Of a stretch of DNA of 64,000 bases, positions 1 to 64,000 are shown piece by piece. This DNA is from Trypanosoma brucei. Taxonomy: Eukaryota. Each line of letters starts with the position of its first letter. Positions within the stretch are counted from its first letter, which is position 1. The notes under the pieces are model-generated. The model made no database searches, had not been told where the DNA came from, and saw only the letters and a list, made by a program, of their open reading frames with translations. Location: the NCBI GenBank assembly GCA_000002445.1, contig CP000070.1, forward strand, positions 576,001 through 640,000, in the 5' to 3' direction. Made by a program: the position numbers and the translations under genes.

Positions 1-577
1 AAATTGTCGCTGGGAACTATAACAACATTGATTTTTTTTTCTAAAGAGGGTAAAACTCTACTGTCTCTGTGACAAATTTCTTCCTTCCTTTATTTCTCGT
101 TGTTGTAAAAGCAGTAATGTTTGATAACACAACTTAGAAGAAAGAAGGAAAAAACAAAAGAAACAAATACAGGTTGGAACGTTTCGTTATCACTAATCCA
201 TTCGCCACATCGTCATTGACATCTTTTCTTTCTCCAATGCGCTTCCTTCTTTTTCCTCACTCGATATTTAAACAATTGAAAGCACTTCACACGCCTCCGG
301 TACTGCGAAAGATACGCAGGGAAGGAAAAAAAAATAGTGTATAAAGTACACTGATAAAACATGCACATGCACCTCTATGAAGTCTTCCCCCTATCCCTCT
401 CCCGAACGAAAAACATGCAAATCAAAAAGAAAAAAAAGAAAAGTGCCGTTAAAAAAATAAATAAATGAACGTTTTTTTCCCCCCTAACTCAAAACAAATT
501 AAACCTGCACATGCATAGCCCCGCTAAAGTATGGCTGAATGAACCAAACAACCTCAGGTATCGATTAGCCCAGCGAA

Positions 578-1714
578 TCAAACAGCCTTCCAGCAGCTCT
601 GGACGAATACGAAAATGCTCTGCGAAATGGCCATACCGAGGCCAACACGTGCGGATCCCCACCCGATATTCAATCGACTATTCATCCACCGAAGCGCTGC
701 CATCGGGTAACGATGCCGCTGAGTTGACCGCTCCATCAGTCGAGTCCGCAACGGATCCTGTTGATTCATTGCAACCCTTTCGCTTCCACCATGAGTGGCA
801 TGAACACTCGTGTAACTCTCACCACTACGGTATACAAAAAGAGTTTGTAAGTAGAGAAACTGCAATAACTGAATGTAACGCACCGGTCCGGATCCTGACG
901 GAACACCGTAAACGACAGAACGTACGTAGTTAAACGGCGAACTAAACACAGAGGCGAGCATTGCAGCGAAGAGGTTGGAGGCAAAAACTGCGCTATCGAC
1001 TGATGGCTTTTCTGCACGATGGGTAGATAACGCCTCACCGGAGTTATGTGACGCCGCCACGAAAGGTGATGGGGAATTGTTATCAGTCGCGTGGCTACAT
1101 GCTGGTGATGCCAAGCCAAGGTACTGTGCCTTCTGGGTGATGCTCTGTCCCAAAAAAGTAAAGAAACAATGAACATTTCGGCTATTCCTGCACATTTCGT
1201 ACACTATGCCAAACACACTGTCACGAAGGATTGTAGCCACAATACCCCGAAAGAAGATGGATAACCCCTTCTCCTCATATACGTTGCGCGTGACGTGAAA
1301 AAATGAAAATTTCTCTTCTACACTCCACATACGGTACTTTACAACCTGCATTCCGTTCAGTAGACTACCGTTGAGAGTACCTGCGACGGCACCAATGAGA
1401 AAAGCGTTAACACCGGGGGAATTAGACGCATGGAAACACGCTGGCATATACCTGTCAATGAAGATGCGTGTGGAGTCCTGCCAGAACAAATATGAAGCAG
1501 CCACTAGTGTACGGTAAACGGCAGCGTTCACAAATCCCTGAAAGGGGTGTTCGAAGTTACGGCGGTCAAGAAAGTGATGACGACGGTACATCACTCTCAC
1601 GTAGAGGGCCCTATCAAACGGATTGAACAAAACGGCCTGAGCAGCACCAGAGATTAAAGCTGGCCCCGCAGTAAGCAAGAAACTGTCTCGGTTCTTTTCA
1701 TCTTGCGTGGTCAT
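578..1714 (-). CDS. putative membrane carrier protein (degenerate mitochondrial-carrier-like repeats); 3' extent uncertain
   Basis: Long minus-strand ORF. The track start at 1723 is TTG; the first in-frame ATG is at 1714 (MTTQDEK...). The N-terminal half has hydrophobic helices followed by PFDRALYVR / NGMQVVKYR segments loosely resembling the MCF Px[DE]xx[KR]x[KR] signature. The C-terminal ~150 aa is compositionally odd and may not be coding. Confidence 0.35.
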   Translation of the reverse strand: MTTQDEKNRDSFLLTAGPALISGAAQAVLFNPFDRALYVRVMYRRHHFLDRRNFEHPFQGFVNAAVYRTLVAASYLFWQDSTRIFIDRYMPACFHASNSPGVNAFLIGAVAGTLNGSLLNGMQVVKYRMWSVEEKFSFFHVTRNVYEEKGLSIFFRGIVATILRDSVFGIVYEMCRNSRNVHCFFTFLGQSITQKAQYLGLASPACSHATDNNSPSPFVAASHNSGEALSTHRAEKPSVDSAVFASNLFAAMLASVFSSPFNYVRSVVYGVPSGSGPVRYIQLLQFLYLQTLFVYRSGESYTSVHATHGGSERVAMNQQDPLRTRLMERSTQRHRYPMAALRWMNSRLNIGWGSARVGLGMAISQSIFVFVQSCWKAV

Positions 1715-2991
1715 TCCATGCAAAGACCCGTCTCCCGCTTAATTAACAAAAAATTTCCCTAGGAGTAGCACCCTTTTTTTTTTCTCCGCTGTCACTTCAA
1801 TCACACCACCTTCCCCCAACCGACGAAAAGGGATAGGCACACCGGCCTTCGTGTATTTCCCGACTGTAAAAGTCTAATGAAACCCCTCTCTTCCCCTTCC
1901 CCTCCACCAACACCAACACACGCACACACTTTCTTCCTCTGCCATCCAAACAACTCGTCACGCGGGCGTGACATGTCAGAGGAAGACCATGCACAAGAGA
2001 TATCGGAAATACAAATAAAGGAATATAACATACGGCCACCAAGAAAGAAAAAAAAAGTGATAGCAACAGCAACAGATGCTGTTAGAAAGTTTAAGCACTT
2101 GCACCACCCTGCAAATACCTGCATGAGTGGGTATTACAAACGAACATGTATAGGAAAGTGGAAACTTAATTAGACGGGAGGGGGCAAGTAGAAAATGTGT
2201 AAAGAAGGTGTGGGTGCCGCTGGTGCATAAAGAGTAGAGAATTCACAATGTTCTCCATACTTTAAGTTGGTTCAGGGCAGTAAAAATAACCGAAAACAAC
2301 GAAAGCGGACAATCGACAGCTGAAAGGCGTGCGAGATTGTTGCAGTCTCTTTTCTTTCCTTATATTTCATTCGTTTATTCTGCCGACCCTGTAACTCTTC
2401 CGCTTCCAGTCTTTCCACAGCGAGATTCGCTATGGACGGTTGGAAGACGTATTCGTGTTGATCATTCAACAACGAATGTTTTGCATTGTATCTTTACCTG
2501 ACGTTAAACACCTCCTTCTTTCCATTTATTCCTTATCCCTGTTACGTTTTCATTTTTCACCTCAACGAAAACGTATCTTTTCAGATAATCTCTCTCATCC
2601 CTCTTCTCCTTTTCCCAGATGTTTAGGCGGTGCCACAATGGTGTCGTGAAATAGGGAAATGTCGTTGTGAAAAATAATGCACTTCCCGAAGTCCACCTCC
2701 AGCTCAGCGGAAATTATGGCAGCAAAACATGATGCCTTTAGTTGAGTAACACATATTTCATTCCTTTCCTCGCATTTTTCATCGTTACATCCTTCATTAG
2801 ATTACTTTACTTATGAACCATATCCCTGGTCCAAAGATAGTATTTCCCCCTTTTTCCTTTGTTGTTAGTGCCCCGTGCCATCTTCCACAAGAATGATACC
2901 AAACACATCACAATTATTTCTTTTTTTCGCTTGCACGTGCACTCCCTTTTGCGGATTCGCTCAGGAGATCTGCGAGCCTTTTACCTCACTT

Positions 2992-4626
2992 TTAATACTT
3001 CCAACCACGACTTCTTCCTTGGAGGTCTCTGCTGGACCCTCTATTGCTCTGCGGCCTGTAATTCGATTCAGTGCGGGGTCTCTTGTTAACTGCTGGAAGC
3101 TGAGCGTCGTAGCCAGAACGCCCTCCCTTAGCGGATGGTAGCAGCCCCTCACGACCCTGCCGAAGGACGGGCAACTTGTGTTTGTGGGCCCAACTTTCCG
3201 TGATGGCGCCCATAGGAATGTGACTGGAGGAAAAGGATGACAAAATGATGCGGAGGTTGTGGCAGGAACCCAACATCTCAGCCTCCTTCGCTCCCGCTGA
3301 TGACTTCTGCACCAGTCGCTTCACAGCGTAGATGAGGAGGGGTTCCACCTTCTCCACAGCTGCCAGCATATTACGACACTTCGCTGTGAATTGTTTGTCT
3401 TTAAGCTGTTTTACAAAATCCAGAGGTTTCTTCTGGCCAACAGAAGTGAGAGCAAGAAGAAGTGCCTCAAGCGTCGTTAAATACTCGGGCAACGTGTTTC
3501 CATCGCCTATAAGGTTCATAACATGTTCTAGAAGAGTTTTATACAGCGTGTCCGTGTTTTCAGGTGTTGCTGAGCGCGCGGCGAGGAGGAGTAGCTTCGC
3601 ATGCCACATTCCCCTAACTGTCGTACCGTCGACCGGTGCGGAAAGCAGTCCGGCCTCATCTAGCATAGGGGTAAGATCATATGCAACAGCGCCCACGTGC
3701 TGTGCAACCAGACTGAGTGACTCAAGTGCACGATCGGTGTTGAGTTTGGTGCTGGCCAAAAAAGCGGTAAGGAGCGGCAAACCCTTTTTCTCCTCAACAG
3801 AAGGTAGTGACGCTGCTATCCGTGCGAGTTGGGCAAACTCTGTTATGGTAACAGCAGAGAGAACACGGATGATGAGAGCGAGTACGTGCTCCTGAATTTC
3901 CTCTGTCCATTGCGGACGAAACGATGCCGTTTGCGCCACCTTCCTCAAACGAGCCATAGCTGTGCGGCGTTCCTTCTGTAATTGATCCTCTTCCTCGGCT
4001 TCACGATCATCGCTTAACCAATGTAGCAGTTTTGTGACAACCGGACGAAACGCCGTGCTTACGAGTGTATCCAGCGCCTTTGAGGCTGCTGAACGAACAG
4101 GTTCAGCAAAGCCGTTTTCGTCAATCATCACCTGCATCAACACATCCGCCCCCTCACGGGACAGGTACTCCCATTTTTTATCGAGCATGGAAACGGGACC
4201 GAGCGCAGCAATGCCCTGCACTGCCGCAACCAACAACTGTTGGGTATTATCGGGTCCGCTGAGTATTTTCACGAGAGAGGTAACCACCTTTTTGAGTGCA
4301 TTACCGTCGCGCATATGCTGTCCGTATTTCGCAAAGAACTCGAGCATCCTCACGCGCAGCAGCAGTGGAGTTTCCGCCTTCTCTGCCTCTACAAACGTCT
4401 GTGCGATTTCCTCAGCGAAATCGTTCACCTTCGCGGGATCTTCCGCAACGGCAGCCTGCAGCACGGCGTACAATTCGGAGGCGGAAGTTGTGCCTTGAGG
4501 GGTGTCCAAATGTTGCATTGTTGGCGAAGACGCAGTCGGCGTCGTTTCTGCTGCCATCACCGGGGAAGTGGTGAGATCCTCCTTTTCATCATTCTTTGCG
4601 GTTGCAACCTTCTTCTTAACCGGCAT
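2992..4626 (-). CDS. HEAT/ARM-repeat protein, possibly API5 (apoptosis inhibitor 5)-like, with basic C-terminal NLS-like tail
   Basis: 544-aa ORF from the ATG at 4626 (track start 4656 is TTG). Alpha-helical repeat composition. The N-terminal ELYAVL...LLLRVRMLEFFAKYGQH block resembles the API5 N-terminus (ELYRNY...KRLAAQFIPKFFKHFPE). The C-terminus is KRPRTESNYRP basic. Confidence 0.45.
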   Translation of the reverse strand: MPVKKKVATAKNDEKEDLTTSPVMAAETTPTASSPTMQHLDTPQGTTSASELYAVLQAAVAEDPAKVNDFAEEIAQTFVEAEKAETPLLLRVRMLEFFAKYGQHMRDGNALKKVVTSLVKILSGPDNTQQLLVAAVQGIAALGPVSMLDKKWEYLSREGADVLMQVMIDENGFAEPVRSAASKALDTLVSTAFRPVVTKLLHWLSDDREAEEEDQLQKERRTAMARLRKVAQTASFRPQWTEEIQEHVLALIIRVLSAVTITEFAQLARIAASLPSVEEKKGLPLLTAFLASTKLNTDRALESLSLVAQHVGAVAYDLTPMLDEAGLLSAPVDGTTVRGMWHAKLLLLAARSATPENTDTLYKTLLEHVMNLIGDGNTLPEYLTTLEALLLALTSVGQKKPLDFVKQLKDKQFTAKCRNMLAAVEKVEPLLIYAVKRLVQKSSAGAKEAEMLGSCHNLRIILSSFSSSHIPMGAITESWAHKHKLPVLRQGREGLLPSAKGGRSGYDAQLPAVNKRPRTESNYRPQSNRGSSRDLQGRSRGWKY

Positions 4627-5708
4627 TGTGTCCCGTATCTGTAACCAAGTACACAAAGTTCCACAACGCGTAAGTCCTCTCTTTATGATTTCCCCAACTT
4701 TTAGCTCCCCAAAACACTACCTTCTCTAGTATCCCGTTGTCCTGAAATAAAAGACAACGAAGGACCGTATTCGCCAATTATGTAAACAAATATAGATGTG
4801 ACTATTGCCTTCGGTGGCCGCACGACACTTAATGTTATGATGCAGCAACTTATAGAATGCGTAATTGAAACAAAGAACCAAGGAAAAGAAGGAGGACCAG
4901 GACAGAAGTACCAGTGACAACACAGTACGCTGGAAGCGACATATACAAAAGTATACAAAAATAAATTCGTATAAACATATACAAATTATTGCAATTTGCA
5001 TACGCGTCGTGCTCATGAAAACGAAGAAAGGAAAGGAACGGTCCGAAAACGATACGGTCTGTGAGCAAGCATGAAATCCCCAACACTGAAAAGTGTGAAT
5101 AATGGAGGCAGAATGAAGCTGCGTGGTGATACTTCCTTGCTTAACTCACCACTCCCTCCCAGCTGCAACTGTCCCAACAACCAGAAACAAGATGAAAAAG
5201 TCGTACAGCGTACTGTGTACAATAGAACCCATTGTTTGATGAAACAGTTGTCTACAAACGACCACTTAATGGGAACTCGTGCACAACCCGTGTGATAACT
5301 GTGTAATTTACATGTGATTATACCGTCTATATCACCAAACGGAGATGTGAGAACGGCGAAGACATGTTTTCCGCACCAACTCACAGTGATGCATAATAGT
5401 AATTGATGCAACAATGTAATTAAAAACACATACGATTTTGTGAACTACCGTATCAAACACAACAATTCAAAGAAACTAGCGGTTAGCACACGGAAAGTAA
5501 AAAAAAAAAACCTTCCCACTCCCCTTTTCCTCCTTCAACTACATCGCTCAGCGTATCAGTGAGGTGATCGGCTGCGCGCTCTCCCCATGCTCCAAAGGCG
5601 GCGGCACACTTTCCTCATTTGCATCAATCCTCCACAACATAGCAGCTAAATAAAGGTACAGCTTTTTGAGGGCATGAAAATTTGCGTAACGTCCATCCTT
5701 TCATCCAC

Positions 5709-7715
5709 CTAATCCTCGAGCATATCGTAGCAATCAACAACAGCAGTACATATTGCTCGCGAGAATTCCTCGGCGGAGTGTATGGGCCCACACTCCTTCC
5801 AGCACGACACGTTAAACAGTAAACACTCCGGTCCCGCTGCATAGCCCACACCGTACCCAGCACTAACAGGCCCAAAGCCTCCACCAACGACAGCATTTGA
5901 AAAAAGTGACGAAGTGCTCAGAATGTTACTCGTGAGTGTCGCGTATGAAGGGTCACTGAAAAGTAGTGGAACACGCTGTGGGTTACGGCGCTCTGCTACC
6001 TTACTTAAGGCGAATAAGTGGCAATCCACACCTTGACCTGTGCGGGTATTCTTAACGTTAGTCCTGTGCTTTTTCACTGCACACAAAAACGCACCTCTCT
6101 TTTCACTAATTGGAACTCCCGGTGAGTCCATCAACATCGTAAACGCCTGACTCTCAATTGTAGCCGGCCGAATGCAATCCGTTCGGCCGCGCAGATAGGC
6201 TGCTGTACTGCAACTTTCATATGTACTGACCGTGCTTTTGTTAAGCCTCCACCATGCAAGTTGCATCGCCACTTGCATTAGTCCATCCAAACCAATGCGC
6301 AAATTGCGCAGCAATGGGTCGTTAAAGCCTGTCCCGGGTAGCAGCGAAGTGCAAAAATCAAGCCGTCGCATATCCCCACTCATTCGCGTCTTCGCCTTTA
6401 AAGCCTGATGCTGCAACTCGGGCGGGAGACACCATTTAAGTTGGCGCACTGGCTCCGTTGGCGAAACGTCCCTTGGCATATCCTTGCTAGGGCGCATGAT
6501 GGAGTGATTAAACACATCCTCAACGTACCGCTTTACGACTAAGCCGTCACCCCAACTATGTTCAAAGCTAACTCCTAACGTACCGTCCTTCGTAACAATT
6601 ATGCTAATGCTCTTATCAAACCAACGATTCGTTTCCTTCGCCAACATAGAACGTGTGGCTCCCGTGGCCCCTCCGGGTTTGAGGTAATCCACCACCACAT
6701 CGTCATCGAGGCACACCACGAACAGGGCAGAGTCAAGCAACTCAAGGTTCTGTTGATTGACTTGGTGGCGTGCCATTGACAAACGCACCGCATGCCACGA
6801 CGTCCGATCCATCGATGTAAAAATGCCAACATCAATATCCGGCGGCGCGGCGTTCAATTCGGCGATCGCCTTGAGCCGTGCATATATTTGTTCGTCTGGA
6901 AGCGGTCGACAATCCTTGTCCGCGACTGTTACCACGTACTGCTGACCACGGTACAGCACAATAATATGCTGTGCGAACCCAACTGCCTTAATCTCATCCC
7001 GGAGGACTCCTGGCACGCGCGTAGAGCACATTAGGTAGTCGTACCGTGACATGTCAAGCGGAAATGCATGGAAGTTAGAGCCAACACTCATAACTTTGGC
7101 AGAGACATATTCAGGAGATAACGCCACTGTGCGCTGAAACCAGTCGCTTCGACAGTAATGGTTTGGTGGTGCAGAGTAATATATATCTGGTTGCAAAGTG
7201 TTATCAAGATATTTCTGCTGGAAAATAACACTGCTGGATATCCAAAACGTTGCTCGCGTAAGCATATCCTGCTTATCTGCATCCCGTCGTGTAACGAGGC
7301 ATGGGTTACGATTGATTGGAAGAGGCGTTCGGTCCATAAGGTAGCGGTCGCACCAATCAGCTGATACGTATGAAGTGTGCCTGTTTGCCTTGTTAGTTCG
7401 CACCAACTCATCCTGCAGAACTATACCTTCATTGGCTTCAAACTCCTGCACCACCTTGGCTGTGAAGTCATACTGTTTGGGTGGCACAAGGGGCTTTACA
7501 GCTTCAAGGTACCTGGCGCATGTTTTCTCCAGCTTTGGCACTGGAAGACGAAACAGACTGCGCTGCAGATGCCTAGTTGGAAGAACAGATGTATGGAGTG
7601 CCGTGCAGTCCGTGCAAACGCCAGTTGAGATGCGCTGCACCAGTGGTCCCCAGAGGCTCCAATCTGTAAAATCTTTTAACGCCTCTAAGCGCCAGCAAAC
7701 AGAGGAAAGGCGCAT
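5709..7715 (-). CDS. CPT2: carnitine O-palmitoyltransferase II-like (choline/carnitine O-acyltransferase family)
   Basis: Catalytic-His motif SFEHSWGDG, GQGVDCHLFAL and LSTSS motifs typical of carnitine acyltransferases. Length ~670 aa. The track start 7799 is GTG; the first ATG at 7715 gives MRLSSVCWRL..., which resembles a mitochondrial presequence. Confidence 0.85.
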   Translation of the reverse strand: MRLSSVCWRLEALKDFTDWSLWGPLVQRISTGVCTDCTALHTSVLPTRHLQRSLFRLPVPKLEKTCARYLEAVKPLVPPKQYDFTAKVVQEFEANEGIVLQDELVRTNKANRHTSYVSADWCDRYLMDRTPLPINRNPCLVTRRDADKQDMLTRATFWISSSVIFQQKYLDNTLQPDIYYSAPPNHYCRSDWFQRTVALSPEYVSAKVMSVGSNFHAFPLDMSRYDYLMCSTRVPGVLRDEIKAVGFAQHIIVLYRGQQYVVTVADKDCRPLPDEQIYARLKAIAELNAAPPDIDVGIFTSMDRTSWHAVRLSMARHQVNQQNLELLDSALFVVCLDDDVVVDYLKPGGATGATRSMLAKETNRWFDKSISIIVTKDGTLGVSFEHSWGDGLVVKRYVEDVFNHSIMRPSKDMPRDVSPTEPVRQLKWCLPPELQHQALKAKTRMSGDMRRLDFCTSLLPGTGFNDPLLRNLRIGLDGLMQVAMQLAWWRLNKSTVSTYESCSTAAYLRGRTDCIRPATIESQAFTMLMDSPGVPISEKRGAFLCAVKKHRTNVKNTRTGQGVDCHLFALSKVAERRNPQRVPLLFSDPSYATLTSNILSTSSLFSNAVVGGGFGPVSAGYGVGYAAGPECLLFNVSCWKECGPIHSAEEFSRAICTAVVDCYDMLED

Positions 7716-8388
7716 TTCTCCTGTCACTTGATAAGGGAACGCAAGAGTTGGGTATTCACCTATTTCACTAATTTTTATGTTCACTGCTCGTCCCTCCACT
7801 TCCCCTCCCCTTGCAAAACCTCAAGCACTCGCTAGCAGGGGAAATATTTATCACGCCTTGAATACTTTCGCGGGGGCGAGGCGTTACCCCACCTTCTCTC
7901 CTGACAGCCGGTGTAGTGTCGCTACCTGCGTGTTGCAGGTAATATACGCGTATATATATACAAGTGTCCTGTCGGAGAAGGCAAGTAGACAACGAAAAGA
8001 AAAAGATGGAAAGAGTAAATAATCGCATAAAACCCCGAGGGGGTTAGGACACGCAGTTACACGAAACGAGCAGAAGTTCATATAAAAACAACGACGAAGG
8101 TAATTCAGCGACACATTAACATATTTTGAAAGAAAAAATAGATATATGTGTCTGGTGAACCCCAAGGTTCCACCACAAGGGAAAAGAGTGAGAATGGAAG
8201 ATGCAAACTCCTTCTTCACTAAGGTAAGGCAGTCCCTTTTCTCTCATTATAAACTCAAAAAGGGGGTAAAAAAAAAAAAGAATGAAAAAGAAGAAAGCAA
8301 GTGGGGTTGCCCGCCGCAATCCTCAAATGAAGTGCAAGCAAAACAATAAAAAAAACACTGTTTCGGTCCCTTGTCCGCTTCCAGGATA

Positions 8389-9228
8389 TTAAAGGGTTCT
8401 CACAATCACGGTACAGTTGGACAATCTGGCCTCATCAACGGTTTTGGATTCATCGCTAAGTTGCCTTGGAGGTACATCGCGAACCACAAGTTTGAACGCT
8501 CCCAAGTGAACATTTGCATACGCTGCGGCAAGACCATACACATCGGCCACAGTGTGTCGTTTGGGGTTCACCTTGAATTCCTTGCGCTCACCGAAAAGAT
8601 TGACAATCGCTATTTTCGCCTGTTCCTCCCCCTCGTGAAACTCAAATGGGCGAGCATCAACAGGTAAGGCGACAGCTCCCATCTCAGCATTCACTTCAGC
8701 TTTCGAAGCACCTCCCGACGTTCCCTCATCCAGTCTCCTCCCGGTACCGGGGAAACGGACATCGCTCTTACAGTCCAAATGCATGCAGTCGATGAGACGC
8801 AATGATATCTTTGTGATGGGATACATGGCCGTCAGCCGTGCAGGGACAATCCCCTCCCGCACTGATTCGAAGAATTCCACTGATTCCGGACTGTCCATTG
8901 AGAGTAGCGGCCCGTCGTCAATTGTGTACCCGTCGCGGTACACTCTAACGTTAACGGTGCGCTCCTGAAGCGCTGTGGGAGAAATGAAAGGGCTGTTGGC
9001 CTGTGTGTGACCCAAGCGCCTGCCATAACCATAAAAGGCTTGGGGTGCGGTGGACCTCCCGTCGCTGGCGGCCACGGGAGCGGAGCGGAAAAGGGAGTCA
9101 ATCATCCCCTTCACTGAACTGCTGTCGGCCGGGGCATCAACCTGCTGCCCGGAAGAGGGGCCACCTCCAACGAAATAACTTACCCCCTTCTTCTTATCTG
9201 TGTCTTTTGACGGGCCACCGCCACTCAT
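8389..9228 (-). CDS. p47/Shp1 (NSFL1C)-like p97/Cdc48 cofactor, SEP + UBX domains
   Basis: SEP domain (VNVRVYRDGYTIDDGPLLSMDSPESVEFFESVREGIVPARL) flanked by two FxGxGxRL(G) SHP-box-like motifs (FYGYGRRLG, FPGTGRRLD). C-terminal UBX domain (IAIVNLFGERKEFKVNPKRHTVADVYGL...). ATG at 9228 (MSGGGPSKD); the track start 9270 is TTG. Confidence 0.8.
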   Translation of the reverse strand: MSGGGPSKDTDKKKGVSYFVGGGPSSGQQVDAPADSSSVKGMIDSLFRSAPVAASDGRSTAPQAFYGYGRRLGHTQANSPFISPTALQERTVNVRVYRDGYTIDDGPLLSMDSPESVEFFESVREGIVPARLTAMYPITKISLRLIDCMHLDCKSDVRFPGTGRRLDEGTSGGASKAEVNAEMGAVALPVDARPFEFHEGEEQAKIAIVNLFGERKEFKVNPKRHTVADVYGLAAAYANVHLGAFKLVVRDVPPRQLSDESKTVDEARLSNCTVIVRTL

Positions 9229-10044
9229 TAGTATGAATTCTTTTTTTGTGTGTTTTTTGCAAAGCAACAAAAAAAAAAGATAGACTTACTTAATTTCGAT
9301 TCCAATGTAGCGGTAGACTCCGGGTCGATTGATGCCGAATAACTACGTTTCTGTCTCGGGAAGAAGGTGCGCAGCCACTCTACTCGCTTTTTCCTTTTTT
9401 TCTCCTGAAGCGTTTCTTCGGTCACTTGTTGTCTCCTCCCACCTTATTTGTCTTTTTAATCTTTTTTAGGCAATAGTTCGATAACTACAATGAATGACTC
9501 CCTACAGTCTCTATTCAACGAAGTTTTATTTTCGTTGAGTCTCTTGTAAATTGTTTTGCGATTGTCCAACAACACTTCGTGCTGGTGAGAAATATGATGA
9601 AAATCGCGCAAGCAATAAGAATTAGAACAGTCAAAACAACAAAAACGAAGGAAAATGGATCTGAGAGACATCATTTTATATAAAATACAAAACCGTGGCA
9701 GCTTCGCACACACACAAATGGTAAACAAGGTAGAACGGAGTAGGTGGAAAAAAAATAAACAAAAAAGTTACGAGCAATGCAGAGAAAACATTCCGCTATA
9801 GAGCTATAAGCGACAAAAATAAAAAATTAGGGCTCAGTAATGTGACCAAACAAACAGCTCAAAGCCGGTTCCGTTGCCGTGGCATCAGAAGTTAGAAGGA
9901 TGATAACGAGCAAAAGGTACAGAAGGAATCATATTAAGTAAATACGTGGACGTTGACATGCACATATCACTTTGAGTGATGCATTTCAACAGTCCTTGAA
10001 GATTCCACAGCAGATAAAGCACAAAACGTAGACGATATATACAC

Positions 10045-10045
10045 G

Positions 10046-10086
<41 letters not shown>

Positions 10087-10097
10087 ATGTGTGTGTG
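10045..10097. repeat. (TA)14 followed by (TG)n microsatellite
   Basis: tatatatatatatatatatatatatatgtgtgtgtgtgtgtatgtgtgtgtg in the 1-kb spacer between the SEP-UBX gene and the coiled-coil gene. Confidence 0.95.
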
Positions 10098-10309
10098 ATG
10101 AATATGATCACGTGAAAGTCAGTTCCTTGCTAACACGGTAAAACAAAATGGTGACGTGAAGTAATGAACCATATTGTCGATAACTCCTCGCGTGGCTACT
10201 ACAGCTCTTACTATACCGTTCACACAAAATTTATCCTTCTGAAGTCAAAAATCATAACGACATGTTTCGAACTTACGCAGCCTGTGCTTGGATTGCGTCA
10301 CTTAGTTTC

Positions 10310-11011
10310 CTAAACAAATGGATGTAGCATTAGTTGAAAGTGAAGGAGTGTTCTCTCATCAGCAGTCAGGTGAGGTAGGCTCTGTAAACACGTGGCTTCC
10401 CAATCACTTAAATTCCGCTGCACGGTATTGTGGGTCTCTTTAGATACTTCCACATAGAGATTTTTCATGGAAACGCGGAGCTCTTGCAAGAAGTCAGTTC
10501 CGTTGTAAAGCTGTCCGTATGTAATAAAGAGATGCTTAAGCCACTTCGCTTCCTCCGTATACGCATTATGAGCAGCTGAGGATGTCCCTGCAGCAGTTGC
10601 TTCAGCTGCCAACTCGCTCGCCGAGTTTGGCACCATCGGATGAACAGTCAAGTCCCCACGGCAAGTCGATAGCAACGTCCGGCATCGCTGCGACTGTCTG
10701 CTATTCTCTAGTATTTCTGATTCACTTGAACGCTGTCGCTTCTGCAACTCTCGATGCTCAACATCGAGCTGCAGCAGCTGCGCTCTTGCATCCGCTAACT
10801 TCGCCACAACTGCTTCCCGCTCCATAAAATTTTTGTCGCGCTCCTCCTCAACAAGCAACTTTCGGTACCGCAACTCTCCAATGATTCGCGCGCGTTCTTC
10901 CGACTCCGACTGCATGGTGGCTATAATTTGCAGGAACTGTCGGGCCTCCTGCGGCACAGTGCTGCCCTCCTGAGTTTCAGTCCCTGTAACAACATCGGTG
11001 CGTTCAATCAT
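10310..11011 (-). CDS. hypothetical coiled-coil protein
   Basis: 233-aa ORF with an ATG start. The central region is heptad-like and charged (ERARIIGELRYRKLLVEEERDKNFMEREAVVAKLADARAQLLQLDVEHRELQKRQR). It has the same orientation as neighbouring genes. Confidence 0.5.
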   Translation of the reverse strand: MIERTDVVTGTETQEGSTVPQEARQFLQIIATMQSESEERARIIGELRYRKLLVEEERDKNFMEREAVVAKLADARAQLLQLDVEHRELQKRQRSSESEILENSRQSQRCRTLLSTCRGDLTVHPMVPNSASELAAEATAAGTSSAAHNAYTEEAKWLKHLFITYGQLYNGTDFLQELRVSMKNLYVEVSKETHNTVQRNLSDWEATCLQSLPHLTADERTLLHFQLMLHPFV

Positions 11012-11652
11012 GCGGAAAAAATAGATAAATATTTGTGAGCTCGTTCCTTGCCGCTGCCAAAATGACTACAGGAAAACAGTTAAAAACTCAGACCTGAGGG
11101 AGGGAGAACGTTATGTATTTAAACACCGACGTAGTGAACATGAACGAAGCAGTTAATTGAGATTACCAATGGTCGGATCGTCACTCCCAAAATCAAAAAA
11201 AAAAAGAGATATGGGATGGGTGGTTTATTTGCTTATTAGTACATCTGGTCTGCAAACGGCCCCTTTTCCATCAGACCGTGTGAAAAAAGACGGGCTTCCT
11301 GGCAAAATCTTGAGGAAGGTCCGTCAAAAGAGAAAAAAGGAAATTCCTCGCAAGGAATTTAATCCATGCGATTGGCAAAAATAAGAAGAAGGAAGACGGT
11401 AATGCACAGTGAAAACTCGGTATTCTTTCTGTTTTGTTTTTCTCTCTTGTGGGAACGCCTGGTAAAATTTAATTATGTGTTTGACAACTCTACACAGAGT
11501 TGCAGCAATGTTTAAAAGTACAAACACACCCATTTTATTCTCTCAAAGTGCCCTTTACCTCCCAGCAAAGGAAGAAACAACTCAAGTGAGTTAACTAATA
11601 ATGAATGGACGTGGGAGAATGATCGCTGCTTTCAGCACTCCAACAATTTACA

Positions 11653-12546
11653 TTAGTCCACATCCCGCACACTAAAGCGGTAGTGGTTGCTGCGGACCCC
11701 CTCGCCACGATGGTGAAACGGACAGTCCTTCACGGAAACAAATGGGCACTGGCCTAAAGCCCTAACACTCTTCAGCGTAACGAAGGGTCTCAGGGCACTA
11801 ATATGTCTCGCCTCAGATGTCTCCCATTCCTCAATGATGCTCCGATACTGCTCCTCTGAGCGAAAAAGTGACTCGATCGCACGCTGAAAACGCATCTTGG
11901 CCCCAACTATCCTTTCCACACACTGTCGCGAATCGCGTACCCTAAACTCGGCGCGCTGTATCATCCGCCGCTCTTCCTGCTCCTGCTCAATCAGCTGCTC
12001 TACGCGAATGGCAAAGGATTGGGCAAGCCAAGGCCCATTCTTGGCGCGGTACTGCTCTTGCTTCCGCTGAAGAGAGATACGGAATGCTGTGAATGCATTA
12101 ATGCTTTCGACGCTCCCTTCTTCCTTCTGCATAAGGACCATGAACGCCTCCTTCTCTGCTTTAACAAGTTCCTTATACTTCCGCCGCTGCAGCGCCATCA
12201 GACGGCGTGACCTCTCCCTGTCTAGTACCATATTGTCAGATGACCCTACAACGGAATTCTGCCAAACATCCGGCATTCCCCTATCCCAGTACTGGTCCAA
12301 GTAGTAGTTACTGCCATACGCCGTGGAGGCTGTCGTTGCAACATGAGGCAACCCGGGCAAAGATGAGGGATATTCTGACGCCCGCCTATTCGAGTTGGCA
12401 ATGGGCCACGGTGTTGCCATGGCGTCGTCAAAGTTTCCAGGTAGCGTCGGTAAGAGAGATGATCGCATCGTCGTCACAGATCTGCCTCCAATGATTGAAG
12501 ACCCAACGCTCTTCGGCGCGGCACTCATTCTCCCCTTCTGCCCCAT
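11653..12546 (-). CDS. hypothetical protein
   Basis: Minus ORF. First ATG at 12546 (MGQKGRMSAAPKS...); the track start is TTG. Protein-like composition with a charged helical segment (KELVKAEKEAFMVLMQKEEGSVE...). No recognisable domain. Confidence 0.45.
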   Translation of the reverse strand: MGQKGRMSAAPKSVGSSIIGGRSVTTMRSSLLPTLPGNFDDAMATPWPIANSNRRASEYPSSLPGLPHVATTASTAYGSNYYLDQYWDRGMPDVWQNSVVGSSDNMVLDRERSRRLMALQRRKYKELVKAEKEAFMVLMQKEEGSVESINAFTAFRISLQRKQEQYRAKNGPWLAQSFAIRVEQLIEQEQEERRMIQRAEFRVRDSRQCVERIVGAKMRFQRAIESLFRSEEQYRSIIEEWETSEARHISALRPFVTLKSVRALGQCPFVSVKDCPFHHRGEGVRSNHYRFSVRDVD

Positions 12547-13156
12547 CGTTATGGCGAGCGCAGTCGTAGTAAAATTCTTCTTTTTAAGTAGTGATAACAA
12601 CTGTAAATACAGCAAAGGCGAACAAAGGAATAATTAGAAAAACAAAAAGGACTCGAAAAGAGACCCTCAGAGGGAGTACACCTACGAACAAGGAAAACGT
12701 GCACTTCCAAATCAACTAACTTGCTTCACCTGGTTAAAAGTTCGGCTGCACGATAACAAGAATGTACGGAGGGAGAAAGTCACTGTGGTGAAAGAAAAGG
12801 AGGCACAATGAGCATATGCAACGACTCAATTGAAGCAAACAGTATAGGATATATATATATATATATAGTCGGTGAGAACAGATATACAAGCGCGCATGCA
12901 CGAGCACACGCCTATGCCATTTGGGCACTTGACGTTATACACACAGTACAGGAAAATATCGTTAATAAACGGGACATTAAGGAGCAACTTGAAAAAGTCA
13001 GACACCACGAGACAGGAAAGAAAAGAAAAGTGGGGACACCTCGACACTACTGGTGTGTCTTTCACAAAGGCAAAGGTAACAAAAGGAAGAAACCTAACGT
13101 ACAAAAACACGAGGGTTGCTCCACAAGGTCACATAACTTGAAGTCAGTACACTCCA

Positions 13157-13792
13157 TCAGACTGCGAGTAAGGGAAGCATGATTTTACAAAATCCTGAAA
13201 AATTTATCTTACTCTCCCCTTCGTTCAGCAGACCAGCAGCGATACCGTGAGGACTAAGAATTGCTTCGGCCATTCCTTCGCTGATCGCGGCACCAGCAAT
13301 ATGATTACACGCCTCCACGAGGGCACTGCGTGTCATCATATGCCCCGAATCTGCCACACTAGTAAATACGCTGTAAAGGCAGCCCTGCGCCATTCGCTCA
13401 CGCCTTGCGGGTGACGCCCACAAACTATCTAAAACACTGCATACATCCTTCAGCGTTACGTACGACATTTCCGAAAGGGGACGTCCAACTGTCATTAGGA
13501 AGGCATCGCGAATTTCGCGTAAGCTGAGTGCACTTGGTCTCTCCCCCACTTTACCGTCTCCCATTGAATTAGCCGATGGAAACAGTGCGTAGAGTATGGA
13601 AAGTAGGTGCTGACGCGGTATGCGGCCGCTATCATCCTCGTCCCAAGCTATGAAAAGGAGCGAAGCCTGCTGTCTTTTAACCTCATGGAAGGAAAAAGTC
13701 CAGGTAAGAGGAGTTTTCTCTGTTGATTTGGTGGTCTTAACCTTTTTCGCTTTTCCCTTCTTTATTGTACTGTTCACCTTTGCGGTTTTCAT
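13157..13792 (-). CDS. hypothetical protein, possible degenerate EF-hand
   Basis: ATG at 13792 (MKTAKVNSTIKKGKAKK...). The AWDEDDSGRIPRQHLLSIL segment resembles an EF-hand loop, but imperfectly. Lys-rich N-terminus. Confidence 0.4.
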   Translation of the reverse strand: MKTAKVNSTIKKGKAKKVKTTKSTEKTPLTWTFSFHEVKRQQASLLFIAWDEDDSGRIPRQHLLSILYALFPSANSMGDGKVGERPSALSLREIRDAFLMTVGRPLSEMSYVTLKDVCSVLDSLWASPARRERMAQGCLYSVFTSVADSGHMMTRSALVEACNHIAGAAISEGMAEAILSPHGIAAGLLNEGESKINFSGFCKIMLPLLAV

Positions 13793-14575
13793 TGTAGCGT
13801 ACAGACAAGCACACAATCCTTCCCGTCCCCGCTTCCCTCACTAACCGAAGCAACAAAAGCAAATGTCAGATATGAGGGGGAAAAGGTACAACGATGCGAT
13901 TATTCCCATTTTGAAGGAAGTATAATCAAAAAAGCTGCACCGAAACAATGCGACGGCCATACACTAACGCGCATGGATTGCAAGCGCCTCAAAAAGTGGG
14001 CCAAAAAAACACCAGTCGTGATTAAGTTAAATGTAACTGAAGTTTGAGATCCCAAACGGCAATTGCTCTTCCTTTCTATATTCCATTCCTTCACCGCCTG
14101 CTCTCCATCCGGTCATCTTTCCCAGAAGAGCATCCACAAAACGGATCCTTCCACACTCACACACACAAACACAGGCACACAATCCAGCCAACCAAAAAAG
14201 ACGTGATAGACTGCTATTTCCCTTCCTTATCTTTTCCCCCCTTTTTAAACAAAAGTGATTGACGCCGCACCTCTGGTGTCTTTAACTATTATTTTTTCGC
14301 GAACGTTGTTGCAACGCTCGCAATTGGTGCATACACCTGTATTATGTGAGGTACCCCGTTTCCGTCGGTGGCCCCACTGTTGTGACTTTGACCTCTTCGC
14401 ACCCCGCTGAGTGCCAACTGCAACTACTCATCTCCTTTTTTTTTAATCCATGCAGGAACACACCCGCAGCCACTCGGACGAGAGAAGCGGACGACACAAC
14501 CAATGAGTAAATGTCGGTGGCTTGAAAATATACGGAAATTGCAAGTTATTTTAACGGTTTCCGTCACGGCGTGGT

Positions 14576-17500
14576 TCATGACACGAGTCCAGCGGAGCGA
14601 GCTCGAAGCCACGACATCAACAACTGTTGCTCAGCATTGTCAAAAATACCGGCACACGCTTTGGCGGTCGCTGTTGCACAACCCTCACCTCGCCCCGTTG
14701 CCGCCAAAAGGATGCGACCAATAGCCGTAACCTCCAAGGCCCGTGCCACCTCCAGCTCACTTGTGCCCTCCCTCTTTATCTGAAGTAAAACCTCGCCGTC
14801 GTGTTGTTTTGCTCTACGCGCAATTTGCGTAAGAAGATCCTTACGCAATTCCTCCTCCACTAGGCAAACAACTCCTGTTGCAGACATCCAGGCATCTGGC
14901 GACGGTAGCTGCAATAAACGCTGGACCAACTCTGCAGGACCCAATACAACATTCTTCGTATCCGGCATCAAAAATCGCTTTTGTGCAGCTACCACCGCCG
15001 TATCTAGTTCCAAACCGTAATATGACGAGGAATTACCGGATCCAGAAGCAACCCATGCAAGCCTGGACAAAGCCAGGCAACGTGAACGGTGCGTAACTAG
15101 ATCGTCGCCGTAAAGGAAATAAGATGCCGATGATGATGAAGGTAGTCGTGCACCTTCCTCGACTAATGAGTAGAAAGCTTGCGGCCTCATCAACCACAAC
15201 AACTGTGGCGCTTCCTTAGCAAGGAACTCATCGCGCGCAACTGCGCCCGCTTCGTACTGAGGAAGAAGTTCTGGTAAGAGCTGCAATTCCCATTCGCGGC
15301 GTTGGGTCAACAGCGTGCGGAGGGCAACCTCGAATATTTTCGGGTTTCGCTCACAGTATAGGCCGAGCCTATCATACTTGCCGCTAGGTTGCAGTGGGTT
15401 CTCCACTGGCTCAGCAAGGCAAAATGCGGAAACAACATCATCAACTACAAAATCTAACGCGAGTTCTTCGCATAAACGGAGAACACACGCCCCCACAGTC
15501 GTCTCAGTAGGGACCGGTGCGCCAAACGGGTAACCAAGTGGTTCTATCAGGAATGGCTCACGGAAGAGAGTGCTGCGCATGGCACTCGCGAAAAAGGTGG
15601 GACCACCTTCTGAATGGTTACGAAATGTGAAGTGAATGATCACAGCAATGAAATCCAGCAACCGTAGCTGGTCCTGCACAGGTACTAACCAAGACGAAAG
15701 CTCTGACGTATTCATCTTTTCACTTAACGGGTCAGCTGGTGCCGACATAGTTTCCATTTCAGATTTGCTCCACATCAACGAACCTGCCAGTGCATCTGAA
15801 AAGCACTTCGCGGCACTCGACAAGTGAAGCTGAATGCCATAATCACTCGCATCAGAACTTGTCCACATTAATGCTCGCACATTTTGGGGAATGGGACACA
15901 AACTCTCAATATCCTCACGAGACTCATCAATTGCCCGGGCTACAAGAACAAAGACTGATGCGACCGATAAAGCATCGTCGAATTTCGAGCGCCTGTCAAT
16001 CAACACACTGCCCTGAGTTTCATGGAGATTGTCACAAAGTACCTGTAGCAGCTGACTTAGTCGACTTGGGTCCCCAAAGACGATCTCCGCAGAAGTAGCC
16101 TGCGCACACATTGAGTTTGCGCTGGAGAGCTCACTTCGTGCTTGATCTGCAACGCAATTGATAGCTCTCCGCAAAAGCAGTTGGCACCGTTCACGCTCCA
16201 CAGCACTGCGCACCAACCGTCGGTAGTCTTCCACCGAACAACTGTCTCCATTTTGTGATAAGTTAGCCGCGAGCAGGGAGCTGTTGATGTTGTTACTACC
16301 TGCAGAAGCAAGTTGATAGAGTGGTGTCATTACTTCGAACCCCTCCACTGTTGTGGTTGCAGATGATGAACAGTGGGTTGTGTCATTCTGTAGCCGTCTA
16401 ATGGCAACCATTACCAGAAGCGCCTCCTGCATCGATAGGAGTCTGGCAATGGTTTGCGGTTGAAGGCGAAGTGCAATTTCCTTGTGAAGCAGCACAGTCA
16501 GAAGGAAGCGACGGTGTTCTTGCTGCCTCTGCACTACGCTATGGGTTACGTGCATAATAATGTTGTCATCCTCTATATTGAGGTCAGCCCGTGCCCAATT
16601 GCCCTTGTGGGGGGTGCTGTAGAGGCAAATGGCCTCACCCGCGTCCAGAACGGCAGAATCAATGGACATCTTACAGTCGATGCGGAGGCTATCCAGGAGA
16701 TTATTGAGGAGGCGAGTAACGTCATTAAGACCATCACGGCCTCCGGTAAAGCGTGATTGTTTCCATGCATCACTATTTTGTCGTATCCCGCTGCCTCTGC
16801 TGCCTCGGTCGTCGGCGGCCTCTCTAGAATCCTCCGCAGCCTCATGCAGTAACTCATCAGCTCTGGTGTTGGAGACTACTGGTCCGTTGATTCCCATCGT
16901 AACAATATGTCCATCCGGAAGAAGCGCACTCACAATAGGGAATTCAACGTTTCTCAACATGTGCACATCCTCACTGGAACAAGGATTTCGCACACCTAAA
17001 TCATTGTTTAGAAACACACAGCATTGCCCCGAAAGAATGGTTATCATATGCGAAGACTCATCCAAATAGATTTTCGTGTGGTGCAACGGTGCGCTGGCCA
17101 CACTGTGTGCAAGCAGCGCGATAGACTGCATACTGACCACCCGTCGCACAGCGCCCGTGCTCGGCTCCATTGTTACGACTTCCAAACTAGCATCCCAGCG
17201 GCTGCAAGAAAACAGATACACCAGGCAACACAAAGACAACGGAGTTTCGTCAAATGCCACTACGCGCCCTCGCCGCTGTAGCACCGAGGAAATGTTTGTA
17301 ATCCACTTGGCTCGTATACCACCCTCTGCGCTGCCGTTATTTTTCGGGCGTCGTCGTCGCAGAGGGCCAATATCTAGGAGAAAGAACTCCGATGCTGCAT
17401 TTACTGCCCATAGTTGTGTTGGGTGCTCCCCCCGAAATCGCAGCAACGTAAACTCCAGCCTGCTTCCGTCTGCTTCGTCATTGTTACTTTCCCTACTGTC

Positions 17501-18187
17501 CGTTGAGAGCAACCGTTTTGGTAGAAAGGAACTCCACCAAGAACCTCCAGATGACGACGTTGACGTCCGGACAGACACATTACAAGAGGTACGTTCAAAG
17601 CTAATCACGAAGCGCTCACCATCAATTTTAATTGCAACAAATATCGCGCCCGACAACGTACCCACAGCCGTCAGCGTTGCCTGCTGCTCCCTCCTGCAAG
17701 CGAAAGCCGAAACCTTAACGGGTTCATTTTCAGTGCTTACCTGAAACTCGACAGAGTGGTCAAGACTCGACACAACACCGTAATCTGTGCAAAAGGCAAT
17801 TGATTCGTCGTTCGGCCCAAGTTCCGTAACAAACAGTGGAAGACCTTCACTCTCCGTAAAAAAAGGAATATGGGCGACACGAGGGGCAGTGCGGTGCCAA
17901 AAAGGTTTTCGCATATCCCACACACGTAATAGCCGCGTGTTCTCATCAACCATCCAACAACTGTTAGTACCGATGCCGGACAGAAAGATGGAGGGCCGAA
18001 CAGACACACCACCAACACGTATATCGGCTTCAGCAATTGTGACAGGTCGCACCTGACCGACGGGGAAAGGACTAACAGCAGTAACAGATGGAGTTGTGAG
18101 CTGACTGACATCACACCCCAGCTCAGTGCTTCCAAGAGGAGAGCGCTCCGTACGAGCAGCCTTAGCAGGAGGAAGGAAAGCGAACAT
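14576..18187 (-). CDS. large (~1200 aa) protein with predicted N-terminal beta-propeller-like region and long alpha-helical C-terminal region; candidate Nup133/Nup155-class nucleoporin (TbNup132-like)
   Basis: Uninterrupted 3.6-kb minus ORF. First ATG at 18187 (track start 18214 is GTG). The N-terminal ~450 aa is rich in short beta-strand-like segments. The C-terminal ~700 aa is leucine-rich and helical. The size (~132 kDa) and architecture match outer-ring scaffold nucleoporins. The product call comes from architecture and size, not from a motif. Confidence 0.4.
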   Translation of the reverse strand: MFAFLPPAKAARTERSPLGSTELGCDVSQLTTPSVTAVSPFPVGQVRPVTIAEADIRVGGVSVRPSIFLSGIGTNSCWMVDENTRLLRVWDMRKPFWHRTAPRVAHIPFFTESEGLPLFVTELGPNDESIAFCTDYGVVSSLDHSVEFQVSTENEPVKVSAFACRREQQATLTAVGTLSGAIFVAIKIDGERFVISFERTSCNVSVRTSTSSSGGSWWSSFLPKRLLSTDSRESNNDEADGSRLEFTLLRFRGEHPTQLWAVNAASEFFLLDIGPLRRRRPKNNGSAEGGIRAKWITNISSVLQRRGRVVAFDETPLSLCCLVYLFSCSRWDASLEVVTMEPSTGAVRRVVSMQSIALLAHSVASAPLHHTKIYLDESSHMITILSGQCCVFLNNDLGVRNPCSSEDVHMLRNVEFPIVSALLPDGHIVTMGINGPVVSNTRADELLHEAAEDSREAADDRGSRGSGIRQNSDAWKQSRFTGGRDGLNDVTRLLNNLLDSLRIDCKMSIDSAVLDAGEAICLYSTPHKGNWARADLNIEDDNIIMHVTHSVVQRQQEHRRFLLTVLLHKEIALRLQPQTIARLLSMQEALLVMVAIRRLQNDTTHCSSSATTTVEGFEVMTPLYQLASAGSNNINSSLLAANLSQNGDSCSVEDYRRLVRSAVERERCQLLLRRAINCVADQARSELSSANSMCAQATSAEIVFGDPSRLSQLLQVLCDNLHETQGSVLIDRRSKFDDALSVASVFVLVARAIDESREDIESLCPIPQNVRALMWTSSDASDYGIQLHLSSAAKCFSDALAGSLMWSKSEMETMSAPADPLSEKMNTSELSSWLVPVQDQLRLLDFIAVIIHFTFRNHSEGGPTFFASAMRSTLFREPFLIEPLGYPFGAPVPTETTVGACVLRLCEELALDFVVDDVVSAFCLAEPVENPLQPSGKYDRLGLYCERNPKIFEVALRTLLTQRREWELQLLPELLPQYEAGAVARDEFLAKEAPQLLWLMRPQAFYSLVEEGARLPSSSSASYFLYGDDLVTHRSRCLALSRLAWVASGSGNSSSYYGLELDTAVVAAQKRFLMPDTKNVVLGPAELVQRLLQLPSPDAWMSATGVVCLVEEELRKDLLTQIARRAKQHDGEVLLQIKREGTSELEVARALEVTAIGRILLAATGRGEGCATATAKACAGIFDNAEQQLLMSWLRARSAGLVS

Positions 18188-18532
18188 TAAATTACCCAAA
18201 TGGAAGGTAACCACAATTTCTCCCGCTTCAAAGCCGTTTCCTTTATATATATATCTTCAGCTTTAAAACCCACTGAGCACACCTCACTCTCAGTACACTC
18301 TGTTCCCTGAAGCTGTTGCCTCTTCGTGTCCCTCTGTTCTAAACAAATGACTACGATTTCGTCCACAAGCCCGTGTGCTCCCCTGCGTACGAACTGCTCC
18401 ACCAAACCTTAACTTTGTGATTCCCCACGAAAAGCAAAAGCAAAAGTGGTACGAAAAAAAAGAAGAAAAAGAAGGAATACATATATGTAGTAGTTTAGGA
18501 GAGGAAATTATTGTGACATAGTGTGTGTTTAA

Positions 18533-18545
18533 GGGGGGGGGGGGG
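18533..18545. repeat. G13 homopolymer (C13 on coding strand)
   Basis: aagggggggggggggtcgcc. Lies ~350 nt upstream (on the minus strand) of the large Nup-like ORF. Confidence 0.95.
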
Positions 18546-18765
18546 TCGCCGCGACGGGGGCGTGCACGAACGCTGCAGTGGTTAAAACGGGGAAACTTCG
18601 AACAGTGAGCGCTCGAATTGAAGATCTAACACACACTAAACGATTGGTGGTAAAAATATCCCATATCATTCCACCTTTTGGTGGTGACATTTTCAGCCGC
18701 AGCCGGTGTGCTACTTTGTGAACCCTCACCTATGCGTATGTGTGTTCTATCAGCCCGCAATACGT

Positions 18766-20031
18766 CTATCTCTCCTCTGCAGGATCTCGCCCCATTTCCT
18801 GCAGCATACGCTGTAAAGGTGCCAACCACTTTTCATCCATATGACGGTGCAGTAGCATATCCTGCAGTTTGGGTGGATCACTTACAGGGTCGAATGTTGG
18901 CACGTTATCCCACTCCAATGGGCAGCACAACGAACCCGTAGCAGGGTGTACACAAAAGGGTAGCTTCAACAAGTGGTCACGGCGCGTACTCACGTGCTCA
19001 TCCAACCGGGGGTACATGAGTAGAATTTGGGCAGCAGCGATCACATTCGTCGCCGCGTCTCCAAGTGTCCGCAGAACATATGTCCAGTCGAGGATATTCC
19101 CCTCCTCAAATGGTACGTTCCGCAAAAAACGCTGTTCGACATCGCGGCGTGTGCCCATTTTTAGTGCCGAAACAATCGCCTTATAGACAATTCGAGCACC
19201 CTTCGGGTGAGTAACGCGGTTTGGATTTTCCGGAGTAGAGTTGAGAAACAGCGATGTGAAGGCTGGATCAAGTACTGTGGCCTGCACATGTTGGATGGTG
19301 GGATGAATAGGTTTGCCGTTTACAAAGTCTGCCACGACTGCATGCTGTGATGCTTTGGGCACAACAACGGTAAGGTAAGATACAAGAGCTGACCGCTCGT
19401 CATCGTGCATTTTGCACGCACGCTTATCACACACCCAAAGATGAATTCCACGGCGACCAGAGAACACAGGAAACAGATACCGGAACCCAAAATCATCCTC
19501 CAGCACCTTCCGCAACACAGCTGCGGCACACGACATCCACGTCCAGCACCACCGGCATATAGATTTTCCAGTACAACAAGAACGAGAATTGTCGTAGTCG
19601 CTCATATCGATATCAAACACGAGCTCACGCTCCACCGGAACAATTGTCCCCACTTTCTGCTTTTGGTTTGGACGAATGTTGTAGACGGCCCCGACGTCAA
19701 TTTTCTCCGGAAACGAACGGATGAGCTCACGACGAAGTTCCGTTACACTACTGTAACTCCTAAAGCGTGTGAAAATATCTCCCAGTAAAGTGAAACAGAA
19801 TTCGCGGCGCGCCAAATATCCATCTGCACTACTAGTACTTCCCCGGCCCCCTTCAGTAACATCCTCCCCCGTTGATGGCAACACCTTAGGATCGTTACCG
19901 TTTGCAACGCTACCTGGTGGGGAAGAGATGATCTTGTCCGCATGTTGAAGGTTATATGACAACCACTGCACCACAAGGTCTACGGGATATACGAATTCGT
20001 AGAATTCTCGTAGCGATGTTTCGTCTATCAT
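18766..20031 (-). CDS. PRI1: DNA primase small (catalytic) subunit
   Basis: Diagnostic eukaryotic/archaeal PriS motifs: RELVFDIDMSDYD...RSCCTGKSICRWCW (catalytic Asp triad + Zn knuckle) and FSGRRGIHLWVCD. ATG at 20031 (MIDETSLREFYEFVYPVDLV); the track start 20070 is TTG. Confidence 0.88.
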   Translation of the reverse strand: MIDETSLREFYEFVYPVDLVVQWLSYNLQHADKIISSPPGSVANGNDPKVLPSTGEDVTEGGRGSTSSADGYLARREFCFTLLGDIFTRFRSYSSVTELRRELIRSFPEKIDVGAVYNIRPNQKQKVGTIVPVERELVFDIDMSDYDNSRSCCTGKSICRWCWTWMSCAAAVLRKVLEDDFGFRYLFPVFSGRRGIHLWVCDKRACKMHDDERSALVSYLTVVVPKASQHAVVADFVNGKPIHPTIQHVQATVLDPAFTSLFLNSTPENPNRVTHPKGARIVYKAIVSALKMGTRRDVEQRFLRNVPFEEGNILDWTYVLRTLGDAATNVIAAAQILLMYPRLDEHVSTRRDHLLKLPFCVHPATGSLCCPLEWDNVPTFDPVSDPPKLQDMLLHRHMDEKWLAPLQRMLQEMGRDPAEER

Positions 20032-20568
20032 AGCAGAACTTAATATCTTCCCAATTAAGTCTTTAAACAAGCGAGGAGAACAGAAAAAATACCGGTGAGA
20101 AAAAAGGGGAAAGTGACTTTATTTTTTGTTTTTCACTCCAAAATCCGTGCGTCACCGACCTACAATGGAACGTTCCACGAGCAAAGAGGAAAGTACGGCT
20201 GACACAATTTTTTTAAAGGGTGCAAGCAAAAACAAGGCACCGTCCGAAACAGGAGGTAAGGGGAAAGTACCGCACCGCTACGAAGAAACACGTTAAATGG
20301 AAACTTCGTGAACACGCAAATAATAGCACAAGTGATTCGGATAAAGGTACATAGGAATACAGGTTATACATTCGGGTTGTGTGGTACGTAGGGAAACACA
20401 AAAAAAGATCTAAAAAGATAATGGGGATACTTGAGCATGCCAACACACCGCTCCCTCGTGCGCACCCCCCCCCTCCCTAATCCCGTTTTCTTTAGTCTTG
20501 TTCCACAGGGACACTTCATCCCCTCACCCCTTCGGTGGCGAACAAACGTTAGTGTGACACATCGCGTA

Positions 20569-22386
20569 TCACTTGACACGACTGCAACCCTCGTGTGATT
20601 TCTGCCGCATGTTGCTCGCATCATTCAGAACATCGTTTACCAATGTTTTACGATATTTGCTCCATTTCCGTTGTCTCTCGTAGTGGATCTCAATGTCTTC
20701 ACGGGATGGATATCCATTGGCAAACTCCTTCAACTGGGCATACTCACGCGCACCAAAGAGTTCCCTGCAACGATCGTAAGGTAACATGTAAAAAACACAT
20801 GGGCATCTTGTGTACACACTCGCCTGTCGCCCCATTGTAGGCTGTGGAAACATAGAAAATTTATTGGTTGGTTCTAAACCGAGGGCGAATGATGTAGGAT
20901 CTCCTTCGATCCCCCTTGGTGATGGTGATCCACTGGAAAGAGGTTGCAACACTTTCTGCAACGGCAACTCCCCATCTAAGGGTGCATAATCGGTCGGCGC
21001 ATCCTTTGCAGCAGCAAGTGTGTTTCGCCAGTAGGCCTCAGACCGGATTTTCTCTACGTCAGGTTTCCTATCAACCTCATGACTAAGTAACCCCAATTCC
21101 CCAAAGAATTCACCCTCGCGCAACGTGGCGACCTCCACAAATTTCATAGTCTGCGATGGCAAATTGTGTTGTTGGCCGCGTGGTACTGACGAGGGAAAGT
21201 GGCCAAACGATGTCACCGATTCATTGAGTTGGCGTGACTGCCTCGCTTTTGCACCAGTAGAGGGAAAACAGGTAACACTGCCCTCATGCACTCGTCTACC
21301 GTAGCGCGCGCGACCACGTGGTAGTGGTACATTACGAACAACTACGCATTGCCCCTCTTTTATAAAGTACATAGCATCCGATTCCATATCCTGCTCAACT
21401 ACCATTTGTCGCCAGGATACACGCAGCGGCACAAGTGCACGGGCACATCTTTCGTATTCTTGCGGTGTCCAGTGCGTTAAAACTTTCACACGAAGATGCT
21501 GCTGCAGAAAGGTGGTCTGTTCTTGCACCAGGCGCTTGTCCAGACGTTTGAGCACTCCGTCCATCACGTATTCCTTGTTCCTTGGGAAGCAAAGAAGTAC
21601 GCAATCTGAACATGTTTGGTAGTAGGCATCCTCCGGTAGAGCTGCTAGTGTCGTCGGAAGACCAAACATCTCGTACGGTTCGACAAGTGCATCCATTGGG
21701 CATTTAAACGGGAGGCGCAGTAAAACATTACCACGTAGTAAAACGTAAACGTACCTCGCCATATCATGCCTCGCGCTACTTTTCGAAGGAGAACAACTAC
21801 TGTCATCCCGTCCCTGCTCTGATGCTTCTTGCGCGCTAGTTACCTCCCTCTCTGCTTTTGGTGCCAAGTCCACATCAGAACTCCAGCCGGCGGTTGTGGC
21901 AGTGTCCTCATTTACCACCAACGAGTAGCGGTCAATGTAATCCATCGTTTCTACGTTTGCCTCGGTTTTCCGAGGTTGGTTCCCCGCAAGCACCACACCA
22001 TCACCCACGTGTGCTATTCGCATCGTTGAGGACATGGTCTCTAAGTCTCTTAACGAAAGATCCTTTAGTCTCGGAATCCGCCGCAGCATATTGACGGCAA
22101 GTTCTTTGCTAGAGTCTGTGCGGTACACAAAAGGATGCTCAAGACTGCGTTCCACAGCCATCCACAACTCACGTTCCTGACGCTCCTGTTGAGAAATGCG
22201 CTCCATCGTGTTGCATGCCTTGGGTTTGGCACGTCTTGCCCCCGCAGTCGCAACTCCTGGAATTAATGGAAATTGGGTTCCTTCTGCCGCCGCAAGCGCA
22301 CCATTGCATGCTCTTTTCTCCGCATTTTCCAATGCCTCATTCAATATACGCCTCTCGGCTGGTGTGAGCTGATTGACGATGCTCAT
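20569..22386 (-). CDS. cyclic-nucleotide-binding (CNB) domain-containing protein, no catalytic domain recognised
   Basis: 605 aa with an ATG start. CNB-fold signature: YFIKEGQCVVV ... (long insert) ... EGEFFGELGLLSHE ... TRCPCVFYMLPYDRCRELFG, matching the FGE[LI]AL(L) phosphate-binding cassette. No kinase, PDE or channel domain is evident. Confidence 0.6.
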   Translation of the reverse strand: MSIVNQLTPAERRILNEALENAEKRACNGALAAAEGTQFPLIPGVATAGARRAKPKACNTMERISQQERQERELWMAVERSLEHPFVYRTDSSKELAVNMLRRIPRLKDLSLRDLETMSSTMRIAHVGDGVVLAGNQPRKTEANVETMDYIDRYSLVVNEDTATTAGWSSDVDLAPKAEREVTSAQEASEQGRDDSSCSPSKSSARHDMARYVYVLLRGNVLLRLPFKCPMDALVEPYEMFGLPTTLAALPEDAYYQTCSDCVLLCFPRNKEYVMDGVLKRLDKRLVQEQTTFLQQHLRVKVLTHWTPQEYERCARALVPLRVSWRQMVVEQDMESDAMYFIKEGQCVVVRNVPLPRGRARYGRRVHEGSVTCFPSTGAKARQSRQLNESVTSFGHFPSSVPRGQQHNLPSQTMKFVEVATLREGEFFGELGLLSHEVDRKPDVEKIRSEAYWRNTLAAAKDAPTDYAPLDGELPLQKVLQPLSSGSPSPRGIEGDPTSFALGLEPTNKFSMFPQPTMGRQASVYTRCPCVFYMLPYDRCRELFGAREYAQLKEFANGYPSREDIEIHYERQRKWSKYRKTLVNDVLNDASNMRQKSHEGCSRVK

Positions 22387-23447
22387 CAGTTAGTGTCGCT
22401 GTGAGTGTCTATACTTAACAAAATACACACGAATGTGCGCAGGAGTTCTTGTTCCTAGTTCTCAGTTCCTGCTTCTGCAACTCCAAACAGGAAAAAAAAG
22501 GAAGTACAAAAACACTCGGTACGTAGGCGACCGTCAATACACAAACAAGGAAGAGCACACGGCGAAATATGCCACAGTAAAAAGAAAAAAAAAGAACACA
22601 ACTGTTTCGTGAATAAATTGAACTTCTGGAACAGCATTCAATGGGAGGAAATCTATGAACTAATTTGTCAGAAACGATCCAACTTAGCGCCCATTTGGTA
22701 TCACAAAGTAATGGAAACTTATACGACATGAACCACCTTCGCAAAACAAAACGCCGGTATCTCAAAAATATCTAGAATACCTCTTTCCTACAAAATAAAC
22801 GTAAATTTACTGCACAACACACAATACCAAATAAGAAATCATCCCAAACGTCCCCCTACCAACTGAGTGACACGATCAAACAGTTTAGAAATTAATGATT
22901 GAGATTTTTAAAATGTCAAAGGGGGATTGACGCAAATAACAAACCACAACACCATGGAATTTTAACGTACAAAAAAAGCACTTGTCATTGAGCCTAACGT
23001 CAAGAAGGGTCACAGCACTTATACCTGCAAAAAGGCTGAGAAATAAATCAAATAAAACAATAACAACAACGAGAACATCAATAAAGTGCAATGTGTCATA
23101 ATGAACAGTGGGCACCCAACCAATACAACCCAACAATCATCACACAAAACTTTACATCACTCACCCCAAAAAGGACCCTTTTCGGTTTTTTGAATATAGA
23201 AAATGCACATAAAAAACAAAGATATGACTAAACAGCACGACATCATTAACAGAGAAAGTGAGGTAAGAGCGAAAATAACACAGATATTAACAATTCAAGA
23301 AGAGAAATTACAAAACTTCAAAAAAAGAAAAAGTTTGCGGTCAAGGAAAAGGGACACAAACACATCCAAAACTATGCTCAATACACAAGAAAACATCTAA
23401 AAAATATTCTAGCAGTAACACAAAGTATAGAAAAAAAAATCACGATC

Positions 23448-26400
23448 TCAGCGGTTACGGATAACCCATCTCTCCAACACACAACCACACGTAAATGAAG
23501 CAACATCAACCCGCATATTCGGAGTACCACGACGTTTTTCTAAATCATTTACCGGACGGGAAACAAAACGCTTCAGCAACCGTTTGAACCGCCTATCCTC
23601 CTCCTGCAATAAAAGAATCCGCTCATCCTCCTCCACGTCCATAAGACTACAGGAAAAAGAACCAGAAGCGTCAACTCCTTCTCCTGCGCGTAAGCCGTCA
23701 TTTTGCAAAGAAGTTCCAGCACCATATGTATTGAAGGCACCAAGTGCAAGTCCCCTCCTGTCACTATCAAATCCAGAATATAGCACATCACCAGCTTTAT
23801 CACCGAAGGTAGATTCTGCAGTTTCACCAGCACTAAAAGGTCGCAACGAGTCAACTCCTTCTCCTGCGCGTAAGCCGTCATTTTGCAAAGAAGTTCCAGC
23901 ACCATATGTATTGAAGGCACCAAGTGCAAGTCCCCTCCTCTCACTATCAAATCCAGAATATGGCACATCACCAGCTTTATCACCGAAGGTAGATTCCGTA
24001 CTTTCACCAGCACTAAAAGTTATCAACGTTTCAGCAAAAAAATACAACCCTTTAGGGTCCTGTGTTTCAGTTGTGGTGGCATTATCCATAGATATCGCAA
24101 GCATGTCATCAGTGAATTGATCATGGAGATCAAATGCACAATCATCATATGCACACACAATATCTTTGCGGGAGGCGTCCTCTTCACCTTCAATAGCAGA
24201 AGCACATAATGCAAACCGCTCACGGCATTCATCACCTTGCAATCCTTCACGGTCCTGTGTTTCAGTTGTGGTGACATTATCCATAGATATTGCAAGCATG
24301 TCATCAGTAAATTGATCATGGAGATCAAATGCACAATCATCATATGCACACACAATATCTTTGCGGGAGGCGTCCTCTTCACCTTCAATAGCAGAAGCAC
24401 ATAATGCAAACCGCTCACGGCATTCATCACCTTGCAATCCTTCACGGTCCTGTGTTTCAGTTGTGGTGACATTATCCATAGATATCGCAAGCATGTCATC
24501 AGTGAATTGATCATGGAGATCAAATGCACAATCATCATATGCACAGACAATATCTTTGCGGGAGGCGTCCTCTTCACCTTCAATAGCAGAAGCACATAAT
24601 GCAAACCGCTCACGGCATTCATCACCTTGCAATCCTTCACGGTCCTGTGTTTCAGTTGCGGTGACATTATCCATAGATATTGCAAGCATGTCATCAGTGA
24701 ATTGATCATGGAGATCAAATGCACAATCATCATATGCACACACAATATCTTTGCGGGAGGCGTCCTCTTCACCTTCAATAGCAGAAGCACATAATGCAAA
24801 CCGCTCACGGCATTCATCACCTTGCAATCCTTCACGGTCCTGTGTTTCAGTCGTGGTGACATTATCCATAGATATTGCAAGCATGTCATCAGTGAATTGA
24901 TCATGGAGATCAAATGCACAATCATCATATGCACACACAATATCTTTGCGGGAGGCGTCCTCTTCACCTTCAATAGCAGAAGCACATAATGCAAACCGCT
25001 CACGGCATTCATCACCTTGCAATCCTTCACGGTCCTGTGTTTCAGTTGTGGTGGCATTATCCATAGATATTGCAAGCATGTCATCAGTGAATTGATCATG
25101 GAGATCAAATGCACAATCAACTTTTGTAGATGTACTGCGTATACGTGTTTCGTTGGATTTGTTATTTGTTTCCGCTGAGTTATTTTTTGTGCTGTTTTCA
25201 TTGTCTTTATCCGATATGCCTTGATGATTGTTTTCTTTGATTTCGTGTGAATATTCGTCTTTTTTTTTCTCTTCTATTTTTTTTTGTATTTTTTCTTTAT
25301 TTGCATCTTCGTAAATTTCTTCTTTTTGTGTTTTATTTGTGTTTCGTAGTATGTTGAACATGGCGTTTACCTCGTTTTCCATTATCTTATCCCTCTCGTG
25401 CTCCTCCCTGCATATTATTCTTTGCTTGTAGTTTTTCCTTTGTTCATGTGTGTTTATGATCCCCTCTCGTTCTGTTGTCTTTATTTTTTCTGGCTCTTCA
25501 TCGTCTGCCTTTATGTGTCGTTTAGTTGGTGATTGCGTTGAAGCCATGTCCTGTGTTTCGTTGAGCGTCGTTGGTGTGGAGTGTGACACTTTGTCGTTTT
25601 TCCATAAAATATTTATGAGTTCGTATATTTCTTGATCCATCGCCTCATCCAAGTCGGAGTCCCAAGAGTTCCATAGAAGGAGACTCTCATTGGTGTTAGA
25701 TTTTCTAACTGGATATTTTTCAGTTGGATGTCCTTTCTCATCTATTTCCTCTTTCTTTATTCGTGCAGCGTTTAACATTTTTAGTGCCAATCTCATCCTT
25801 GTTTGTAATTTATGGATTGCAATGGCGTGTTCAAGATACATTCGTTGACGTTGTGCTGACTCTTGTATACGCAGCTTTTCAGTTTGTAGCGGATACGCGT
25901 AACTAATCCATTCACCTGGGTTTATTTCCACCGCTGGTTCCTCCTCGTCGCTACACTCGCCGCCATCAACCTTCCTCGTGAGGTTGCGCCTATCGACGCT
26001 TTCCTTGCTAACTATCAAGTTGCGTCTCTCCTCCTCCTTCTCGATTACAGCATGTACATTTTGTAGTGCTAACCACATCTTTTCTTCTGCATCTAACCGC
26101 TGCTGATAAGCTTTAACCTGAAGCACTCTATGTGTCATCATTTTTTGAATTAGAGCGGAATACGCTTCCATTTCTTCTATGTGGAGTTCATGCCGTGCAA
26201 TGTCCTCATCGTGCTGAACCCTCCAACATGGGGGGTCAGTTGATACTTCACGCCGGCTCCTCTCTACACTACCCTTCAGGTCATCTGTGACGATGTGAGC
26301 AATTATATCAGCAGCCGGAGAAAGCGCAGGACTCTTAGAATGGCCTCGCCCCCTGGGCACAGACACTGTGTCGCCGCTGAACAGAATAGAACCGAAGCGA

Positions 26401-26747
26401 CCGATAGAGGTTGTTGCACTCATTGGGTGAGCACGTGCTGCTTTGAACCCCTGTCCAACCTGCCCACCATAAGAACGATGGAAGGCGGAGTTAAGCCTAA
26501 TGGGAGAAGGAGGGTTCTTTTCATAATACCGCGATGCAGACCGCGTGTCAACATCTTCCCACATCCCCACAGTACTGGTGCGAGAGACGCGATCTTGTGG
26601 AGCGGAAGGGGGTGGGGATGACGTGAAGCTGGCTACGGTTTTGCTCTCCAAACTATCCCTTCTAGTCGCCGCACGCTTGAGGAGCCCTGCAGCCCGCGCT
26701 AAACCTCCACGGCGTCTCGATGGCGCATCCGTATTTCGCGATCTCAT
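23448..26747 (-). CDS. large repeat-containing protein (N-terminal coiled-coil region; 5.5 x 65-aa acidic Cys-containing repeats; 2 x 60-aa Gly/Ser-rich repeats)
   Basis: 3.3-kb ORF. ATG at 26747 (track start 26765 is TTG). Internal 195-nt and 180-nt tandem repeats are in frame. Artefactual ORFs are open in the other frames and strand across the array because the period is a multiple of 3. Confidence 0.7.
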   Translation of the reverse strand: MRSRNTDAPSRRRGGLARAAGLLKRAATRRDSLESKTVASFTSSPPPSAPQDRVSRTSTVGMWEDVDTRSASRYYEKNPPSPIRLNSAFHRSYGGQVGQGFKAARAHPMSATTSIGRFGSILFSGDTVSVPRGRGHSKSPALSPAADIIAHIVTDDLKGSVERSRREVSTDPPCWRVQHDEDIARHELHIEEMEAYSALIQKMMTHRVLQVKAYQQRLDAEEKMWLALQNVHAVIEKEEERRNLIVSKESVDRRNLTRKVDGGECSDEEEPAVEINPGEWISYAYPLQTEKLRIQESAQRQRMYLEHAIAIHKLQTRMRLALKMLNAARIKKEEIDEKGHPTEKYPVRKSNTNESLLLWNSWDSDLDEAMDQEIYELINILWKNDKVSHSTPTTLNETQDMASTQSPTKRHIKADDEEPEKIKTTEREGIINTHEQRKNYKQRIICREEHERDKIMENEVNAMFNILRNTNKTQKEEIYEDANKEKIQKKIEEKKKDEYSHEIKENNHQGISDKDNENSTKNNSAETNNKSNETRIRSTSTKVDCAFDLHDQFTDDMLAISMDNATTTETQDREGLQGDECRERFALCASAIEGEEDASRKDIVCAYDDCAFDLHDQFTDDMLAISMDNVTTTETQDREGLQGDECRERFALCASAIEGEEDASRKDIVCAYDDCAFDLHDQFTDDMLAISMDNVTATETQDREGLQGDECRERFALCASAIEGEEDASRKDIVCAYDDCAFDLHDQFTDDMLAISMDNVTTTETQDREGLQGDECRERFALCASAIEGEEDASRKDIVCAYDDCAFDLHDQFTDDMLAISMDNVTTTETQDREGLQGDECRERFALCASAIEGEEDASRKDIVCAYDDCAFDLHDQFTDDMLAISMDNATTTETQDPKGLYFFAETLITFSAGESTESTFGDKAGDVPYSGFDSERRGLALGAFNTYGAGTSLQNDGLRAGEGVDSLRPFSAGETAESTFGDKAGDVLYSGFDSDRRGLALGAFNTYGAGTSLQNDGLRAGEGVDASGSFSCSLMDVEEDERILLLQEEDRRFKRLLKRFVSRPVNDLEKRRGTPNMRVDVASFTCGCVLERWVIRNR
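23668..24030 (-). repeat. tandem repeat, period 180 bp, 2 copies (coding: FSAGE(S/T)(T/A)ESTFGDKAGDV(P/L)YSGFDS(E/D)RRGLALGAFNTYGAGTSLQNDGLRAGEGVD...)
   Basis: tcaactccttctcctgcgcgtaagccgtcattttgcaaagaagttccagcacc at 23671 and 23851. Near-identical over ~180 bp. Confidence 0.9.
24055..25129 (-). repeat. tandem repeat array, period 195 bp, ~5.5 copies, >97% identical (coding: DDCAFDLHDQFTDDMLAISMDNVTTTETQDREGLQGDECRERFALCASAIEGEEDASRKDIVCAY)
   Basis: The repeat anchor tcctgtgtttcag recurs at 24058, 24253, 24448, 24643, 24838 and 25033. Copies differ by only a few SNPs (gtggtggc/gtggtgac, atatcgc/atattgc, cacacaat/cagacaat). Confidence 0.95.
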
Positions 26748-28088
26748 CAGAAGATGCGCTGGCAACTAACGAAATGCGGTAGTTGTGGAAACACACCCAC
26801 GTACTTGGTAACCGTGATAGGCGTTCAGTCTTGTGCAGATGAGTGACTAATATATATATATTAGACAGGAAACTTGAAGGTAGATGTGCTCCTGGCACCT
26901 TCACACTGAGGGCAACTCAAATGACTAAATTCTTCTTTGTCACCGCTGCTGCTTCCTGTGAATACCTGGTGTCTTAAGGCAACCAGCGTTGCACGTAAGT
27001 GAAACTTCTTCCAATTGCTTTCCGTGTCTCTTTACAGCGATATTGCGTCGCTCGTTATAATACCTAAAGTCACCTCTGCACCACGGAATAACACTCACCA
27101 ACGCATAAGACGTTGATAAGGGAGGGGGAAAGCCTGGCACTTGTCGCACTTTCACGCCGCAGCGTATTGACCTGTGTCCGCAACAGGTGGGTTCGGCTCC
27201 TATTAAGCGCTCAAAGAAGAACTTCCAGGTAAACGAACGCGTCTACAAAAGTGCGCACGAAGACGGTGATACTGTCACGAAAAAAACAGAAAGAGAGAAG
27301 ATTCACACCTCCACTCCACCAAAAATGAGTGGAGAATTCAAACTCCCTTTTACTTAATGCCCTTTTGGTGTGTTTTATACCACCACAGAAGCAGCACCAG
27401 TCACAGGTTCGTGCGAATTTGCCCGGCCCCAACTGCCTTCCGTCGTGCACACACTACCAGGGGGTTAGACAAACTCCGTCAACCTAAAAACAAAAACAAA
27501 ACAAGTGCCAATAAATGTGTATATATGTATAACTAATAACACAATCACACTTAACCTCCCCCTCCCTGGCTATCGGCCAAATTTTCTTATTTCTCTTTTT
27601 TCTTACCTACCTGGAATGTGGGTTAAGAGTTTTTATTACAAAATATTCTTTCTTTTATTTATCCCTGTTTGTTGTCAGGTTTTTAATCCGCTGTACCCCG
27701 TTATCAGCCCACCTGTCGTCCTTTCCTAAATCCCTTTCCTCACTTAATTCAGAGAAACAGCTGCACGGAAAGTGCTTTGAATAAAATGATCCAGTAAATA
27801 CGTCCCACCAATAAGCCTTTGTTGAGATACAGCACCTAATGTACATTTAAAAAAAAACAGAAAAGAAAGGCGAGGAAAAAAGAAAACGAACATCCAAACC
27901 AAATTCAATATCAACAAGCAGACATAACACGGAATAAGATGTCAAAACAGCAGGGACTCCCCCCCTCATACCAACCAAAAAAAATGGAGTGCTTTCACAA
28001 GCAATAAAAAAAAAGAAAGAAAGAACATAACTAAACTTAGTGTTCTTGATCGAAGGGAAGGCAACACAATACCACAAAATGATGCATC

Positions 28089-28612
28089 GGCAGGCGTGAA
28101 ACAAGACCAAACAAGTCATGGATTGCATCCCATTCAACTCTCCATGCTTCACTACTTGAGGGGAATGAAACGAGAAGAGTGAGTCGCACCAAAACCGGGG
28201 CGGCCGTGAGCGACAGGTTTGTACGTCAGCGAGAACTCTCCAAGATAATGGCCAATCATCTCACCCTTGATCTCCACCGCATTAAACTGGCGACCATTGT
28301 AGATTCCCACAACAGAACCCACCATCTCAGGCGTGATCACAACATCACGAAGGTGTGTCTTCACAGCTTTCGGTTTCTCACCGGCCTTCACGTTCTTCTT
28401 CGCCTCACGCAGGCGCTTCAAAAGCACAGGGGCGCGACGGTCCGCGTGGCGGTTCATGCGTCTACGGGCGCGAGCATGCACAAGTGCCTTGAACTCCTCC
28501 TCAGTGAGCGCAAGTAGTGGGTCGATTTCGTGGCCACGGTACGTGAATTTGTGGAAGGTACGCTCCTTCTTCAGCTGTTCGTACCGCTCCTGTGTAATGT
28601 TCGACGCCATCG
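28089..28612 (-). repeat. dispersed direct duplication unit A (RPS15 CDS + ~60 nt 3' flank), identical to 35233-35756
   Basis: Nucleotide identity runs from ~60 nt downstream of the stop codon (acaagaccaaacaagtcatggattgc...) through the CDS to 3 nt past the ATG, then ends abruptly. Confidence 0.9.
28152..28610 (-). CDS. RPS15: 40S ribosomal protein S15 (uS19), copy 1
   Basis: 152 aa. The C-terminal [22 protein letters not shown] and central [35 protein letters not shown] are hallmark uS19/S15 sequence. ATG start confirmed. Confidence 0.95.
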
Positions 28613-28642
28613 CCTTCTCTCCGTCTACACGATATTAATTAT

Positions 28643-28697
28643 AAGGAAAAGGGAGGGAAAAGACATAAAAGCGGAAAGCCACCAGGAAGGGAAAAGC
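28643..28697 (-). promoter_or_regulatory. polypyrimidine tract / trans-splice acceptor region upstream of RPS15 copy 1
   Basis: Plus-strand purine run (aaggaaaagggagggaaaagacataaaagcggaaagccaccaggaagggaaaagcc), i.e. a pyrimidine tract on the coding strand 30-90 nt 5' of the ATG. This is the typical kinetoplastid SL-addition signal. Inferred, not mapped. Confidence 0.45.
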
Positions 28698-29376
28698 CGT
28701 TACTCCAACAAACGCTTAGGTGTGTTAACACCACTTTTGGAGACGAACACCTTATCACAAGTGACGGCCTCCTCTTCGTTCGTACATATGAATATATAAA
28801 TATATATCAAACTGTTACAATCAGGGGGGAGAGAAACGCGAGGCCGGTGGACCGCAAGTCATCTGAAGAAGTGATCATATCCAAAGCATCGTAAAAAGTG
28901 AACACCTTTCCGCGTTCTGTATCGGAACATCTACATCAACAAACAGCTATAATGAAGACCAAACAGAGAATATATTCAGCCACAAGTTTCCTCGTTTTGA
29001 TTCTCCGAAAATTGGTAACCGCGTCATGGAAAATGTAGCGAAGGATCATCTGCCATGATCTGGCACCAACCCGATCAGCTAGTTGCGCATATCTCAGGTG
29101 GATGTGATCCCGTTGGGTGGGGTTATACACGTACAAATACACATGCGTGCTTATATTTCATACGCATGTATTAACAAAGTCGAGACCCACAGCTGGAGGA
29201 GGGGGGGCTGTGATATTTTTCGTTGGCAATCCCCTCCTTCTTGCTTGTGCTCTTTCCACCTCACCAGCAGCCTCTACCGAGCTTCTTCAGGCCCCCTTGT
29301 CTCACACGTCCTTTTATTTCTTAGCACAACATGATCGCAACCTCTCTTCAAGAGAGGAAAAATTCTTTAAAGGAAG

Positions 29377-32300
29377 CTAATCTTCTCTTTCCGTTTTCGC
29401 ATCTCCGTCAGAAAAGACGCTGTTGGGTATCGAGATGACCGTCTGGCGTAAAGCAGCACAAAAATCGTACCACTCCACAACGTCCTTGTCCGACTGCACT
29501 ACGAGACTTAGTGGCACACAGTCATTTGTAGGGTCCCGAAGACTCGATGTCGGTGGTGACGGTACGTTACTTTCATTCGCCCGTTGTTTTCCTTTGCTAA
29601 TACTTTTAGATCGGCTCCTTCTCCCCTTCACACCTTCACTGTTTTCTCGTTGGTTTTTGTTCTCTCTCGGTGACGGGTGGTTTGTTTTCACGGCGGAAAC
29701 CGTTGGTGAAGAGACCAACTTTGATCCCGATGCATCAATGGAAAAGTGAATCGAGCTTCCAATGTGTTTAACCCGTGTCAGAACATCTGTGAAGACTGCC
29801 TCCAAAGAAATATCTTTGAAAGGTTGAATGAAGGCCGTCCGCTCCAGCCTTAACATATCATACGACTCTGATAGATTGAGGGGTTGCGGATTCTCTTTGT
29901 TCGGTGAAGAATCTCTTTGCTTATCCGCCTTGCTTCGCATGAAAGGGCAGGAGCGCTGAAGATAGGTTTCTGATGGTTCATATTTGTTCTCGTCGAATGC
30001 CTGCATCGCAGCGGTTGAGGTTACGATCGGGAGCAAGAAAACACCCGCGACCACCTGGCTCTCAACTATGAAGGGACCAAGAATACTTTCAATAATATCA
30101 TATACGTATTCATGAGATCTAATGACGAGGCGGCGCCAAAAGCGAGTGAGAACCGACGCGCCTACGCGGTAATGACTACTATTCGGCTCTACTTTCACAA
30201 TGCCTTGTCCTTGGTAGGATGGCCGATGACGCACCTTTCGCTCGTCGGCTCGCGGCGCGGCTTCGTCGGCTGATACATCCTTGAAATTTATCCTCCCACC
30301 AACAACCGGCACGTCACTCTCCCTAAATGTCTCAGCCACCGCAAGAACGACGCAGCGCCCAACCTGCGCATCCATATCGCCCACCACCTTGAGAACCGAT
30401 GACACAAGTTTGTTGTATGTAAACAAGTTGCTTCCGTCTGTGTCATATTTTAATATCCCTGCCTCCGCGTTCCGTAATACTCGTTCCATCAAACCGAACA
30501 ACCCAAGTGGTAGCCGGCCATCCAACACATTGACGAAGAGATAACACAATGGTTGTGTATCCTTGTGCCGCCGAGCAGCGTACCAGAGGTTGTAGCTTAC
30601 TTTGGCAAACTCCATTTCAACTGCGGCGGCGGAGTTATTAGATGGATACGTGGGAGCCACGGTCCCTGACTGGAATAAGTGCTGATGAGGCGACCCGTAG
30701 GTATACGTCCGAAGAAAATTGTTGAGGAAATAGGTAACCACGTAACCAAAAGGAACATTTTCTACGCGTTCCTCCACTTCTGACACTGTTGCATCGAGTC
30801 GAACAAGGTAATTTTCAATACGTTCGAACAATTGGTACACCCGAGGTATGAACATTTTAGAGTCCCGTTTGAAGCGGCACGCCAACCGTAATGCTTCAAA
30901 GCGAGAAAAGAAGTCGTACAAAAGGGAAGAAACATCCTCACCGCTCCAGTTAAGATTAGGAATATCGCAGTCAACGTTGGTGCGCAAAAAGTGGGGAATT
31001 TCGTTCCACATAGAATTTGGGAACACTGGAATGAGTCCCCAAACACCCTCATCCCCAACGGTTTTTAAGAGGTTCTCATCATCAATCCATTCGAGTACGT
31101 TCGCCAGACGACGCAGCGCAAGGACGGAGGAATTTAACTGGTGCTTAAGGTTCATTGCAACCGCTGTGAGTTCTGCAACAATTCCACACGTGCTCTTCTT
31201 TAAATCGACACCCAGATCCGTTTGAATGGCGAAGGGCAAGTTACGCGGTCGTGGCGTCAGAGGTACGTCATCGCCCTCAACCTCGGTGTTCATGAAGCGC
31301 TTCTCATGAATGTATTTTTCAAGGTCAACAATCTGTCCCTGAAGCGACGCTACTTGCAGACGAAGATTATTGTTACTGGTACGCAGACCATTAATTTGAA
31401 GTCGGTACGCGGAGCAATCATCAAAAGCATTATTCAGCAGCTCACGCTGAAGAGTAAGACGCGAATTGCTCATTTCCTTACGTGAGGCCTCGATAAACTG
31501 AGGTGATACCTGCTCACTCAGTTTTTTCACGCCATCCTCATTGGAGTTGATCGCATTTGATGTCTTAGGTTTGTTGTACAGAAAGAGCGCATCGTCTATC
31601 TTGGGCACGTCAATGCGATGCTTTCTAAGGAGCGAACTCAAGTCCTCCACCTGGTTGACGAGTCCCTGGTTAGTTTTAAACACCAGTGTCACAAGCCTTT
31701 TCAGCATGTTGAACTCATCCTCCTTCCGCTCGCAATCATTCAATCGCGTCATCACAATCTCTTTCGCCTTCGATAGTTCGTCATCACGCTGCTTTCGCAA
31801 CGTAAACACCTCCTCGCGTAGTTGTTTTGCCACCGCCTCTGTTTTACGGTTTTCGCGGATAAGTTGAAGTACTTTTCCCTCGAAAAACTTTTCATATTTT
31901 TTATACACTGTTTCCTCCAACCGTTTCACCTCTGATGTGTGCGACTCCTGCATTGCCTCTAGCGCTGAGGCGAGTTCCTTTACATAACGCCGAGTTATCA
32001 GCATCACACCAGACAATGAAGGATACACACGACCCATATCGTCTAATGCCTTCGCCATGTTTATGGACCGCTGCGGCTCCGGCACATGTCTAGCGCAAGT
32101 GGTGCACATGCTAGTTTCAATTTCCTGTACTCGCTTCTTAGTGCTTGTTGTACCCTCCGTAGGAGTGGCGTCGGTGTTCCATACCTTATGCTCCAAAGCT
32201 CCCCTCCCACTTTTCAATAACGGCATGCAAACTGGTTGTTCAGATGGTTTCGTAGGTGTAGCCAAGTGAGCGTCACGCGTCGCCTTTCTTTTCTTGTTTG

Positions 32301-32436
32301 GGGTATCGAATCGCAGAGGTATTTGTGGCACGAAACTCATGGTTCGAGTTAGCGATCGTGCATTCGCCAGTGTGGATTCTAGAGAGCAACTCTGTAGTAC
32401 GCTGCGGCTAAGAGTGGTTTTAGCGTCATCGGACAT
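29377..32436 (-). CDS. hypothetical protein, 1019 aa, N-terminal coiled-coil region
   Basis: Uninterrupted 3-kb ORF with an ATG start. Residues ~150-400 are heptad-like (KRLEETVYKKYEKFFEGKVLQLIRENRKTEAVAKQLREEVFTLRKQRDDE..., LRLQVASLQGQIVDLEKYIHEK). A large globular C-terminal region has no motif I recognise. Confidence 0.65.
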   Translation of the reverse strand: MSDDAKTTLSRSVLQSCSLESTLANARSLTRTMSFVPQIPLRFDTPNKKRKATRDAHLATPTKPSEQPVCMPLLKSGRGALEHKVWNTDATPTEGTTSTKKRVQEIETSMCTTCARHVPEPQRSINMAKALDDMGRVYPSLSGVMLITRRYVKELASALEAMQESHTSEVKRLEETVYKKYEKFFEGKVLQLIRENRKTEAVAKQLREEVFTLRKQRDDELSKAKEIVMTRLNDCERKEDEFNMLKRLVTLVFKTNQGLVNQVEDLSSLLRKHRIDVPKIDDALFLYNKPKTSNAINSNEDGVKKLSEQVSPQFIEASRKEMSNSRLTLQRELLNNAFDDCSAYRLQINGLRTSNNNLRLQVASLQGQIVDLEKYIHEKRFMNTEVEGDDVPLTPRPRNLPFAIQTDLGVDLKKSTCGIVAELTAVAMNLKHQLNSSVLALRRLANVLEWIDDENLLKTVGDEGVWGLIPVFPNSMWNEIPHFLRTNVDCDIPNLNWSGEDVSSLLYDFFSRFEALRLACRFKRDSKMFIPRVYQLFERIENYLVRLDATVSEVEERVENVPFGYVVTYFLNNFLRTYTYGSPHQHLFQSGTVAPTYPSNNSAAAVEMEFAKVSYNLWYAARRHKDTQPLCYLFVNVLDGRLPLGLFGLMERVLRNAEAGILKYDTDGSNLFTYNKLVSSVLKVVGDMDAQVGRCVVLAVAETFRESDVPVVGGRINFKDVSADEAAPRADERKVRHRPSYQGQGIVKVEPNSSHYRVGASVLTRFWRRLVIRSHEYVYDIIESILGPFIVESQVVAGVFLLPIVTSTAAMQAFDENKYEPSETYLQRSCPFMRSKADKQRDSSPNKENPQPLNLSESYDMLRLERTAFIQPFKDISLEAVFTDVLTRVKHIGSSIHFSIDASGSKLVSSPTVSAVKTNHPSPRENKNQRENSEGVKGRRSRSKSISKGKQRANESNVPSPPTSSLRDPTNDCVPLSLVVQSDKDVVEWYDFCAALRQTVISIPNSVFSDGDAKTERED

Positions 32437-33924
32437 GCTGTCGTTTTTTGACAGTGACCACCGTTTTTATTGTATTGTCTCGACCACGACTCTTTGGTCC
32501 TATATTTACCTTCGCTCCGTGGCACTTCTACTGTTGATCGAAACCCCAATTGTCGGTCACTCCCTCACCACTTCGCTTCTTTGTATAACAATAATAATAA
32601 TAATGAAGGTAGGAGGTGAGGCCCTTGCTGTTAAAATTGGCCCCCTCCCTCCCTTGTTCCGTATACACGTTTCACAGGATGCGTACAAGGATAAAGAAGA
32701 AACAAATAGTGGGAAACAACTAATTTATGTACTTAAAGTTACGAACACCACAGTAGCAGAATTAAGAAAGAGGAATCGTAACACGCCGCAGTTCCCCGAC
32801 CAGTAAAAAAAAGGGGGCGTGTAAGTCGCGTTAGCGGAGGCCGCAGTACTGCTACCAAACAACTACACGAGGAAACGAAGTAAACGGAGCGAGTGACTAT
32901 CTGTATCCATGCGTAGTGGAGTATAGACATGATTAGCCCAAATTTCCCAACTACATTCCAACAAACTTCCCTCCCTTTCCTTTATAGCCACCAATAAGCT
33001 CTTCGTGGAAAGAACGAATCCTGGCAGAAAGCAGCTAAAACGGCTTTATATATATATATGTATATATGTAAGAGGACTCCTATTTTACTTTCTTTTTGAG
33101 GAAAAAGTATTCTCTGCAGCGCACCTTTCTTTCGATCTGTCACGCACACACAAGTCCTTCTCCCACGCCCTCTTTTAACCCACTTTCAACAGGTGAGAAA
33201 AAAGAAGTTAAAAAGAAGAGGTAAAAAAAAAATGCATCGGAGTGTGCGCACGAAGGCTCCTCATATGCACGTCATGCAAACATAACAATGCGCATTGTGG
33301 GCTGCCACTCTTCCTCAATACTTCAAAAACAAGCCCCTCCCCGAGTTTAAAGGTAGTCGTCACCGACTGTTGGCCTCCACACCGTTATTATTAAGTAACT
33401 TGTGTGACTCGACAACGCGCTGTCATCACAAATACACGCACGAATGACGAAGTGAAAAAAAATGAAGGAAAGAAGGGGGTAAGTGTAAACAAAACACAAT
33501 AATAATCTTATTCTTTATATTTTTTGTTTATTGTTTCACTTTTTGTTCGGCTCCTCCCTCAACTCGAATGGCAGCATCCACCATGAAATCCCTCATGTTC
33601 GCACGAGGATATTCTCCATCTACATGTAAGGCATTACACGCAACACACCACCACCGCTAGTGAGACGATCGATTTCTCGTGGAAAATAAAGAAGTCAACA
33701 GGTTGATTGTGCTCACCACCCCCTCCCTTTTCCTTTCTTTCAGTAAACCACACTCCACCCTATTACTCATACTCTTTTCAATCTCAGACATGCTCCACCT
33801 CCGCTTCAGTACATACGTCTCACGGTCTATCCCTAAACTGGATCAGCTTATCGCTACGGCTGCGCCTGCCAGGTAAACTCGTGAGCGATTGCACGCCTCT
33901 CCGTAAAAAGATGTTAAAAGAATC

Positions 33925-34851
33925 TCAGATAGGAGAAGTAGAGGTAGAAGGAGAAGCAGCGGCAGCCACAGCTACAGCCGGAGTAGCGGGTTGCACAGGA
34001 GTACAGAACGGGGGATCCTTCAACCACAACTTCAAACGGACGGCGTCGGAATGATCAAGGTAGTAGCGCGGCAGAAATTTAGACTTTGCGAATCCCAAAT
34101 TCAAGTACAATGAAAGAGCACGTTCGTTGTTTGTCGGAGTTTCCAGGTAAACTTCATCACACCCCTTTTCCCTCATGAGCTCAATAGTGAGCGTAACCAG
34201 CCGGCTCCCAAGCCGGAAACCACGGAACTCGGGGATAACGGCGAACATAGCTACGTAGCCGCGCAGCGGACTGTCAATGTGCTTGCGCGACACACGAGAA
34301 ACTACAGCCCCTACACGTTTGCCTTTCACGGACGCGTCAGGCACGTCCTCACCGTCGTAACCGTATGCAACAATTGTTAAATCAGGCCATCCGAAAATAA
34401 AATACTCATATGTGAAGCTGCTGTAAGGCTCTGTCAACTCCTTTGTGAACAGTTGTACGATAAAATTCATCACCTCTTCGTCACCATCGAATTGTTCATA
34501 GCGAATATACTTGTTGTCTGAAACCTTTTGCCAGGCCTTCTCCTCCTCTTTCAATGGCACGAGGGCTTTTGCCACCTCGGCATCACGTATTGCCTTCTCG
34601 TGCATCAGCCGCTCCGCTAGGAGCGACATCCGTAGACGATGCTCATCGACAAGCGGTTGAGCTGCAGCCACGGGTTTCGTAAGCACTTCCTCCATTTGCT
34701 TCTCCTCCAGGGCCATGGCCTGCTTCCGAGTCATTCCCTCCTTCGAGTTTTTCGACGGTACGGAAGTGCCCTCAATTGCAGCCACTAAAGCATCAATATC
34801 CACATCCTTGACGTTGTTCTTCGTCGCATTCTTTTTCCCTTTTTTTGGCAT
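33925..34851 (-). CDS. NAA30: N-alpha-acetyltransferase 30 (NatC catalytic subunit, Mak3-like), GNAT fold, with Lys-rich/coiled-coil N-terminal extension
   Basis: The C-terminal 170 aa matches the Mak3/NAA30 pattern: IRYEQF...EPYSSFTYEYFIFGWPDLTIVAY...VGAVVSRV...RGYVAMFAVIPEFRGFRLGSRLV...GCDEVYLETPTNNERALSLYLNLGF.K.KFLPRYYLDHSDAVRLKLWL. ATG start. Confidence 0.8.
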   Translation of the reverse strand: MPKKGKKNATKNNVKDVDIDALVAAIEGTSVPSKNSKEGMTRKQAMALEEKQMEEVLTKPVAAAQPLVDEHRLRMSLLAERLMHEKAIRDAEVAKALVPLKEEEKAWQKVSDNKYIRYEQFDGDEEVMNFIVQLFTKELTEPYSSFTYEYFIFGWPDLTIVAYGYDGEDVPDASVKGKRVGAVVSRVSRKHIDSPLRGYVAMFAVIPEFRGFRLGSRLVTLTIELMREKGCDEVYLETPTNNERALSLYLNLGFAKSKFLPRYYLDHSDAVRLKLWLKDPPFCTPVQPATPAVAVAAAASPSTSTSPI

Positions 34852-35232
34852 CTTATTCCACCTCCCTTGCGCCCTTTTTTTTTCTTTTCCTGACTTTCCC
34901 CCTTTTTAGATTACTTTGTGATTTGACGGTACTTCTCGTTAACGTCAACCGCCTCGGTCACGGGAGTCAAACTTAATACCCTCCTTTTTAATCGACGATT
35001 CTCACGTTATTTTATATTGTTTGTTATTGTAGAACCAATATGTGGAAAGTTAAAGCCACGAAACAAGCAAAAAACAGTTACAAATGCAACCGAACAGACA
35101 AACAAATCGAAGGCCAAATGAAAAGAGTAACATTTGAAAGAAAAGAGAAGACAGCAAAAGATAAACGAGGGGTGAAACCCAACAAGTTGCGCATTAAAAA
35201 AGGGAAGAAACAAAAGCACCGTTCACAGAAAT

Positions 35233-35756
35233 GAAAATAAAAACAAGACCAAACAAGTCATGGATTGCATCCCATTCAACTCTCCATGCTTCACTACTTG
35301 AGGGGAATGAAACGAGAAGAGTGAGTCGCACCAAAACCGGGGCGGCCGTGAGCGACAGGTTTGTACGTCAGCGAGAACTCTCCAAGATAATGGCCAATCA
35401 TCTCACCCTTGATCTCCACCGCATTAAACTGGCGACCATTGTAGATTCCCACAACAGAACCCACCATCTCAGGCGTGATCACAACATCACGAAGGTGTGT
35501 CTTCACAGCTTTCGGTTTCTCACCGGCCTTCACGTTCTTCTTCGCCTCACGCAGGCGCTTCAAAAGCACAGGGGCGCGACGGTCCGCGTGGCGGTTCATG
35601 CGTCTACGGGCGCGAGCATGCACAAGTGCCTTGAACTCCTCCTCAGTGAGCGCAAGTAGTGGGTCGATTTCGTGGCCACGGTACGTGAATTTGTGGAAGG
35701 TACGCTCCTTCTTCAGCTGTTCGTACCGCTCCTGTGTAATGTTCGACGCCATCGCT
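35233..35756 (-). repeat. dispersed direct duplication unit B (RPS15 CDS + 3' flank), identical to 28089-28612
   Basis: See unit A. The 5' flanks diverge completely immediately upstream of the ATG (cgccttctctccg vs cgcttcttgccta). Confidence 0.9.
35294..35752 (-). CDS. RPS15: 40S ribosomal protein S15 (uS19), copy 2
   Basis: Nucleotide-identical to copy 1 over the CDS. The track ORF extends 20 codons upstream (to 35812), but the conserved MASNITQ ATG at 35752 matches copy 1, and sequence 5' of it is unrelated. Confidence 0.95.
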
Positions 35757-36381
35757 TCTTGCCTAGGATGACTAAAATAAACGTTGTAGTAGTGGAGGAA
35801 ACATATATACATAAAGAGACGGTTATATATGTTTCAATGCACAGGAGGGAAAATAGATATTAAAGCGGGAGGACGTATCGTACCACCACGTAAAAGAAGC
35901 CGTCACTAAAACTCTGTGGATACTGCCATCTGGAACTCGATATGTGCTTTGCCATCCTTTATTTGCAACGAAGGCAGGTGCAAGTATGCATCTCAATATC
36001 TTCGTGTTTACTTCCCATTCCGTGCATTATCATTTAGTTCTAACTAATGTTACCCACAACACATCAATTAGCTTCAAAACACTGCTGCATGGAGTTAGGG
36101 TCCCCATCACTCTGTTTTCTTGCAGTGCTTTCAACTCACCTGGTGCGCACACCTCTTCGCACAACATCACCGAATGATGAGAACCTCTGATGTATCGTGT
36201 CTCACGTAGGTGTGTTACACAGAGGCATGGGTATGTGCTACCAGCCTCACCGCATGTCGTTTCAACACACGCAGATGCGCAGTGAACAACACAAGGCATA
36301 CCCAGCACCCAAAGATTCCAGCGGCAATGCAGTATTCGTATCGCGGATACGGGGAAAAAATGTTAAGCAATGGGTATCACT

Positions 36382-36750
36382 TTACTCATCTGGAGAACCC
36401 TCCGTCATGCGCACCTTCCCCACAGCCTCTACGTACTCTTCCATCAAACTATCCAACGAAGCTTTTGCCGATTCTTCGCTGCCCGCCGACGGCTTATGGG
36501 ATTGCTCTCCCGAGCTTCCCTTTTGTTTGAAGTCAAATCGAATTCCCAAATCGTCTTGCAATGGTTTTCCCTCCCAAACGTCGGAGCCATTCGCCCGCAG
36601 AGCACCGAGCAATTGGTCAAGTTTACCCTCTAACGAATCGCTGGGGTAAGTCGATCCCGCAGTGCCAGTCCCATTGCCACAACTCACGTCGTCTTCCTTT
36701 CCCAATGCGGCTAAAAGCGCCTTCATATCCCCCGCGAGGTCCTTGTCCAT
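36382..36750 (-). CDS. small acidic hypothetical protein (~122 aa)
   Basis: Minus ORF with ATG at 36750, same orientation as its neighbours. Non-repetitive, protein-like composition (DKDLAGDMKALLAALGKEDD...SLDSLMEEYVEAVGK). No recognisable domain. Sits in an otherwise 2-kb gap between genes. Confidence 0.35.
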   Translation of the reverse strand: MDKDLAGDMKALLAALGKEDDVSCGNGTGTAGSTYPSDSLEGKLDQLLGALRANGSDVWEGKPLQDDLGIRFDFKQKGSSGEQSHKPSAGSEESAKASLDSLMEEYVEAVGKVRMTEGSPDE

Positions 36751-37866
36751 CACGCTCCTACCAATGGCGGGAACGAAACTTTGAAAACCGTATTTTATAT
36801 ACCTTTTCGCCTATAACCTTCCTCGTTGTGGAGTGCAACCCCAGTTGTAATTAATGATTCTTTTGTGTCACCGCTGAAGTAAAGAAAAAAACATAGAAAA
36901 GATGAAACATAAATGCACGGTCAAAAGCACTTCCAGGAGAACTGCTTGCAATCATACGCACAGGCACAGACACGGACACAGACACACACACACACGCGCG
37001 CGCAAGGAAGTAACAATTAGGTAAAAAGCCACGACACCTGTTTTAAATCCCATAAACAAGAACACGCCCAACATATCTCTTCATGTGTGAGGTGGGTTGT
37101 GACGGTGCGTTATTTGAAGGCGCTTGGTCTCAACTTCAAGCCGTTCCCATCAACACTCACTTCCTCTCTTAACACCTTTATTTCCCTCTGGGCGTGTATA
37201 CATGTGTGTTTATGCGATTACTTGATGGCGAATGAGTCGTCAAACCCATATTCACATTCATACAAGCTGCGTGTAATCACCCCATCATGGATATGTTAAT
37301 ATTGATGTGATCCTTATACCACCTCCCTTCCCCCCAACAACAATAACAATTTTGATCTGTTCTCAAGCCACGGGGCATGAATCCAACGAAGGATCGAAAA
37401 ATTACAGAATGAATATATTTAGAAAAGGACACATTTAGCTGCTGACACAACACCAACATCTCTCTCCCATTCTTTTTCCCTTACTCCGTCTCCAACAAGT
37501 GCAACCTGCATGCTACTAAACCGATAGTGATGCAGTTATCGCTTGAAAAAAAAAGGAACAAAAGGGGGGAAAGAAAGAAAAGGCATTTGTTTTTTTTTTG
37601 CCATTTTCTTTGTTGTCCTTTAGTTTTGTCACTTGAACAAAGTTGCTACAGACAGACACGCACACACGTATATATGTGTGTCCGTATGCAGGTAGTGAAG
37701 AGCCGTGAGTGTGGGAACCCACACCGCATGCGTTGCCTTTCACACCTTTCCCTCTCTATGGATTCTATAATTTGTCAGCACTAAAACCGTGCCGTCTGTA
37801 CCGGCGGCGGCGCTCTCGCATCTCCACACTTGCACCCTCCCCCTCCCTACACCGTGAAGGGCAACA

Positions 37867-40722
37867 TTACTTTATAAGCTGCCGAAGAATAAGCGAAACC
37901 TTGCTCGATTTTTTGATGCTATCCATCGCCTGCAACCTGATCGACTTCGTCGCATTATGTAGATCGATACCATTCACTCCATCCACCTGCCATGAAATCT
38001 GTCCGGCATCATCTGGAACCAATGTTTTCATAAACGGATGAGTCTTTAGTGCCGCTGAGACAGGAGGAAGACGAGTCAACACAAGCTTATCTCCTCCATG
38101 TGTCATGCTGATATCCCAGGACGTTTTTAGGTCAGGGCGGCGCAACTCCATGTTCATACCGTCGAAGTGATCGAGGGTAACAGCGTTCTCAAACGTCAGT
38201 GGAGGAGCTTCCTTCAGTTCAGCCATGACCTCAGGAGTCATGGCGACACTGCCCTTTGGGGCCACTGCTATGCGCACCGCAGCTGCATCACCACCGCCGG
38301 GAGAGGTTGACGAAGAAGATTCTTTTTTGCTTTCGCTCTTCCTGGATACTACCACAGCCGCATCGGAGCGCGGTTTTACGTCTACAAGTGGCTTGTCTAC
38401 CACACCTTGAGCCTCCGCTGCCTCCTTCAACGATGTACCAGCACCACTGTCTGCTTTCTTTCCACCTTCGGGAGTCTCCTCTTTAGCCTCTCCATCCTTA
38501 GATTCACTATCCTTCGCCTTATTGCTTTTCCTCCCCCTTGTACGTTTCTCCTCGCCCTCTTCCTTGTCTTTTCCCTTCTTTGTCTTTCCACCCTTTTTCT
38601 CCTTTCCACTCTTCTTCGCAGCCTTTGACAGTTTCTTTCCCGCTTTCTTCCGGGCATCCTCCTTGTCCTTCTTCTTCTTTTCAGAGGCCTTTTTCTCAGC
38701 TTTCCTTTTCTTGGTTGCCTCACCCTTTTCCTCACCTTCCGTTGTCCCAACCTTTTTGGTCTCCTTCGTCGCTACCGTCGAGGATCTCACCTCCCCCGAA
38801 GTTTCTGCGGTTCTGTCATCGGTTTCTGATGAATGGAGCGTCTTCCGGCGGCGGCCCCGCTTTTTGGGTTCCGTTTTCTCGCTACCTTCATGTTGTGTCT
38901 CCTCATCTCCCTGCTCCCGTGTTCCCTGTCCTTCTGGCAGCGGCCTATCCGAGTCGGTACCATGCCGGTGTTGTGAATCCAGGTTTCCAGCATTCTTGAT
39001 TTCGTCATCCGCAGCCGAACGCATAACGTTGCTCTTTGACCCCCCTCTCTCTGCGAGTTCAGCACCCTCCAACTTCTCGATTTCCATGGCCTTCGGTTGC
39101 CGCCGTGAGTTCCCCACCCCCACCGCAACTGATCCGTCCTTGGAATCAGAATTTACAGTGGCAACGGTTTGCAATCTCAAAATAAGGAAAAGGGAGCTGC
39201 GCATAACGTCATCAAGGAAAGAATTGTTTTTCGGCTCGCATCCATTGACTTGGGCAACGTGCAGATTACCGAGGTGGGTGTTAATGAACTCACTCGCCGC
39301 ATTTGAAAGCGAAATATTCGGGGAAACACTATCTAGTATCAACTGGTTTTCACCATTCGCAACCAATTTGAGCTTCCAATCTACGGAAACAGATGGCCGC
39401 TTTAGAATAAGGCACGCTTCCTGCCCAGAAGCACCTTCCCCCCCTTGCGGTATAATGTTAAACGAAACCTCCTGAGGATCATGCATGCCCGAAACACCTG
39501 CAACAAGCAACGAGACTTTTGTTACCTTACTCTTTAGTATGTTTTGTAACTTCTCCAGACGCGACACTCGGACTTCCTCACTTACATCACCATCGGCCTC
39601 TTGTTCCCCAGGTTCACGAATAGTTACCCCATTTATATTATAAATCGGTAATCCACCCTCGCTTAGTTGGAGGGCATGGAAGAGTTCACCACCGGTTGAT
39701 GTGGCAGTCCGCAGTGTATTTTCCACTCCAATCAGTTTGCTCGCCATATTGATCAATAAACCCCATTTAAACGACGAGGCAGACCGCTCAATTGTGATCT
39801 TTCCGGAAGAGGGGTCGTAGTAAGTTACAGTAACAGGAGGATCGCTTATATCTTGCGGGGGGAATGGAAGGGAAGGCGTGATACGGGTGGTTTCCAGGTT
39901 CAGTCGATCCGGTTGTACCATCAACATCCATCCCAAAAGACTGTAGAATGACTGGACCACCAAATTCGCCGTAGTCCCATCCGCCGCAGCAGTTTCACGA
40001 GGTATCGAGTTGCTGCCGTTAGAGGTCAACGGTGCACTTATGGAATCGAATGCTGTTACCAGCGCAGCACGGAACTGAAGAAAGTCCTGTGTGTTCTTTT
40101 TGGTAGCCGCAAGAGCCTGAAGTTCCACATCTGTCCGTCGGGAATTCGCTGGTGAGGCTTCTTCTGCAGCGAGGCGCGCCTCCAGCCGCTGGCACACGAC
40201 TCCATAGTTATCCCGCACCACACCTGTGCAGAGTACAGCGGTAAGTGAAACCACAGCCTTAGCACATGCACTCCGTTCGGCAAAAATCTTTTCTAGACGT
40301 GGCATAAACACCTCAGCTTCTTCATCCGAGCCACAAGGTACGAGTACCTCGCCGTCGCTTCCGACCGCACAGGAAGCGAAGGCGAGCATAACGCTCTTTT
40401 GCACCAGATAGAGGGCTTCTTTCGGAGTTAACCTCGAGTCAAACTCCAGTATTCGGCGGAGCTCACGAAGCACCACACCTTGTACGCGCGACACCTCGGA
40501 GCGAAAAACTCGGTCGTGCTCAGGGTTAATCACCACTTGTTTCAGTGTTTTGTCATATTTCATAAATGGTGTCAATAGACGGGTTTTTAGACCAACAATG
40601 GAATTAACAAATGAAACATCCGGTGATGTAGCATCGGATGTCTGAGAGCCAGAGTGGTCAGCCTTCCTTGAAGCAGCGGATTCCTTCCGATCCTGCTTAG
40701 CGCCGCCACGAGGCCGATACAT
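37867..40722 (-). CDS. hypothetical protein (~950 aa) with ~150-aa extremely Lys/Glu-rich low-complexity tract (nuclear/nucleolar-type)
   Basis: ATG at 40722 (track start 40797 is GTG). Structured N-terminal 600 aa. Then the KKRGRRRK...KKRKAEKKASEKKKKDKEDARKKAGKKLSKAAKKSGKEKKGGKTKKGKDKEEGEEKRTRGRKSNKAKD tract. A C-terminal ~180-aa domain follows. Confidence 0.65.
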   Translation of the reverse strand: MYRPRGGAKQDRKESAASRKADHSGSQTSDATSPDVSFVNSIVGLKTRLLTPFMKYDKTLKQVVINPEHDRVFRSEVSRVQGVVLRELRRILEFDSRLTPKEALYLVQKSVMLAFASCAVGSDGEVLVPCGSDEEAEVFMPRLEKIFAERSACAKAVVSLTAVLCTGVVRDNYGVVCQRLEARLAAEEASPANSRRTDVELQALAATKKNTQDFLQFRAALVTAFDSISAPLTSNGSNSIPRETAAADGTTANLVVQSFYSLLGWMLMVQPDRLNLETTRITPSLPFPPQDISDPPVTVTYYDPSSGKITIERSASSFKWGLLINMASKLIGVENTLRTATSTGGELFHALQLSEGGLPIYNINGVTIREPGEQEADGDVSEEVRVSRLEKLQNILKSKVTKVSLLVAGVSGMHDPQEVSFNIIPQGGEGASGQEACLILKRPSVSVDWKLKLVANGENQLILDSVSPNISLSNAASEFINTHLGNLHVAQVNGCEPKNNSFLDDVMRSSLFLILRLQTVATVNSDSKDGSVAVGVGNSRRQPKAMEIEKLEGAELAERGGSKSNVMRSAADDEIKNAGNLDSQHRHGTDSDRPLPEGQGTREQGDEETQHEGSEKTEPKKRGRRRKTLHSSETDDRTAETSGEVRSSTVATKETKKVGTTEGEEKGEATKKRKAEKKASEKKKKDKEDARKKAGKKLSKAAKKSGKEKKGGKTKKGKDKEEGEEKRTRGRKSNKAKDSESKDGEAKEETPEGGKKADSGAGTSLKEAAEAQGVVDKPLVDVKPRSDAAVVVSRKSESKKESSSSTSPGGGDAAAVRIAVAPKGSVAMTPEVMAELKEAPPLTFENAVTLDHFDGMNMELRRPDLKTSWDISMTHGGDKLVLTRLPPVSAALKTHPFMKTLVPDDAGQISWQVDGVNGIDLHNATKSIRLQAMDSIKKSSKVSLILRQLIK

Positions 40723-41416
40723 TTTGTCGCTAGGGTAAAGGGAAAGATCAGAGTATGAAGTGCGCTGTCCGCAATTCTTCGCTCTCACCTCACTCACTCT
40801 TTGCCCAACACAATCCGCAGAAAAAGAATAAAAGGCTAAACTGATGGTGCTCTACGCAGACACTGGTAGATGAAGGGCCCTAGGTTATACCGTATTCAAA
40901 GATAAAACGACGCGCCGCGCAATAAACATAAACGTTCACCAAGATTTTTAAAAAAAAGGAGAATGAAACAAAAAAGAGCTATCTATCTACCAAGTATTCG
41001 AAGAGATCAAAAGCAGTGACAGTTCACGCGCTTCACTTGCAACACCAACCCCTGAAAGGGATGGCTAGGAGATTAATGCCTTCCGTTCCTTAAAAGAAAG
41101 AAGTTATAATGATAAATTATTAATAGAACTAACGCAGAACACGCATCGGATTCAATCACCATAAAGTGCTCCCAATACTAAAACTTTCACACACACACAC
41201 ACCTCCCTCCCTTGTGGCTTCCTAATGATGCGACTCGTCCGTAACTTCCTGAAGGAAGAGTGAAAAAAATTCAGAGTATGCGATCGTGCCAGAAGAGGGG
41301 TGCCATACTACACACACACACTCCCTCACCTCACCGTTGCTACAATCGCGTGTGCATGATACTTCCTTTTTCCCGTTGCATTTCAGTCGTCCAACCCCCT
41401 CCTGCGAAAACTTCAA

Positions 41417-42694
41417 TCACTTTACAATAGCATTTGTTATTCCCGGAACAGTTAGGACACCGAGGGGGTGCTGCGCGGGAATATCACCCCAACGCACGAT
41501 GCTCTGATCATCCACGCGAAGAGGACCGAGAAGACCCGTTGCAGCATTGCCTGAAAGTTGCTTTGTTTCAAGTAGCGCTTCTTTGTTGTAAGCCTCGCCA
41601 AAAAGAATACGGTCCCCAGGTTTTGCACCCTCAGGTGGCTGTACGATCCGCAGGCTAGTTTCATTGGAAGCACAAAGGATCATACCGTGTGAATTGATGT
41701 CCCTAAGGGATCTGGGTTTCAGGTTGCATACAGTAATGCACAGCGTTCCCTCCACCTCTTCAGCCTTGTAGTAGTCTACGAGACCACTAACCACAGTGCG
41801 TGTTTCTGTACCAATGTCCATGTCCTCAACGAAAAGCCGATCGGAATTGGGGTGCCTTCTAACGTTGAGAAAGCGGCCCACACGCAAATCCAACTGATTG
41901 GGATTCAATGGCACTACTTCCTTCTTTTTCTCTGGCGAAGATATACCATCTTTTGCAGTAGTAGCAGAAGCAGCGGAGGCAGCGGCATTTGCAGCTTTGG
42001 CCAACTTCGCCTTCTCCTTCTCCTGCTTTCGGCGCAGTATTTCCTCATCAGAGGGTTTGGCGAATACAGGTTTGTCACCCTTAGCCTTTCCTCCGCCAGT
42101 GGCACCAGCTTTACCACCGGTTGCAACTGGATTAAATTGAGAAAATGCATCACCCTCCAAATTTGGAATGAGCGGAGCAACTCTCTCGTTGCTTCGAGTG
42201 TGGAGTGCCCAAGCTTTCACGCACGGGTATGCCTCAGGTGTCCACAAGGGATGATTGTGTACGGCCACGTATAAGAGCAGGTCCGCGATTGTGGGAAATG
42301 TTCCTCCAGTTAAGAAACCCTTTTTCCCATCACTGAGGTCAATGCATTTCTCCACTTGCAGCAACAAGTGTCCCATGAAACTCGTGCAGCCGGAGTCCTT
42401 GAAAGTTTGTGTAGGTTCATTCGAGACGAGCAGCGACGCCCAGAGCAACCACTGATTCACCAATGGAGCCACATCCGGGGCTGCACCAACAAATTCCTTT
42501 AATTTAGCATCCACTGCCGTCTTCCGCAACGCGGAAACAAGTGGCACAAGTCCACTATGTGTCTTTGGTCCCGTTACAACAGCGAAACACTCACCTCCAG
42601 AGTTTACATTCTCGGCAGGAACCCCAAACATGTTGAGTACGTCCCTCAGCACCTTGCAAAAGGGTGATTTTTCCTGAAGAACGTACTTGTACAT
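41417..42694 (-). CDS. Arc1p/AIMP1(p43)-like aminoacyl-tRNA-synthetase cofactor: N-terminal GST-like domain + C-terminal EMAPII/Myf tRNA-binding (OB-fold) domain
   Basis: The C-terminal LDLRVGRFLNVRRHPNSDRLFVEDMDIGTETRTVVSGLVDYY...LCITVCNLKPRSLRDINSHGMILCAS is the canonical Myf/Trbp111/EMAPII tRNA-binding domain. Between the domains lies a Lys/Ala-rich linker (GGKAKGDKPVFAKPSDEEILRRKQEKEKAKLAKAANAAAS). ATG start. Confidence 0.8.
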   Translation of the reverse strand: MYKYVLQEKSPFCKVLRDVLNMFGVPAENVNSGGECFAVVTGPKTHSGLVPLVSALRKTAVDAKLKEFVGAAPDVAPLVNQWLLWASLLVSNEPTQTFKDSGCTSFMGHLLLQVEKCIDLSDGKKGFLTGGTFPTIADLLLYVAVHNHPLWTPEAYPCVKAWALHTRSNERVAPLIPNLEGDAFSQFNPVATGGKAGATGGGKAKGDKPVFAKPSDEEILRRKQEKEKAKLAKAANAAASAASATTAKDGISSPEKKKEVVPLNPNQLDLRVGRFLNVRRHPNSDRLFVEDMDIGTETRTVVSGLVDYYKAEEVEGTLCITVCNLKPRSLRDINSHGMILCASNETSLRIVQPPEGAKPGDRILFGEAYNKEALLETKQLSGNAATGLLGPLRVDDQSIVRWGDIPAQHPLGVLTVPGITNAIVK

Positions 42695-43929
42695 TTTTCA
42701 AACTGTATAATGATAATTCAGTTGTTAAAATGTGGGATAAAATACAAACAAACTTGAGAGAATATAGTTGAGGCAAAGGGGGAAGCACAGGTAAAAGATA
42801 GAGTGTAAAAACCAAAAAGGAAACCGAAATGCCACATAAGAAAGTATATGTGTATAAATGGCACGTGATTCAGCATAGGAAAAGATGGCCAGAAACTCAC
42901 TTATTAAACAATGGTAACAACTCAACTGTGGCACCTCATGGACCCTTTCTGCAAAATGCCCCAATACTTTTCAACGTAAGTCCATCATCTATACCCTTAT
43001 ATTTCCGATAATCAAATAGCGTTAAAACGTACCCGTAAGGGAGCGACATTATAGCACTTCGCAAGCCGCCGGAGCGCGTGTCTTCAAGTCTGCTGTTTTC
43101 TTTTTTCTCTCTTTTTTTTTTGCGATGAACGGCATTAAGGAGGTATCTTAGAAACCCATTGAACGCGCCGGTTGCGGGGTCACCAACACAAACTCCAACT
43201 TGATCAATGGTTCACCGTCAACAGAACGACGCCAACGCGTTGGGACGATGGAAAACAAAAAAAAGTATACAAGAAGGATAAGGAAACAAAGTGCCTGCGG
43301 GAAGTTAACGTACGCCCTTAAACCAACTGATACGCCGAAACCCTCCACATGACGCAGCAAAGTGGCTCGGCACCCTCAGGGTATTCTTATTATTATTTTT
43401 TTTTTTCTCTGCGTCATGAGGAATCGCTACCACACCGTGCGTGTATGATGTAGACGTTAAAACGAGCCCTCCCCCCAAAAAAAAATAATAATAATATTAT
43501 GAAGAACCCCCCACACACACCTCTGCAGTACAACAAACAGAGGGACGCCTCCTTTTAGCGGTAAGGTGCACGCGACCCGATTGGCGTTGGAGACAGGAGG
43601 GAAAGCACATGACAGCAAGTATCCCTAACAGAAGCACATTACACCTCCATAAAATTTGGACTCTTCCAGTTTGTAGGTTTTATTTTTCACTTCCCAAATG
43701 TGAAGTGCTAACAACCCCCTACAAAAGCGAACAGCGATGACTCCAAGATGCAATTCAAGGAAACAACTGATATGTTCCCGAATGTAACTGCTGAAGCTGC
43801 CCGTGTATGATGGAAAGACGGTGAACGCAAACAACAATTATTGCCTCAGCATGCTCGGCAACCTAAGCATGATAGTCCGCGGTAAGAGCAAAAGAACCAG
43901 CGCCCCACGTAAATTTGCTTCCAACATTT

Positions 43930-45732
43930 TTATTTGACCCTCACCTCATTACCCAGCGGTTGCCGTTCACCAGCTCGCAGAAAATTTTTCACCTTGTAGT
44001 TGGCAACACGAACCCTCAACTGAGGAATGTCGTTCTTGAGAATCGATATAATGCTGTCCTGTGATTTTTTACTAAGTGTTGGTAGTGAAGCAATGCTTTG
44101 CCGCCCTGCGACGGATGAAGAATTCAAAAATTCCAAAATTTCGGGTTTCACAGTATCTTTCCAACGAAGTTGAGTATCCATTGTCTTCTCGTGCCTGACA
44201 TACAAACGGTCAAATATGACGTCAATGTTCGTCAGCACATCATTTTCAAAGTCAACCAATGACTTGCGCGTCTTCAAAGCGGCAAACACGGCGGCGATCG
44301 CGGTAGCGGAGGCAAGTAAGGCTGCAACTTCCGTGAAACCGCCAACCGCAAGCAGAAGTCCGGAGACGCAAAAAATCGCAGGTGGTGCCAAAGTGGCGAC
44401 AACCTTCATCTTCCGGTATGTTGATACAATTTCAGTGCAAACACGACCGGCAAGAAGTACTCGTTTCACCCCTTCCTCCAACTCCGTGATAAGATTGTCG
44501 TAGCGACGCAGTGGTGCTTGAAGAATTTCACTGACCACTTCACTTCTCTGTCGAAGAAGCTCATCTCGGGCAATAATCGACGTTGACTCCTTTTGTGGTG
44601 ATCCCGATGCTGTTTTCCTCCCTCCAACAGCCGTTTCCTCGGTTGAGGAACTCTTATTGAAGGCAGCAAAACCTGCTGCGTCCCGCGTGTCGTCAAATTC
44701 ATCACCACGGGGAAGAAAATAGGTAGTGTATATGTGTGGAATGTCCTTCATTTGTAAAACTTTGCTTAGGTTCCAGCAAAGGACGCCATACACACGAGCA
44801 AAATCCGCTGCCTTGTCATACATATCTGATTTGTTTAAAACGATAAGCAGCTTATGCTCCACCCCAGCTAGGGATTTGGTGAGAACATCTAATGTTTCAC
44901 CTGTAGTACCGGGGTTAGCGGGGTCAAACATCAAAATAATCAAGTCACAACGTGAAGCAAACCAACGTGTCACGGCGAACAGATCATACCCCCTGAGCTG
45001 ACCCTCAACTGATGTCCGATCATTCAAATGAATAGGAGTGTCAATCATGCCCGGCGTGTCGACAATCATGAGACCGGGTGGTAATAGAGACGTTGCCGGC
45101 AATTTGCGTGTCTTTACCTTGAACTTGTTGACAAAGTGGATGCCAAATTTGCGCAACTCTTGAAAACTATATCGTGGATCACTTACAGCAGTCGGTCCAT
45201 CCTCGGTTATATCGTCTTCACCACTCTGAATAACCGTAAAGCCGTCATCCGTTGGAGATACGCCCGATCGCTGCAGTTCGATACCTAATAAACGATTAAT
45301 CATCGTAGACTTTCCCGCGCTGTGGTTCCCAAGGACAATCACCATCGGTTGGCGGTTGCTGTCATGGGAAAGGAACCGTAATTCATCGCTGTATCGCTGC
45401 TGAACACGCCTCTTTAGCGAATTCAAATCCTCCTCAACACCTTCTAATGCATGCTGCCCACTTTTGTTCGAGCCGCTTTCCATGCGATATATCCCGTTAT
45501 ATCCGTCACTGGCACTTTCATCCCCACTAGATTTCAATCCAAACTTGTTTAACATCATTACGGTTGTAGTAGTCGCAAAACACATGCGGTTAGTCGAGCA
45601 GTTGGCACCCAACTGACTTCTGCGCAACAGTCGCTTCAGTGATGATGTGGTGGGTAACGTTATGCTACGAAGTGATTTAAGGGGCGTATTGAAGTTTCCA
45701 CATGCTAAAACTGCACTTCCTAACTGCCTCAT
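43930..45732 (-). CDS. dynamin-superfamily large GTPase, mitofusin/fzo-like (N-terminal presequence-like region, G domain, C-terminal hydrophobic hairpin)
   Basis: G1 VIVLGNHSAGKSTMINRLLG, G3 LMIVDTPGM, G4 LLIVLNKSD. A predicted transmembrane stretch VVATLAPPAIFCVSGLLLAVGGFTEVAALLASATAIAAVFAAL lies near the C-terminus. ATG at 45732 (MRQLGSAVLAC...RLLRRSQLG, Arg/Ser-rich); the track start 45912 is TTG. Confidence 0.75.
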   Translation of the reverse strand: MRQLGSAVLACGNFNTPLKSLRSITLPTTSSLKRLLRRSQLGANCSTNRMCFATTTTVMMLNKFGLKSSGDESASDGYNGIYRMESGSNKSGQHALEGVEEDLNSLKRRVQQRYSDELRFLSHDSNRQPMVIVLGNHSAGKSTMINRLLGIELQRSGVSPTDDGFTVIQSGEDDITEDGPTAVSDPRYSFQELRKFGIHFVNKFKVKTRKLPATSLLPPGLMIVDTPGMIDTPIHLNDRTSVEGQLRGYDLFAVTRWFASRCDLIILMFDPANPGTTGETLDVLTKSLAGVEHKLLIVLNKSDMYDKAADFARVYGVLCWNLSKVLQMKDIPHIYTTYFLPRGDEFDDTRDAAGFAAFNKSSSTEETAVGGRKTASGSPQKESTSIIARDELLRQRSEVVSEILQAPLRRYDNLITELEEGVKRVLLAGRVCTEIVSTYRKMKVVATLAPPAIFCVSGLLLAVGGFTEVAALLASATAIAAVFAALKTRKSLVDFENDVLTNIDVIFDRLYVRHEKTMDTQLRWKDTVKPEILEFLNSSSVAGRQSIASLPTLSKKSQDSIISILKNDIPQLRVRVANYKVKNFLRAGERQPLGNEVRVK

Positions 45733-47679
45733 TATACTTTTAATGCTCTTCCCTTGTTTATATTTATATTTTACTGCCCGTAACAAATGACTTCCTTTGC
45801 TTTCCTTCGTGATAATGTCTTTTTTTTTTTCGTTGTTTATTTTTGTTTGTTTTGAGATGAAATTGCAGTAGCAACAGGAGAAATAAGGGGGAAAGTATCT
45901 TTTTTTTTTCAAATTGAAGAACTACTTAGAAAAAAGACATCAAATAAATTGCAATACAACGCACATACGTATCATCCCCCTTTTTCCACACGTACAAACA
46001 AACCTTTTTCATCGCAGCCTTTTTGTGTGAGCAATAGTGGGGAAACCTATATATATATATATATTTCCATCCTCTCTCTCTCTCTCTTCCTCTCTTCTTT
46101 TTTTTTAAAAAAAAAAGAAAATTCTGGATATTTTCTTCCTTGCTTTTCTGTTTTTTCTTGTTTACCAGCTACTCTGTCCAGTTTGTTTCGCCTCGCCTCT
46201 TTACTCTCACTTTTTGTCTTCGCCCTTTTTTTTTTTCATCACCATATGATAATCAGCACGTGAAGAAAAAAGGAAACCATACGGTAAAATAACATTTTCA
46301 CTGATCCTCAGCGAAAATAAAGTTGGTAAACATTACGGTGAGGGACGGGGAACAAATAAAAATAAAAACAAAACAAAAGCAACAAGAACAAGAACAGGAA
46401 CAGGAGTTAAAAAAAAAAAATACCTGAAAGAGTAATATGAAATATTTTACAGGCAAAAATGGCGGAAAAGGAAAAAACAAACAAACAAATCAGACCGACT
46501 AATACGCATCATATAGCGTTTTAGGACCGCAAAATTCATTTTTTTTTTTAATTGCTCAGTAATACCGGTGAGTCGAGGAGGGGTAAAACTTCACACGTGT
46601 ACTTTCCTTCCTTTAATCTCGCCATCATTTTGTATTCCTAAAATATTTCCTGTTCGGTACATATCTTTCATCTTTTTTTTTTCTTTTGCCGACATTAACT
46701 CCCCACCCCCTGCACACAAACACACAAACAAGAAGGGGGAAAAAAAAAAACACGCAATGCAACACGCGCTCATTTTCTCAAGGACATGGACATCACATGT
46801 CGCGTATAGTAGCAACAAAAAATTAAATGAACAACAACAACAACAAGAAAAAAAAAAGAAGATGAAGGGTAAAAGAAGCAACATGGGAAATTTATAATAC
46901 AAACAACCATTTTCTCAATTCATATTCATAAACGTAAGGCACGATATAAACATTAGAAGGAGTTGAATTCCACTCCGTAATGTTAATAATATAATTACAA
47001 TCATATGCACTCCTCATTTCCCTCTTCCCATTCCTAAATAATAAAAGTAAAACCCCCTTTTTAAAAAAAAAAAATCAGAAGAAAAAAAAAAGATGAAAAC
47101 TAAAAACTAAAAAACTGAAAACTGAAAAATTAAAAGAAAAAACAACAAAGGTAGATGTAACATCATTGAGTATATATCACGCTAAACACCTCTTACTTCA
47201 TTCTCTTTCCCATCAAAGCAACACCTCCAGCAGCATTTAAGGGATAAAAATAAACAAGAAACCGCCAATTAATAATTAAAAACAAAAAAAACTGTTTACT
47301 ATAGCAGGAAACAAAAAGAAAGACAATCAAGGAAAATATTCGAAATCAGAAGCAACAGCAATTGGGAAGGATAAAACAAACAATCAAAAGAGGACCGAAC
47401 GGAAGGGGGTAAATAAAAACAAAAAAAAAACTAAAAGAGAAAAAAAAATTTTAATTTAAAAAAAAAGGGAAAGACGCAACTTCTCATATATAATGCGAGG
47501 AATGGACGCCATTCACCATTTTCATCTTCTTAACATTTTCCCTCTTCAAAACTGTCTCTCCCTCCCTCCCGTTGAATTCCTTTACTTATTTTTTAAAAAT
47601 TATTTTAGCTCTTTTCCTCTTTCGGTATTTCTCCCCCCCCCCTTTGCATTCATTTGTACGTATATGTTGGTGATATTTG

Positions 47680-47683
<4 letters not shown>

Positions 47684-47710
<27 letters not shown>
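47684..47710. repeat. (TA)13 microsatellite
   Basis: Direct read of the sequence. Lies within the 4.5-kb coding desert. Confidence 0.95.
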
Positions 47711-47715
<5 letters not shown>

Positions 47716-49098
47716 TTTCATATTATATATCTTATTAACAATATAAAAGTAACAAACCATAATCAATATTATTATTATTATTATTATCGGAGTGTGACGC
47801 TGCATCTCCTCCCTCCCCCTAACAAAGCTATAAAAATAAAAAAAAGCATGCAATTTCGCATTCCTCGTTTCTGCAGTCAACTCATCAAAAGACAAAGACA
47901 AAAAAAAAAAAAAGAGAGACGAATCATAACGACACGATGAAATGAAGAAAAGAGGAAAAAAAAATAACATTATAATACACAATCATAACATTTCCTTTTT
48001 TTCCCCCTTCACTTCTTATATATATATATATATATTATTTAGATATTTATATTTTAATATTTTTATATGTGTGTTTATATTTATGTATATTTTTCTTTCT
48101 CTATTGCAATAACATCAAAAACAACATAACCTTGTCCGTGAAATAAAAATAAAACAAAACATTTAACTACTGTACAAAAATCTTTTTTTTGCATAATGGA
48201 TACTAAATTTACATATTTTACATACAACTTTTGTGACATTAACATACAAACACATGACACTCATGACACATATACAACGATTAATAAACATATGACGGGA
48301 ATGCGGATAGGTTTTTTTTTCTTTTTTATTTAATTTCTTAAATTATTTTTTTATTTATTAAATAGGCACAAAAAGGGGGAGGGGAAAAAAAAAATAACAA
48401 CAACATCAACATCAACATCAACCGAAAACCAGAAAACACAATTGCTTTTTTTTTTAAAAAAGTCGAATGAAAAACCAAAGGCGAAACCACCGGCAGACAT
48501 GTATACATGTGTAAAAACACACGAACACAAATTAATCACACGAAAAAAAAAAGAAACAAAAGGGGGTTGAGGGAATAACAATTAATTTTTAAAAAAGAAA
48601 AAAAAGATGACGGTAGTAGTGATAAATAAATTTAAATGATGATTTGTGTTCGCCTTAACACCATTAATATAAATATATAAATATATATTTTTTCTTTTGC
48701 TTTATGAACTTTTTGTTAGTTTCTTCTTTTTTTTTTCTCCCCCCCCCCTTTAATTTAATGGAAAAGGGATGGCGGTAGCGGCAACTGCACAGTGGTAGTG
48801 ATGGTATTCTTTTTTTTTTTAATTATTTATTATTTTTTTTCGTTTGGTTTTGTTTTGCTGAAAGTGGTTTTGACAAGAGATTACTGAAATCAAACACAAA
48901 CACACGAACATATAAAAAAAAGGAAAAAAGGGGGAAAAACATGAGGAGCGTTCAAAAGGTATAAAACAACAACAACAACGACATAATCATCAATCTAACA
49001 AGGTGAAAAGGTGAAAAAGTAAAAAATAACAACAGTAAAAAAAACACATATTTATATATATATATTTTTTGGAACATGTAAATATGTTGGTAAAGTAA

Positions 49099-49124
49099 AT
49101 ATATATATATATATATATATATAT
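49099..49124. repeat. (TA)13 microsatellite
   Basis: Direct read. Lies within the coding desert. Confidence 0.95.
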
Positions 49125-50090
49125 TGCGGAAGAAAGGAAGTAAAAGTAAAAAGGAGGGAGCTCCAACTGGGCGAGGAAAGGTGATAACAAATCAAAAAAA
49201 AAAAGTAAAAGTAAAAAAACACTCCTCTCTCCAAATACAAAAAAAAAGATGTACAACGAGAGACATAAAGTAAAAAAAAAAAGATGAAAAGGAACATTAT
49301 TTCAATGTTAATTACACTCATTGGATTCCTCGCCCTCAATATAAAATCCCTTTACTCCCCTCGTTTTCTTTTTCTTTTTGCTTTTTACACTTTTTGTTTC
49401 TTCCATTACGATGCAGTCGAGTGACTCGCGCACTCGCCCACGCATGCATGCACGTAAACATAAATATATAAGTACATATATGTATATAAATATATACATA
49501 TATACACGCAAAAATACAAATGCGTAAATATGTGTGACGTTATACTCAACGTGAAGGTGAAACACAAAAAATTAAAAAAGAAAAAAAACGAAAATCTGCT
49601 CAAGCCTTTTTTTTTCCCCCTCCTTCCAAACGAAGTCCTTTGCACCCCCAACAATAACAACAATAAGAAAAAAAAAAGAAACGGAAGGGGCTGCCACATA
49701 TATCTTCTCTTGCTTTGCACCCATAAGTACATACGCACATAAACTTAGCAGAAATGAATCGCCGTGCTGAAGAGAAATGTCTCTCGTTTACGTAACAAAA
49801 ATAGAAGAAAAAAAAGAAGGAATCTGCAAAACTATCACACGCCATTGCGCTAAGAGTTAAAACGACCAAAAGAAACGAAACACTTTTTATGGACGCAACA
49901 CCCTCAACACGCTAAAAAAACTGACATATGTACGACCATCTCATTGTGTTAATTACTCACTTTTGTGTCTTATTTTCCCCTTTTCTTTCATCCTCCCAAG
50001 AATATTCTTCACAGCCATTATTATTTCTATTAATATTATTATTACCATTTCCTCTTTCAGTCCTCACAGAAGCATAAACACACATAAACA

Positions 50091-50114
50091 TATATATATA
50101 TATATATATATATA
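50091..50114. repeat. (TA)12 microsatellite ~125 nt 3' of GSK3-like stop
   Basis: Direct read. Confidence 0.95.
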
Positions 50115-50237
50115 GGGGAACAAACACAGCATGTGCACATTACCCACCCCATTCCATCCCCACACCAAAACGCAAACATGCCACAAAAAGGGAAAATAAA
50201 ACAAAAAAAACAAAAAAAAACAAATCCGCCCAGCAGA

Positions 50238-51743
50238 TTATATCGCATTCTCCGGCGCCGTCGCACTTTGATTTAACTCACGTCCTTTTGCAACTCCCTC
50301 CGCCGCCGCCATGCGCTCCAGCAGCCACGGTGGTAAAATCTCCGCCTCTTCTCGCGTCACTTGAAACATACTTGCGGGAAGCGGCGCCCCGTTAGGCAGG
50401 CGGGCATCATCCGAAAAGAGTTCATCAAAAAACACGTGTTCTAAAACCTCAGCGGAGGTAAGTCGTTCCTCTGGCGTATAGCGCAGAAGTTGCTCAATAA
50501 GTGACAGGGCGGCCTGCGAAGTATTGGGTGGTAGTACTTCCACCCACAGTAAAGATTTTACACGGGGTGCCGAACGTCGCTGCATATAATCTGCGTTTGC
50601 TGAGTTGGAAGAGGGCAGGGGGCCTGATGGAGTTGGTGACAACTGTGAGGCGTTGTGCGAATCTCCCCATGTCCGTATTAATGCACTTCCAGCACTCTGT
50701 GGATTGAGCGCGAAGAGTTCCCGCTCAGATGGTTTTCCAAGTACTTTAATTATCTCCACTAATTGGTCCATTGTACTGCTACTGCCCTTAAACAACACCT
50801 TCCCGCACAGAAGCTCCGCTAGGACACACCCAAAGGCCCACATGTCTACATGAAAATGGTAATATTGCGAACCAAGTAGAAGTTCAGGAGCGCGGTAATA
50901 CCGGGAAAAAATATAGGGAACGTTCTTTTCTCGTGGTCCCTCTCCTCCAACAGCCTGCATCTTCTTGGCACTACCAAAGTCACATAGCTTCACGACGCCA
51001 GTTTCCTGATCAACGAGTATATTGTTGGGTTTAACATCACGATGGCATATTCCACGTGCATGGAGAAATGCCAGAGCCCTGGCAAGCTGGAACATTATTA
51101 CCTTCACGAGTATAATTGGCATTTGTTGTTCCCGTTGCCTCAAAAACATATGATGTAATCGGCGCACATCCAAAGGGATGTAGTCCATCACCATAAACAA
51201 GTACTGAACCCCACTGGGATCAGAAGCGAAGAAATGATCCAGAAGCTTCACAACGCACGGGTGGTACGGCACGATCGTTGGCATATTCCAACTTTCTAAG
51301 CCATCAATTGCAGTGGTACCATTTGCCTCCTCCCCATTGCTTCCAGTTACTGATGTGGCGTGAGCACCCACCCCATTTCCAACATCTAATGAAGACACGC
51401 CTCCCTGTTGCGTATTTGGGCCGAGGTGGTCACGCATTAATGTCAACTCCCTCTGTCGCAGCCTTCCGTCATGAATAACCCTTTTAATGGCGACTAAATC
51501 TCTCGTTCCCACAACCTCAGCAGATGAAACTTCGCCAAACGCTCCTCTGCCAATCACTTCTTGAATTGCATACCTCACTTGCTCGCATTTCACTGCAGTT
51601 CTTTCTTGAGCCTCTTGATTGCCTTGCGGTCGTGCGCTAAATCTCCGTGGTAATAGCGGGACCCTTTCACCCACAGAAGCGGTAACTTCCTTTTGCCCAT
51701 TAGTTACTCCACGCAACGTCGACGGCAAAATCCGCTCACTCAT
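50238..51743 (-). CDS. GSK3: CMGC protein kinase, GSK3 family (long form with N-terminal extension and two insertions)
   Basis: GRGAFGEV (G-loop), VAIKRV (VAIK), HRDVKPNNILVD, the GSK3-typical VKLCDFGSAK and activation-loop Y in VPYIFSRYYRAPELLLG, DMWAFGCVLAELL. A ~45-aa Gly/Ser-rich insert lies in the alphaC-beta4 loop. ATG at 51743 (MSERILPS...); the track start is TTG. Confidence 0.85.
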   Translation of the reverse strand: MSERILPSTLRGVTNGQKEVTASVGERVPLLPRRFSARPQGNQEAQERTAVKCEQVRYAIQEVIGRGAFGEVSSAEVVGTRDLVAIKRVIHDGRLRQRELTLMRDHLGPNTQQGGVSSLDVGNGVGAHATSVTGSNGEEANGTTAIDGLESWNMPTIVPYHPCVVKLLDHFFASDPSGVQYLFMVMDYIPLDVRRLHHMFLRQREQQMPIILVKVIMFQLARALAFLHARGICHRDVKPNNILVDQETGVVKLCDFGSAKKMQAVGGEGPREKNVPYIFSRYYRAPELLLGSQYYHFHVDMWAFGCVLAELLCGKVLFKGSSSTMDQLVEIIKVLGKPSERELFALNPQSAGSALIRTWGDSHNASQLSPTPSGPLPSSNSANADYMQRRSAPRVKSLLWVEVLPPNTSQAALSLIEQLLRYTPEERLTSAEVLEHVFFDELFSDDARLPNGAPLPASMFQVTREEAEILPPWLLERMAAAEGVAKGRELNQSATAPENAI

Positions 51744-52250
51744 CTCCAAAGTAAAAAAAAAAAGAAAACAACGTGACAAATGTTGTTCCTCTCCTCTTTC
51801 CTTATTTTAATGTTTTTTTTTCCTCCTCCTTTGTTCTCTTCCTAATGTGAAAACGCTGTCTTCGTCGCAGCGAGCTGTTGTTGTTTTCTCTCTCTCTCTC
51901 CTATTGTTTCCTCCTTTTTTTTTTTTGCTGTCAAAAATGTCAACCTTCTTTACGTGTACACAACGCGCTTGAAAGGAGTGACACCTTGACTTTATGCAAA
52001 TGGTAGAAAATGAGTTCCTCCTTTACCTCCCTTTATTTCCCCTTCTTTTTTTTTCTCTTTTCGCTATTTTTTTTTTTTTTGCTCCCGTTGCTTCCTACTT
52101 AGGCCTCTTATTTGCCTCAGTTCCCCTTTGTTTTTTTTTTGCGTGATCCTCTCTATACCTCGAAAACAAATATATATATATATATATAAACCCTTCAGAG
52201 GAGAGGAATCCCTTTTGTTACTACTTCCCTTTTGGTATTTAATCGTTATT

Positions 52251-52278
52251 GATATATATATATATATATATATATATG
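52251..52278. repeat. (TA)14 microsatellite
   Basis: Direct read. Spacer between the GSK3-like and P5CR genes. A second (TA)9 lies at 52171-52188. Confidence 0.95.
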
Positions 52279-52765
52279 TTGGTGGTGTTTTTTTTGTCGA
52301 TGGAACGGGATAAATGACAGTCAACACCAATAAGAAACAGTTACGGAGAGGCGACAAATCACACAAACAAGAAAACCAAAAAAGAAAAAGAAAAAAAGAA
52401 GAAGCAAGCGAGGCAACGAAGGAAAAAAGGAGGAAGAAGGAAAAAAAAGAGGATGACTTTAATAAAAGTGACATATAAAAGGCGTTTCGGTACATTTCAA
52501 TAGGGGAACATCTCGGGGAAAAGATGCTCCTACACACAAACTCCCAGAGAATTTGTGAGAGATTAGAAAGCATAAAGAAGAAGCAACAACGAGAATTATT
52601 GGCACATCTTTTTTTTTCCTTTTGCGCAGCCCACGCTGTTTCGAGCCACACAGTCATTCACAGACGCAAGCGCATGTACGAATGTTCGACCCGCCAAAAC
52701 AAACAAACAAATAAATAATAATTATAATAGTAATAACACAAAAATAACAGACAACATGTAACCAT

Positions 52766-53578
52766 TTAATTCAATCCCTTCTCAAGTTCCTTTGACTTAT
52801 CGGTACACGCAATCATTGCTTCAATGACAGCAGACCTCATTCCACCCTTCTCAAGTATCCGTACAGCCTCAATAGTTACTCCTCCAGGTGAGCAAACCAT
52901 ATCTTTCAATTGTGCAGGAGACATGTCACACTTTTGAAGCATTATCGCAGATCCTAATACCGCTTGAGCCGCTAATTCATACGCTTGTGCGCGAGGCAAA
53001 CCACCATGAACTGCCGCATCGGCCATTGCTTCCATAAACATGAACACATACGCCGGTGACGCACCTGCGACGCTGCTCACGGCAGGAATTTGTGACTCTA
53101 AAACCTCTACAACAATACCAATGGTGCGGAAGAGCTGAAATATTGTTTCCTTTTCAGAAGCCGTCACGTGTGCGTTGGAAGTGATGGATGTCACACCGGC
53201 ACCGACACGTGTGGGAAGGTTTGGCATAGTGCGCACAATTTTGCGTGCCTCCGACCCGAGTGCCTTTTCCATCGAGGCGATAGAAATTGCAGCAGCGACC
53301 GATACAATAATTTTATTTGCCGTTACACTCGACTGAATACTTGCAAGTAATTCACAGACAACTTTTGGTTTGACGCCGATGACTATCACATCGGCGTACG
53401 CGGCAGCATCAGTAGCGCTTTGGGCTCCTCCCACACCATAACGCTCGCAAAGCCGATCCACAGTAGCTTTTGTACGGTTAAAAACGCGGATAGACTCGGG
53501 TGGGTACTGTTTGCTTTGAATAAGTCCACCTAAGATGCATTCGCCCATGTTGCCACATCCAATAAATGATATCTTCAT
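52766..53578 (-). CDS. P5CR: pyrroline-5-carboxylate reductase
   Basis: Rossmann N-terminus MKISFIGCGNMGECILGGL, plus the P5CR C-terminal dimerisation/catalytic region (PAYVFMFMEAMADAAVHGGLPRAQAYELAAQAVLGSAIM...SPGGVTIEAVRILEKGG). ATG at 53578. The upstream part of the track ORF (to 54100) is low-complexity non-coding read-through. Confidence 0.9.
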   Translation of the reverse strand: MKISFIGCGNMGECILGGLIQSKQYPPESIRVFNRTKATVDRLCERYGVGGAQSATDAAAYADVIVIGVKPKVVCELLASIQSSVTANKIIVSVAAAISIASMEKALGSEARKIVRTMPNLPTRVGAGVTSITSNAHVTASEKETIFQLFRTIGIVVEVLESQIPAVSSVAGASPAYVFMFMEAMADAAVHGGLPRAQAYELAAQAVLGSAIMLQKCDMSPAQLKDMVCSPGGVTIEAVRILEKGGMRSAVIEAMIACTDKSKELEKGLN

Positions 53579-54505
53579 TATTGTAACGGATTTCGTATGA
53601 CAATTATCCTTTTCCTTTTTTTGTGTGTGTGCGTGTGTGTAATTACCTCCTTGACCCTTGATATAAGTTTGAACGAACAACAACACAAAGTCGAGCGCCA
53701 AATAAAACACCTCACTCACACATATAGAACCATCCCAGACACATTTGCACAAAAACAAGAAGCAATATAGATACGATCTTATATATATATATATATATTT
53801 TAATTTATATATTTTCACACAAATGTGTGCTTCCCCAAGGGGAGGGAGCATTTGGTTTAAATAAAATAGAACAAAAGAGGAAGCACAAAATGTAAAGAAC
53901 ATATTGCACATCAGGAGGCAAAATAAACAATTAAGGTGAACTCCCCCCTCCCCTTTCCGTTTGTCTTCTATGTTCCTTTCTTTTTTTTTCCCCCTTTCTC
54001 CACACCTCCTCCATACACACACTTCCCCCATCCCTACAAAATGCATCAGGGCAAGGTTCAATTTGCATACACCCACGCACCTGTCTGTACACATGCCCAT
54101 ACCTCCCCAACCTATTCATTTTATTTCTCACGAATTGCGCATACATAAGAGGGGTTGTGTGAAAATACAAATGCATATCAGCAACAAGATATTGTCCATA
54201 TATTTATTCCACACTTGGTTTGTAACCGCATGTCTTTTCTCTCCCACTTAAAAAGTACGTTCTTTCCGCCAAGGTGTTAGAAAGCACAAAAGTGTTAAAT
54301 CGTGATCACAAGGTGCCACAGAAGCTAACAGCAAGTGCAGTAAATATTTTCAATGAACACAAGCGCTAAATTGCCAGGACACAAGCTGCACCGGAGGGGG
54401 GGGGGCATTCAAACAAAGAAATAGAACAGAGACGCGAATGCAATCAAGAGGTGACTCCTCTTCTTCCTTAAAGTCAAGTCATAAAACCGTTGCGAGCTCC
54501 AAACT

Positions 54506-55963
54506 TTAATTTCGTTGACTTACATTTGTAGCGGTTGGTTTCGGGGGACGCCAGGAAGGCGTTCGTAAGTAAGAAAGAGGGTCCAATGGATCTGGTTGTG
54601 CCAAAGCCCGCTGAAACACCTCCGTCGCCGTCTGCACGATATGAAACGGTGGAGCTACAGTAGGATCACCCTGACACTTCCATGAAAGTGCTTTTTTATT
54701 CCCCGAAAGTTCCTCCCCGGCATCGTGTGGAGACCTGGCGGATGAGGTGGTCCAGCCACGACGACCTGCACGGCTAACACCACCCGCCATGGCGCGGCTC
54801 AAGCGCCCCATAAGTAGCACAGCTTTAGCACGGTTTTCGTGAATCTCATCTTTGTCCTCCCTAACTTTATTAACAGCGGCCCCAAGGTCTGTATTAAAAA
54901 GGTGATCGCGCGTCATACCGGTGAAGTCATCAATAATCTCGTCACCATTGGCGAGTACGGTGCCCTCCAGTTCACCTTGGATGGGAAAACTCAGCAAGAT
55001 ATCGAGTGCGGCAGTACGGAGTTCGTACGGCGCAAGCTCACGCCGTTCAAAGTCGTATAACCATGTACTTAGCTCCTGCAAAATACCGTTTTCGATTAGA
55101 TACCGCTGAAGCACACGACAATGGGCATACGCAGCAACACGGTCACAGATGCGGACACGTTGCAACGGTGGTTCGTTCCCAGCCATAGCACACTTATCAT
55201 CTACCCGCGCTTTCCGCATCGCGTCTACCACTGCAGCGGCCCTTTTGTTCAACAAATTCTGCTGCGCCTCCACGGACAGCTTTTTTGGCCGCGCACCATT
55301 CGTTGTTGTACTACTCAGCTGAGTGCCCTTTTTGGTGCCCTTGCGAGTCCGATTCTCCAGCACGTCGCTTCGGTAATCCTGCTGAAAGGAATCCAACAAC
55401 TCCGAGGATGAAGCCTGGTTTGTGTCAGCGATACCCTCGTCCACTAAACGATAATCGGTACGAGAACTTTTCCGCCTGCGCTTCTCCCTGGAATGTCGCA
55501 CACCATCTTTAGTGTCAAATCCCTCATAGACTTCAACATCAGCAGAATAATGTTCGATGTCATCCCTATTGCGTTTGGACTTCCGACTGCCACGCTTCCC
55601 TTCCTTAGTTTTGTGCGTGCTCCTCCTACTCTTGGATCTTTTTCTTGGTTTACCTCTTCTATCATCTTCGCCTCCGTGTGCCCGGTGCAACCGACGCTGC
55701 AGTTTTTTCCACCGTTTGTACACCTCGGGACCAAACTCTTTGGCATCCGCTTTGTTCTGAATAAAACGCAACTCATCATCTGTAGGTGTCTGGACTGCTT
55801 CACTACTAGCAGCAGCACCACGGTCACCAATCCCAACCACCTCCGTCTCGTCATCATTTTCAATACTTAAGTTTAGAGGCCGGTCTCCTTCTTCACCCAC
55901 TTCACTGTTTTCACCACCGGATGACAAAAGCAGATCCAACACGTCATCGTCATCACCACTCAT
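54506..55963 (-). CDS. IWS1/Spn1-like transcription elongation factor candidate (acidic N-terminus, basic Arg/Lys/Ser-rich middle, conserved C-terminal helical domain)
   Basis: The C-terminal block LSTWLYDFERRELAPYELRTAALDILLSFPIQGELEGTVL...DLGAAVNKVREDKDE...AKAVLLMGRL aligns by eye with the Spn1/IWS1 core ([29 protein letters not shown]...GLGRVV...). ATG start. RS/RK-rich region (RRGKPRKRSKSRRSTHKTKEGKRGSRKSKRNRDD). Confidence 0.5.
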   Translation of the reverse strand: MSGDDDDVLDLLLSSGGENSEVGEEGDRPLNLSIENDDETEVVGIGDRGAAASSEAVQTPTDDELRFIQNKADAKEFGPEVYKRWKKLQRRLHRAHGGEDDRRGKPRKRSKSRRSTHKTKEGKRGSRKSKRNRDDIEHYSADVEVYEGFDTKDGVRHSREKRRRKSSRTDYRLVDEGIADTNQASSSELLDSFQQDYRSDVLENRTRKGTKKGTQLSSTTTNGARPKKLSVEAQQNLLNKRAAAVVDAMRKARVDDKCAMAGNEPPLQRVRICDRVAAYAHCRVLQRYLIENGILQELSTWLYDFERRELAPYELRTAALDILLSFPIQGELEGTVLANGDEIIDDFTGMTRDHLFNTDLGAAVNKVREDKDEIHENRAKAVLLMGRLSRAMAGGVSRAGRRGWTTSSARSPHDAGEELSGNKKALSWKCQGDPTVAPPFHIVQTATEVFQRALAQPDPLDPLSYLRTPSWRPPKPTATNVSQRN

Positions 55964-56857
55964 CTTTCTCTCTCTCGCTTACACGCACACACACACAAAC
56001 AAACAAACAAATCTGTGAGAATTACTGCTGTTACTCTTTTTTCCCCCCTTTTTTTACGCCTCTGCACCTGAGATAGTTCGCTTACCTATCCCTTTTCTCC
56101 CAATACTTAAATGTTTTGCTTCTGTCGCTGCCGATTTAGACGTCTGTGGGGCTGGGATTTTGTTTTTCCCTTCCTTTACTTCCACGCAAAATTTATTTTG
56201 TAGTTTTATGAATGTTCTATCGTCCGATTATTAAATGCAACTATGTATATAGTATATTTGAAAGCTTTTTTTTTATGTGTGTGGACGATTTCCCCCTCCC
56301 AATCCCTACCTGAAATTTTTCCACCTATTGTTACGTCCATTTTAACGCCGTGGCGTGCAGGGGGAAAAAAAAAATGGGGAACAGCGAAGGTGCGCGATGT
56401 GTGAAAAAGACGACGAGTGGGGAAGGAACAAAATATCCCGAAGTTCACTAAAGGTGGCGCAGCTGTTAATAATGTGGGAACCGAAAAGGGGACAAAGGGG
56501 TCCCAACATGAAAGGCAACTTCCAAGCATCTGAACCGAAGTAACGCATGTGTAGAACGTACAGACGGAAGGAATGTGCTGCCGGAAAGGGGTTTTGGTGA
56601 CTCAAAATGAAGGGAAAAGGAGTAAATACAAAGCAAACACATACATGTTAAGGGCAGAGTTTGAGCACGCGGAGCAAAAGGTAAAATACACGCTGTCGTT
56701 TGCTTTTTATTCTCCGCTTTCATTTTCCCTTCATGATCCACACACCTCAATGTGCACCAACTTCCGAGAGAGCATCACACAGAATTTGGATTCATGCAAT
56801 GCAACAGCAGCCACCCTCAGATACACACAGGTAACAGTATCCAACAAACTTACAAGT

Positions 56858-58153
56858 TCATAGCTGAACACCACAAAGCACATCACCACGTAGACGAGGA
56901 GCTTTTGCACGCTTCTGCCGCCGCTGCTGTTCAGACAAAACTTCTATAGAACCAACAATGTTGGGATCAGTTGTGGAAAGTTCATCCCTACGCCATTGGA
57001 GGAGGCGCCCAACCAACACATTGCTCCGTGTCATCGACGGAGGTGACCTGTCTGCCGGAACACTTTGAATATAGAGATAATAAAACCGCGAGGTGCCGTT
57101 GAAATTGAACGACCCTCCCGGTTGTCCCCGTGATATGTTCCCGCAGGCTGAGAGAGAAGTCTGAAGCGAGGGGGAAGAAATGGCGTTGCCCACGTTAAGT
57201 GAAAAGCACAATTCAGTGTTGGTGCTTCCGACAGCAGGAGTTGACGGCGTAGTAACTGATCCTAGTGACTTTCCACAGGGCCCTCCGAGACTGAGGGTTG
57301 ATCCTCTTCTTGCGTCATTCCACGAAGCCGCATCCACTTGCACAGCGCGCAGAATTTCAGATTCACGCTCCACAAGATAACTAAGTTCATCCATCCCACT
57401 GACTATGTGGGTGTTCGTGTGACTATGTCTCGTGGAGGTCGCGGTGTCTACACAATCAATGGAAGCGGTGCCCCATTCTTCAACGAGAATAAGAGCACAA
57501 CGCCAACGACGTTGCAGACATCCAAACAGCCAATGGCATAACGGCACCTGATGACCCACCGCACGCTCAAAGTGGTGCAGATAGCCGCCTCTGCCATAAC
57601 CACACTCAACAACTACAAGGGGAACTGCCTCGCACAACTCCGTTACGGCAGTTGCCCTGCCGTGCATGCAAAAAACTGCCAGATCATTCACATCCATGCA
57701 GTGCACTACTGTAAGTCGATTAAGGGCCTCAAGCAACACCCCTCGCCGGACTTCACTGTCACAAGAAGACACAGCGCCATCAACTCTGTCAATTCCGTCT
57801 CCCACCACGAAGTTGTCACTGCCGTTTCCAACTCCACACCAACCACTCGGTGTACCTGGGTGCGTGCTCCCGCCTGAAACGGCCTCCAGATGCTCCATGA
57901 ACCGCCGCATATTGAAACCTGCGCCACCAGGGGCGAATAAAAAGGTCACCGCACCGCCTTTGCTGAGATGCGAAGCTGCAACACGACTCGCCCAGTGAGA
58001 TTTGCCGCTTCCCGCCATACCACCCACAACAAGGACATCACCCCTCTTTAAGCCACTTCCCGTGGCGTTGTGAAGGATTGTGGGCTGCAGGCACACGTGT
58101 GGGGCGTTAAGGCGCCGGACTAATGCTTGAGCACTCTCACGGTGTGTGGACAT
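56858..58153 (-). CDS. RecA-fold P-loop NTPase, candidate divergent RAD51 paralogue
   Basis: Walker A GDVLVVGGMAGSGKSHWASRVAASHL and Walker-B-like hydrophobic strand PLVVVECGYG ~130 aa downstream. The C-terminal 150 aa is Ser/Thr-rich and low-complexity. ATG start. Confidence 0.5.
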   Translation of the reverse strand: MSTHRESAQALVRRLNAPHVCLQPTILHNATGSGLKRGDVLVVGGMAGSGKSHWASRVAASHLSKGGAVTFLFAPGGAGFNMRRFMEHLEAVSGGSTHPGTPSGWCGVGNGSDNFVVGDGIDRVDGAVSSCDSEVRRGVLLEALNRLTVVHCMDVNDLAVFCMHGRATAVTELCEAVPLVVVECGYGRGGYLHHFERAVGHQVPLCHWLFGCLQRRWRCALILVEEWGTASIDCVDTATSTRHSHTNTHIVSGMDELSYLVERESEILRAVQVDAASWNDARRGSTLSLGGPCGKSLGSVTTPSTPAVGSTNTELCFSLNVGNAISSPSLQTSLSACGNISRGQPGGSFNFNGTSRFYYLYIQSVPADRSPPSMTRSNVLVGRLLQWRRDELSTTDPNIVGSIEVLSEQQRRQKRAKAPRLRGDVLCGVQL

Positions 58154-58851
58154 ATCGAATATTTAACGCTCCCCGTAAAGCACTCGGCTGGGTTGCTAAA
58201 GGATACATGTGAATGAGCATAAGTGTTGGTGTGTGTACAGAAAGGAATGAGGTGAGCAAAACGGGTGAAAAAAAAAGGGAAGTAGAGGATGTTGATGGAA
58301 AGAATCGATCAAAGTAAGGGGAGATTGCACAAAAAAAAAAAAGAAATACATTCCAATCTCAAAACACCCATCGAACACGCATACAGTGTTGCAACTAAGT
58401 TTGCGCAAGAAAAATTACACGCTGTGCCCCCTGAAAGCAGCAAGCAGAACGGTTTCCAAGACTGAAACTAACCGTTACCCACATGCAATAACAGTATATA
58501 CAGAGGCGCATTACATCGAACAAGCATTGAAAGAACCACACACACGCACAATCAATACCACACACCTCAGAGCGCAGAAAGGCCGAGTATAATAGTAGCA
58601 CGTGCCCGCAGACAAACCGGTAACAACATACGGATTTCATTGTGCGTAACTAACACAACAGAGGGTAAGAAACTGTCGGGTCACTCACAATACTTTGTTT
58701 TTCAGGTTTTATATCTTTATCAAATGCGCGATCACGGTGGAGGCTCGCGACGGACGGCAGCGAAAGCTCGGAAGAAAAGAGTAGAGTCAGTGAATGCGGT
58801 AGATTGTGATTATAGCGAAGGGGTGTGGCAAGACGAACATTGGAAGTTAAA

Positions 58852-61008
58852 TCACGTTGTGTTGCCTTCCAAAATCTGTAGTACTTCTTCAAGGGTTGGC
58901 AGTCGGCCTCTGCGAAACACCATCCCTCCGCCCAATGTGGTAACATGCTTCGCCACCTCCAAGTAGAAGTCCTGTGAAAGAACAATAACATGACGCACGT
59001 CCAACTGGCACGACGCGCTATTAACGAACTTCAGCAGTTCGTCGTGCGACAAATTCATCTCAAGAATCTGTGGAGTAAAGGCCTTTAGCAGCGCAGCAGC
59101 AACAAATATCTCAAACCGCGGAGTATAGGGGCAACAAATGATGACATCCCACAGGAGCATAGCATCCTCTACAGGGAATTCTCTTTTGAATAGCACCAAA
59201 AGCCAACGAAAGCAGAAAAACATATCATCAGCCCCTTGTATCCTCAAATGATTAAACAGAAGGGGCGCGGAGAAGGCCACAAGTGCTCGCAACGCGGTAA
59301 GATGCTGCTCCATTCCCCTTTTGACATCTTTAAGAATGTCGTTGCAACAGTGGTTTGCAATAAAACAACTAAAAATCATAAACGCCTCCACTTCGTCTTG
59401 GGCCAGAAGAGCAATAGGTGAAAGGATATCGCTCATGCCCTGACAATAGCCCAAGTCAAGGTTCAGCATCACGCGCGATAAGAGCACGTTGCGCAACATG
59501 CACAGTTTCTCGCCACACTCGTCAGCATATGCGGGAAGAAAACGGTCAGTCCGGAGTACATCCTTTTCTACTGCTACGCGCGCTTCACGAAATACGGTAA
59601 AATTCTCCTCCTGCTCGGGGAAAATGCTTTTCCATTGTCCTGTAAGTACCTCATACCTGCGCCTATATTCATCCCGAACGCGCTGACGTTGCGACTCTGT
59701 TGAACTGGTATGGCACCCGTAAACGTCCAACATGAAGCACCAAACCTCCAGCCTTATATCGGAATCTATACCACCCATGTACGCAACTATCTTGGCATGT
59801 TCAAACCTCTCTACATCTACGCGCCGCTCGTCGCCCACGAAACAGGTGTTCCACTCATTTGCAGTTAGCCTAGGACCCATTTGCCGAAGGTTCTCGCACC
59901 GGGAAATGCGAGGAACCTGAAGTTCGACCTGAGAAATCTGTGCAGCAACTCCCCCCTCTCCATGAAAAAAGTCGCCTCTTTCATCCCCTTTCGGAGGTGT
60001 GTCGGAGCAAGGGAACAGGAGAGACGGGTCCACCTCCACGTTGGAGGCAAACTCGTCCCTGCTGTTGGGAGAAGGCTCCAGGAGTGAATTAAACACGTTA
60101 GTGAGTTTGGTCGCAACCGTTGCCAACGGATTGCTATCCTTCTTTCCGTACAACATTATCTGCATATCCCTGGTATCCCCAGTTTCGTGAGTTGGAGGTT
60201 GCAGTGCAGTGGGTGTACCAGTACCCGAAGCAGTTCCCCAGAGCTCGTTGAGAAAAGAAGAGCGCGTATAACTACGAAGCTTGTTTAAGTGGCTCATTAC
60301 GGTAGTTCTCTCCTCCTCAGAACTTGAAAATTTTGTTGTCAAATTCTTTGGGTGGTGACCGTACACAATGAAGTCATTTGTATCAAGATGGCTCTGCGAC
60401 ATCGGCGATAAGACCCTCATCTCCGCTAAAAAGCTTGTAAGGCCCCCTTGGCAAAACGAAAGCATCACAATTTCTGCTGAGTCAAGGCGATACACTTCGA
60501 TAACACTCTTACCACCAACGGACGCCACACGCCGAATTTTATCAATGCATTTCATCTCTATACACGTTATGTGAGACAATTCAGTAGAAGAATCGCCTGG
60601 CTTCCCTACCACAGTAACCCCCAAAATCGGAGAATTTCTTGGAAACGCAGGCAGAAGCTTGGGACACTCACGAGGAATGTAAGAGTACGGAACCCAAACG
60701 AGGAATATGTCCTCGGTGTGTGCCGGTACATTCTGCGATGAGCCTTCACGAGGTGGCTGACCTCGTGACGGCAACTCAGCAGCGGTAGCGCTTATATCCA
60801 CATATGTGTTATTATTCGAATTCTTGTTGCGGCCACTTGCCCAATTCATGTGCTTATCGTCCCTAACCAACATTAGCATTCCAGCAGGGCTTTTCTTACC
60901 GCTCCCACGGTGGGCCTCGATAACAATGTGAGCATGCGATGAAATGATATCCGAAAAGCTGACACGGCTCAGCAACTGGTCCACGAAGACTTTACTACCA
61001 ACATCCAT
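58852..61008 (-). CDS. TBC-domain Rab GTPase-activating protein
   Basis: Arginine-finger motif VEKDVLRTDRF (IxxDxxR) and glutamine-finger LGYCQGMSDI (YxQ). Also RWLLVLFKREFP...LWDVI. The N-terminal ~330 aa has no recognised domain. ATG start. Confidence 0.85.
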   Translation of the reverse strand: MDVGSKVFVDQLLSRVSFSDIISSHAHIVIEAHRGSGKKSPAGMLMLVRDDKHMNWASGRNKNSNNNTYVDISATAAELPSRGQPPREGSSQNVPAHTEDIFLVWVPYSYIPRECPKLLPAFPRNSPILGVTVVGKPGDSSTELSHITCIEMKCIDKIRRVASVGGKSVIEVYRLDSAEIVMLSFCQGGLTSFLAEMRVLSPMSQSHLDTNDFIVYGHHPKNLTTKFSSSEEERTTVMSHLNKLRSYTRSSFLNELWGTASGTGTPTALQPPTHETGDTRDMQIMLYGKKDSNPLATVATKLTNVFNSLLEPSPNSRDEFASNVEVDPSLLFPCSDTPPKGDERGDFFHGEGGVAAQISQVELQVPRISRCENLRQMGPRLTANEWNTCFVGDERRVDVERFEHAKIVAYMGGIDSDIRLEVWCFMLDVYGCHTSSTESQRQRVRDEYRRRYEVLTGQWKSIFPEQEENFTVFREARVAVEKDVLRTDRFLPAYADECGEKLCMLRNVLLSRVMLNLDLGYCQGMSDILSPIALLAQDEVEAFMIFSCFIANHCCNDILKDVKRGMEQHLTALRALVAFSAPLLFNHLRIQGADDMFFCFRWLLVLFKREFPVEDAMLLWDVIICCPYTPRFEIFVAAALLKAFTPQILEMNLSHDELLKFVNSASCQLDVRHVIVLSQDFYLEVAKHVTTLGGGMVFRRGRLPTLEEVLQILEGNTT

Positions 61009-61503
61009 CTAATCCCCACCACCCTTCCCCAACCTTTTCCTTCACCCGTTCGCCTAATCACTAGTGTTTACTGTCCTTAATACGGTTCTTGAGATTATAT
61101 TTCGGTTACACCCCAGCTCTGGAAACTACTGGCAGTTCTAATGTTTCTCTATTTATTCGTCTCAAAATGAAGGAGAAAGTTTGCGGCCCGGCAACGCAGT
61201 TCTTGACAAATACGATGAAATAAACACTTGCGCAGGAACCCCCGTGCGTAAGCTAATTTTTAAAGGGGCAGCAACTTATCAGTCACCACAGCTGTTCTAC
61301 ACTCGACACCTCTCCGGTATTCCCCCCATGCCGTCGTCGCCTAGCCATAACAACAACAGTAGCGTTTCCACGTGATCATTAATATTGCACATCCGCCTTC
61401 ACCACCATATATGCGCAACACAAAAAAACAAAAAACAAGCATACCATCTATGGTAATAATAACAATAACAAAGGAAAGGAAAGGGGAAAACGTGCGTGTC
61501 ACG

Positions 61504-62655
61504 TCACTCAACGCGATATATCAAATGCACACCCAGCTCAGTTTCCACTGGCGCGCTTACTTCACCACTTTTAAGGGAAAACGCAACGGTGTCAAAGCCC
61601 TCCGTGTACGTTCCGCTCTCCACCATGCCCAGATCTCCATCACGCTTGGCAGAACCGCATTCGCTAAAGTCACGCACCACTTGTACGAATTCGTCCAACG
61701 ACCAGGTCTTCCTTTCCTTGTGCTGAGCAAGTATCGCCTGTGCTAAATTAATGGCGTCAGCCCTTGATCGCGTGATCTTCTCTCCCTTGTTTCTCGGTGC
61801 GAGAGAAGAAGGACGGCGTACATCCTTGTGTTTTACGAGTACATGGTAGAAATGCCGCTCGGTAGGTGGAGGCGCCCCTGCCTGAACAGAGGTTTCTAAC
61901 ACCCCATCACATGTCACAACCTCTTTAGTTTCTGCGGCAACGGATTCAACCACCGTTCTGTCTACTACAACATTACCCTCTATTCGCTCTTCATTAGAAA
62001 CAGCTCCCGACGTTGAAGGTGAAACCCGAGTGTCTCCCAATGTTCCATTCTGCTGATCCTCCTCCACACACTTCCTTTTTCCCTCCTCCGCTTCTTGCCT
62101 CTCTTGTTCCTCTCGCAACCTCTTGGACGATGATGGAGGCCCCAGTTGAACCTTGTAGACCCGAGAGCTAAACCCGAACTGAATGCTGCTCCCAACGGGA
62201 GCGGGCAGCGGTCGCCTCTTCTCGATGCGATTGCCATTTAATTTTACACCGTTAGTTGAGCCTAAGTCCATTAACACAAAACAGCGTTGCCCACCATGAA
62301 ACACAAGGACGGCATGAACGCTACTAATGGAGGGATGCTCAAGAACATAATCACAAACCTTACTCCGACCAAACAAATAAAACGGAAAACGATGCAACCC
62401 TAGTGCGGGTAAAGGTAAACCGTCACGTGTACACTGCAAATGACATGCGACTGAAGGGAGCGCGGCCCAAGGAGGGCATTGAAAATATGAGACCTGAGCG
62501 TTAAGTTTGGTAGGGTCCGTTACACCAATAATGTGCTGGGGAAGCTGCTTGGCTGCTTCCGTTAGTTCCACTACCTTTGGAGGTGGTGGTTTAGCAATCT
62601 CCGCCGCCTTCTCTACTGCTGCAACACGTGAGAGAAGACCAGTAGAGGTAACCAT
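61504..62655 (-). CDS. PAR42: parvulin-type peptidyl-prolyl cis/trans isomerase with N-terminal FHA domain (Par42-like)
   Basis: FHA core FYLFGRSKVCDYVLEHPSISSVHAVLVFHG...CFVLMDLGSTNGVKLNGNRI. C-terminal parvulin/rotamase HFYHVLVKHKDVRRPSS...SRADAINLAQAIL...FSECGSAKRDGDLGMVESGTYTEGFDTVAFSLKSGEVSAPVETELGVHLIYRVE. ATG at 62655; the track start is GTG. Confidence 0.82.
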   Translation of the reverse strand: MVTSTGLLSRVAAVEKAAEIAKPPPPKVVELTEAAKQLPQHIIGVTDPTKLNAQVSYFQCPPWAALPSVACHLQCTRDGLPLPALGLHRFPFYLFGRSKVCDYVLEHPSISSVHAVLVFHGGQRCFVLMDLGSTNGVKLNGNRIEKRRPLPAPVGSSIQFGFSSRVYKVQLGPPSSSKRLREEQERQEAEEGKRKCVEEDQQNGTLGDTRVSPSTSGAVSNEERIEGNVVVDRTVVESVAAETKEVVTCDGVLETSVQAGAPPPTERHFYHVLVKHKDVRRPSSLAPRNKGEKITRSRADAINLAQAILAQHKERKTWSLDEFVQVVRDFSECGSAKRDGDLGMVESGTYTEGFDTVAFSLKSGEVSAPVETELGVHLIYRVE

Positions 62656-62931
62656 TTCCTCCACCCCTCGCCCTCCACGTTTCACTTATCTTGCTTGAAG
62701 AAGTTACGTCAGCCCCACCTGCACAAACAGGATGAAATAAAGGAGACATAAATAATTGGAGAAGAGCGGTACTTCGAACAGAATTATTGTTTTCTGTGCT
62801 CAATATAAAGCAAAGGAACAAAAAGAGCACCGCATCAAAAAATCGTTAGTGTTGGTATTAGGGTAGAGAAGAGTCCACTGGAGAAAAAGAATACCTCCAT
62901 TTTGTCCACACCACACACCCATTCCATGCGG

Positions 62932-64000
62932 TCAAACAGCGCTGTTGCCGTTCCACTTCTTAACTCGTTCACGGTGGGCCCAACAGCTGTTCTGCTTTAG
63001 GCCCCATCCGCGGTATGGATCTGCCAACGAACGCATTACTTTTGGGTGCATCGAAAATGGATGCGCCGTTCGTCTGTGATTCATGAACACCATCTCACCG
63101 CCGCGGCCGTAGAAATTCCAACCACTTGCTGTATCGTGCAGACCCTTCGGTATCGGCCGCGGGTCTCTCTCCGGGTCGTCCTCCACGCAAAAAGCATTGG
63201 CTCGCTTTGAATGCAGCAAAGTAAGCCGCTCTCTAAGTTCGGCATCCATTTGTTCGGTGCGCTGCACGGTGCGTGAACGACGACGCGAGGCGAAGTGCCG
63301 CAGCGCCTCCTTCTTCTCACACTTTTCAATCCGCTGTTGTTGCAGTTCCCGAAGGCTCGCGGCGAGTTCTTTGGGAGGCGGCATGGAGCTGAACATCTCG
63401 GCGGGGAAGACGTGCGGAAAGTGAAGAATTGTGTAATAGCGAGCCTCCAACGAAACGGCACTGTAAAGGTAGAACAGAAGAGCCACAAGGTGCTGTCGGA
63501 TGCGGCGCTTCGTTTCGGCAGACTCAAGTTGTTCATGCTGCCGTAGGTGCTTCTCTTTTGTGGGAAAGAGTTCAGGAACCTGCCGCAAGAGGTGCAACGC
63601 CCTGTCCCATTGGCCTAGTTGCACCAGTGCCGGTCCTACAGTTCCCATCATACAATCTGTAATAACGATATCGTCTCGCTCAAGGAGTAACTGGTCCAAC
63701 AAGACTACTACCTGATCAGGGTGGCACACCACATCTAACTGCAGGGTTATCTGCACCTTTTCAACTCCACTTATCTGCTGTCGTTTGGAATCCATATGAT
63801 CGAGGTGGGAAAGCTCTGGTTCCTCCCCGGAATTAGTGAGCGTCAGCTCCCTTGTCTCACGGGGAAACGCAGAAAATAGCAAGTTTAGCGTCAAAGGTTT
63901 GAGGGGATGGCTGGTCCTTACAAGCGGGTGGGTGCATCCGGAGAGATAACAATCTCTGAACAACCTTACTGCCTCCTTCCACCGCTTTTGGTCTCCCAAT
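62932..64000 (-). CDS. hypothetical protein, 5'-truncated by window edge
   Basis: The minus ORF is open to the end of the window. The first codon at 63999 is TTG, not a real start, so the gene continues beyond 64000. Helical, Leu-rich composition. No domain recognised. Confidence 0.45.
   Translation of the reverse strand, partial: LGDQKRWKEAVRLFRDCYLSGCTHPLVRTSHPLKPLTLNLLFSAFPRETRELTLTNSGEEPELSHLDHMDSKRQQISGVEKVQITLQLDVVCHPDQVVVLLDQLLLERDDIVITDCMMGTVGPALVQLGQWDRALHLLRQVPELFPTKEKHLRQHEQLESAETKRRIRQHLVALLFYLYSAVSLEARYYTILHFPHVFPAEMFSSMPPPKELAASLRELQQQRIEKCEKKEALRHFASRRRSRTVQRTEQMDAELRERLTLLHSKRANAFCVEDDPERDPRPIPKGLHDTASGWNFYGRGGEMVFMNHRRTAHPFSMHPKVMRSLADPYRGWGLKQNSCWAHRERVKKWNGNSAV

What the first reader, a model, noticed from the sequence alone, without database searches (positions are those of the whole stretch)
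20569..22386. Orphan cyclic-nucleotide-binding-domain protein with a long insertion in the CNB fold
The ORF has the CNB phosphate-binding cassette (EGEFFGELGLLSHE) and flanking beta-roll elements (YFIKEGQCVVV ... TRCPCVFYMLPYDRCRELFG). About 120 aa are inserted between them. I recognise no kinase, channel, PDE or GEF domain. Trypanosome PKA is not activated by cAMP, and the genuine downstream cAMP effectors are still poorly defined. A stand-alone CNB protein is therefore a plausible effector or response-pathway component.
Basis: partly seen in the sequence, partly recalled or inferred. Interest (0 to 1): 0.55.

Follow-up and report, generated by a model that had tools for sequence, protein, structure and literature searches.

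The report
Known trypanosome cAMP-binding protein CARP11

Summary
The 605-aa ORF at window 20569..22386 (minus strand) is real. It is 100% identical to T. brucei TREU927 XP_845855.1. The published cloning primers for CARP11 (Tb927.7.2320) match its first and last 18 nt exactly.

CARP11 was described in 2023 (PMC10354285):
- It came from an RNAi screen, and knockdown gave 1.69-fold resistance to a phosphodiesterase (PDE) inhibitor.
- It has one cyclic-nucleotide-binding (CNB) domain, split by two insertions.
- R520 was overlaid on the cAMP-contacting Arg of PKA.
- Recombinant protein was captured on cAMP-agarose, with a competition EC50 of about 300 nM.

My own tests agree:
- Pfam cNMP_binding scores above threshold, and 48 bits once the inserts are excised.
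- A profile of the domain hits PKA RIα at E = 8e-16.
- E430 and R520 are invariant in 22 homologues.

The insertion is two blocks, aa 359-414 and aa 438-518. The second splits the phosphate-binding cassette (PBC).

One small addition: residues about 85-292 form a second CNB-fold domain with a degenerate PBC and its own disordered insert. The whole protein therefore aligns to tandem CNB-A/B modules of PKA-R and PKG. The paper reports a single domain.

Verdict: already known, low interest.

The parts
20569..22386 (-). Complete CARP11 (Tb927.7.2320) coding sequence, 605 codons plus stop
   Evidence: ORF. 100% identity to XP_845855.1/AAZ12296.1. Published primers ATGAGCATCGTCAATCAG and TCACTTGACACGACTGCA match at 22369-22386 and 20569-20586.
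22135..22386 (-). N-terminal region, aa 1-84: two long helices (aa 9-34 and 60-81) joined by a disordered linker
   Evidence: AF2 model secondary structure and pLDDT. No Pfam family.
21511..22134 (-). N-terminal degenerate CNB-fold domain, aa about 85-292, including its own variable insert
   Evidence: Weak Pfam cNMP_binding stretch at aa 208-270, 15.4 bits, below the cutoff. A profile of this region hits 16 CNB proteins among 17 PDB matches; best E = 6.7e-4; TgPKA-R 5j3u E = 0.006 over the whole domain. pLDDT 83-97 with a beta-roll, short helix and long C-helix topology. Foldseek: when only this half was confident, the top 50 hits were all CNB domains.
21757..21972 (-). Variable disordered insert in the N-terminal domain, aa 139-210
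   Evidence: pLDDT below 50 at aa 141-207. Majority-residue frequency 0.27 and length 53-72 aa among Trypanosoma, 37-179 aa in the wider set.
21625..21666 (-). PBC-like stretch of the N-terminal domain, FGLPTTLAALPEDA (aa 241-254). The Glu position is Leu243 and the Arg position is Glu252.
   Evidence: Sequence. None of 22 homologues has Glu or Arg at these positions, while P251 is invariant. Helix 244-249 in the model.
21313..21510 (-). C-terminal CNB domain, segment 1 (aa 293-358): N-terminal helices and first beta strands, including YFIKEGQCVVV
   Evidence: Pfam. Same boundaries as published. pLDDT 84-96.
21145..21312 (-). Insert 1 of the C-terminal CNB domain, aa 359-414: variable and disordered
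   Evidence: pLDDT below 50 at aa 361-408. Majority-residue frequency 0.34; length 53-64 aa in Trypanosoma and 6-129 aa in the wider set.
21076..21144 (-). C-terminal CNB domain, segment 2 (aa 415-437): beta strand plus the first half of the PBC (EGEFFGELGLLSHE). E430 is at 21097-21099.
   Evidence: Most conserved block, 0.89. G425, G429 and E430 are invariant in 22 homologues. In HMMER alignments the FGE motif aligns to the FGE of PKA RIα.
20977..21075 (-). Insert 2a, aa 438-470: a conserved, fixed-length, mostly helical element embedded in the PBC (VDxKPDVxxIWSxxYWxxTLxxA)
   Evidence: Majority-residue frequency 0.70 and fixed length of 33 aa in Trypanosoma. D439 invariant and L457 nearly invariant in 22 homologues. 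Helices 444-448 and 450-462 in the model, pLDDT 55-75.
20833..20976 (-). Insert 2b/c, aa 471-518: a variable disordered loop ending in the conserved FP motif (aa 513-514)
   Evidence: pLDDT below 50 at aa 469-510. Conservation 0.33 and variable length. F513 and P514 invariant in Trypanosoma.
20752..20832 (-). C-terminal CNB domain, segment 3 (aa 519-545): PBC Arg (R520, 20827-20829), RQASVYT, the last beta strands and the start of the C-helix
   Evidence: R520 and A522 invariant in 22 homologues. Aligned to the PRAAT of PKA RIα. The publication overlays R520 on RIα R211.
20572..20751 (-). Conserved C-terminal helical tail, aa 546-605 (EYAQLKEFAxGYPSxEDIExxYERQRKW...)
   Evidence: Conservation 0.76. 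G558, Y559, P560 and W575 invariant in 22 homologues. Helices 546-556 and 562-599. No Pfam family.

Best explanation
The ORF is T. brucei CARP11 (cAMP Response Protein 11, Tb927.7.2320). It is a non-enzymatic cAMP receptor.

Shown:
- It has one canonical CNB domain (aa 293-545) that keeps the ribose-contacting Glu (E430) and the phosphate-contacting Arg (R520).
- That domain is interrupted by two insertions, and the second lies inside the phosphate-binding cassette.
- According to PMC10354285, the recombinant protein binds immobilised cAMP and is competed off by free cAMP (EC50 about 300 nM). Knockdown makes bloodstream trypanosomes 1.69-fold less sensitive to a PDE inhibitor that raises cAMP.

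Shown here in addition:
- The N-terminal half (aa about 85-292) is a second CNB-fold domain lacking both ligand-contact residues. The protein therefore has a PKA-R-like tandem CNB layout.

Inferred:
- cAMP binds only the C-terminal domain.
- As in PKA-R and Epac, PBC closure moves the hinge and C-terminal helices, here the conserved tail aa 546-599 and the conserved helix embedded in the PBC, aa 438-470.
- This movement changes binding to a partner protein, probably in the flagellar axoneme, where the paper places most CARPs on TrypTag data. In this way the lethal cAMP signal would be transmitted.

The confidence figure is a blend: the identity with CARP11 is essentially certain, while the output mechanism is inference.
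For: Identity:
- 100% match to XP_845855.1/AAZ12296.1.
- CARP11 primers match the ORF termini exactly, one site each, with 0 expected by chance.
- Same length, 605 aa, in Table 1 of the paper.

CNB domain:
- Pfam cNMP_binding at 42.8 bits, and 48.1 bits over model positions 7-86 of 89 after excising the inserts.
- Profile against PDB: 126 sequences below E = 0.01; PKA RIα at E = 8e-16.
- AF2 model pTM 0.58 with pLDDT above 80 in the cores.
- E430 and R520 invariant in 22 homologues.

Tandem layout:
- Foldseek top hits are two-domain PKA-R and PKG modules of about 260 aa, aligned over about 475 query columns. That equals two domains plus the three inserts.
- The N-domain profile hits CNB proteins, and the N-domain alone gives CNB hits.

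Function, from PMC10354285:
- cAMP-agarose capture and competition, with EC50 309 and 276 nM.
- RNAi resistance factor 1.69, P < 0.0001.
- Axonemal or flagellar localisation of the CARPs.
Against: - The RNAi effect is small: 1.69-fold against 1.18-fold in the parental control. CARP11 was the least-represented hit in the screen, at 0.046% of reads.
- Binding was shown with tagged protein in E. coli lysate, not with purified protein or a PBC mutant.
- No partner, output or structural change has been demonstrated.
- In my model the PBC residues 431-444 have pLDDT below 50. I could not access the coordinates, so the Glu/Arg geometry was not verified independently.
- The N-terminal CNB assignment is only marginal by sequence: 15.4 bits in Pfam, below the cutoff, and hhalign N against C gives E = 0.15. 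It rests mainly on a predicted structure.
Confidence: 0.77

Rival explanations
1. CARP11 is a passive cAMP buffer or sink, or a scaffold that shapes flagellar cAMP microdomains. It would not be a signal-transmitting effector.
For: The protein has no catalytic or recognised output domain. The knockdown phenotype is weak. The affinity of about 300 nM lies in the range the authors relate to microdomain concentrations.
Against: Removing a buffer should raise free cAMP and increase sensitivity to PDE inhibition. Knockdown gives resistance instead. The strongly conserved non-CNB elements (tail aa 546-590 at 0.76; insert 2a at 0.70) suggest a conserved interaction surface, which is not needed for buffering.
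Confidence: 0.12
2. The physiological ligand is not cAMP but another nucleotide or nucleoside. The precedent is trypanosome PKA-R, whose CNB pockets bind purine nucleosides.
For: The kinetoplastid PKA regulatory subunit has been repurposed in this way (PMC6440977, listed). An 81-aa insertion sits inside the PBC. The base-binding region was not analysed here.
Against: CARP11 keeps the canonical FGE...R-x-A PBC, with Glu and Arg invariant across 22 homologues. The authors report that the CARP11 PBC matches the PKA consensus very well. Free cAMP competes at about 300 nM. The gene was selected in a screen based on elevated cAMP.
Confidence: 0.06
3. CARP11 is a divergent PKA/PKG-type regulatory subunit that inhibits a kinase catalytic subunit until cAMP binds.
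For: The tandem CNB layout and the best structural matches are to PKA-R and PKG regulatory modules; TgPKA-R 5j3u is top at E = 8e-14. The paper reports the same top hit.
Confidence: 0.05

Closest known systems
T. brucei CARP11, Tb927.7.2320 (Bachmaier, Gould et al. 2023, PMC10354285)
   Same: It is the same gene. The protein is 100% identical, has the same length, and the published primers match the ORF ends. The published CNBD segments 293-358, 415-437 and 519-545 coincide with what I find.
   Different: The gene itself is no different. My analysis adds an N-terminal degenerate CNB-fold domain, where the paper reports a single CNBD. It also shows that the first 33 aa of the PBC-embedded insert are as conserved as the domain core.
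T. brucei CARP1, Tb927.11.16210
   Same: CARP1 is a kinetoplastid protein with several CNB domains and no catalytic domain. It came from the same RNAi screen and binds cAMP-agarose. It also mixes one canonical PBC with degenerate ones.
   Different: It is a different gene of 705 aa with three CNB domains, the canonical one first. Its affinity is about 10-fold higher (about 30 nM), and it was by far the strongest hit in the screen. CARP11 has the canonical domain last and carries long insertions.
PKA regulatory subunit / PKG tandem CNB-A/CNB-B module (e.g. PDB 5j3u, 1rgs, 4z07)
   Different: CARP11 has no docking/dimerisation domain and no conserved inhibitor site. Its first CNB is degenerate. 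It carries three insertions of 56-81 aa, one inside the PBC. No kinase partner is known.
Epac (Rap GEF 3/4) regulatory region
   Same: In both, a CNB domain is used as a cAMP switch acting through hinge and lid helices. The authors say the affinity is of the same order as Epac's. The Epac regulatory domain is among the fold hits.
   Different: CARP11 has no DEP, REM or RasGEF domains.

Membership tests
CARP11 / Tb927.7.2320 | Sequence identity with the published gene | tested here: met
   100% identity over 605 aa to XP_845855.1. Both published cloning primers match the ORF termini exactly. The length of 605 aa agrees with Table 1.
Cyclic nucleotide-binding domain (Pfam PF00027) | Profile match above the curated threshold | tested here: met
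   42.8 bits against a cutoff of 27.5. 48.1 bits over model positions 7-86 of 89 with the inserts excised. Profile against PDB: E = 8e-16 to PKA RIα.
Cyclic nucleotide-binding domain (Pfam PF00027) | Eight-stranded beta-roll with a PBC helix and flanking helices | tested here: met
Cyclic nucleotide-binding domain (Pfam PF00027) | PBC with Gly-Glu (ribose 2'-OH contact) and Arg (phosphate contact) | tested here: met
   F428-G429-E430 and R520-Q-A522 are present. G429, E430, R520 and A522 are invariant in 22 homologues. The spacing is canonical once aa 438-518 are removed. The overlay of R520 on RIα R211 is reported in PMC10354285.
Cyclic nucleotide-binding domain (Pfam PF00027) | Actual binding of cAMP | not testable with these tools
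   Reported experimentally: capture on 2-AHA- and 8-AHA-cAMP agarose, with competition EC50 of 309 and 276 nM (PMC10354285).
N-terminal domain (aa 85-292) as a functional CNB domain | CNB fold together with the ligand-contacting Glu and Arg | tested here: not met
   The fold is supported. The Glu position is Leu243 and the Arg position is Glu252, and no homologue of 22 has Glu or Arg there. Pfam scores only 15.4 bits, below the cutoff. It is a CNB-fold domain but probably not a nucleotide binder.
PKA regulatory subunit | N-terminal dimerisation/docking domain and a conserved inhibitor (pseudo)substrate site upstream of CNB-A | tested here: not met
   No RIIa or other family in Pfam at E <= 10. 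ARRAKP at aa 50-55 is not conserved among orthologues. Full-length phmmer against PDB gives no hits.
Epac | RasGEF catalytic domain following the CNB domain | tested here: not met
   Only cNMP_binding is found in Pfam.

The most novel reading that the evidence does not exclude
CARP11 would not be a single-CNB protein as published. It would be a tandem-CNB switch whose first domain is an ancient pseudo-CNB with no Glu or Arg in any homologue. Its cAMP-binding PBC would carry a conserved 33-aa helical element (aa 438-470) inserted exactly between the PBC helix and the phosphate-binding Arg. On this reading the embedded helix and the conserved C-terminal tail are the output surface, so cAMP occupancy is read out directly through an element built into the binding cassette. 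That coupling geometry is not described for PKA-R, Epac or CNG channels.
Probability: 0.45. Interest if true: 0.35.

Novelty: already known. Interest (0 to 1): 0.12.

Why it matters
Trypanosome PKA does not respond to cAMP, so real cAMP receptors in these parasites are of interest for signalling biology and for the PDE-inhibitor drug programme. This particular receptor has already been identified, named and shown to bind cAMP (PMC10354285), so the finding adds no new gene or function. What remains is modest. The tandem layout, with a pseudo-CNB followed by a canonical CNB, and the conserved helix inside the PBC give concrete targets for the still-unknown output mechanism of CARP11. These targets are aa 85-292, aa 438-470 and aa 546-599.

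Tried and rejected
- Full-length phmmer against PDB sequences gave no hits. The inserts break up the signal, and profiles of the excised domains were needed.
- Megablast against the phage collection gave no match, as expected for a eukaryotic gene. It was uninformative.
- The first AF2 run, with 12 Trypanosoma sequences only, modelled the C-terminal CNB poorly (mean pLDDT 44.5). It was useful only for the N-terminal domain. Adding 11 distant homologues fixed this.
- hhalign of the N-domain profile against the C-domain profile was not significant (E = 0.15). An internal duplication is therefore not demonstrated by sequence.
- I tried to name the organisms carrying the distant 590-846-aa homologues. 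A word-indexed search with P0025 returned only unnamed Logan assemblies. Only Angomonas deanei is named.
- Jäger et al. 2014 on T. cruzi CNB proteins (PMC8486353) is not held in the library. I could not check whether the T. cruzi orthologue was studied there.
- Model coordinates are not exposed to the scripting tool, so I could not measure the E430/R520 geometry.
- PKA-R and Epac membership were considered and rejected (see the membership tests).

Full report
**1. Observation**

The window carries a 605-codon ATG-initiated ORF on the minus strand at 20569..22386. All three quoted motifs are there:
- YFIKEGQCVVV at aa 340-350
- EGEFFGELGLLSHE at aa 424-437
- TRCPCVFYMLPYDRCRELFG at aa 526-545

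Pfam reports one family only, cNMP_binding (PF00027). It scores 42.8 bits against a gathering score of 27.5, split into three stretches. No kinase, channel, PDE or GEF family appears even at E <= 10.

**2. Identity**

The protein is 100% identical to T. brucei TREU927 XP_845855.1/AAZ12296.1 and to a T. equiperdum protein annotated 'cyclic nucleotide-binding domain containing protein'.

A full-text search led to Bachmaier, Gould et al. 2023 (PMC10354285). That paper names Tb927.7.2320, 605 aa, as CARP11. Its expression primers contain ATGAGCATCGTCAATCAG and TCACTTGACACGACTGCA. Each occurs exactly once in the window, at 22369-22386 (minus strand) and 20569-20586 (plus strand), which are the first and last 18 nt of the ORF. 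The finding is therefore CARP11.

**3. What is already published** (PMC10354285)

- Targeted RNAi gave a resistance factor of 1.69 (P < 0.0001), against 1.18 in the parental control.
- A single CNBD 'with insertions' was mapped to aa 293-358, 415-437 and 519-545.
- The PBC matches the PKA consensus, and R520 overlays RIα R211 and CRP R82 in an AlphaFold model.
- His6-SUMO-CARP11 from E. coli lysate was captured on 2-AHA- and 8-AHA-cAMP agarose and competed off by cAMP, with EC50 of 309 and 276 nM.
- The authors place most CARPs at the flagellar axoneme on TrypTag data.
- A 2025 T. cruzi paper cites CARP11 only as one of two CNB-containing CARPs. No further functional study turned up.

**4. Independent verification**

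- Excising aa 359-414 and 438-518 raises the Pfam score to 48.1 bits, with near full-length model coverage (positions 7-86 of 89).
- A profile of the excised domain from 11 Trypanosoma orthologues hits 126 PDB sequences below E = 0.01. All those shown are CNB proteins, with PKA RIα at E = 8e-16. The FGE and R-x-A motifs align to those of RIα.
- An exhaustive HMMER search found 51 cluster representatives. They include 23-27%-identical proteins of 455-838 aa with the same layout.
- One of these is from Angomonas deanei.
- Another, from an unnamed organism, sits upstream of a DNA-primase small-subunit gene exactly as in the window, so it is a syntenic orthologue.
- With these sequences added, AlphaFold2 gives pTM 0.58 and pLDDT above 80 in both domain cores. 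It is disordered at aa 141-207, 361-408 and 469-510.
- G425, G429, E430, R520 and A522 are invariant across 22 homologues.
- One caveat: the model's PBC residues 431-444 have low confidence, and I could not access the coordinates. The 3-D Glu/Arg geometry therefore rests on the published overlay.

**5. Corrections and additions**

(a) The 'about 120 aa insertion' is two insertions. Insert 1 (aa 359-414) lies between the early strands and the strand preceding the PBC. It is variable in sequence and length: 53-64 aa in Trypanosoma and 6-129 aa more widely. Insert 2 (aa 438-518) lies inside the PBC, between the PBC helix and the phosphate-binding Arg.

(b) Insert 2 is not uniform. Its first 33 residues (aa 438-470) have a fixed length in Trypanosoma and are as conserved as the fold core (0.70 against 0.78-0.89). 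They are predicted helical. The rest is a variable loop.

(c) The C-terminal tail (aa 546-590) is strongly conserved, with G558, Y559, P560 and W575 invariant.

(d) The N-terminal half contains a second CNB-fold domain (aa about 85-292) that the paper does not mention. The paper says 'a single' CNBD, and the words tandem, degenerate and pseudo do not occur in it. The evidence is:
- A sub-threshold Pfam stretch at aa 208-270 (15.4 bits).
- A profile of the region finds CNB proteins for 16 of its 17 PDB matches, including the whole CNB-A of TgPKA-R.
- It is confidently modelled (pLDDT 83-97) with a beta-roll, a short helix at 244-249 and a long C-helix.
- When only this half was confident, all 50 top Foldseek hits were CNB domains.
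- With the better model, the top hits are two-domain PKA-R and PKG modules of about 260 residues aligned over about 475 query columns, which equals two domains plus three inserts.

The PBC-like stretch of this domain, FGLPTTLAALPEDA, has Leu in place of the Glu and Glu in place of the Arg. No homologue restores either residue. It is very probably a non-binding pseudo-CNB.

Sequence evidence for this domain is marginal: hhalign N against C gives E = 0.15. The claim rests mainly on predicted structure.

**6. Mechanism**

Shown or published:
- cAMP binding at sub-micromolar affinity.
- A contribution to cAMP toxicity.

Inferred:
- cAMP binds the C-terminal PBC (E430, R520).
- PBC closure repositions the hinge and C-terminal helices and the PBC-embedded helix.
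- This alters the interaction with an unidentified, probably axonemal, partner.

Rivals considered:
- A passive buffer does not fit, because knockdown gives resistance rather than hypersensitivity.
- A non-cAMP ligand is unlikely given the canonical invariant PBC and cAMP competition.
- A kinase regulatory subunit does not fit, because there is no docking domain and no conserved inhibitor site.

**7. Comparison and novelty**

The gene is CARP11 and is already known.
- It works like the regulatory modules of PKA-R or Epac, but it is a member of neither family (see the membership tests).
- Its nearest functional analogue is CARP1.
- The pseudo-CNB domain and the conserved PBC-embedded helix are minor refinements that might guide mutagenesis.

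**8. Verdict**

Interest is low (0.12).

Noticed in passing
window 23448..26765 (-), repeats at 24045..25119 and 23670..24019: The upstream neighbour is a 1105-aa ORF. It holds 5.5 near-perfect (98%) tandem copies of a 195-nt (65-aa) unit and 1.9 copies of a 180-nt unit. It also matches DUF1663 at aa 186-409.
   Followed up: partly
window ~45913..50237: A stretch of about 4.3 kb has no ORF of 200 aa or more and 30-32% GC, against about 47% elsewhere. It is full of poly(A)/poly(T), (TA)n and other low-complexity runs. It is an unusually long AT-rich intergenic or UTR region inside the transcription unit.
   Followed up: partly
whole window: 24 of the 26 ORFs of 200 aa or more lie on the minus strand. 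The two plus-strand ORFs each overlap a longer minus-strand ORF. Cumulative GC skew falls monotonically. This is what one unidirectional polycistronic transcription unit of a trypanosomatid chromosome looks like.
   Followed up: no
window 18766..20070 (-); loci L001 3865-5148 and L002 3321-4604: The downstream neighbour is the DNA primase small subunit (PF01896, E = 6e-39). The gene order CARP11-like, then DNA_primase_S, then a protein of about 1289 aa is kept on contigs of an unnamed organism carrying an 820-aa, 26%-identical homologue. Orthologues therefore exist well outside the named Trypanosoma species.
   Followed up: partly
PMC10354285, abstract versus section 3.3: The paper's abstract calls CARP11 'unique to Trypanosoma', while its text reports orthologues in Angomonas deanei and Bodo saltans. 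My search also finds the A. deanei protein (P0028) and about 40 more distant representatives.
   Followed up: partly
window 37867..40797 (-): A 976-aa ORF consists of four recently defined domains of unknown function: DUF7760, DUF7761, DUF7762 and DUF7759 (E down to 3e-109).
   Followed up: no

What the first reader, a model, noticed from the sequence alone, without database searches (positions are those of the whole stretch)
24055..25129. Near-perfect 195-bp x 5.5 tandem array encoding a 65-aa acidic, Cys-bearing repeat in a 1100-aa protein
The six repeat units differ by only a handful of SNPs. Such nucleotide-level homogeneity indicates very recent expansion or concerted evolution. The unit (DDCAFDLHDQFTDDMLAISMDNVTTTETQDREGLQGDECRERFALCASAIEGEEDASRKDIVCAY) is acidic and has 3 Cys per unit. 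It does not match any trypanosome repeat antigen I can recall. In trypanosomatids, large proteins with long perfect repeats are frequently cytoskeletal or flagellar components, or immunodominant B-cell antigens. Copy number is likely polymorphic between strains and is at risk of mis-assembly.
Basis: seen in the sequence. Interest (0 to 1): 0.6.

Follow-up and report, generated by a model that had tools for sequence, protein, structure and literature searches.

The report
Collapsed acidic repeat array in Tb927.7.2330
The repeat is real and translated, but it lies in an already annotated Trypanosoma brucei nuclear-pore/nuclear-envelope protein (Tb927.7.2330) whose array is known to be badly under-assembled in this reference genome; other assemblies hold more than 50 copies.

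Summary
A 195-bp x 5.5 array (98% identical, no indels) lies in frame in a 1099-aa minus-strand gene. The unit has 4 Cys, not 3.

The window is T. brucei TREU927 chromosome 7 and the gene is Tb927.7.2330 (Pfam DUF1663). Published work already covers three points:
- The array is a figured example of "extreme repeat collapsing" in TREU927 compared with the long-read Lister 427 assembly.
- The protein localises to the nuclear envelope/pores (TrypTag).
- It is found in both Mex67 pulldown and Mex67 BioID.

New here:
- T. b. equiperdum carries at least 54 units. Syntenic T. cruzi carries at least 51 units, and T. rangeli at least 3, of the same 195-bp period.
- The T. brucei unit aligns without gaps to the T. 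cruzi and T. rangeli units (20% identity; 0 of 5000 shuffles reach the score). Within each array the units are 97-100% identical.
- So the array is old and kept uniform by concerted evolution. It is not a recent expansion.
- The N-terminal helical domain and a ~65-aa C-terminal tail are conserved. The Cys residues are not.

Most likely reading: a very long, acidic, largely disordered spacer in a Trypanosoma-specific protein associated with the nuclear pore complex (NPC). Its function is untested. Interest is low to moderate.

The parts
23448..26747 (-). Complete CDS of Tb927.7.2330 (1099 aa plus stop; 123.84 kDa as assembled)
   Evidence: ORF. First in-frame ATG is at offset 18. 100% identical to XP_845856/Q57XP1. 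The computed mass of 123.84 kDa equals the value listed for Tb927.7.2330 in PMC9791439. The neighbouring gene at 20569..22386 is bounded exactly by the published CARP11/Tb927.7.2320 primers.
26238..26747 (-). N-terminal ~170 aa: basic (pI 11.1), predicted disordered
   Evidence: Composition. AlphaFold2 pLDDT is below 50 for residues 1-170.
25233..26228 (-). Conserved helical region (aa 174-505). The Pfam DUF1663 match covers aa 180-403. It includes the invariant motif KEEERRN-IV-KE--DRR.
   Evidence: Pfam PF07909, 54.9 bits against a cutoff of 25. Alignment A1 with five Trypanosoma orthologues. AlphaFold2 gives four long helices (174-260, 277-337, 352-386, 433-505) with pLDDT up to 95, but pTM is only 0.20.
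24144..25118 (-). Five full 195-bp / 65-aa acidic repeat units
   Evidence: 6 SNPs in 975 bp. Unit charge -13, 4 Cys.
24057..24143 (-). Partial sixth unit (29 aa), after which the sequence departs from the repeat
23670..24019 (-). Second array, 180 bp x 1.9 (60-aa unit ...FSAGE-AESTFGDKAGDV-YSGFDS-RRGLALGAFNTYGAGTSLQNDGLRAGEGVD)
   Evidence: The two copies are 97% identical here but 87% identical in DAL972.
23451..23645 (-). Conserved C-terminal tail (~65 aa) ending ...LERWVIRNR-stop
   Evidence: 38% identity to the T. theileri tail, E = 9e-11, both ending at the stop codon. The T. cruzi tail ends ...LERWVVRNR* directly after its repeats.

Best explanation
The array is the coding tandem repeat of Tb927.7.2330. 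This is a single-copy gene found only in Trypanosoma, and its product is reported at the nuclear envelope and nuclear pore complexes (NPCs).

Shown here:
- The array is real, in frame and translated.
- The 5.5 copies in this reference are very probably a collapsed version of a much longer array. At least 54 units, about 10.4 kb, are present in a T. b. equiperdum long-read assembly.
- The gene layout is conserved between T. brucei and T. cruzi: a disordered basic N-terminus, long DUF1663 helices, an acidic 65-aa array, and a ~65-aa tail ending LERWV(I/V)RNR.
- Units are 97-100% identical within a genome but only about 20% identical between T. brucei and T. cruzi, with the period held at exactly 65 aa. 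That is concerted evolution of an old array.

Inferred at the DNA level: unequal exchange or gene conversion between units homogenises the array. Selection keeps the reading frame, the period and the acidity, but not the exact sequence or the Cys residues.

Inferred at the protein level: the conserved N-terminal helices and the C-terminal tail are the interaction or anchoring modules. The array is a very long polyanionic spacer or multivalent platform, mostly disordered with one short helix per unit. With 54 units the protein would be about 4,200 aa, about 470 kDa, with a net charge near -700. It would sit at the NPC periphery, close to the Mex67 mRNA-export pathway.
For: Identity of the gene.

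The array is real, and the error in this reference is collapse:
- Independent assemblies all contain the array, and most break at it.
- DAL972 has 9.5 and 15.5 units in two gene copies flanking a 100-N gap. The flanks of the two copies are 99.7-99.8% identical.
- T. b. equiperdum IVM-t1 has 54 units ending in a 100-N gap.
- The T. equiperdum OVI protein model stops exactly where the array begins.
- PMC8445201 Fig. [quoted passage not shown]

Translation:
- The ORF stays open through both arrays.
- The C-terminal tail beyond the array is conserved in T. theileri (E = 9e-11) and T. cruzi.
- The published 3 peptides with 11.8% coverage can only be reached if at least one repeat-derived peptide was detected. 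All 2753 three-peptide combinations that reach that coverage include one.

Age of the array and concerted evolution:
- T. cruzi has a 195-bp array of at least 51 copies in the syntenic gene.
- T. rangeli has 195 bp x 3.0, running to the contig end.
- The T. cruzi and T. rangeli units are 33/65 identical.
- The T. brucei unit aligns without gaps, at the same rotation, to both. Combined z = 5.7, and 0 of 5000 shuffles reach the score.
- Four positions per unit are fixed differently in TREU927 than in gambiense and equiperdum.

Restriction to Trypanosoma: an exhaustive HMMER search of 1.84 billion representative proteins gave 5 hits, four named as Trypanosoma species and the fifth an unnamed archive entry. 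All five pass the DUF1663 cutoff.

Localisation and partners (published, not tested here):
- Nuclear envelope/pores by TrypTag, and class A in both Mex67 pulldown and Mex67 BioID.
- One peptide in a NUP-1 co-IP.
- Yeast two-hybrid (Y2H) prey of SF3a60.

Disorder: the AlphaFold2 model of 3 units has pLDDT 39.5, with one 16-residue helix per unit.
Against: - No experiment addresses what the array does. The spacer/platform role is inferred from composition, a low-confidence single-sequence model and localisation.
- The true TREU927 copy number is unknown. The strain could genuinely have fewer units than Lister 427 or equiperdum, and the authors of PMC8445201 admit this possibility.
- The equiperdum array is from a noisy long-read assembly (2% indels) and ends in a gap.
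- BLASTP with composition adjustment does not find the T. brucei versus T. cruzi unit similarity significant (E = 0.27). Homology rests on the shuffle test, the identical period and synteny.
- T. theileri has 29-31-aa repeats instead, so the 65-aa period is not universal.
- The two sheets of PMC9791439 do not agree on localisation: one says 'NE', the other 'nuclear pores'.
Confidence: 0.75

Rival explanations
1. The array is an assembly artefact: a short or single-copy segment was spuriously duplicated in the reference.
For: Near-identical units can in principle arise from assembler errors. The DAL972 scaffold does contain a suspicious duplication of the whole gene around a 100-N gap.
Against: The same array is found in four independent T. 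brucei-group assemblies, always with at least as many copies as here. A homologous array of the same period is found in T. cruzi and T. rangeli. Long-read data published for Lister 427 show more repeats, not fewer. Units carry individual SNPs.
Confidence: 0.02
2. The array is a recent, T. brucei-specific expansion of a sequence with no constraint: a neutral coding minisatellite whose protein product does not matter.
For: The units are almost identical. The unit sequence has diverged to about 20% identity between species, and Cys>Arg variants segregate within arrays. Copy number varies widely between assemblies.
Against: The period of exactly 195 bp is retained in T. cruzi and T. rangeli, and the units are homologous. 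The frame is kept open over at least 10 kb so that a conserved C-terminal tail is translated. Acidity is conserved (-13 versus -10 per unit). Three of the four fixed differences between TREU927 and gambiense are synonymous.
Confidence: 0.1
3. The repeat is mainly an immunodominant B-cell epitope array or a cytoskeletal/flagellar structural repeat.
For: Many trypanosomatid proteins with long near-perfect repeats are seroreactive or cytoskeletal (general knowledge; not tested here).
Against: Published localisation is nuclear envelope/pores, with Mex67 proximity and co-purification. No paper in the searchable library prints these unit sequences or lists the gene among antigens. Antigenicity would not exclude the nuclear-pore role.
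Confidence: 0.08
4. Each unit is a Cys/His metal-binding or redox module (C-x7-C-x18-C-x4-C-x4-H across the unit boundary).
For: Each T. brucei unit has four Cys and one His at fixed spacing.
Against: The homologous T. cruzi unit has 1 Cys and the T. rangeli unit has 2. Only one of them aligns with a T. brucei Cys. The first Cys is replaced by Arg in about a quarter of units in the gambiense and equiperdum arrays. AlphaFold2 gives no compact fold.
Confidence: 0.04

Closest known systems
[quoted passage not shown]
   Same: It is this gene: 100% protein identity, same mass, same neighbours. Three things are already published: the difference in repeat-array length versus Lister 427 (PMC8445201 Fig. 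2E), NE/NPC localisation with Mex67 pulldown and BioID (PMC9791439), and Y2H with SF3a60 (PMC3961280).
   Different: Nothing differs at the sequence level. Several points were not found in the papers searched: the at least 54-copy array in T. b. equiperdum, the conservation of the 65-aa period and unit homology in T. cruzi and T. rangeli, the conserved C-terminal tail, and the non-conservation of the Cys residues.
T. cruzi / T. rangeli DUF1663 proteins (e.g. PWU88332.1, PWU86626.1, RNE97957.1), on which Pfam PF07909 appears to be built
   Same: They are syntenic orthologues lying between the RPS15 and CARP11 genes. They share the N-terminal helical domain, a 65-aa acidic array with a homologous unit, and (in T. 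cruzi) the same C-terminal tail.
   Different: N-terminal identity is only 23-31%, and unit identity about 20%. The T. cruzi unit is rich in Ala/Glu/Arg and has 1 Cys. All gene models are truncated or frameshifted at the array.
NUP-1 (Tb927.2.4230), the trypanosome lamina-like protein
   Same: Both are large, lineage-specific proteins of the nuclear periphery built largely of long near-perfect tandem repeats (PMC3313915; my own knowledge for the repeat details). Tb927.7.2330 appears weakly (1 peptide, rank 105) in a NUP-1 co-IP.
   Different: There is no detectable sequence relationship: the exhaustive N-terminal search found only DUF1663 proteins. NUP-1 repeats are coiled coil, whereas this unit is very acidic and predicted mostly non-helical. 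This protein is linked to pores and Mex67 rather than to the lamina network.
FG-repeat nucleoporins
   Same: Both are NPC-associated repetitive, disordered regions that are recovered with Mex67.
   Different: There are only 3 FG dipeptides in 1099 aa, and none in the 65-aa unit. The array is strongly negatively charged, unlike typical FG domains.

Membership tests
Tb927.7.2330 (identity with an annotated gene) | Identical protein sequence and chromosomal neighbours | tested here: met
   100% identity to XP_845856/AAZ12297. Mass of 123.84 kDa matches the published table. The published CARP11 (Tb927.7.2320) primers match the two ends of the adjacent ORF exactly. DUF1663 is listed for Tb927.7.2330.
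Pfam PF07909 (DUF1663) | Score above the curated gathering threshold | tested here: met
   54.9 bits against a cutoff of 25, E = 8.9e-15, covering model positions 152-379 of 514. All five homologues also pass.
Pfam PF07909 (DUF1663) | Orthology by conserved gene order with the T. cruzi members | tested here: met
   The order RPS15 - acetyltransferase - 1019/1048-aa gene - RPS15 - DUF1663 gene holds in T. brucei, T. theileri, T. cruzi and T. rangeli. CARP11, the primase and a Nup132-sized gene follow downstream where the contig extends that far: T. brucei, T. theileri and T. cruzi L008.
Arrays under concerted evolution | Units more alike within a genome than between genomes, with array-wide lineage-specific substitutions | tested here: met
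   Units are 97-100% identical within arrays, against 51% (T. cruzi-T. rangeli) and 20% (T. brucei-T. cruzi) between species. Four positions per unit are fixed differently in TREU927 and gambiense/equiperdum.
FG-repeat nucleoporins | Many FG/GLFG/FxFG motifs in a low-charge disordered domain | tested here: not met
   3 FG dipeptides in the whole protein, none in the 65-aa unit. Unit charge is -13.
NUP-1-like coiled-coil lamina proteins | Repeat units that form a continuous coiled coil | tested here: inconclusive
   The single-sequence AlphaFold2 model of 3 units has pLDDT 39.5 and one 16-residue helix per 65 aa, which is too low in confidence to decide. Long helices occur in the N-terminal domain, not in the array.
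NUP-1-like coiled-coil lamina proteins | Localisation at the nuclear periphery | not testable with these tools
   Literature only: NE/nuclear pores by TrypTag, as cited in PMC9791439.
Trypanosomatid tandem-repeat B-cell antigens | Recognition of the repeat by infection sera | not testable with these tools
   No paper in the searchable library prints the unit peptides.
Cys/His metal-binding repeat modules | Ligand residues conserved across orthologous units | tested here: not met
   Cys count per unit is 4 (T. brucei), 1 (T. cruzi) and 2 (T. rangeli), with only one aligned T. brucei/T. rangeli position. A Cys>Arg polymorphism occurs in about 25% of gambiense/equiperdum units.

The most novel reading that the evidence does not exclude
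Tb927.7.2330 may really be a giant polyanionic filament of about 470 kDa or more, with at least 3,500 acidic repeat residues and a net charge near -700. It would be anchored at the trypanosome nuclear pore by its conserved helical N-terminus and C-terminal tail. In this reading it is a lineage-specific peripheral NPC element that takes part in Mex67-dependent mRNA export, for example by capturing or releasing basic export factors or ribonucleoprotein (RNP) proteins, and array length would be functionally tuned. Because the reference models it as 124 kDa, it would have been missed as a major NPC component.
Probability: 0.15. Interest if true: 0.6.

Novelty: already known. Interest (0 to 1): 0.3.

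Why it matters
There are three practical consequences. First, the TREU927 reference model of this gene (124 kDa, 5.5 units) is probably several-fold too short. That distorts proteomic quantification, the expected size on gels, and the design of RNAi or tagging experiments. Second, the locus breaks assemblies systematically across Trypanosoma genomes, so the 'partial' or frameshifted DUF1663 gene models are artefacts. Third, the 65-aa period has been kept for a very long time while the sequence turned over almost completely, and the protein is found near Mex67 at the pore. This makes it a reasonable, still uncharacterised candidate for a trypanosome-specific peripheral NPC component. None of this is surprising for a trypanosomatid repeat protein, and the main facts are already published.

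Tried and rejected
- Word-indexed protein searches gave very little. The full-length query returned only itself, probably because repeat words saturated the candidate list. The N-terminal query returned only T. theileri. The C-terminal 202 aa returned nothing.
- PDB sequence searches found nothing, with either the protein or the profile. A Foldseek search of the N-terminal model against the PDB gave 0 matches. That model has pTM 0.20, so no fold assignment is possible.
- BLASTP of three T. brucei units against three T. cruzi units was not significant (E = 0.27). Homology was instead supported by gapless circular alignment with shuffles.
- Supplementary Table S2 of PMC8445201 (the exact size ratio) and the TrypTag supplements do not hold the gene ID in the stored text. 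The supplements of the 2026 Mex67-paralogue paper are not held.
- Searches for accession numbers, for older or other-strain gene IDs, and for the unit peptides found no further papers.
- Rfam and tRNA scans of the whole window were empty.
- The Zn-binding idea (C-x7-C-x18-C-x4-C-x4-H) was rejected because the Cys residues are not conserved.
- The DAL972 'second DUF1663 gene' (1687 aa) was considered as a true tandem paralogue. I judge it more likely a scaffolding artefact: there is a 100-N gap between the copies, the flanks are 99.7-99.8% identical, and the second copy has a 1-bp frameshift.
Full report
**1. The observation**

Tandem Repeats Finder reports an array at window 24045..25119 with period 195 bp, 5.5 copies, 98% matches, no indels and score 2073. 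It lies inside a minus-strand ORF at 23448..26765. Read from the first ATG (26747), the ORF encodes 1099 aa.

In the coding frame there are five full 65-aa units (25118..24144) and a 29-aa partial sixth unit. The five full units differ at only 6 nucleotides, 4 of them synonymous.

Two details need correcting or adding:
- The unit has four Cys, not three. Its net charge is about -13 and its pI 4.05.
- A second array, 180 bp x 1.9 (60-aa unit), follows at 23670..24019.

The other open frames over the repeat, 24023..25201 (-) and 23584..24120 (+), are by-products of the periodicity.

**2. Identity of the gene**

All long ORFs in the window are on one strand, as in a trypanosomatid polycistronic unit.

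- The protein is 100% identical to T. brucei brucei TREU927 XP_845856/AAZ12297/Q57XP1, on a 2.2-Mb contig.
- It matches Pfam DUF1663 at 54.9 bits against a cutoff of 25.
- The next ORF downstream (20569..22386, 605 aa, cNMP-binding) is bounded exactly by the published cloning primers for CARP11 = Tb927.7.2320 = Tb427_070027800.
- A 1212-aa ORF further on fits TbNup132 = Tb927.7.2300.
- The computed mass of 123.84 kDa equals the value given for Tb927.7.2330, 'Protein of unknown function (DUF1663)', in two proteomic tables.

The gene is therefore Tb927.7.2330, which is Tb427_070027900 in Lister 427.

**3. What is already published**

- PMC8445201 (Fig. [quoted passage not shown] It is among the genes whose long-read Lister 427 model is more than twice the TREU927 size. 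The authors attribute this to 'extreme repeat collapsing' in the Sanger-based TREU927 assembly, while admitting that a true strain difference is possible.
- PMC9791439 lists the protein as nuclear envelope/nuclear pores (TrypTag). It is one of only 15 proteins common to Mex67 affinity capture and Mex67 TurboID, and is class A in both.
- It was a Y2H prey of SF3a60.
- It appears weakly (1 unique peptide, rank 105) in a NUP-1 co-IP.

None of the five papers that mention the gene assigns it a function, and no other papers were found.

**4. Copy number in other assemblies**

| Assembly | What it shows |
|---|---|
| T. b. gambiense DAL972 | Two gene copies around a 100-N gap: 9.5 units, then a copy with 15.5 units and a 1-bp frameshift. 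Flanks 99.7-99.8% identical, which suggests a scaffolding artefact of one long array or of two alleles |
| T. b. equiperdum IVM-t1 (indel-noisy, apparently long-read assembly) | 54 units over 10.4 kb, ending in a 100-N gap, so 54 is a lower bound. Indel noise explains the truncated 866-aa model |
| T. equiperdum OVI | The 546-aa model stops exactly where the array begins |

The array is therefore real. With 54 units the protein would be about 4,200 aa, about 470 kDa, with a net charge near -700.

**5. Translation**

- The ORF is open through both arrays.
- The ~65-aa tail beyond the arrays is conserved in T. theileri (38% identity, E = 9e-11, both ending ...ERW(V/I)(I/V)RNR-stop) and in T. cruzi (...LERWVVRNR*). 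That conservation is only meaningful if the array is read in frame.
- The published identification (3 peptides, 11.8% coverage) needs at least one peptide from a repeat. Of the 2753 three-peptide combinations that give that coverage, none lacks one.

**6. Family and layout**

An exhaustive HMMER search of 1.84 billion representative proteins with the 543-aa N-terminal part found five proteins. Four are named as Trypanosoma species (T. congolense, T. cruzi, T. theileri, T. rangeli). The fifth is an unnamed sequence-archive entry, probably T. vivax. All five pass the DUF1663 threshold. The Pfam model is evidently built on T. cruzi sequences, since a T. cruzi protein scores 957 bits.

Gene order around the locus is conserved in T. 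theileri, T. cruzi and T. rangeli.

The alignment shows an invariant KEEERRN-IV-KE--DRR core. AlphaFold2 run with this alignment predicts:
- a disordered N-terminal 170 aa;
- four long helices (174-260, 277-337, 352-386, 433-505) with pLDDT up to 95;
- no compact fold (pTM 0.20).

There are no PDB relatives by sequence, profile or Foldseek.

**7. The repeat is old and evolves in concert**

- The syntenic T. cruzi gene carries a 195-bp array of at least 51 copies (97% matches), running to the contig end.
- T. rangeli has 195 bp x 3.0 (100% identical), running to the contig end.
- The T. cruzi and T. rangeli units are 33/65 identical.
- The T. brucei unit aligns without gaps over all 65 positions, at the same rotation, to each of them (13 and 12 identities). 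The z-scores are 4.4 and 3.8 individually and 5.7 combined, and 0 of 5000 shuffles reach the combined score.
- BLASTP with composition adjustment is not significant (E = 0.27). Homology therefore rests on the shuffle test together with the identical period, position and synteny.
- Within T. brucei, four positions per unit are fixed differently in TREU927 than in gambiense and equiperdum.
- T. theileri has 29-31-aa acidic repeats instead, in a gene broken by gaps.

Units are near-identical within a genome and very different between species. This is the signature of concerted evolution of an ancestral array, not of a very recent expansion.

Across species the array keeps its period, its frame and its acidity (-13 versus -10 per unit). 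The Cys residues are not kept: there are 4, 1 and 2 per unit in the three species, and a Cys>Arg variant occurs in about a quarter of gambiense/equiperdum units. This rejects a conserved metal-binding or disulfide role.

A single-sequence AlphaFold2 model of three units has low confidence (pLDDT 39.5). It shows one 16-residue helix per unit and coil elsewhere.

**8. Mechanism I commit to**

Shown: this is a real, translated coding array that is under-represented in the reference. It sits between a conserved helical N-terminal domain and a conserved C-terminal tail, and it is homogenised by concerted evolution.

Inferred: unequal exchange or gene conversion between units drives the homogenisation and the length variation. 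The protein is a very long polyanionic, largely disordered spacer or multivalent platform at the NPC/NE periphery. The conserved ends act as the anchoring or interaction modules, close to the Mex67 export route.

I put about 0.9 on the identity, collapse and concerted-evolution part. I put about 0.5 on the spacer/platform role, for 0.75 overall as stated.

Rivals, scored individually in the report sections:
- assembly duplication artefact;
- unconstrained recent minisatellite;
- antigen or cytoskeletal repeat;
- Cys-based metal module.

**9. Comparison with known systems, and verdict**

This is not a new entity. It is Tb927.7.2330, a member of DUF1663, and its repeat collapse, localisation and Mex67 association are published.

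It resembles NUP-1 in being a lineage-specific nuclear-periphery protein made of long near-perfect repeats. However, there is no detectable homology, and the unit is acidic and not demonstrably coiled coil. It is not an FG nucleoporin: it has 3 FG dipeptides in total and none in the unit.

Two findings appear to be additions, as far as the searchable literature shows. One is the deep conservation of the 65-aa period and of the C-terminal tail. The other is the array sizes of 50 units or more. Both are incremental.

Novelty: already known. Interest: 0.3. The most novel reading still open is a giant polyanionic peripheral NPC element working with Mex67. I give it a probability of about 0.15 and an interest of 0.6 if true.

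Noticed in passing
The two copies are 97% identical in TREU927 but only 87% identical in T. b. gambiense, so they are homogenised differently between strains.
   Followed up: partly
window 28099..28613 and 35241..35755: The two RPS15 (Pfam Ribosomal_S19) genes share an exactly identical 515-bp block covering the CDS, while their flanks are unrelated (~27% identity). This looks like gene conversion limited to the coding region. The duplicated arrangement is conserved in T. cruzi, T. theileri and T. rangeli.
   Followed up: partly
window 45912..50238: A 4.3-kb ORF-free, AT-rich stretch (25-37% GC against ~47% elsewhere) with several (AT)n microsatellites. It lies immediately downstream, on the coding strand, of a protein kinase gene (50238..51779). 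It is probably an unusually long 3' UTR or intergenic region. There are no Rfam or tRNA hits.
   Followed up: partly
L003 (T. b. gambiense DAL972 chr 7) 10001..20065: The annotation shows two tandem DUF1663 genes (1359 aa and 1687 aa) separated by a 100-N gap. The second copy's ORF begins at Met62 and has a 1-bp frameshift in its 15.5-unit array. The flanks are 99.7-99.8% identical between copies. This is likely a scaffolding artefact of one long array or of two alleles, not a real paralogue.
   Followed up: yes
L004 22070..22169; L005 11780..13514; L006 end; L007 end: Every non-reference assembly examined breaks at this array, by scaffold gap or contig end: T. b. equiperdum, T. theileri, T. 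cruzi and T. rangeli. The 'partial', truncated and frameshifted DUF1663 gene models in the databases are therefore assembly artefacts.
   Followed up: yes
window 14576..18214 (-): A 1212-aa ORF with no Pfam hit, consistent with TbNup132 (Tb927.7.2300), lies three genes downstream of this NPC-associated protein gene in the same transcription unit. The proximity is probably coincidental.
   Followed up: no
window 24023..25201 (-) and 23584..24120 (+): Long out-of-frame ORFs (392 aa and 178 aa) run across the repeats. They exist only because the unit lacks stop codons in those frames, and they are not evidence of genes.
   Followed up: yes
window 37867..40797 (-): A 976-aa protein carries four recently defined Pfam domains of unknown function (DUF7760, DUF7761, DUF7762, DUF7759) and a long Lys/Glu-rich low-complexity insert. 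It is uncharacterised.
   Followed up: no

What the first reader, a model, noticed from the sequence alone, without database searches (positions are those of the whole stretch)
28089..35756. Two nucleotide-identical RPS15 copies bracket two unrelated genes; conversion tract ends exactly at the ATG
The two uS19/RPS15 genes (28152-28610 and 35294-35752) are identical at every position I compared. The identity covers the CDS plus ~60 nt of 3' flank, then stops within 3 nt upstream of the ATG. The two 5' UTR/splice-acceptor regions are completely unrelated. The copies are not adjacent: a 1019-aa hypothetical gene and the NAA30 acetyltransferase gene sit between them. Such sharp identity boundaries point to ongoing gene conversion confined to the CDS and proximal 3' UTR. 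This fits a conserved 3' UTR regulatory element shared by both mRNAs, with independent 5' processing signals. The intervening genes may be hitch-hiking in a segmental duplication that later decayed, or the RPS15 copies may have been homogenised across them.
Basis: seen in the sequence. Interest (0 to 1): 0.55.

Follow-up and report, generated by a model that had tools for sequence, protein, structure and literature searches.

The report
RPS15 duplicates kept identical by conversion
Two copies of a ribosomal protein gene, 7 kb apart on Trypanosoma brucei chromosome 7, have been kept letter-for-letter identical by repeated copying of one onto the other since before trypanosomes and Leishmania split; this is a clean but ordinary example of a known process.

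Summary
Window 28099-28613 and 35241-35755 are one 515-nt direct repeat, 100% identical. It consists of 3 nt before the ATG, the 459-nt uS19/RPS15 CDS and 53 nt of 3' UTR. The flanks are unrelated. The window is T. brucei TREU927 chr7 576001-640000, and the genes are Tb927.7.2340 and Tb927.7.2370.

The order RPS15 - NAA30-like acetyltransferase - large ORF - RPS15 is conserved in T. vivax, T. cruzi, T. theileri, L. major and Leptomonas. Within each species the two copies differ by 0-2 nt. Between species they differ by 30-98 nt, about 60 of the changed codons being synonymous. Every pair clusters by species with bootstrap 100. This is concerted evolution by non-allelic gene conversion limited to the homologous block.

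Copy-specific flanks are old. A downstream-copy 5' UTR motif and an upstream-copy 3' motif are each conserved across Trypanosoma species. Published poly(A) sites lie outside the shared 3' block, at +70 and +166 nt.

Three bodonid-like contigs lack the upstream copy. There is no trace of a segmental duplication.

The phenomenon is already described for trypanosomatid and fungal ribosomal protein paralogues, so interest is low.

The parts
35241..35755 (-). Identical tract, upstream copy (U; Tb927.7.2370): 3 nt 5' + CDS + 53 nt 3'
   Evidence: 515-nt run, 100% identical to 28099-28613
28099..28613 (-). Identical tract, downstream copy (D; Tb927.7.2340)
35294..35752 (-). uS19/RPS15 CDS, copy U, 152 aa. 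The 172-aa ORF reaching 35812 is a mis-annotated start.
   Evidence: Pfam PF00203. Kolev 2010 Table S1 places the transcript 5' end at chr7 611770 (window 35770), inside the annotated ORF 611812-611294.
28152..28610 (-). uS19/RPS15 CDS, copy D, 152 aa
   Evidence: Pfam PF00203 E=2.5e-30. Tb927.7.2340 is named RPS15 in PMC9585242.
35753..35770 (-). 5' UTR of copy U, 18 nt as mapped. The AG acceptor is at 35773-35772, 1 nt from the mapped end.
   Evidence: Kolev 2010 Table S1; sequence
28611..28624 (-). Predicted 5' UTR of copy D (ACGGAGAGAAGGCG) after the AG at 28626-28625. This D-specific leader is conserved in T. cruzi, T. grayi and T. theileri D copies only.
   Evidence: the 9-mer AGACGGAGA is shared by 4 species and reached by 0/20000 shuffles. 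The splice site itself is inferred, not mapped.
35224..35293 (-). 3' UTR of copy U to the predominant poly(A) site: 70 nt (mean 95 nt). The first 53 nt are the shared block.
   Evidence: Kolev 2010 Table S13: predominant PAS 611224. Coordinate offset 576000 checked on four further genes.2340.2360.2400 and .2420.
27986..28151 (-). 3' UTR of copy D to the predominant poly(A) site: 166 nt. The first 53 nt are the shared block.
   Evidence: Kolev 2010 Table S13: predominant PAS 603986, dispersion 5.9
35267..35274 (-). TGGGATGC motif in the shared 3' block, copy U
   Evidence: Also present in both copies of T. cruzi and T. theileri; ATGGGATTC in T. grayi. 57/20000 shuffles.
28125..28132 (-). TGGGATGC motif in the shared 3' block, copy D
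35230..35239 (-). U-specific 3' UTR 10-mer TATTTTCATT, starting 2 nt past the end of the shared block
   Evidence: Found at +55, +54 and +44 after the stop in the U copies of T. brucei, T. vivax and T. theileri. Absent from all D flanks. 2/5000 shuffles.
33925..34851 (-). Intervening gene 1: GNAT / NAA30-like N-acetyltransferase, 308 aa (Tb927.7.2360)
   Evidence: Pfam PF00583; source names of homologues; PAS consistent with Table S13
29377..32436 (-). Intervening gene 2: conserved kinetoplastid hypothetical protein, 1019 aa
   Evidence: No Pfam hit. Syntenic homologues in T. vivax, L. major, Phytomonas and bodonid-like contigs.

Best explanation
The two RPS15 genes are an ancient non-adjacent duplicate inside one polycistronic transcription unit. 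The pair was present in the common ancestor of Trypanosoma and the Leishmaniinae. Recurrent non-allelic (intrachromosomal) gene conversion keeps them identical.

Mechanism, as inferred. A break or gap in one copy is repaired by homologous recombination using the other copy, 7.1 kb away, as template, without crossover. Strand invasion and heteroduplex need homology, so a tract can only start and end inside the block the copies still share. That block is the CDS plus whatever short flank was carried along by earlier tracts. Purifying selection on the protein, together with the homogenisation itself, preserves the core. The edges are converted least often and erode. The only paralogue differences seen in any species are synonymous changes at CDS positions 6 and 9.

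The flanks stay copy-specific. They were probably never homologous, and each carries its own constrained RNA-processing signals: a D-specific 5' leader, and a U-specific 3' element just ahead of the U poly(A) site and the acetyltransferase gene's splice signals.

A crossover between these direct repeats would delete the acetyltransferase and the 1019-aa gene. Presumably only non-crossover products persist.

The net effect is two mRNAs encoding the same protein with different UTRs. This doubles the dose of a very abundant transcript in a genome without gene-specific promoters.
For: Shown:
- A 515-nt perfect repeat with unrelated flanks.
- The order RPS15-NAT-largeORF-RPS15 is conserved in T. 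vivax, T. cruzi (3 strains), T. theileri, L. major and Leptomonas pyrrhocoris.
- Within-species paralogue differences are 0, 0, 0, 2, 0 and 1 nt. Between species the range is 30-98 nt, with 52-63 codons changed synonymously between Trypanosoma species or against L. major (24 between L. major and Leptomonas).
- In an NJ tree every U/D pair is monophyletic with bootstrap 100.
- The shared non-coding 3' block is different sequence in each species but the same in both copies. Non-coding sequence therefore also evolves in concert.
- The block ends vary by lineage: 1-17 nt upstream and 5-53 nt downstream. This is expected for homology-limited tracts rather than a fixed site.
- Copy-specific flank motifs are conserved across species: the D 5' leader in 4 species (0/20000 shuffles) and the U 3' 10-mer in 3 species (2/5000 shuffles).
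- Both copies are processed at distinct sites. Together they are listed at about 203 RNAs per cell.
- T. brucei homologous recombination depends strictly on substrate length and is impeded by mismatches (PMC1904282).

Inferred: that the template is genomic DNA, that crossover products are selected against, and that the edges erode.
Against: No conversion event has been observed directly. Zero differences in 515 nt does not date the last event: the flanks of TREU927 and T. equiperdum differ by only 0.1-0.7%.

The data cannot tell a genomic-DNA donor from a cDNA donor.

Jackson 2007 (PMC1855330) reported that T. brucei duplicates separated by unrelated genes and carrying unique UTRs tend to escape concerted evolution. 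This pair behaves differently from that trend.

Essentiality of the two intervening genes was not checked.
Confidence: 0.88

Rival explanations
1. The homogenisation is real, but the donor is cDNA made from the abundant mature mRNA, as proposed for fungal ribosomal protein paralogues. The converted block then cannot exceed the limits of the mature mRNA.
For: In all six species the shared block stays within the mRNA limits mapped in T. brucei. Upstream it reaches 1-17 nt, against 5' UTRs of 14 nt (predicted) and 18 nt (mapped). Downstream it reaches 5-53 nt, against 3' UTRs of 70 and 166 nt. The transcript is very abundant. Mullis et al. argue for cDNA donors in fungi from CDS-only homogenisation (PMC6993855).
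Against: The same pattern is expected from homology-limited genomic conversion. There is no spliced-leader remnant in the window and no poly(A) remnant. Trypanosomatid genes lack introns, so the fungal test (introns versus synonymous sites) cannot be applied. In Leptomonas the shared block includes the TAG that contains the likely AG acceptor, which would not be in an mRNA, although that splice site is unmapped.
Confidence: 0.1
2. There is no conversion. Identity reflects very strong purifying selection and codon-usage selection on a highly expressed gene.
For: RPS15 is highly expressed. Its GC3 of 0.63 is above that of its neighbours, 0.50-0.55.
Against: Orthologues differ at 52-63 codons synonymously between Trypanosoma species or against L. 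major, so synonymous sites are free to change, yet paralogues differ at 0-2. The 53-nt non-coding 3' block is also identical within T. brucei and unrelated to the blocks of other species.
Confidence: 0.01
3. The duplication is recent and arose independently in each lineage, or one copy is an assembly artefact.
For: Perfect identity is what a very young duplicate or a mis-assembly would show. A short-read T. equiperdum scaffold is indeed mis-joined at this repeat.
Against: The positions relative to the same neighbours are identical in six species. Copy-specific flank motifs are orthologously conserved. Independent assemblies of three T. cruzi strains (L005, L006, L007) each carry both copies. 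All four junctions are present in T. equiperdum. Each copy has its own mapped SL or poly(A) sites.
Confidence: 0.01

Closest known systems
Leishmania ribosomal protein paralogues with identical CDS and divergent UTRs, e.g. RPS16 LmjF.26.0880/0890 (Borges et al. 2024, PMC11098316)
   Same: Trypanosomatid ribosomal protein gene in two copies on one chromosome, with identical coding sequence and unrelated UTRs. The paper states that most Leishmania RP genes are like this.
   Different: The RPS16 copies are adjacent; the RPS15 copies bracket two unrelated genes. The phrase 'gene conversion' does not occur in that paper's main text (0 occurrences). Differential expression of the RPS15 copies was not tested here.
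Concerted evolution of tandem gene arrays in T. brucei (Jackson 2007, PMC1855330)
   Same: Same organism. Conspecific duplicates cluster by species, and this is attributed to frequent gene conversion. Homoeology was defined by conserved flanking gene order, as done here.
   Different: This pair is not a head-to-tail array with shared intergenic repeats. Jackson linked physical separation by unrelated genes and unique UTRs with escape from homogenisation, whereas here homogenisation is complete despite both. The term 'ribosomal protein' does not occur in that paper's main text.
Parallel concerted evolution of ribosomal protein paralogues in fungi (Mullis et al. 2020, PMC6993855)
   Same: RP duplicates are retained for long periods with repeated gene conversion that homogenises only the CDS while the flanks diverge. 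The rationale is dosage of highly expressed genes.
   Different: The fungal paralogues are mostly on different chromosomes (whole-genome duplication or retroposition), and their introns allow the inference of cDNA donors. Here the copies are 7 kb apart in one polycistron, have no introns, and the donor type is undetermined.

Membership tests
Concerted evolution by non-allelic gene conversion | The duplication predates the speciations compared (conserved position and synteny) | tested here: met
   RPS15-NAT-largeORF-RPS15 in T. brucei, T. vivax, T. cruzi, T. theileri, L. major and Leptomonas
Concerted evolution by non-allelic gene conversion | Paralogues within a species are more alike than orthologues between species, including at synonymous sites | tested here: met
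   0-2 nt against 30-98 nt; 52-63 synonymous codon changes between Trypanosoma species or against L. major; species-wise clades with bootstrap 100
Concerted evolution by non-allelic gene conversion | Abrupt end of identity with non-homologous flanks | tested here: met
   The 515-nt perfect run ends within 1 nt on both sides; the flanks equal shuffled controls
Concerted evolution by non-allelic gene conversion | Direct demonstration of sequence transfer between copies, and its dependence on recombination proteins | not testable with these tools
   Needs marked-allele experiments or population long reads
uS19 / eukaryotic RPS15 ribosomal protein | Ribosomal_S19 domain above Pfam's gathering score; orthology with annotated RPS15 | tested here: met
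   PF00203, 104.6 bits against a cut-off of 27; sources name it 40S ribosomal protein S15
Trypanosomatid RP paralogues with identical CDS and divergent UTRs (Borges 2024) | At least 2 RP gene copies, identical CDS, UTRs not alignable | tested here: met
Trypanosomatid RP paralogues with identical CDS and divergent UTRs (Borges 2024) | Paralogue-specific expression level or regulation | not tested
   The published abundance table lumps the two genes; needs UTR-specific reads or tagging
Tandem gene array (Jackson 2007 sense) | Head-to-tail adjacent copies sharing a repeated intergenic unit | tested here: not met
   Two unrelated genes and 6.6 kb of unique sequence lie between the tracts; the intergenic sequences are unrelated
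Decayed segmental duplication | Residual paralogy of the neighbouring genes or flanks on the two sides | tested here: not met
   BLASTP of U-side against D-side neighbours gives nothing below E=0.5. Bodonid-like contigs have NAT and the large ORF with a single RPS15.
Retroposed (mRNA-derived) gene copy | Spliced-leader remnant 5', poly(A) remnant 3', homology ending at the mRNA ends | tested here: not met
   No SL-like sequence with up to 3 mismatches in the window. The homology ends at -3 and +53, not at the mapped mRNA ends of -18 and +70/+166. After this much time, remnants could have decayed.
Structured or curated RNA element in the shared 3' block | Rfam match, or folding energy beyond shuffled controls | tested here: not met
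   No Rfam hit in the window. Fold z-scores between -1.2 and +0.8 in four species.

The most novel reading that the evidence does not exclude
Conversion between the two RPS15 copies is templated by cDNA of the very abundant mature mRNA rather than by the sister locus. If so, in an intron-less, polycistronically transcribed genome the homogenised block is bounded by the mRNA processing sites. The short conserved UGGGAUGC in the shared 3' UTR would then be a real cis-element carried along in both mRNAs. In all six species the shared block does stay inside the mRNA limits mapped in T. brucei, so this is not excluded.
Probability: 0.1. Interest if true: 0.5.

Novelty: new member of a known kind. 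Interest (0 to 1): 0.2.

Why it matters
The finding matters little beyond documentation. It is a very clean instance of long-lived concerted evolution. Two gene copies separated by two genes conserved across kinetoplastids have remained identical in six trypanosomatid species, while their UTRs have stayed copy-specific since before the Trypanosoma radiation.

There are three practical consequences:
- Short-read assemblies mis-join or gap at this 515-nt repeat. This is seen in T. equiperdum and probably in Phytomonas.
- CDS reads cannot be assigned to a copy, so expression tables lump the two genes.
- Knock-out, RNAi or tagging designs must use the unique UTRs.

The pair could also serve as a small natural test bed for conversion-tract limits and donor type in trypanosomes.

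Tried and rejected
- **Flank orthology by local alignment.** I compared U-U and D-D against U-D across species on 60-300-nt flanks. The result was noisy and dominated by poly-pyrimidine tracts, so I replaced it with shared k-mer tests with shuffling.
- **RNA structure in the shared 3' block.** No fold was better than shuffles and there was no Rfam family anywhere in the window. I dropped the idea of a structured element.
- **Retroposition origin.** There is no spliced-leader remnant.
- **Segmental duplication.** The neighbours show no paralogy.
- **Mapped splice site for copy D.** The stored copy of Kolev Table S12 is truncated. The Nilsson 2010 supplements do not list the genes, and no Siegel 2010 supplements are held. 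The D splice site therefore remains a prediction.
- **Phytomonas Hart1 locus (L012).** It has runs of N at 8926-9504 and 16294-16948, where the two copies would be expected, so it is uninformative.
- **T. congolense.** The only contig on record is 2 kb, and the 90% clusters merge most trypanosomatid RPS15 proteins. I therefore examined no close salivarian relative other than T. equiperdum.
- **TGGGATGC within the window.** It occurs 3 times against 1.7 expected. Its only support is the cross-species recurrence.


Full report
**1. The observation**

A repeat search over 26-38 kb found one long direct repeat with spacing 7142. Comparing every position i with i+7142 gives a single uninterrupted identical run, 28099-28613 = 35241-35755, of 515 nt. 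All long ORFs of the window are on the minus strand.

On that strand the run has three parts:
- GCG immediately before the ATG
- the 459-nt ORF (28152-28610 and 35294-35752; 152 aa; Pfam Ribosomal_S19, 104.6 bits)
- 53 nt after the stop

A gapped alignment of 1.3 kb around each copy shows no similarity outside the run. Flank identity equals that of shuffled sequence.

Between the copies lie a 1019-aa ORF without Pfam domains and a 308-aa GNAT acetyltransferase. Database sources name homologues of the latter N-alpha-acetyltransferase 30 or peptide alpha-N-acetyltransferase.

**2. Where the window comes from**

The acetyltransferase and RPS15 proteins are identical to proteins on a 2,205,233-bp contig and to T. 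equiperdum proteins.

Kolev et al. 2010 (PMC2936537) list Tb927.7.2370, '40S ribosomal protein S15', with annotated ORF 611812-611294 on Tb927_07_v4. That is the 172-aa ORF at window 35812-35294, so the offset is 576000.

The same offset reproduces the 3' UTR lengths published for Tb927.7.2340.2360.2400 and .2420 from the stop codons in the window. The window is therefore T. brucei TREU927 chromosome 7, 576001-640000. The copies are Tb927.7.2340 (downstream in the direction of transcription, 'D') and Tb927.7.2370 (upstream, 'U').

**3. The repeat is not an artefact**

A T. equiperdum OVI scaffold (L001) matches the window at 99.2-99.9%. It is mis-ordered exactly at the repeat: U upstream flank - RPS15 - D downstream flank, then N gaps, then the piece from the U 3' block through the two intervening genes into the D 5' end. 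This is what a collapsed 515-nt repeat does to a short-read assembly. It still shows all four unique junctions. The collapsed tract is identical to the TREU927 tract.

Independent assemblies of five other species carry two copies. RNA-seq maps distinct processing sites for each copy (below).

**4. The comparative test**

I used the single-copy acetyltransferase as an anchor and fetched the syntenic locus from other trypanosomatids. The order RPS15 - acetyltransferase - large ORF - RPS15 is present in:
- T. vivax
- T. cruzi (three strains)
- T. theileri
- L. major chromosome 22
- Leptomonas pyrrhocoris

A partial T. grayi contig has the acetyltransferase, the large ORF and the D copy.

| Comparison | Nucleotide differences in the CDS |
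|---|---|
| U vs D, T. brucei | 0 |
| U vs D, T. vivax | 0 |
| U vs D, T. cruzi | 0 |
| U vs D, T. theileri | 2 (CDS positions 6 and 9) |
| U vs D, L. major | 0 |
| U vs D, Leptomonas | 1 (CDS position 9) |
| Between species | 30-98 |

All within-species differences are synonymous. As an example of between-species divergence, T. brucei and T. cruzi differ at 78 of 456 nt, with 60 codons changed synonymously and 11 with amino-acid changes.

In a neighbour-joining tree every U/D pair is monophyletic with 100% bootstrap. The duplication is older than the Trypanosoma-Leishmaniinae split, yet synonymous sites are homogenised within each lineage. This excludes selection alone and recent independent duplication. 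It is the defining signature of concerted evolution by gene conversion.

Three differences across six pairs give a rough mean paralogue divergence below 1% of the inter-species synonymous divergence. Conversion must therefore be frequent relative to mutation (inference).

**5. The tract boundaries**

The ungapped shared block extends as follows:

| Species | nt upstream of the ATG | nt downstream of the stop |
|---|---|---|
| T. brucei | 3 | 53 |
| T. vivax | 5 | 6 |
| T. cruzi | 3 | 9 (about 34 allowing one 1-nt indel) |
| T. theileri | 1 | 14 |
| L. major | 5 (13 of 14 with one mismatch) | 5 |
| Leptomonas | 17 | 32 |

The additional figures for T. cruzi and L. major come. The boundaries hover around the CDS ends but differ by lineage, so there is no fixed stop signal at the ATG.

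The shared 3' blocks are unrelated between species. T. brucei has TGAAGCATGGAGAGTTGAATGGGATGC..., whereas T. cruzi has AGGGGAAAA(A)GGAGAGGAGAGGAGAAAAGTGGGAT... Each is the same in both copies of its own species. Non-coding sequence is therefore co-converted too, rather than conserved.

The flanks beyond the block are copy-specific and old:
- The D copies of T. brucei, T. cruzi, T. grayi and T. theileri all have AG|ACGGAGA(G)AAG... directly before the ATG. No U copy has it. A 9-mer shared by four species was reached in 0 of 20000 shuffles.
- The U copies of T. brucei, T. vivax and T. theileri share TATTTTCATT at +55, +54 and +44 after the stop. It is absent from 200 nt after every D copy, and 2 of 5000 shuffles reach this. 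In T. brucei it starts 2 nt after the shared block ends.

The CDS has therefore been exchanged continually while the adjacent UTR segments have been inherited vertically since before the Trypanosoma radiation.

**6. The mRNAs**

Kolev Table S1 places the 5' end of the Tb927.7.2370 transcript at 611770 (window 35770). This gives an 18-nt 5' UTR, 1 nt from the AG at 35773-35772, and shows that the 172-aa annotation uses a wrong start.

Table S13 gives the predominant poly(A) sites:

| Copy | Predominant poly(A) site (chr7) | Window coordinate | 3' UTR |
|---|---|---|---|
| U (Tb927.7.2370) | 611224 | 35224 | 70 nt (mean 95 nt) |
| D (Tb927.7.2340) | 603986 | 27986 | 166 nt |

Both sites lie beyond the shared 53 nt, in unique sequence. 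The two mRNAs therefore do not share a poly(A) site inside the block.

The D splice site is not in the stored tables. I predict it at the conserved AG, which would give a 14-nt leader. The two genes together are listed at about 203 RNAs per cell.

**7. Is the shared 3' block a regulatory element?**

Only TGGGATGC recurs: in both copies of T. brucei, T. cruzi and T. theileri, with ATGGGATTC in T. grayi. That level of sharing was reached in 57 of 20000 shuffles. Within the window the motif is not enriched, with 3 matches against 1.7 expected.

None of the blocks folds better than shuffled sequence, and Rfam finds nothing in the window. A short sequence motif is possible. A 53-nt conserved element is not supported.

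**8. Origin of the duplicate**

Three metagenomic or SRA contigs (L014, L015, L017) carry the same locus. Their RPS15 is 85-91% identical to that of Neobodo designis, where present. Their genes are dense and lie on one strand.

In all three, a protein kinase gene sits directly upstream of the acetyltransferase, with 370-380 nt between the two genes in L015 and L017 and no RPS15 anywhere upstream of the acetyltransferase. L014 and L015 have a single RPS15 downstream of the large ORF, at the D position.

The outgroup genes upstream (RabGAP-TBC, a 476-aa protein and the kinase) have homologues in the window in the same order, at 58876-59949, 54518-55210 and 50310-51626.

Relative to these relatives, trypanosomatids have a block inserted between the kinase and the acetyltransferase. 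In the window it consists of:
- a dynamin-like gene, 43930-45912
- a tRNA-binding-domain gene, 41417-42694
- a DUF7760 gene, 37867-40797
- RPS15-U

The D position is therefore ancestral. The U copy is either a trypanosomatid gain or a loss in the bodonid-like lineages.

The neighbours on the two sides show no paralogy, so there is no evidence that the intervening genes were part of a duplicated segment. No spliced-leader remnant is present.

**9. Mechanism**

The best-supported model is recurrent, non-crossover homologous-recombination repair between the two copies. Tracts are confined to the block of homology.

T. brucei recombination depends strictly on substrate length and is impeded by mismatches (PMC1904282). 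A 515-nt perfect block is a good substrate, and the unrelated flanks are not.

The rare differences at CDS positions 6 and 9 fit lower conversion frequency at the tract edge. The conserved copy-specific UTR motifs suggest that selection on RNA-processing signals also opposes spread of the tract. The U copy has only 442 nt before the acetyltransferase ATG.

A crossover between the direct repeats would delete both intervening genes, which are conserved across kinetoplastids, and should be selected against (inference).

A cDNA donor, as proposed for fungal RP paralogues (PMC6993855), is not excluded. The block never exceeds the mapped mRNA limits. Nothing specifically favours a cDNA donor either.

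**10. Comparison with what is known**

- Identical CDS with divergent UTRs is reported as the rule for Leishmania RP paralogues (PMC11098316).
- Concerted evolution through gene conversion is documented for T. brucei tandem arrays (PMC1855330).
- CDS-limited, long-lasting conversion of RP paralogues is documented in fungi.

The RPS15 pair is not a tandem array in Jackson's sense, and it runs against his trend that separated duplicates with unique UTRs escape homogenisation. It adds no new principle. I found no paper describing this pair specifically. It is a new, well-resolved member of a known kind.

**Verdict**

Interest is low (0.2).

Noticed in passing
window 35294-35812 (minus): The longest ORF of the upstream RPS15 copy (172 aa) starts 60 nt upstream of the true ATG. 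Kolev 2010 Table S1 lists it as a mis-annotated start because the spliced-leader site (window 35770) lies inside that ORF.
   Followed up: yes
window 23655-25124 (inside ORF 23448-26765, minus, DUF1663): The gene downstream of RPS15-D contains tandem repeats whose unit lengths are multiples of 3: 195 nt x 5.5 copies (98% matches) and 180 nt x 1.9 copies. Its orthologues in T. cruzi, T. theileri and T. equiperdum are called as fragments, or at about half the length, in the repeat-bearing region.
   Followed up: partly
window ~45900-50240: A 4.3-kb AT-rich stretch (20-37% GC against about 47% elsewhere) lies between the kinase gene (Tb927.7.2420; published mean 3' UTR about 2 kb, dispersion 1183) and the dynamin-like gene. 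It coincides with the upstream edge of the gene block that trypanosomatids have and the bodonid-like contigs lack. It has no tandem repeats and no Rfam hit.
   Followed up: partly
L001 (T. equiperdum OVI scaffold CZPT02000156.1) 9994-13498: The public scaffold is mis-joined at the RPS15 repeat. The U upstream flank runs through RPS15 into the D downstream flank. The acetyltransferase and 1019-aa genes are appended after N gaps, which gives a false gene order.
   Followed up: yes
L012 (Phytomonas sp. Hart1 HF955222.1) 8926-9504 and 16294-16948: Runs of N sit where the two RPS15 copies would be expected: just upstream of the acetyltransferase and just downstream of the large ORF. This probably reflects the same repeat breaking that assembly.
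   Followed up: partly
L005/L006 (T. cruzi) 1-8633: In T. cruzi a tandem histone H2A array (at least 8 copies, about 1.2-kb period) lies immediately upstream of RPS15-U. T. brucei, T. vivax and T. theileri have the DUF7760 gene there. This is a lineage-specific change of the upstream neighbour, and it did not disturb the RPS15 pair.
   Followed up: no
L011 (Leptomonas pyrrhocoris) 8743-8759 and 17041-17057; L009 (L. major) upstream of 8737 and 17067: In the Leishmaniinae the shared block reaches further upstream: 17 nt including a TAG in Leptomonas, and 13 of 14 nt in L. major. Their leaders resemble the Trypanosoma U-type leader (AG|TCATCC...). The 5' boundary at the ATG is therefore a Trypanosoma state, not a universal one.
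   Followed up: partly
window 50310-59949 against L014, L015 and L017: The gene order RabGAP-TBC - 476-aa protein - kinase - (...) - acetyltransferase - large ORF - RPS15 is conserved between T. brucei and the bodonid-like metagenomic contigs. This is deep synteny within Kinetoplastea.
   Followed up: partly
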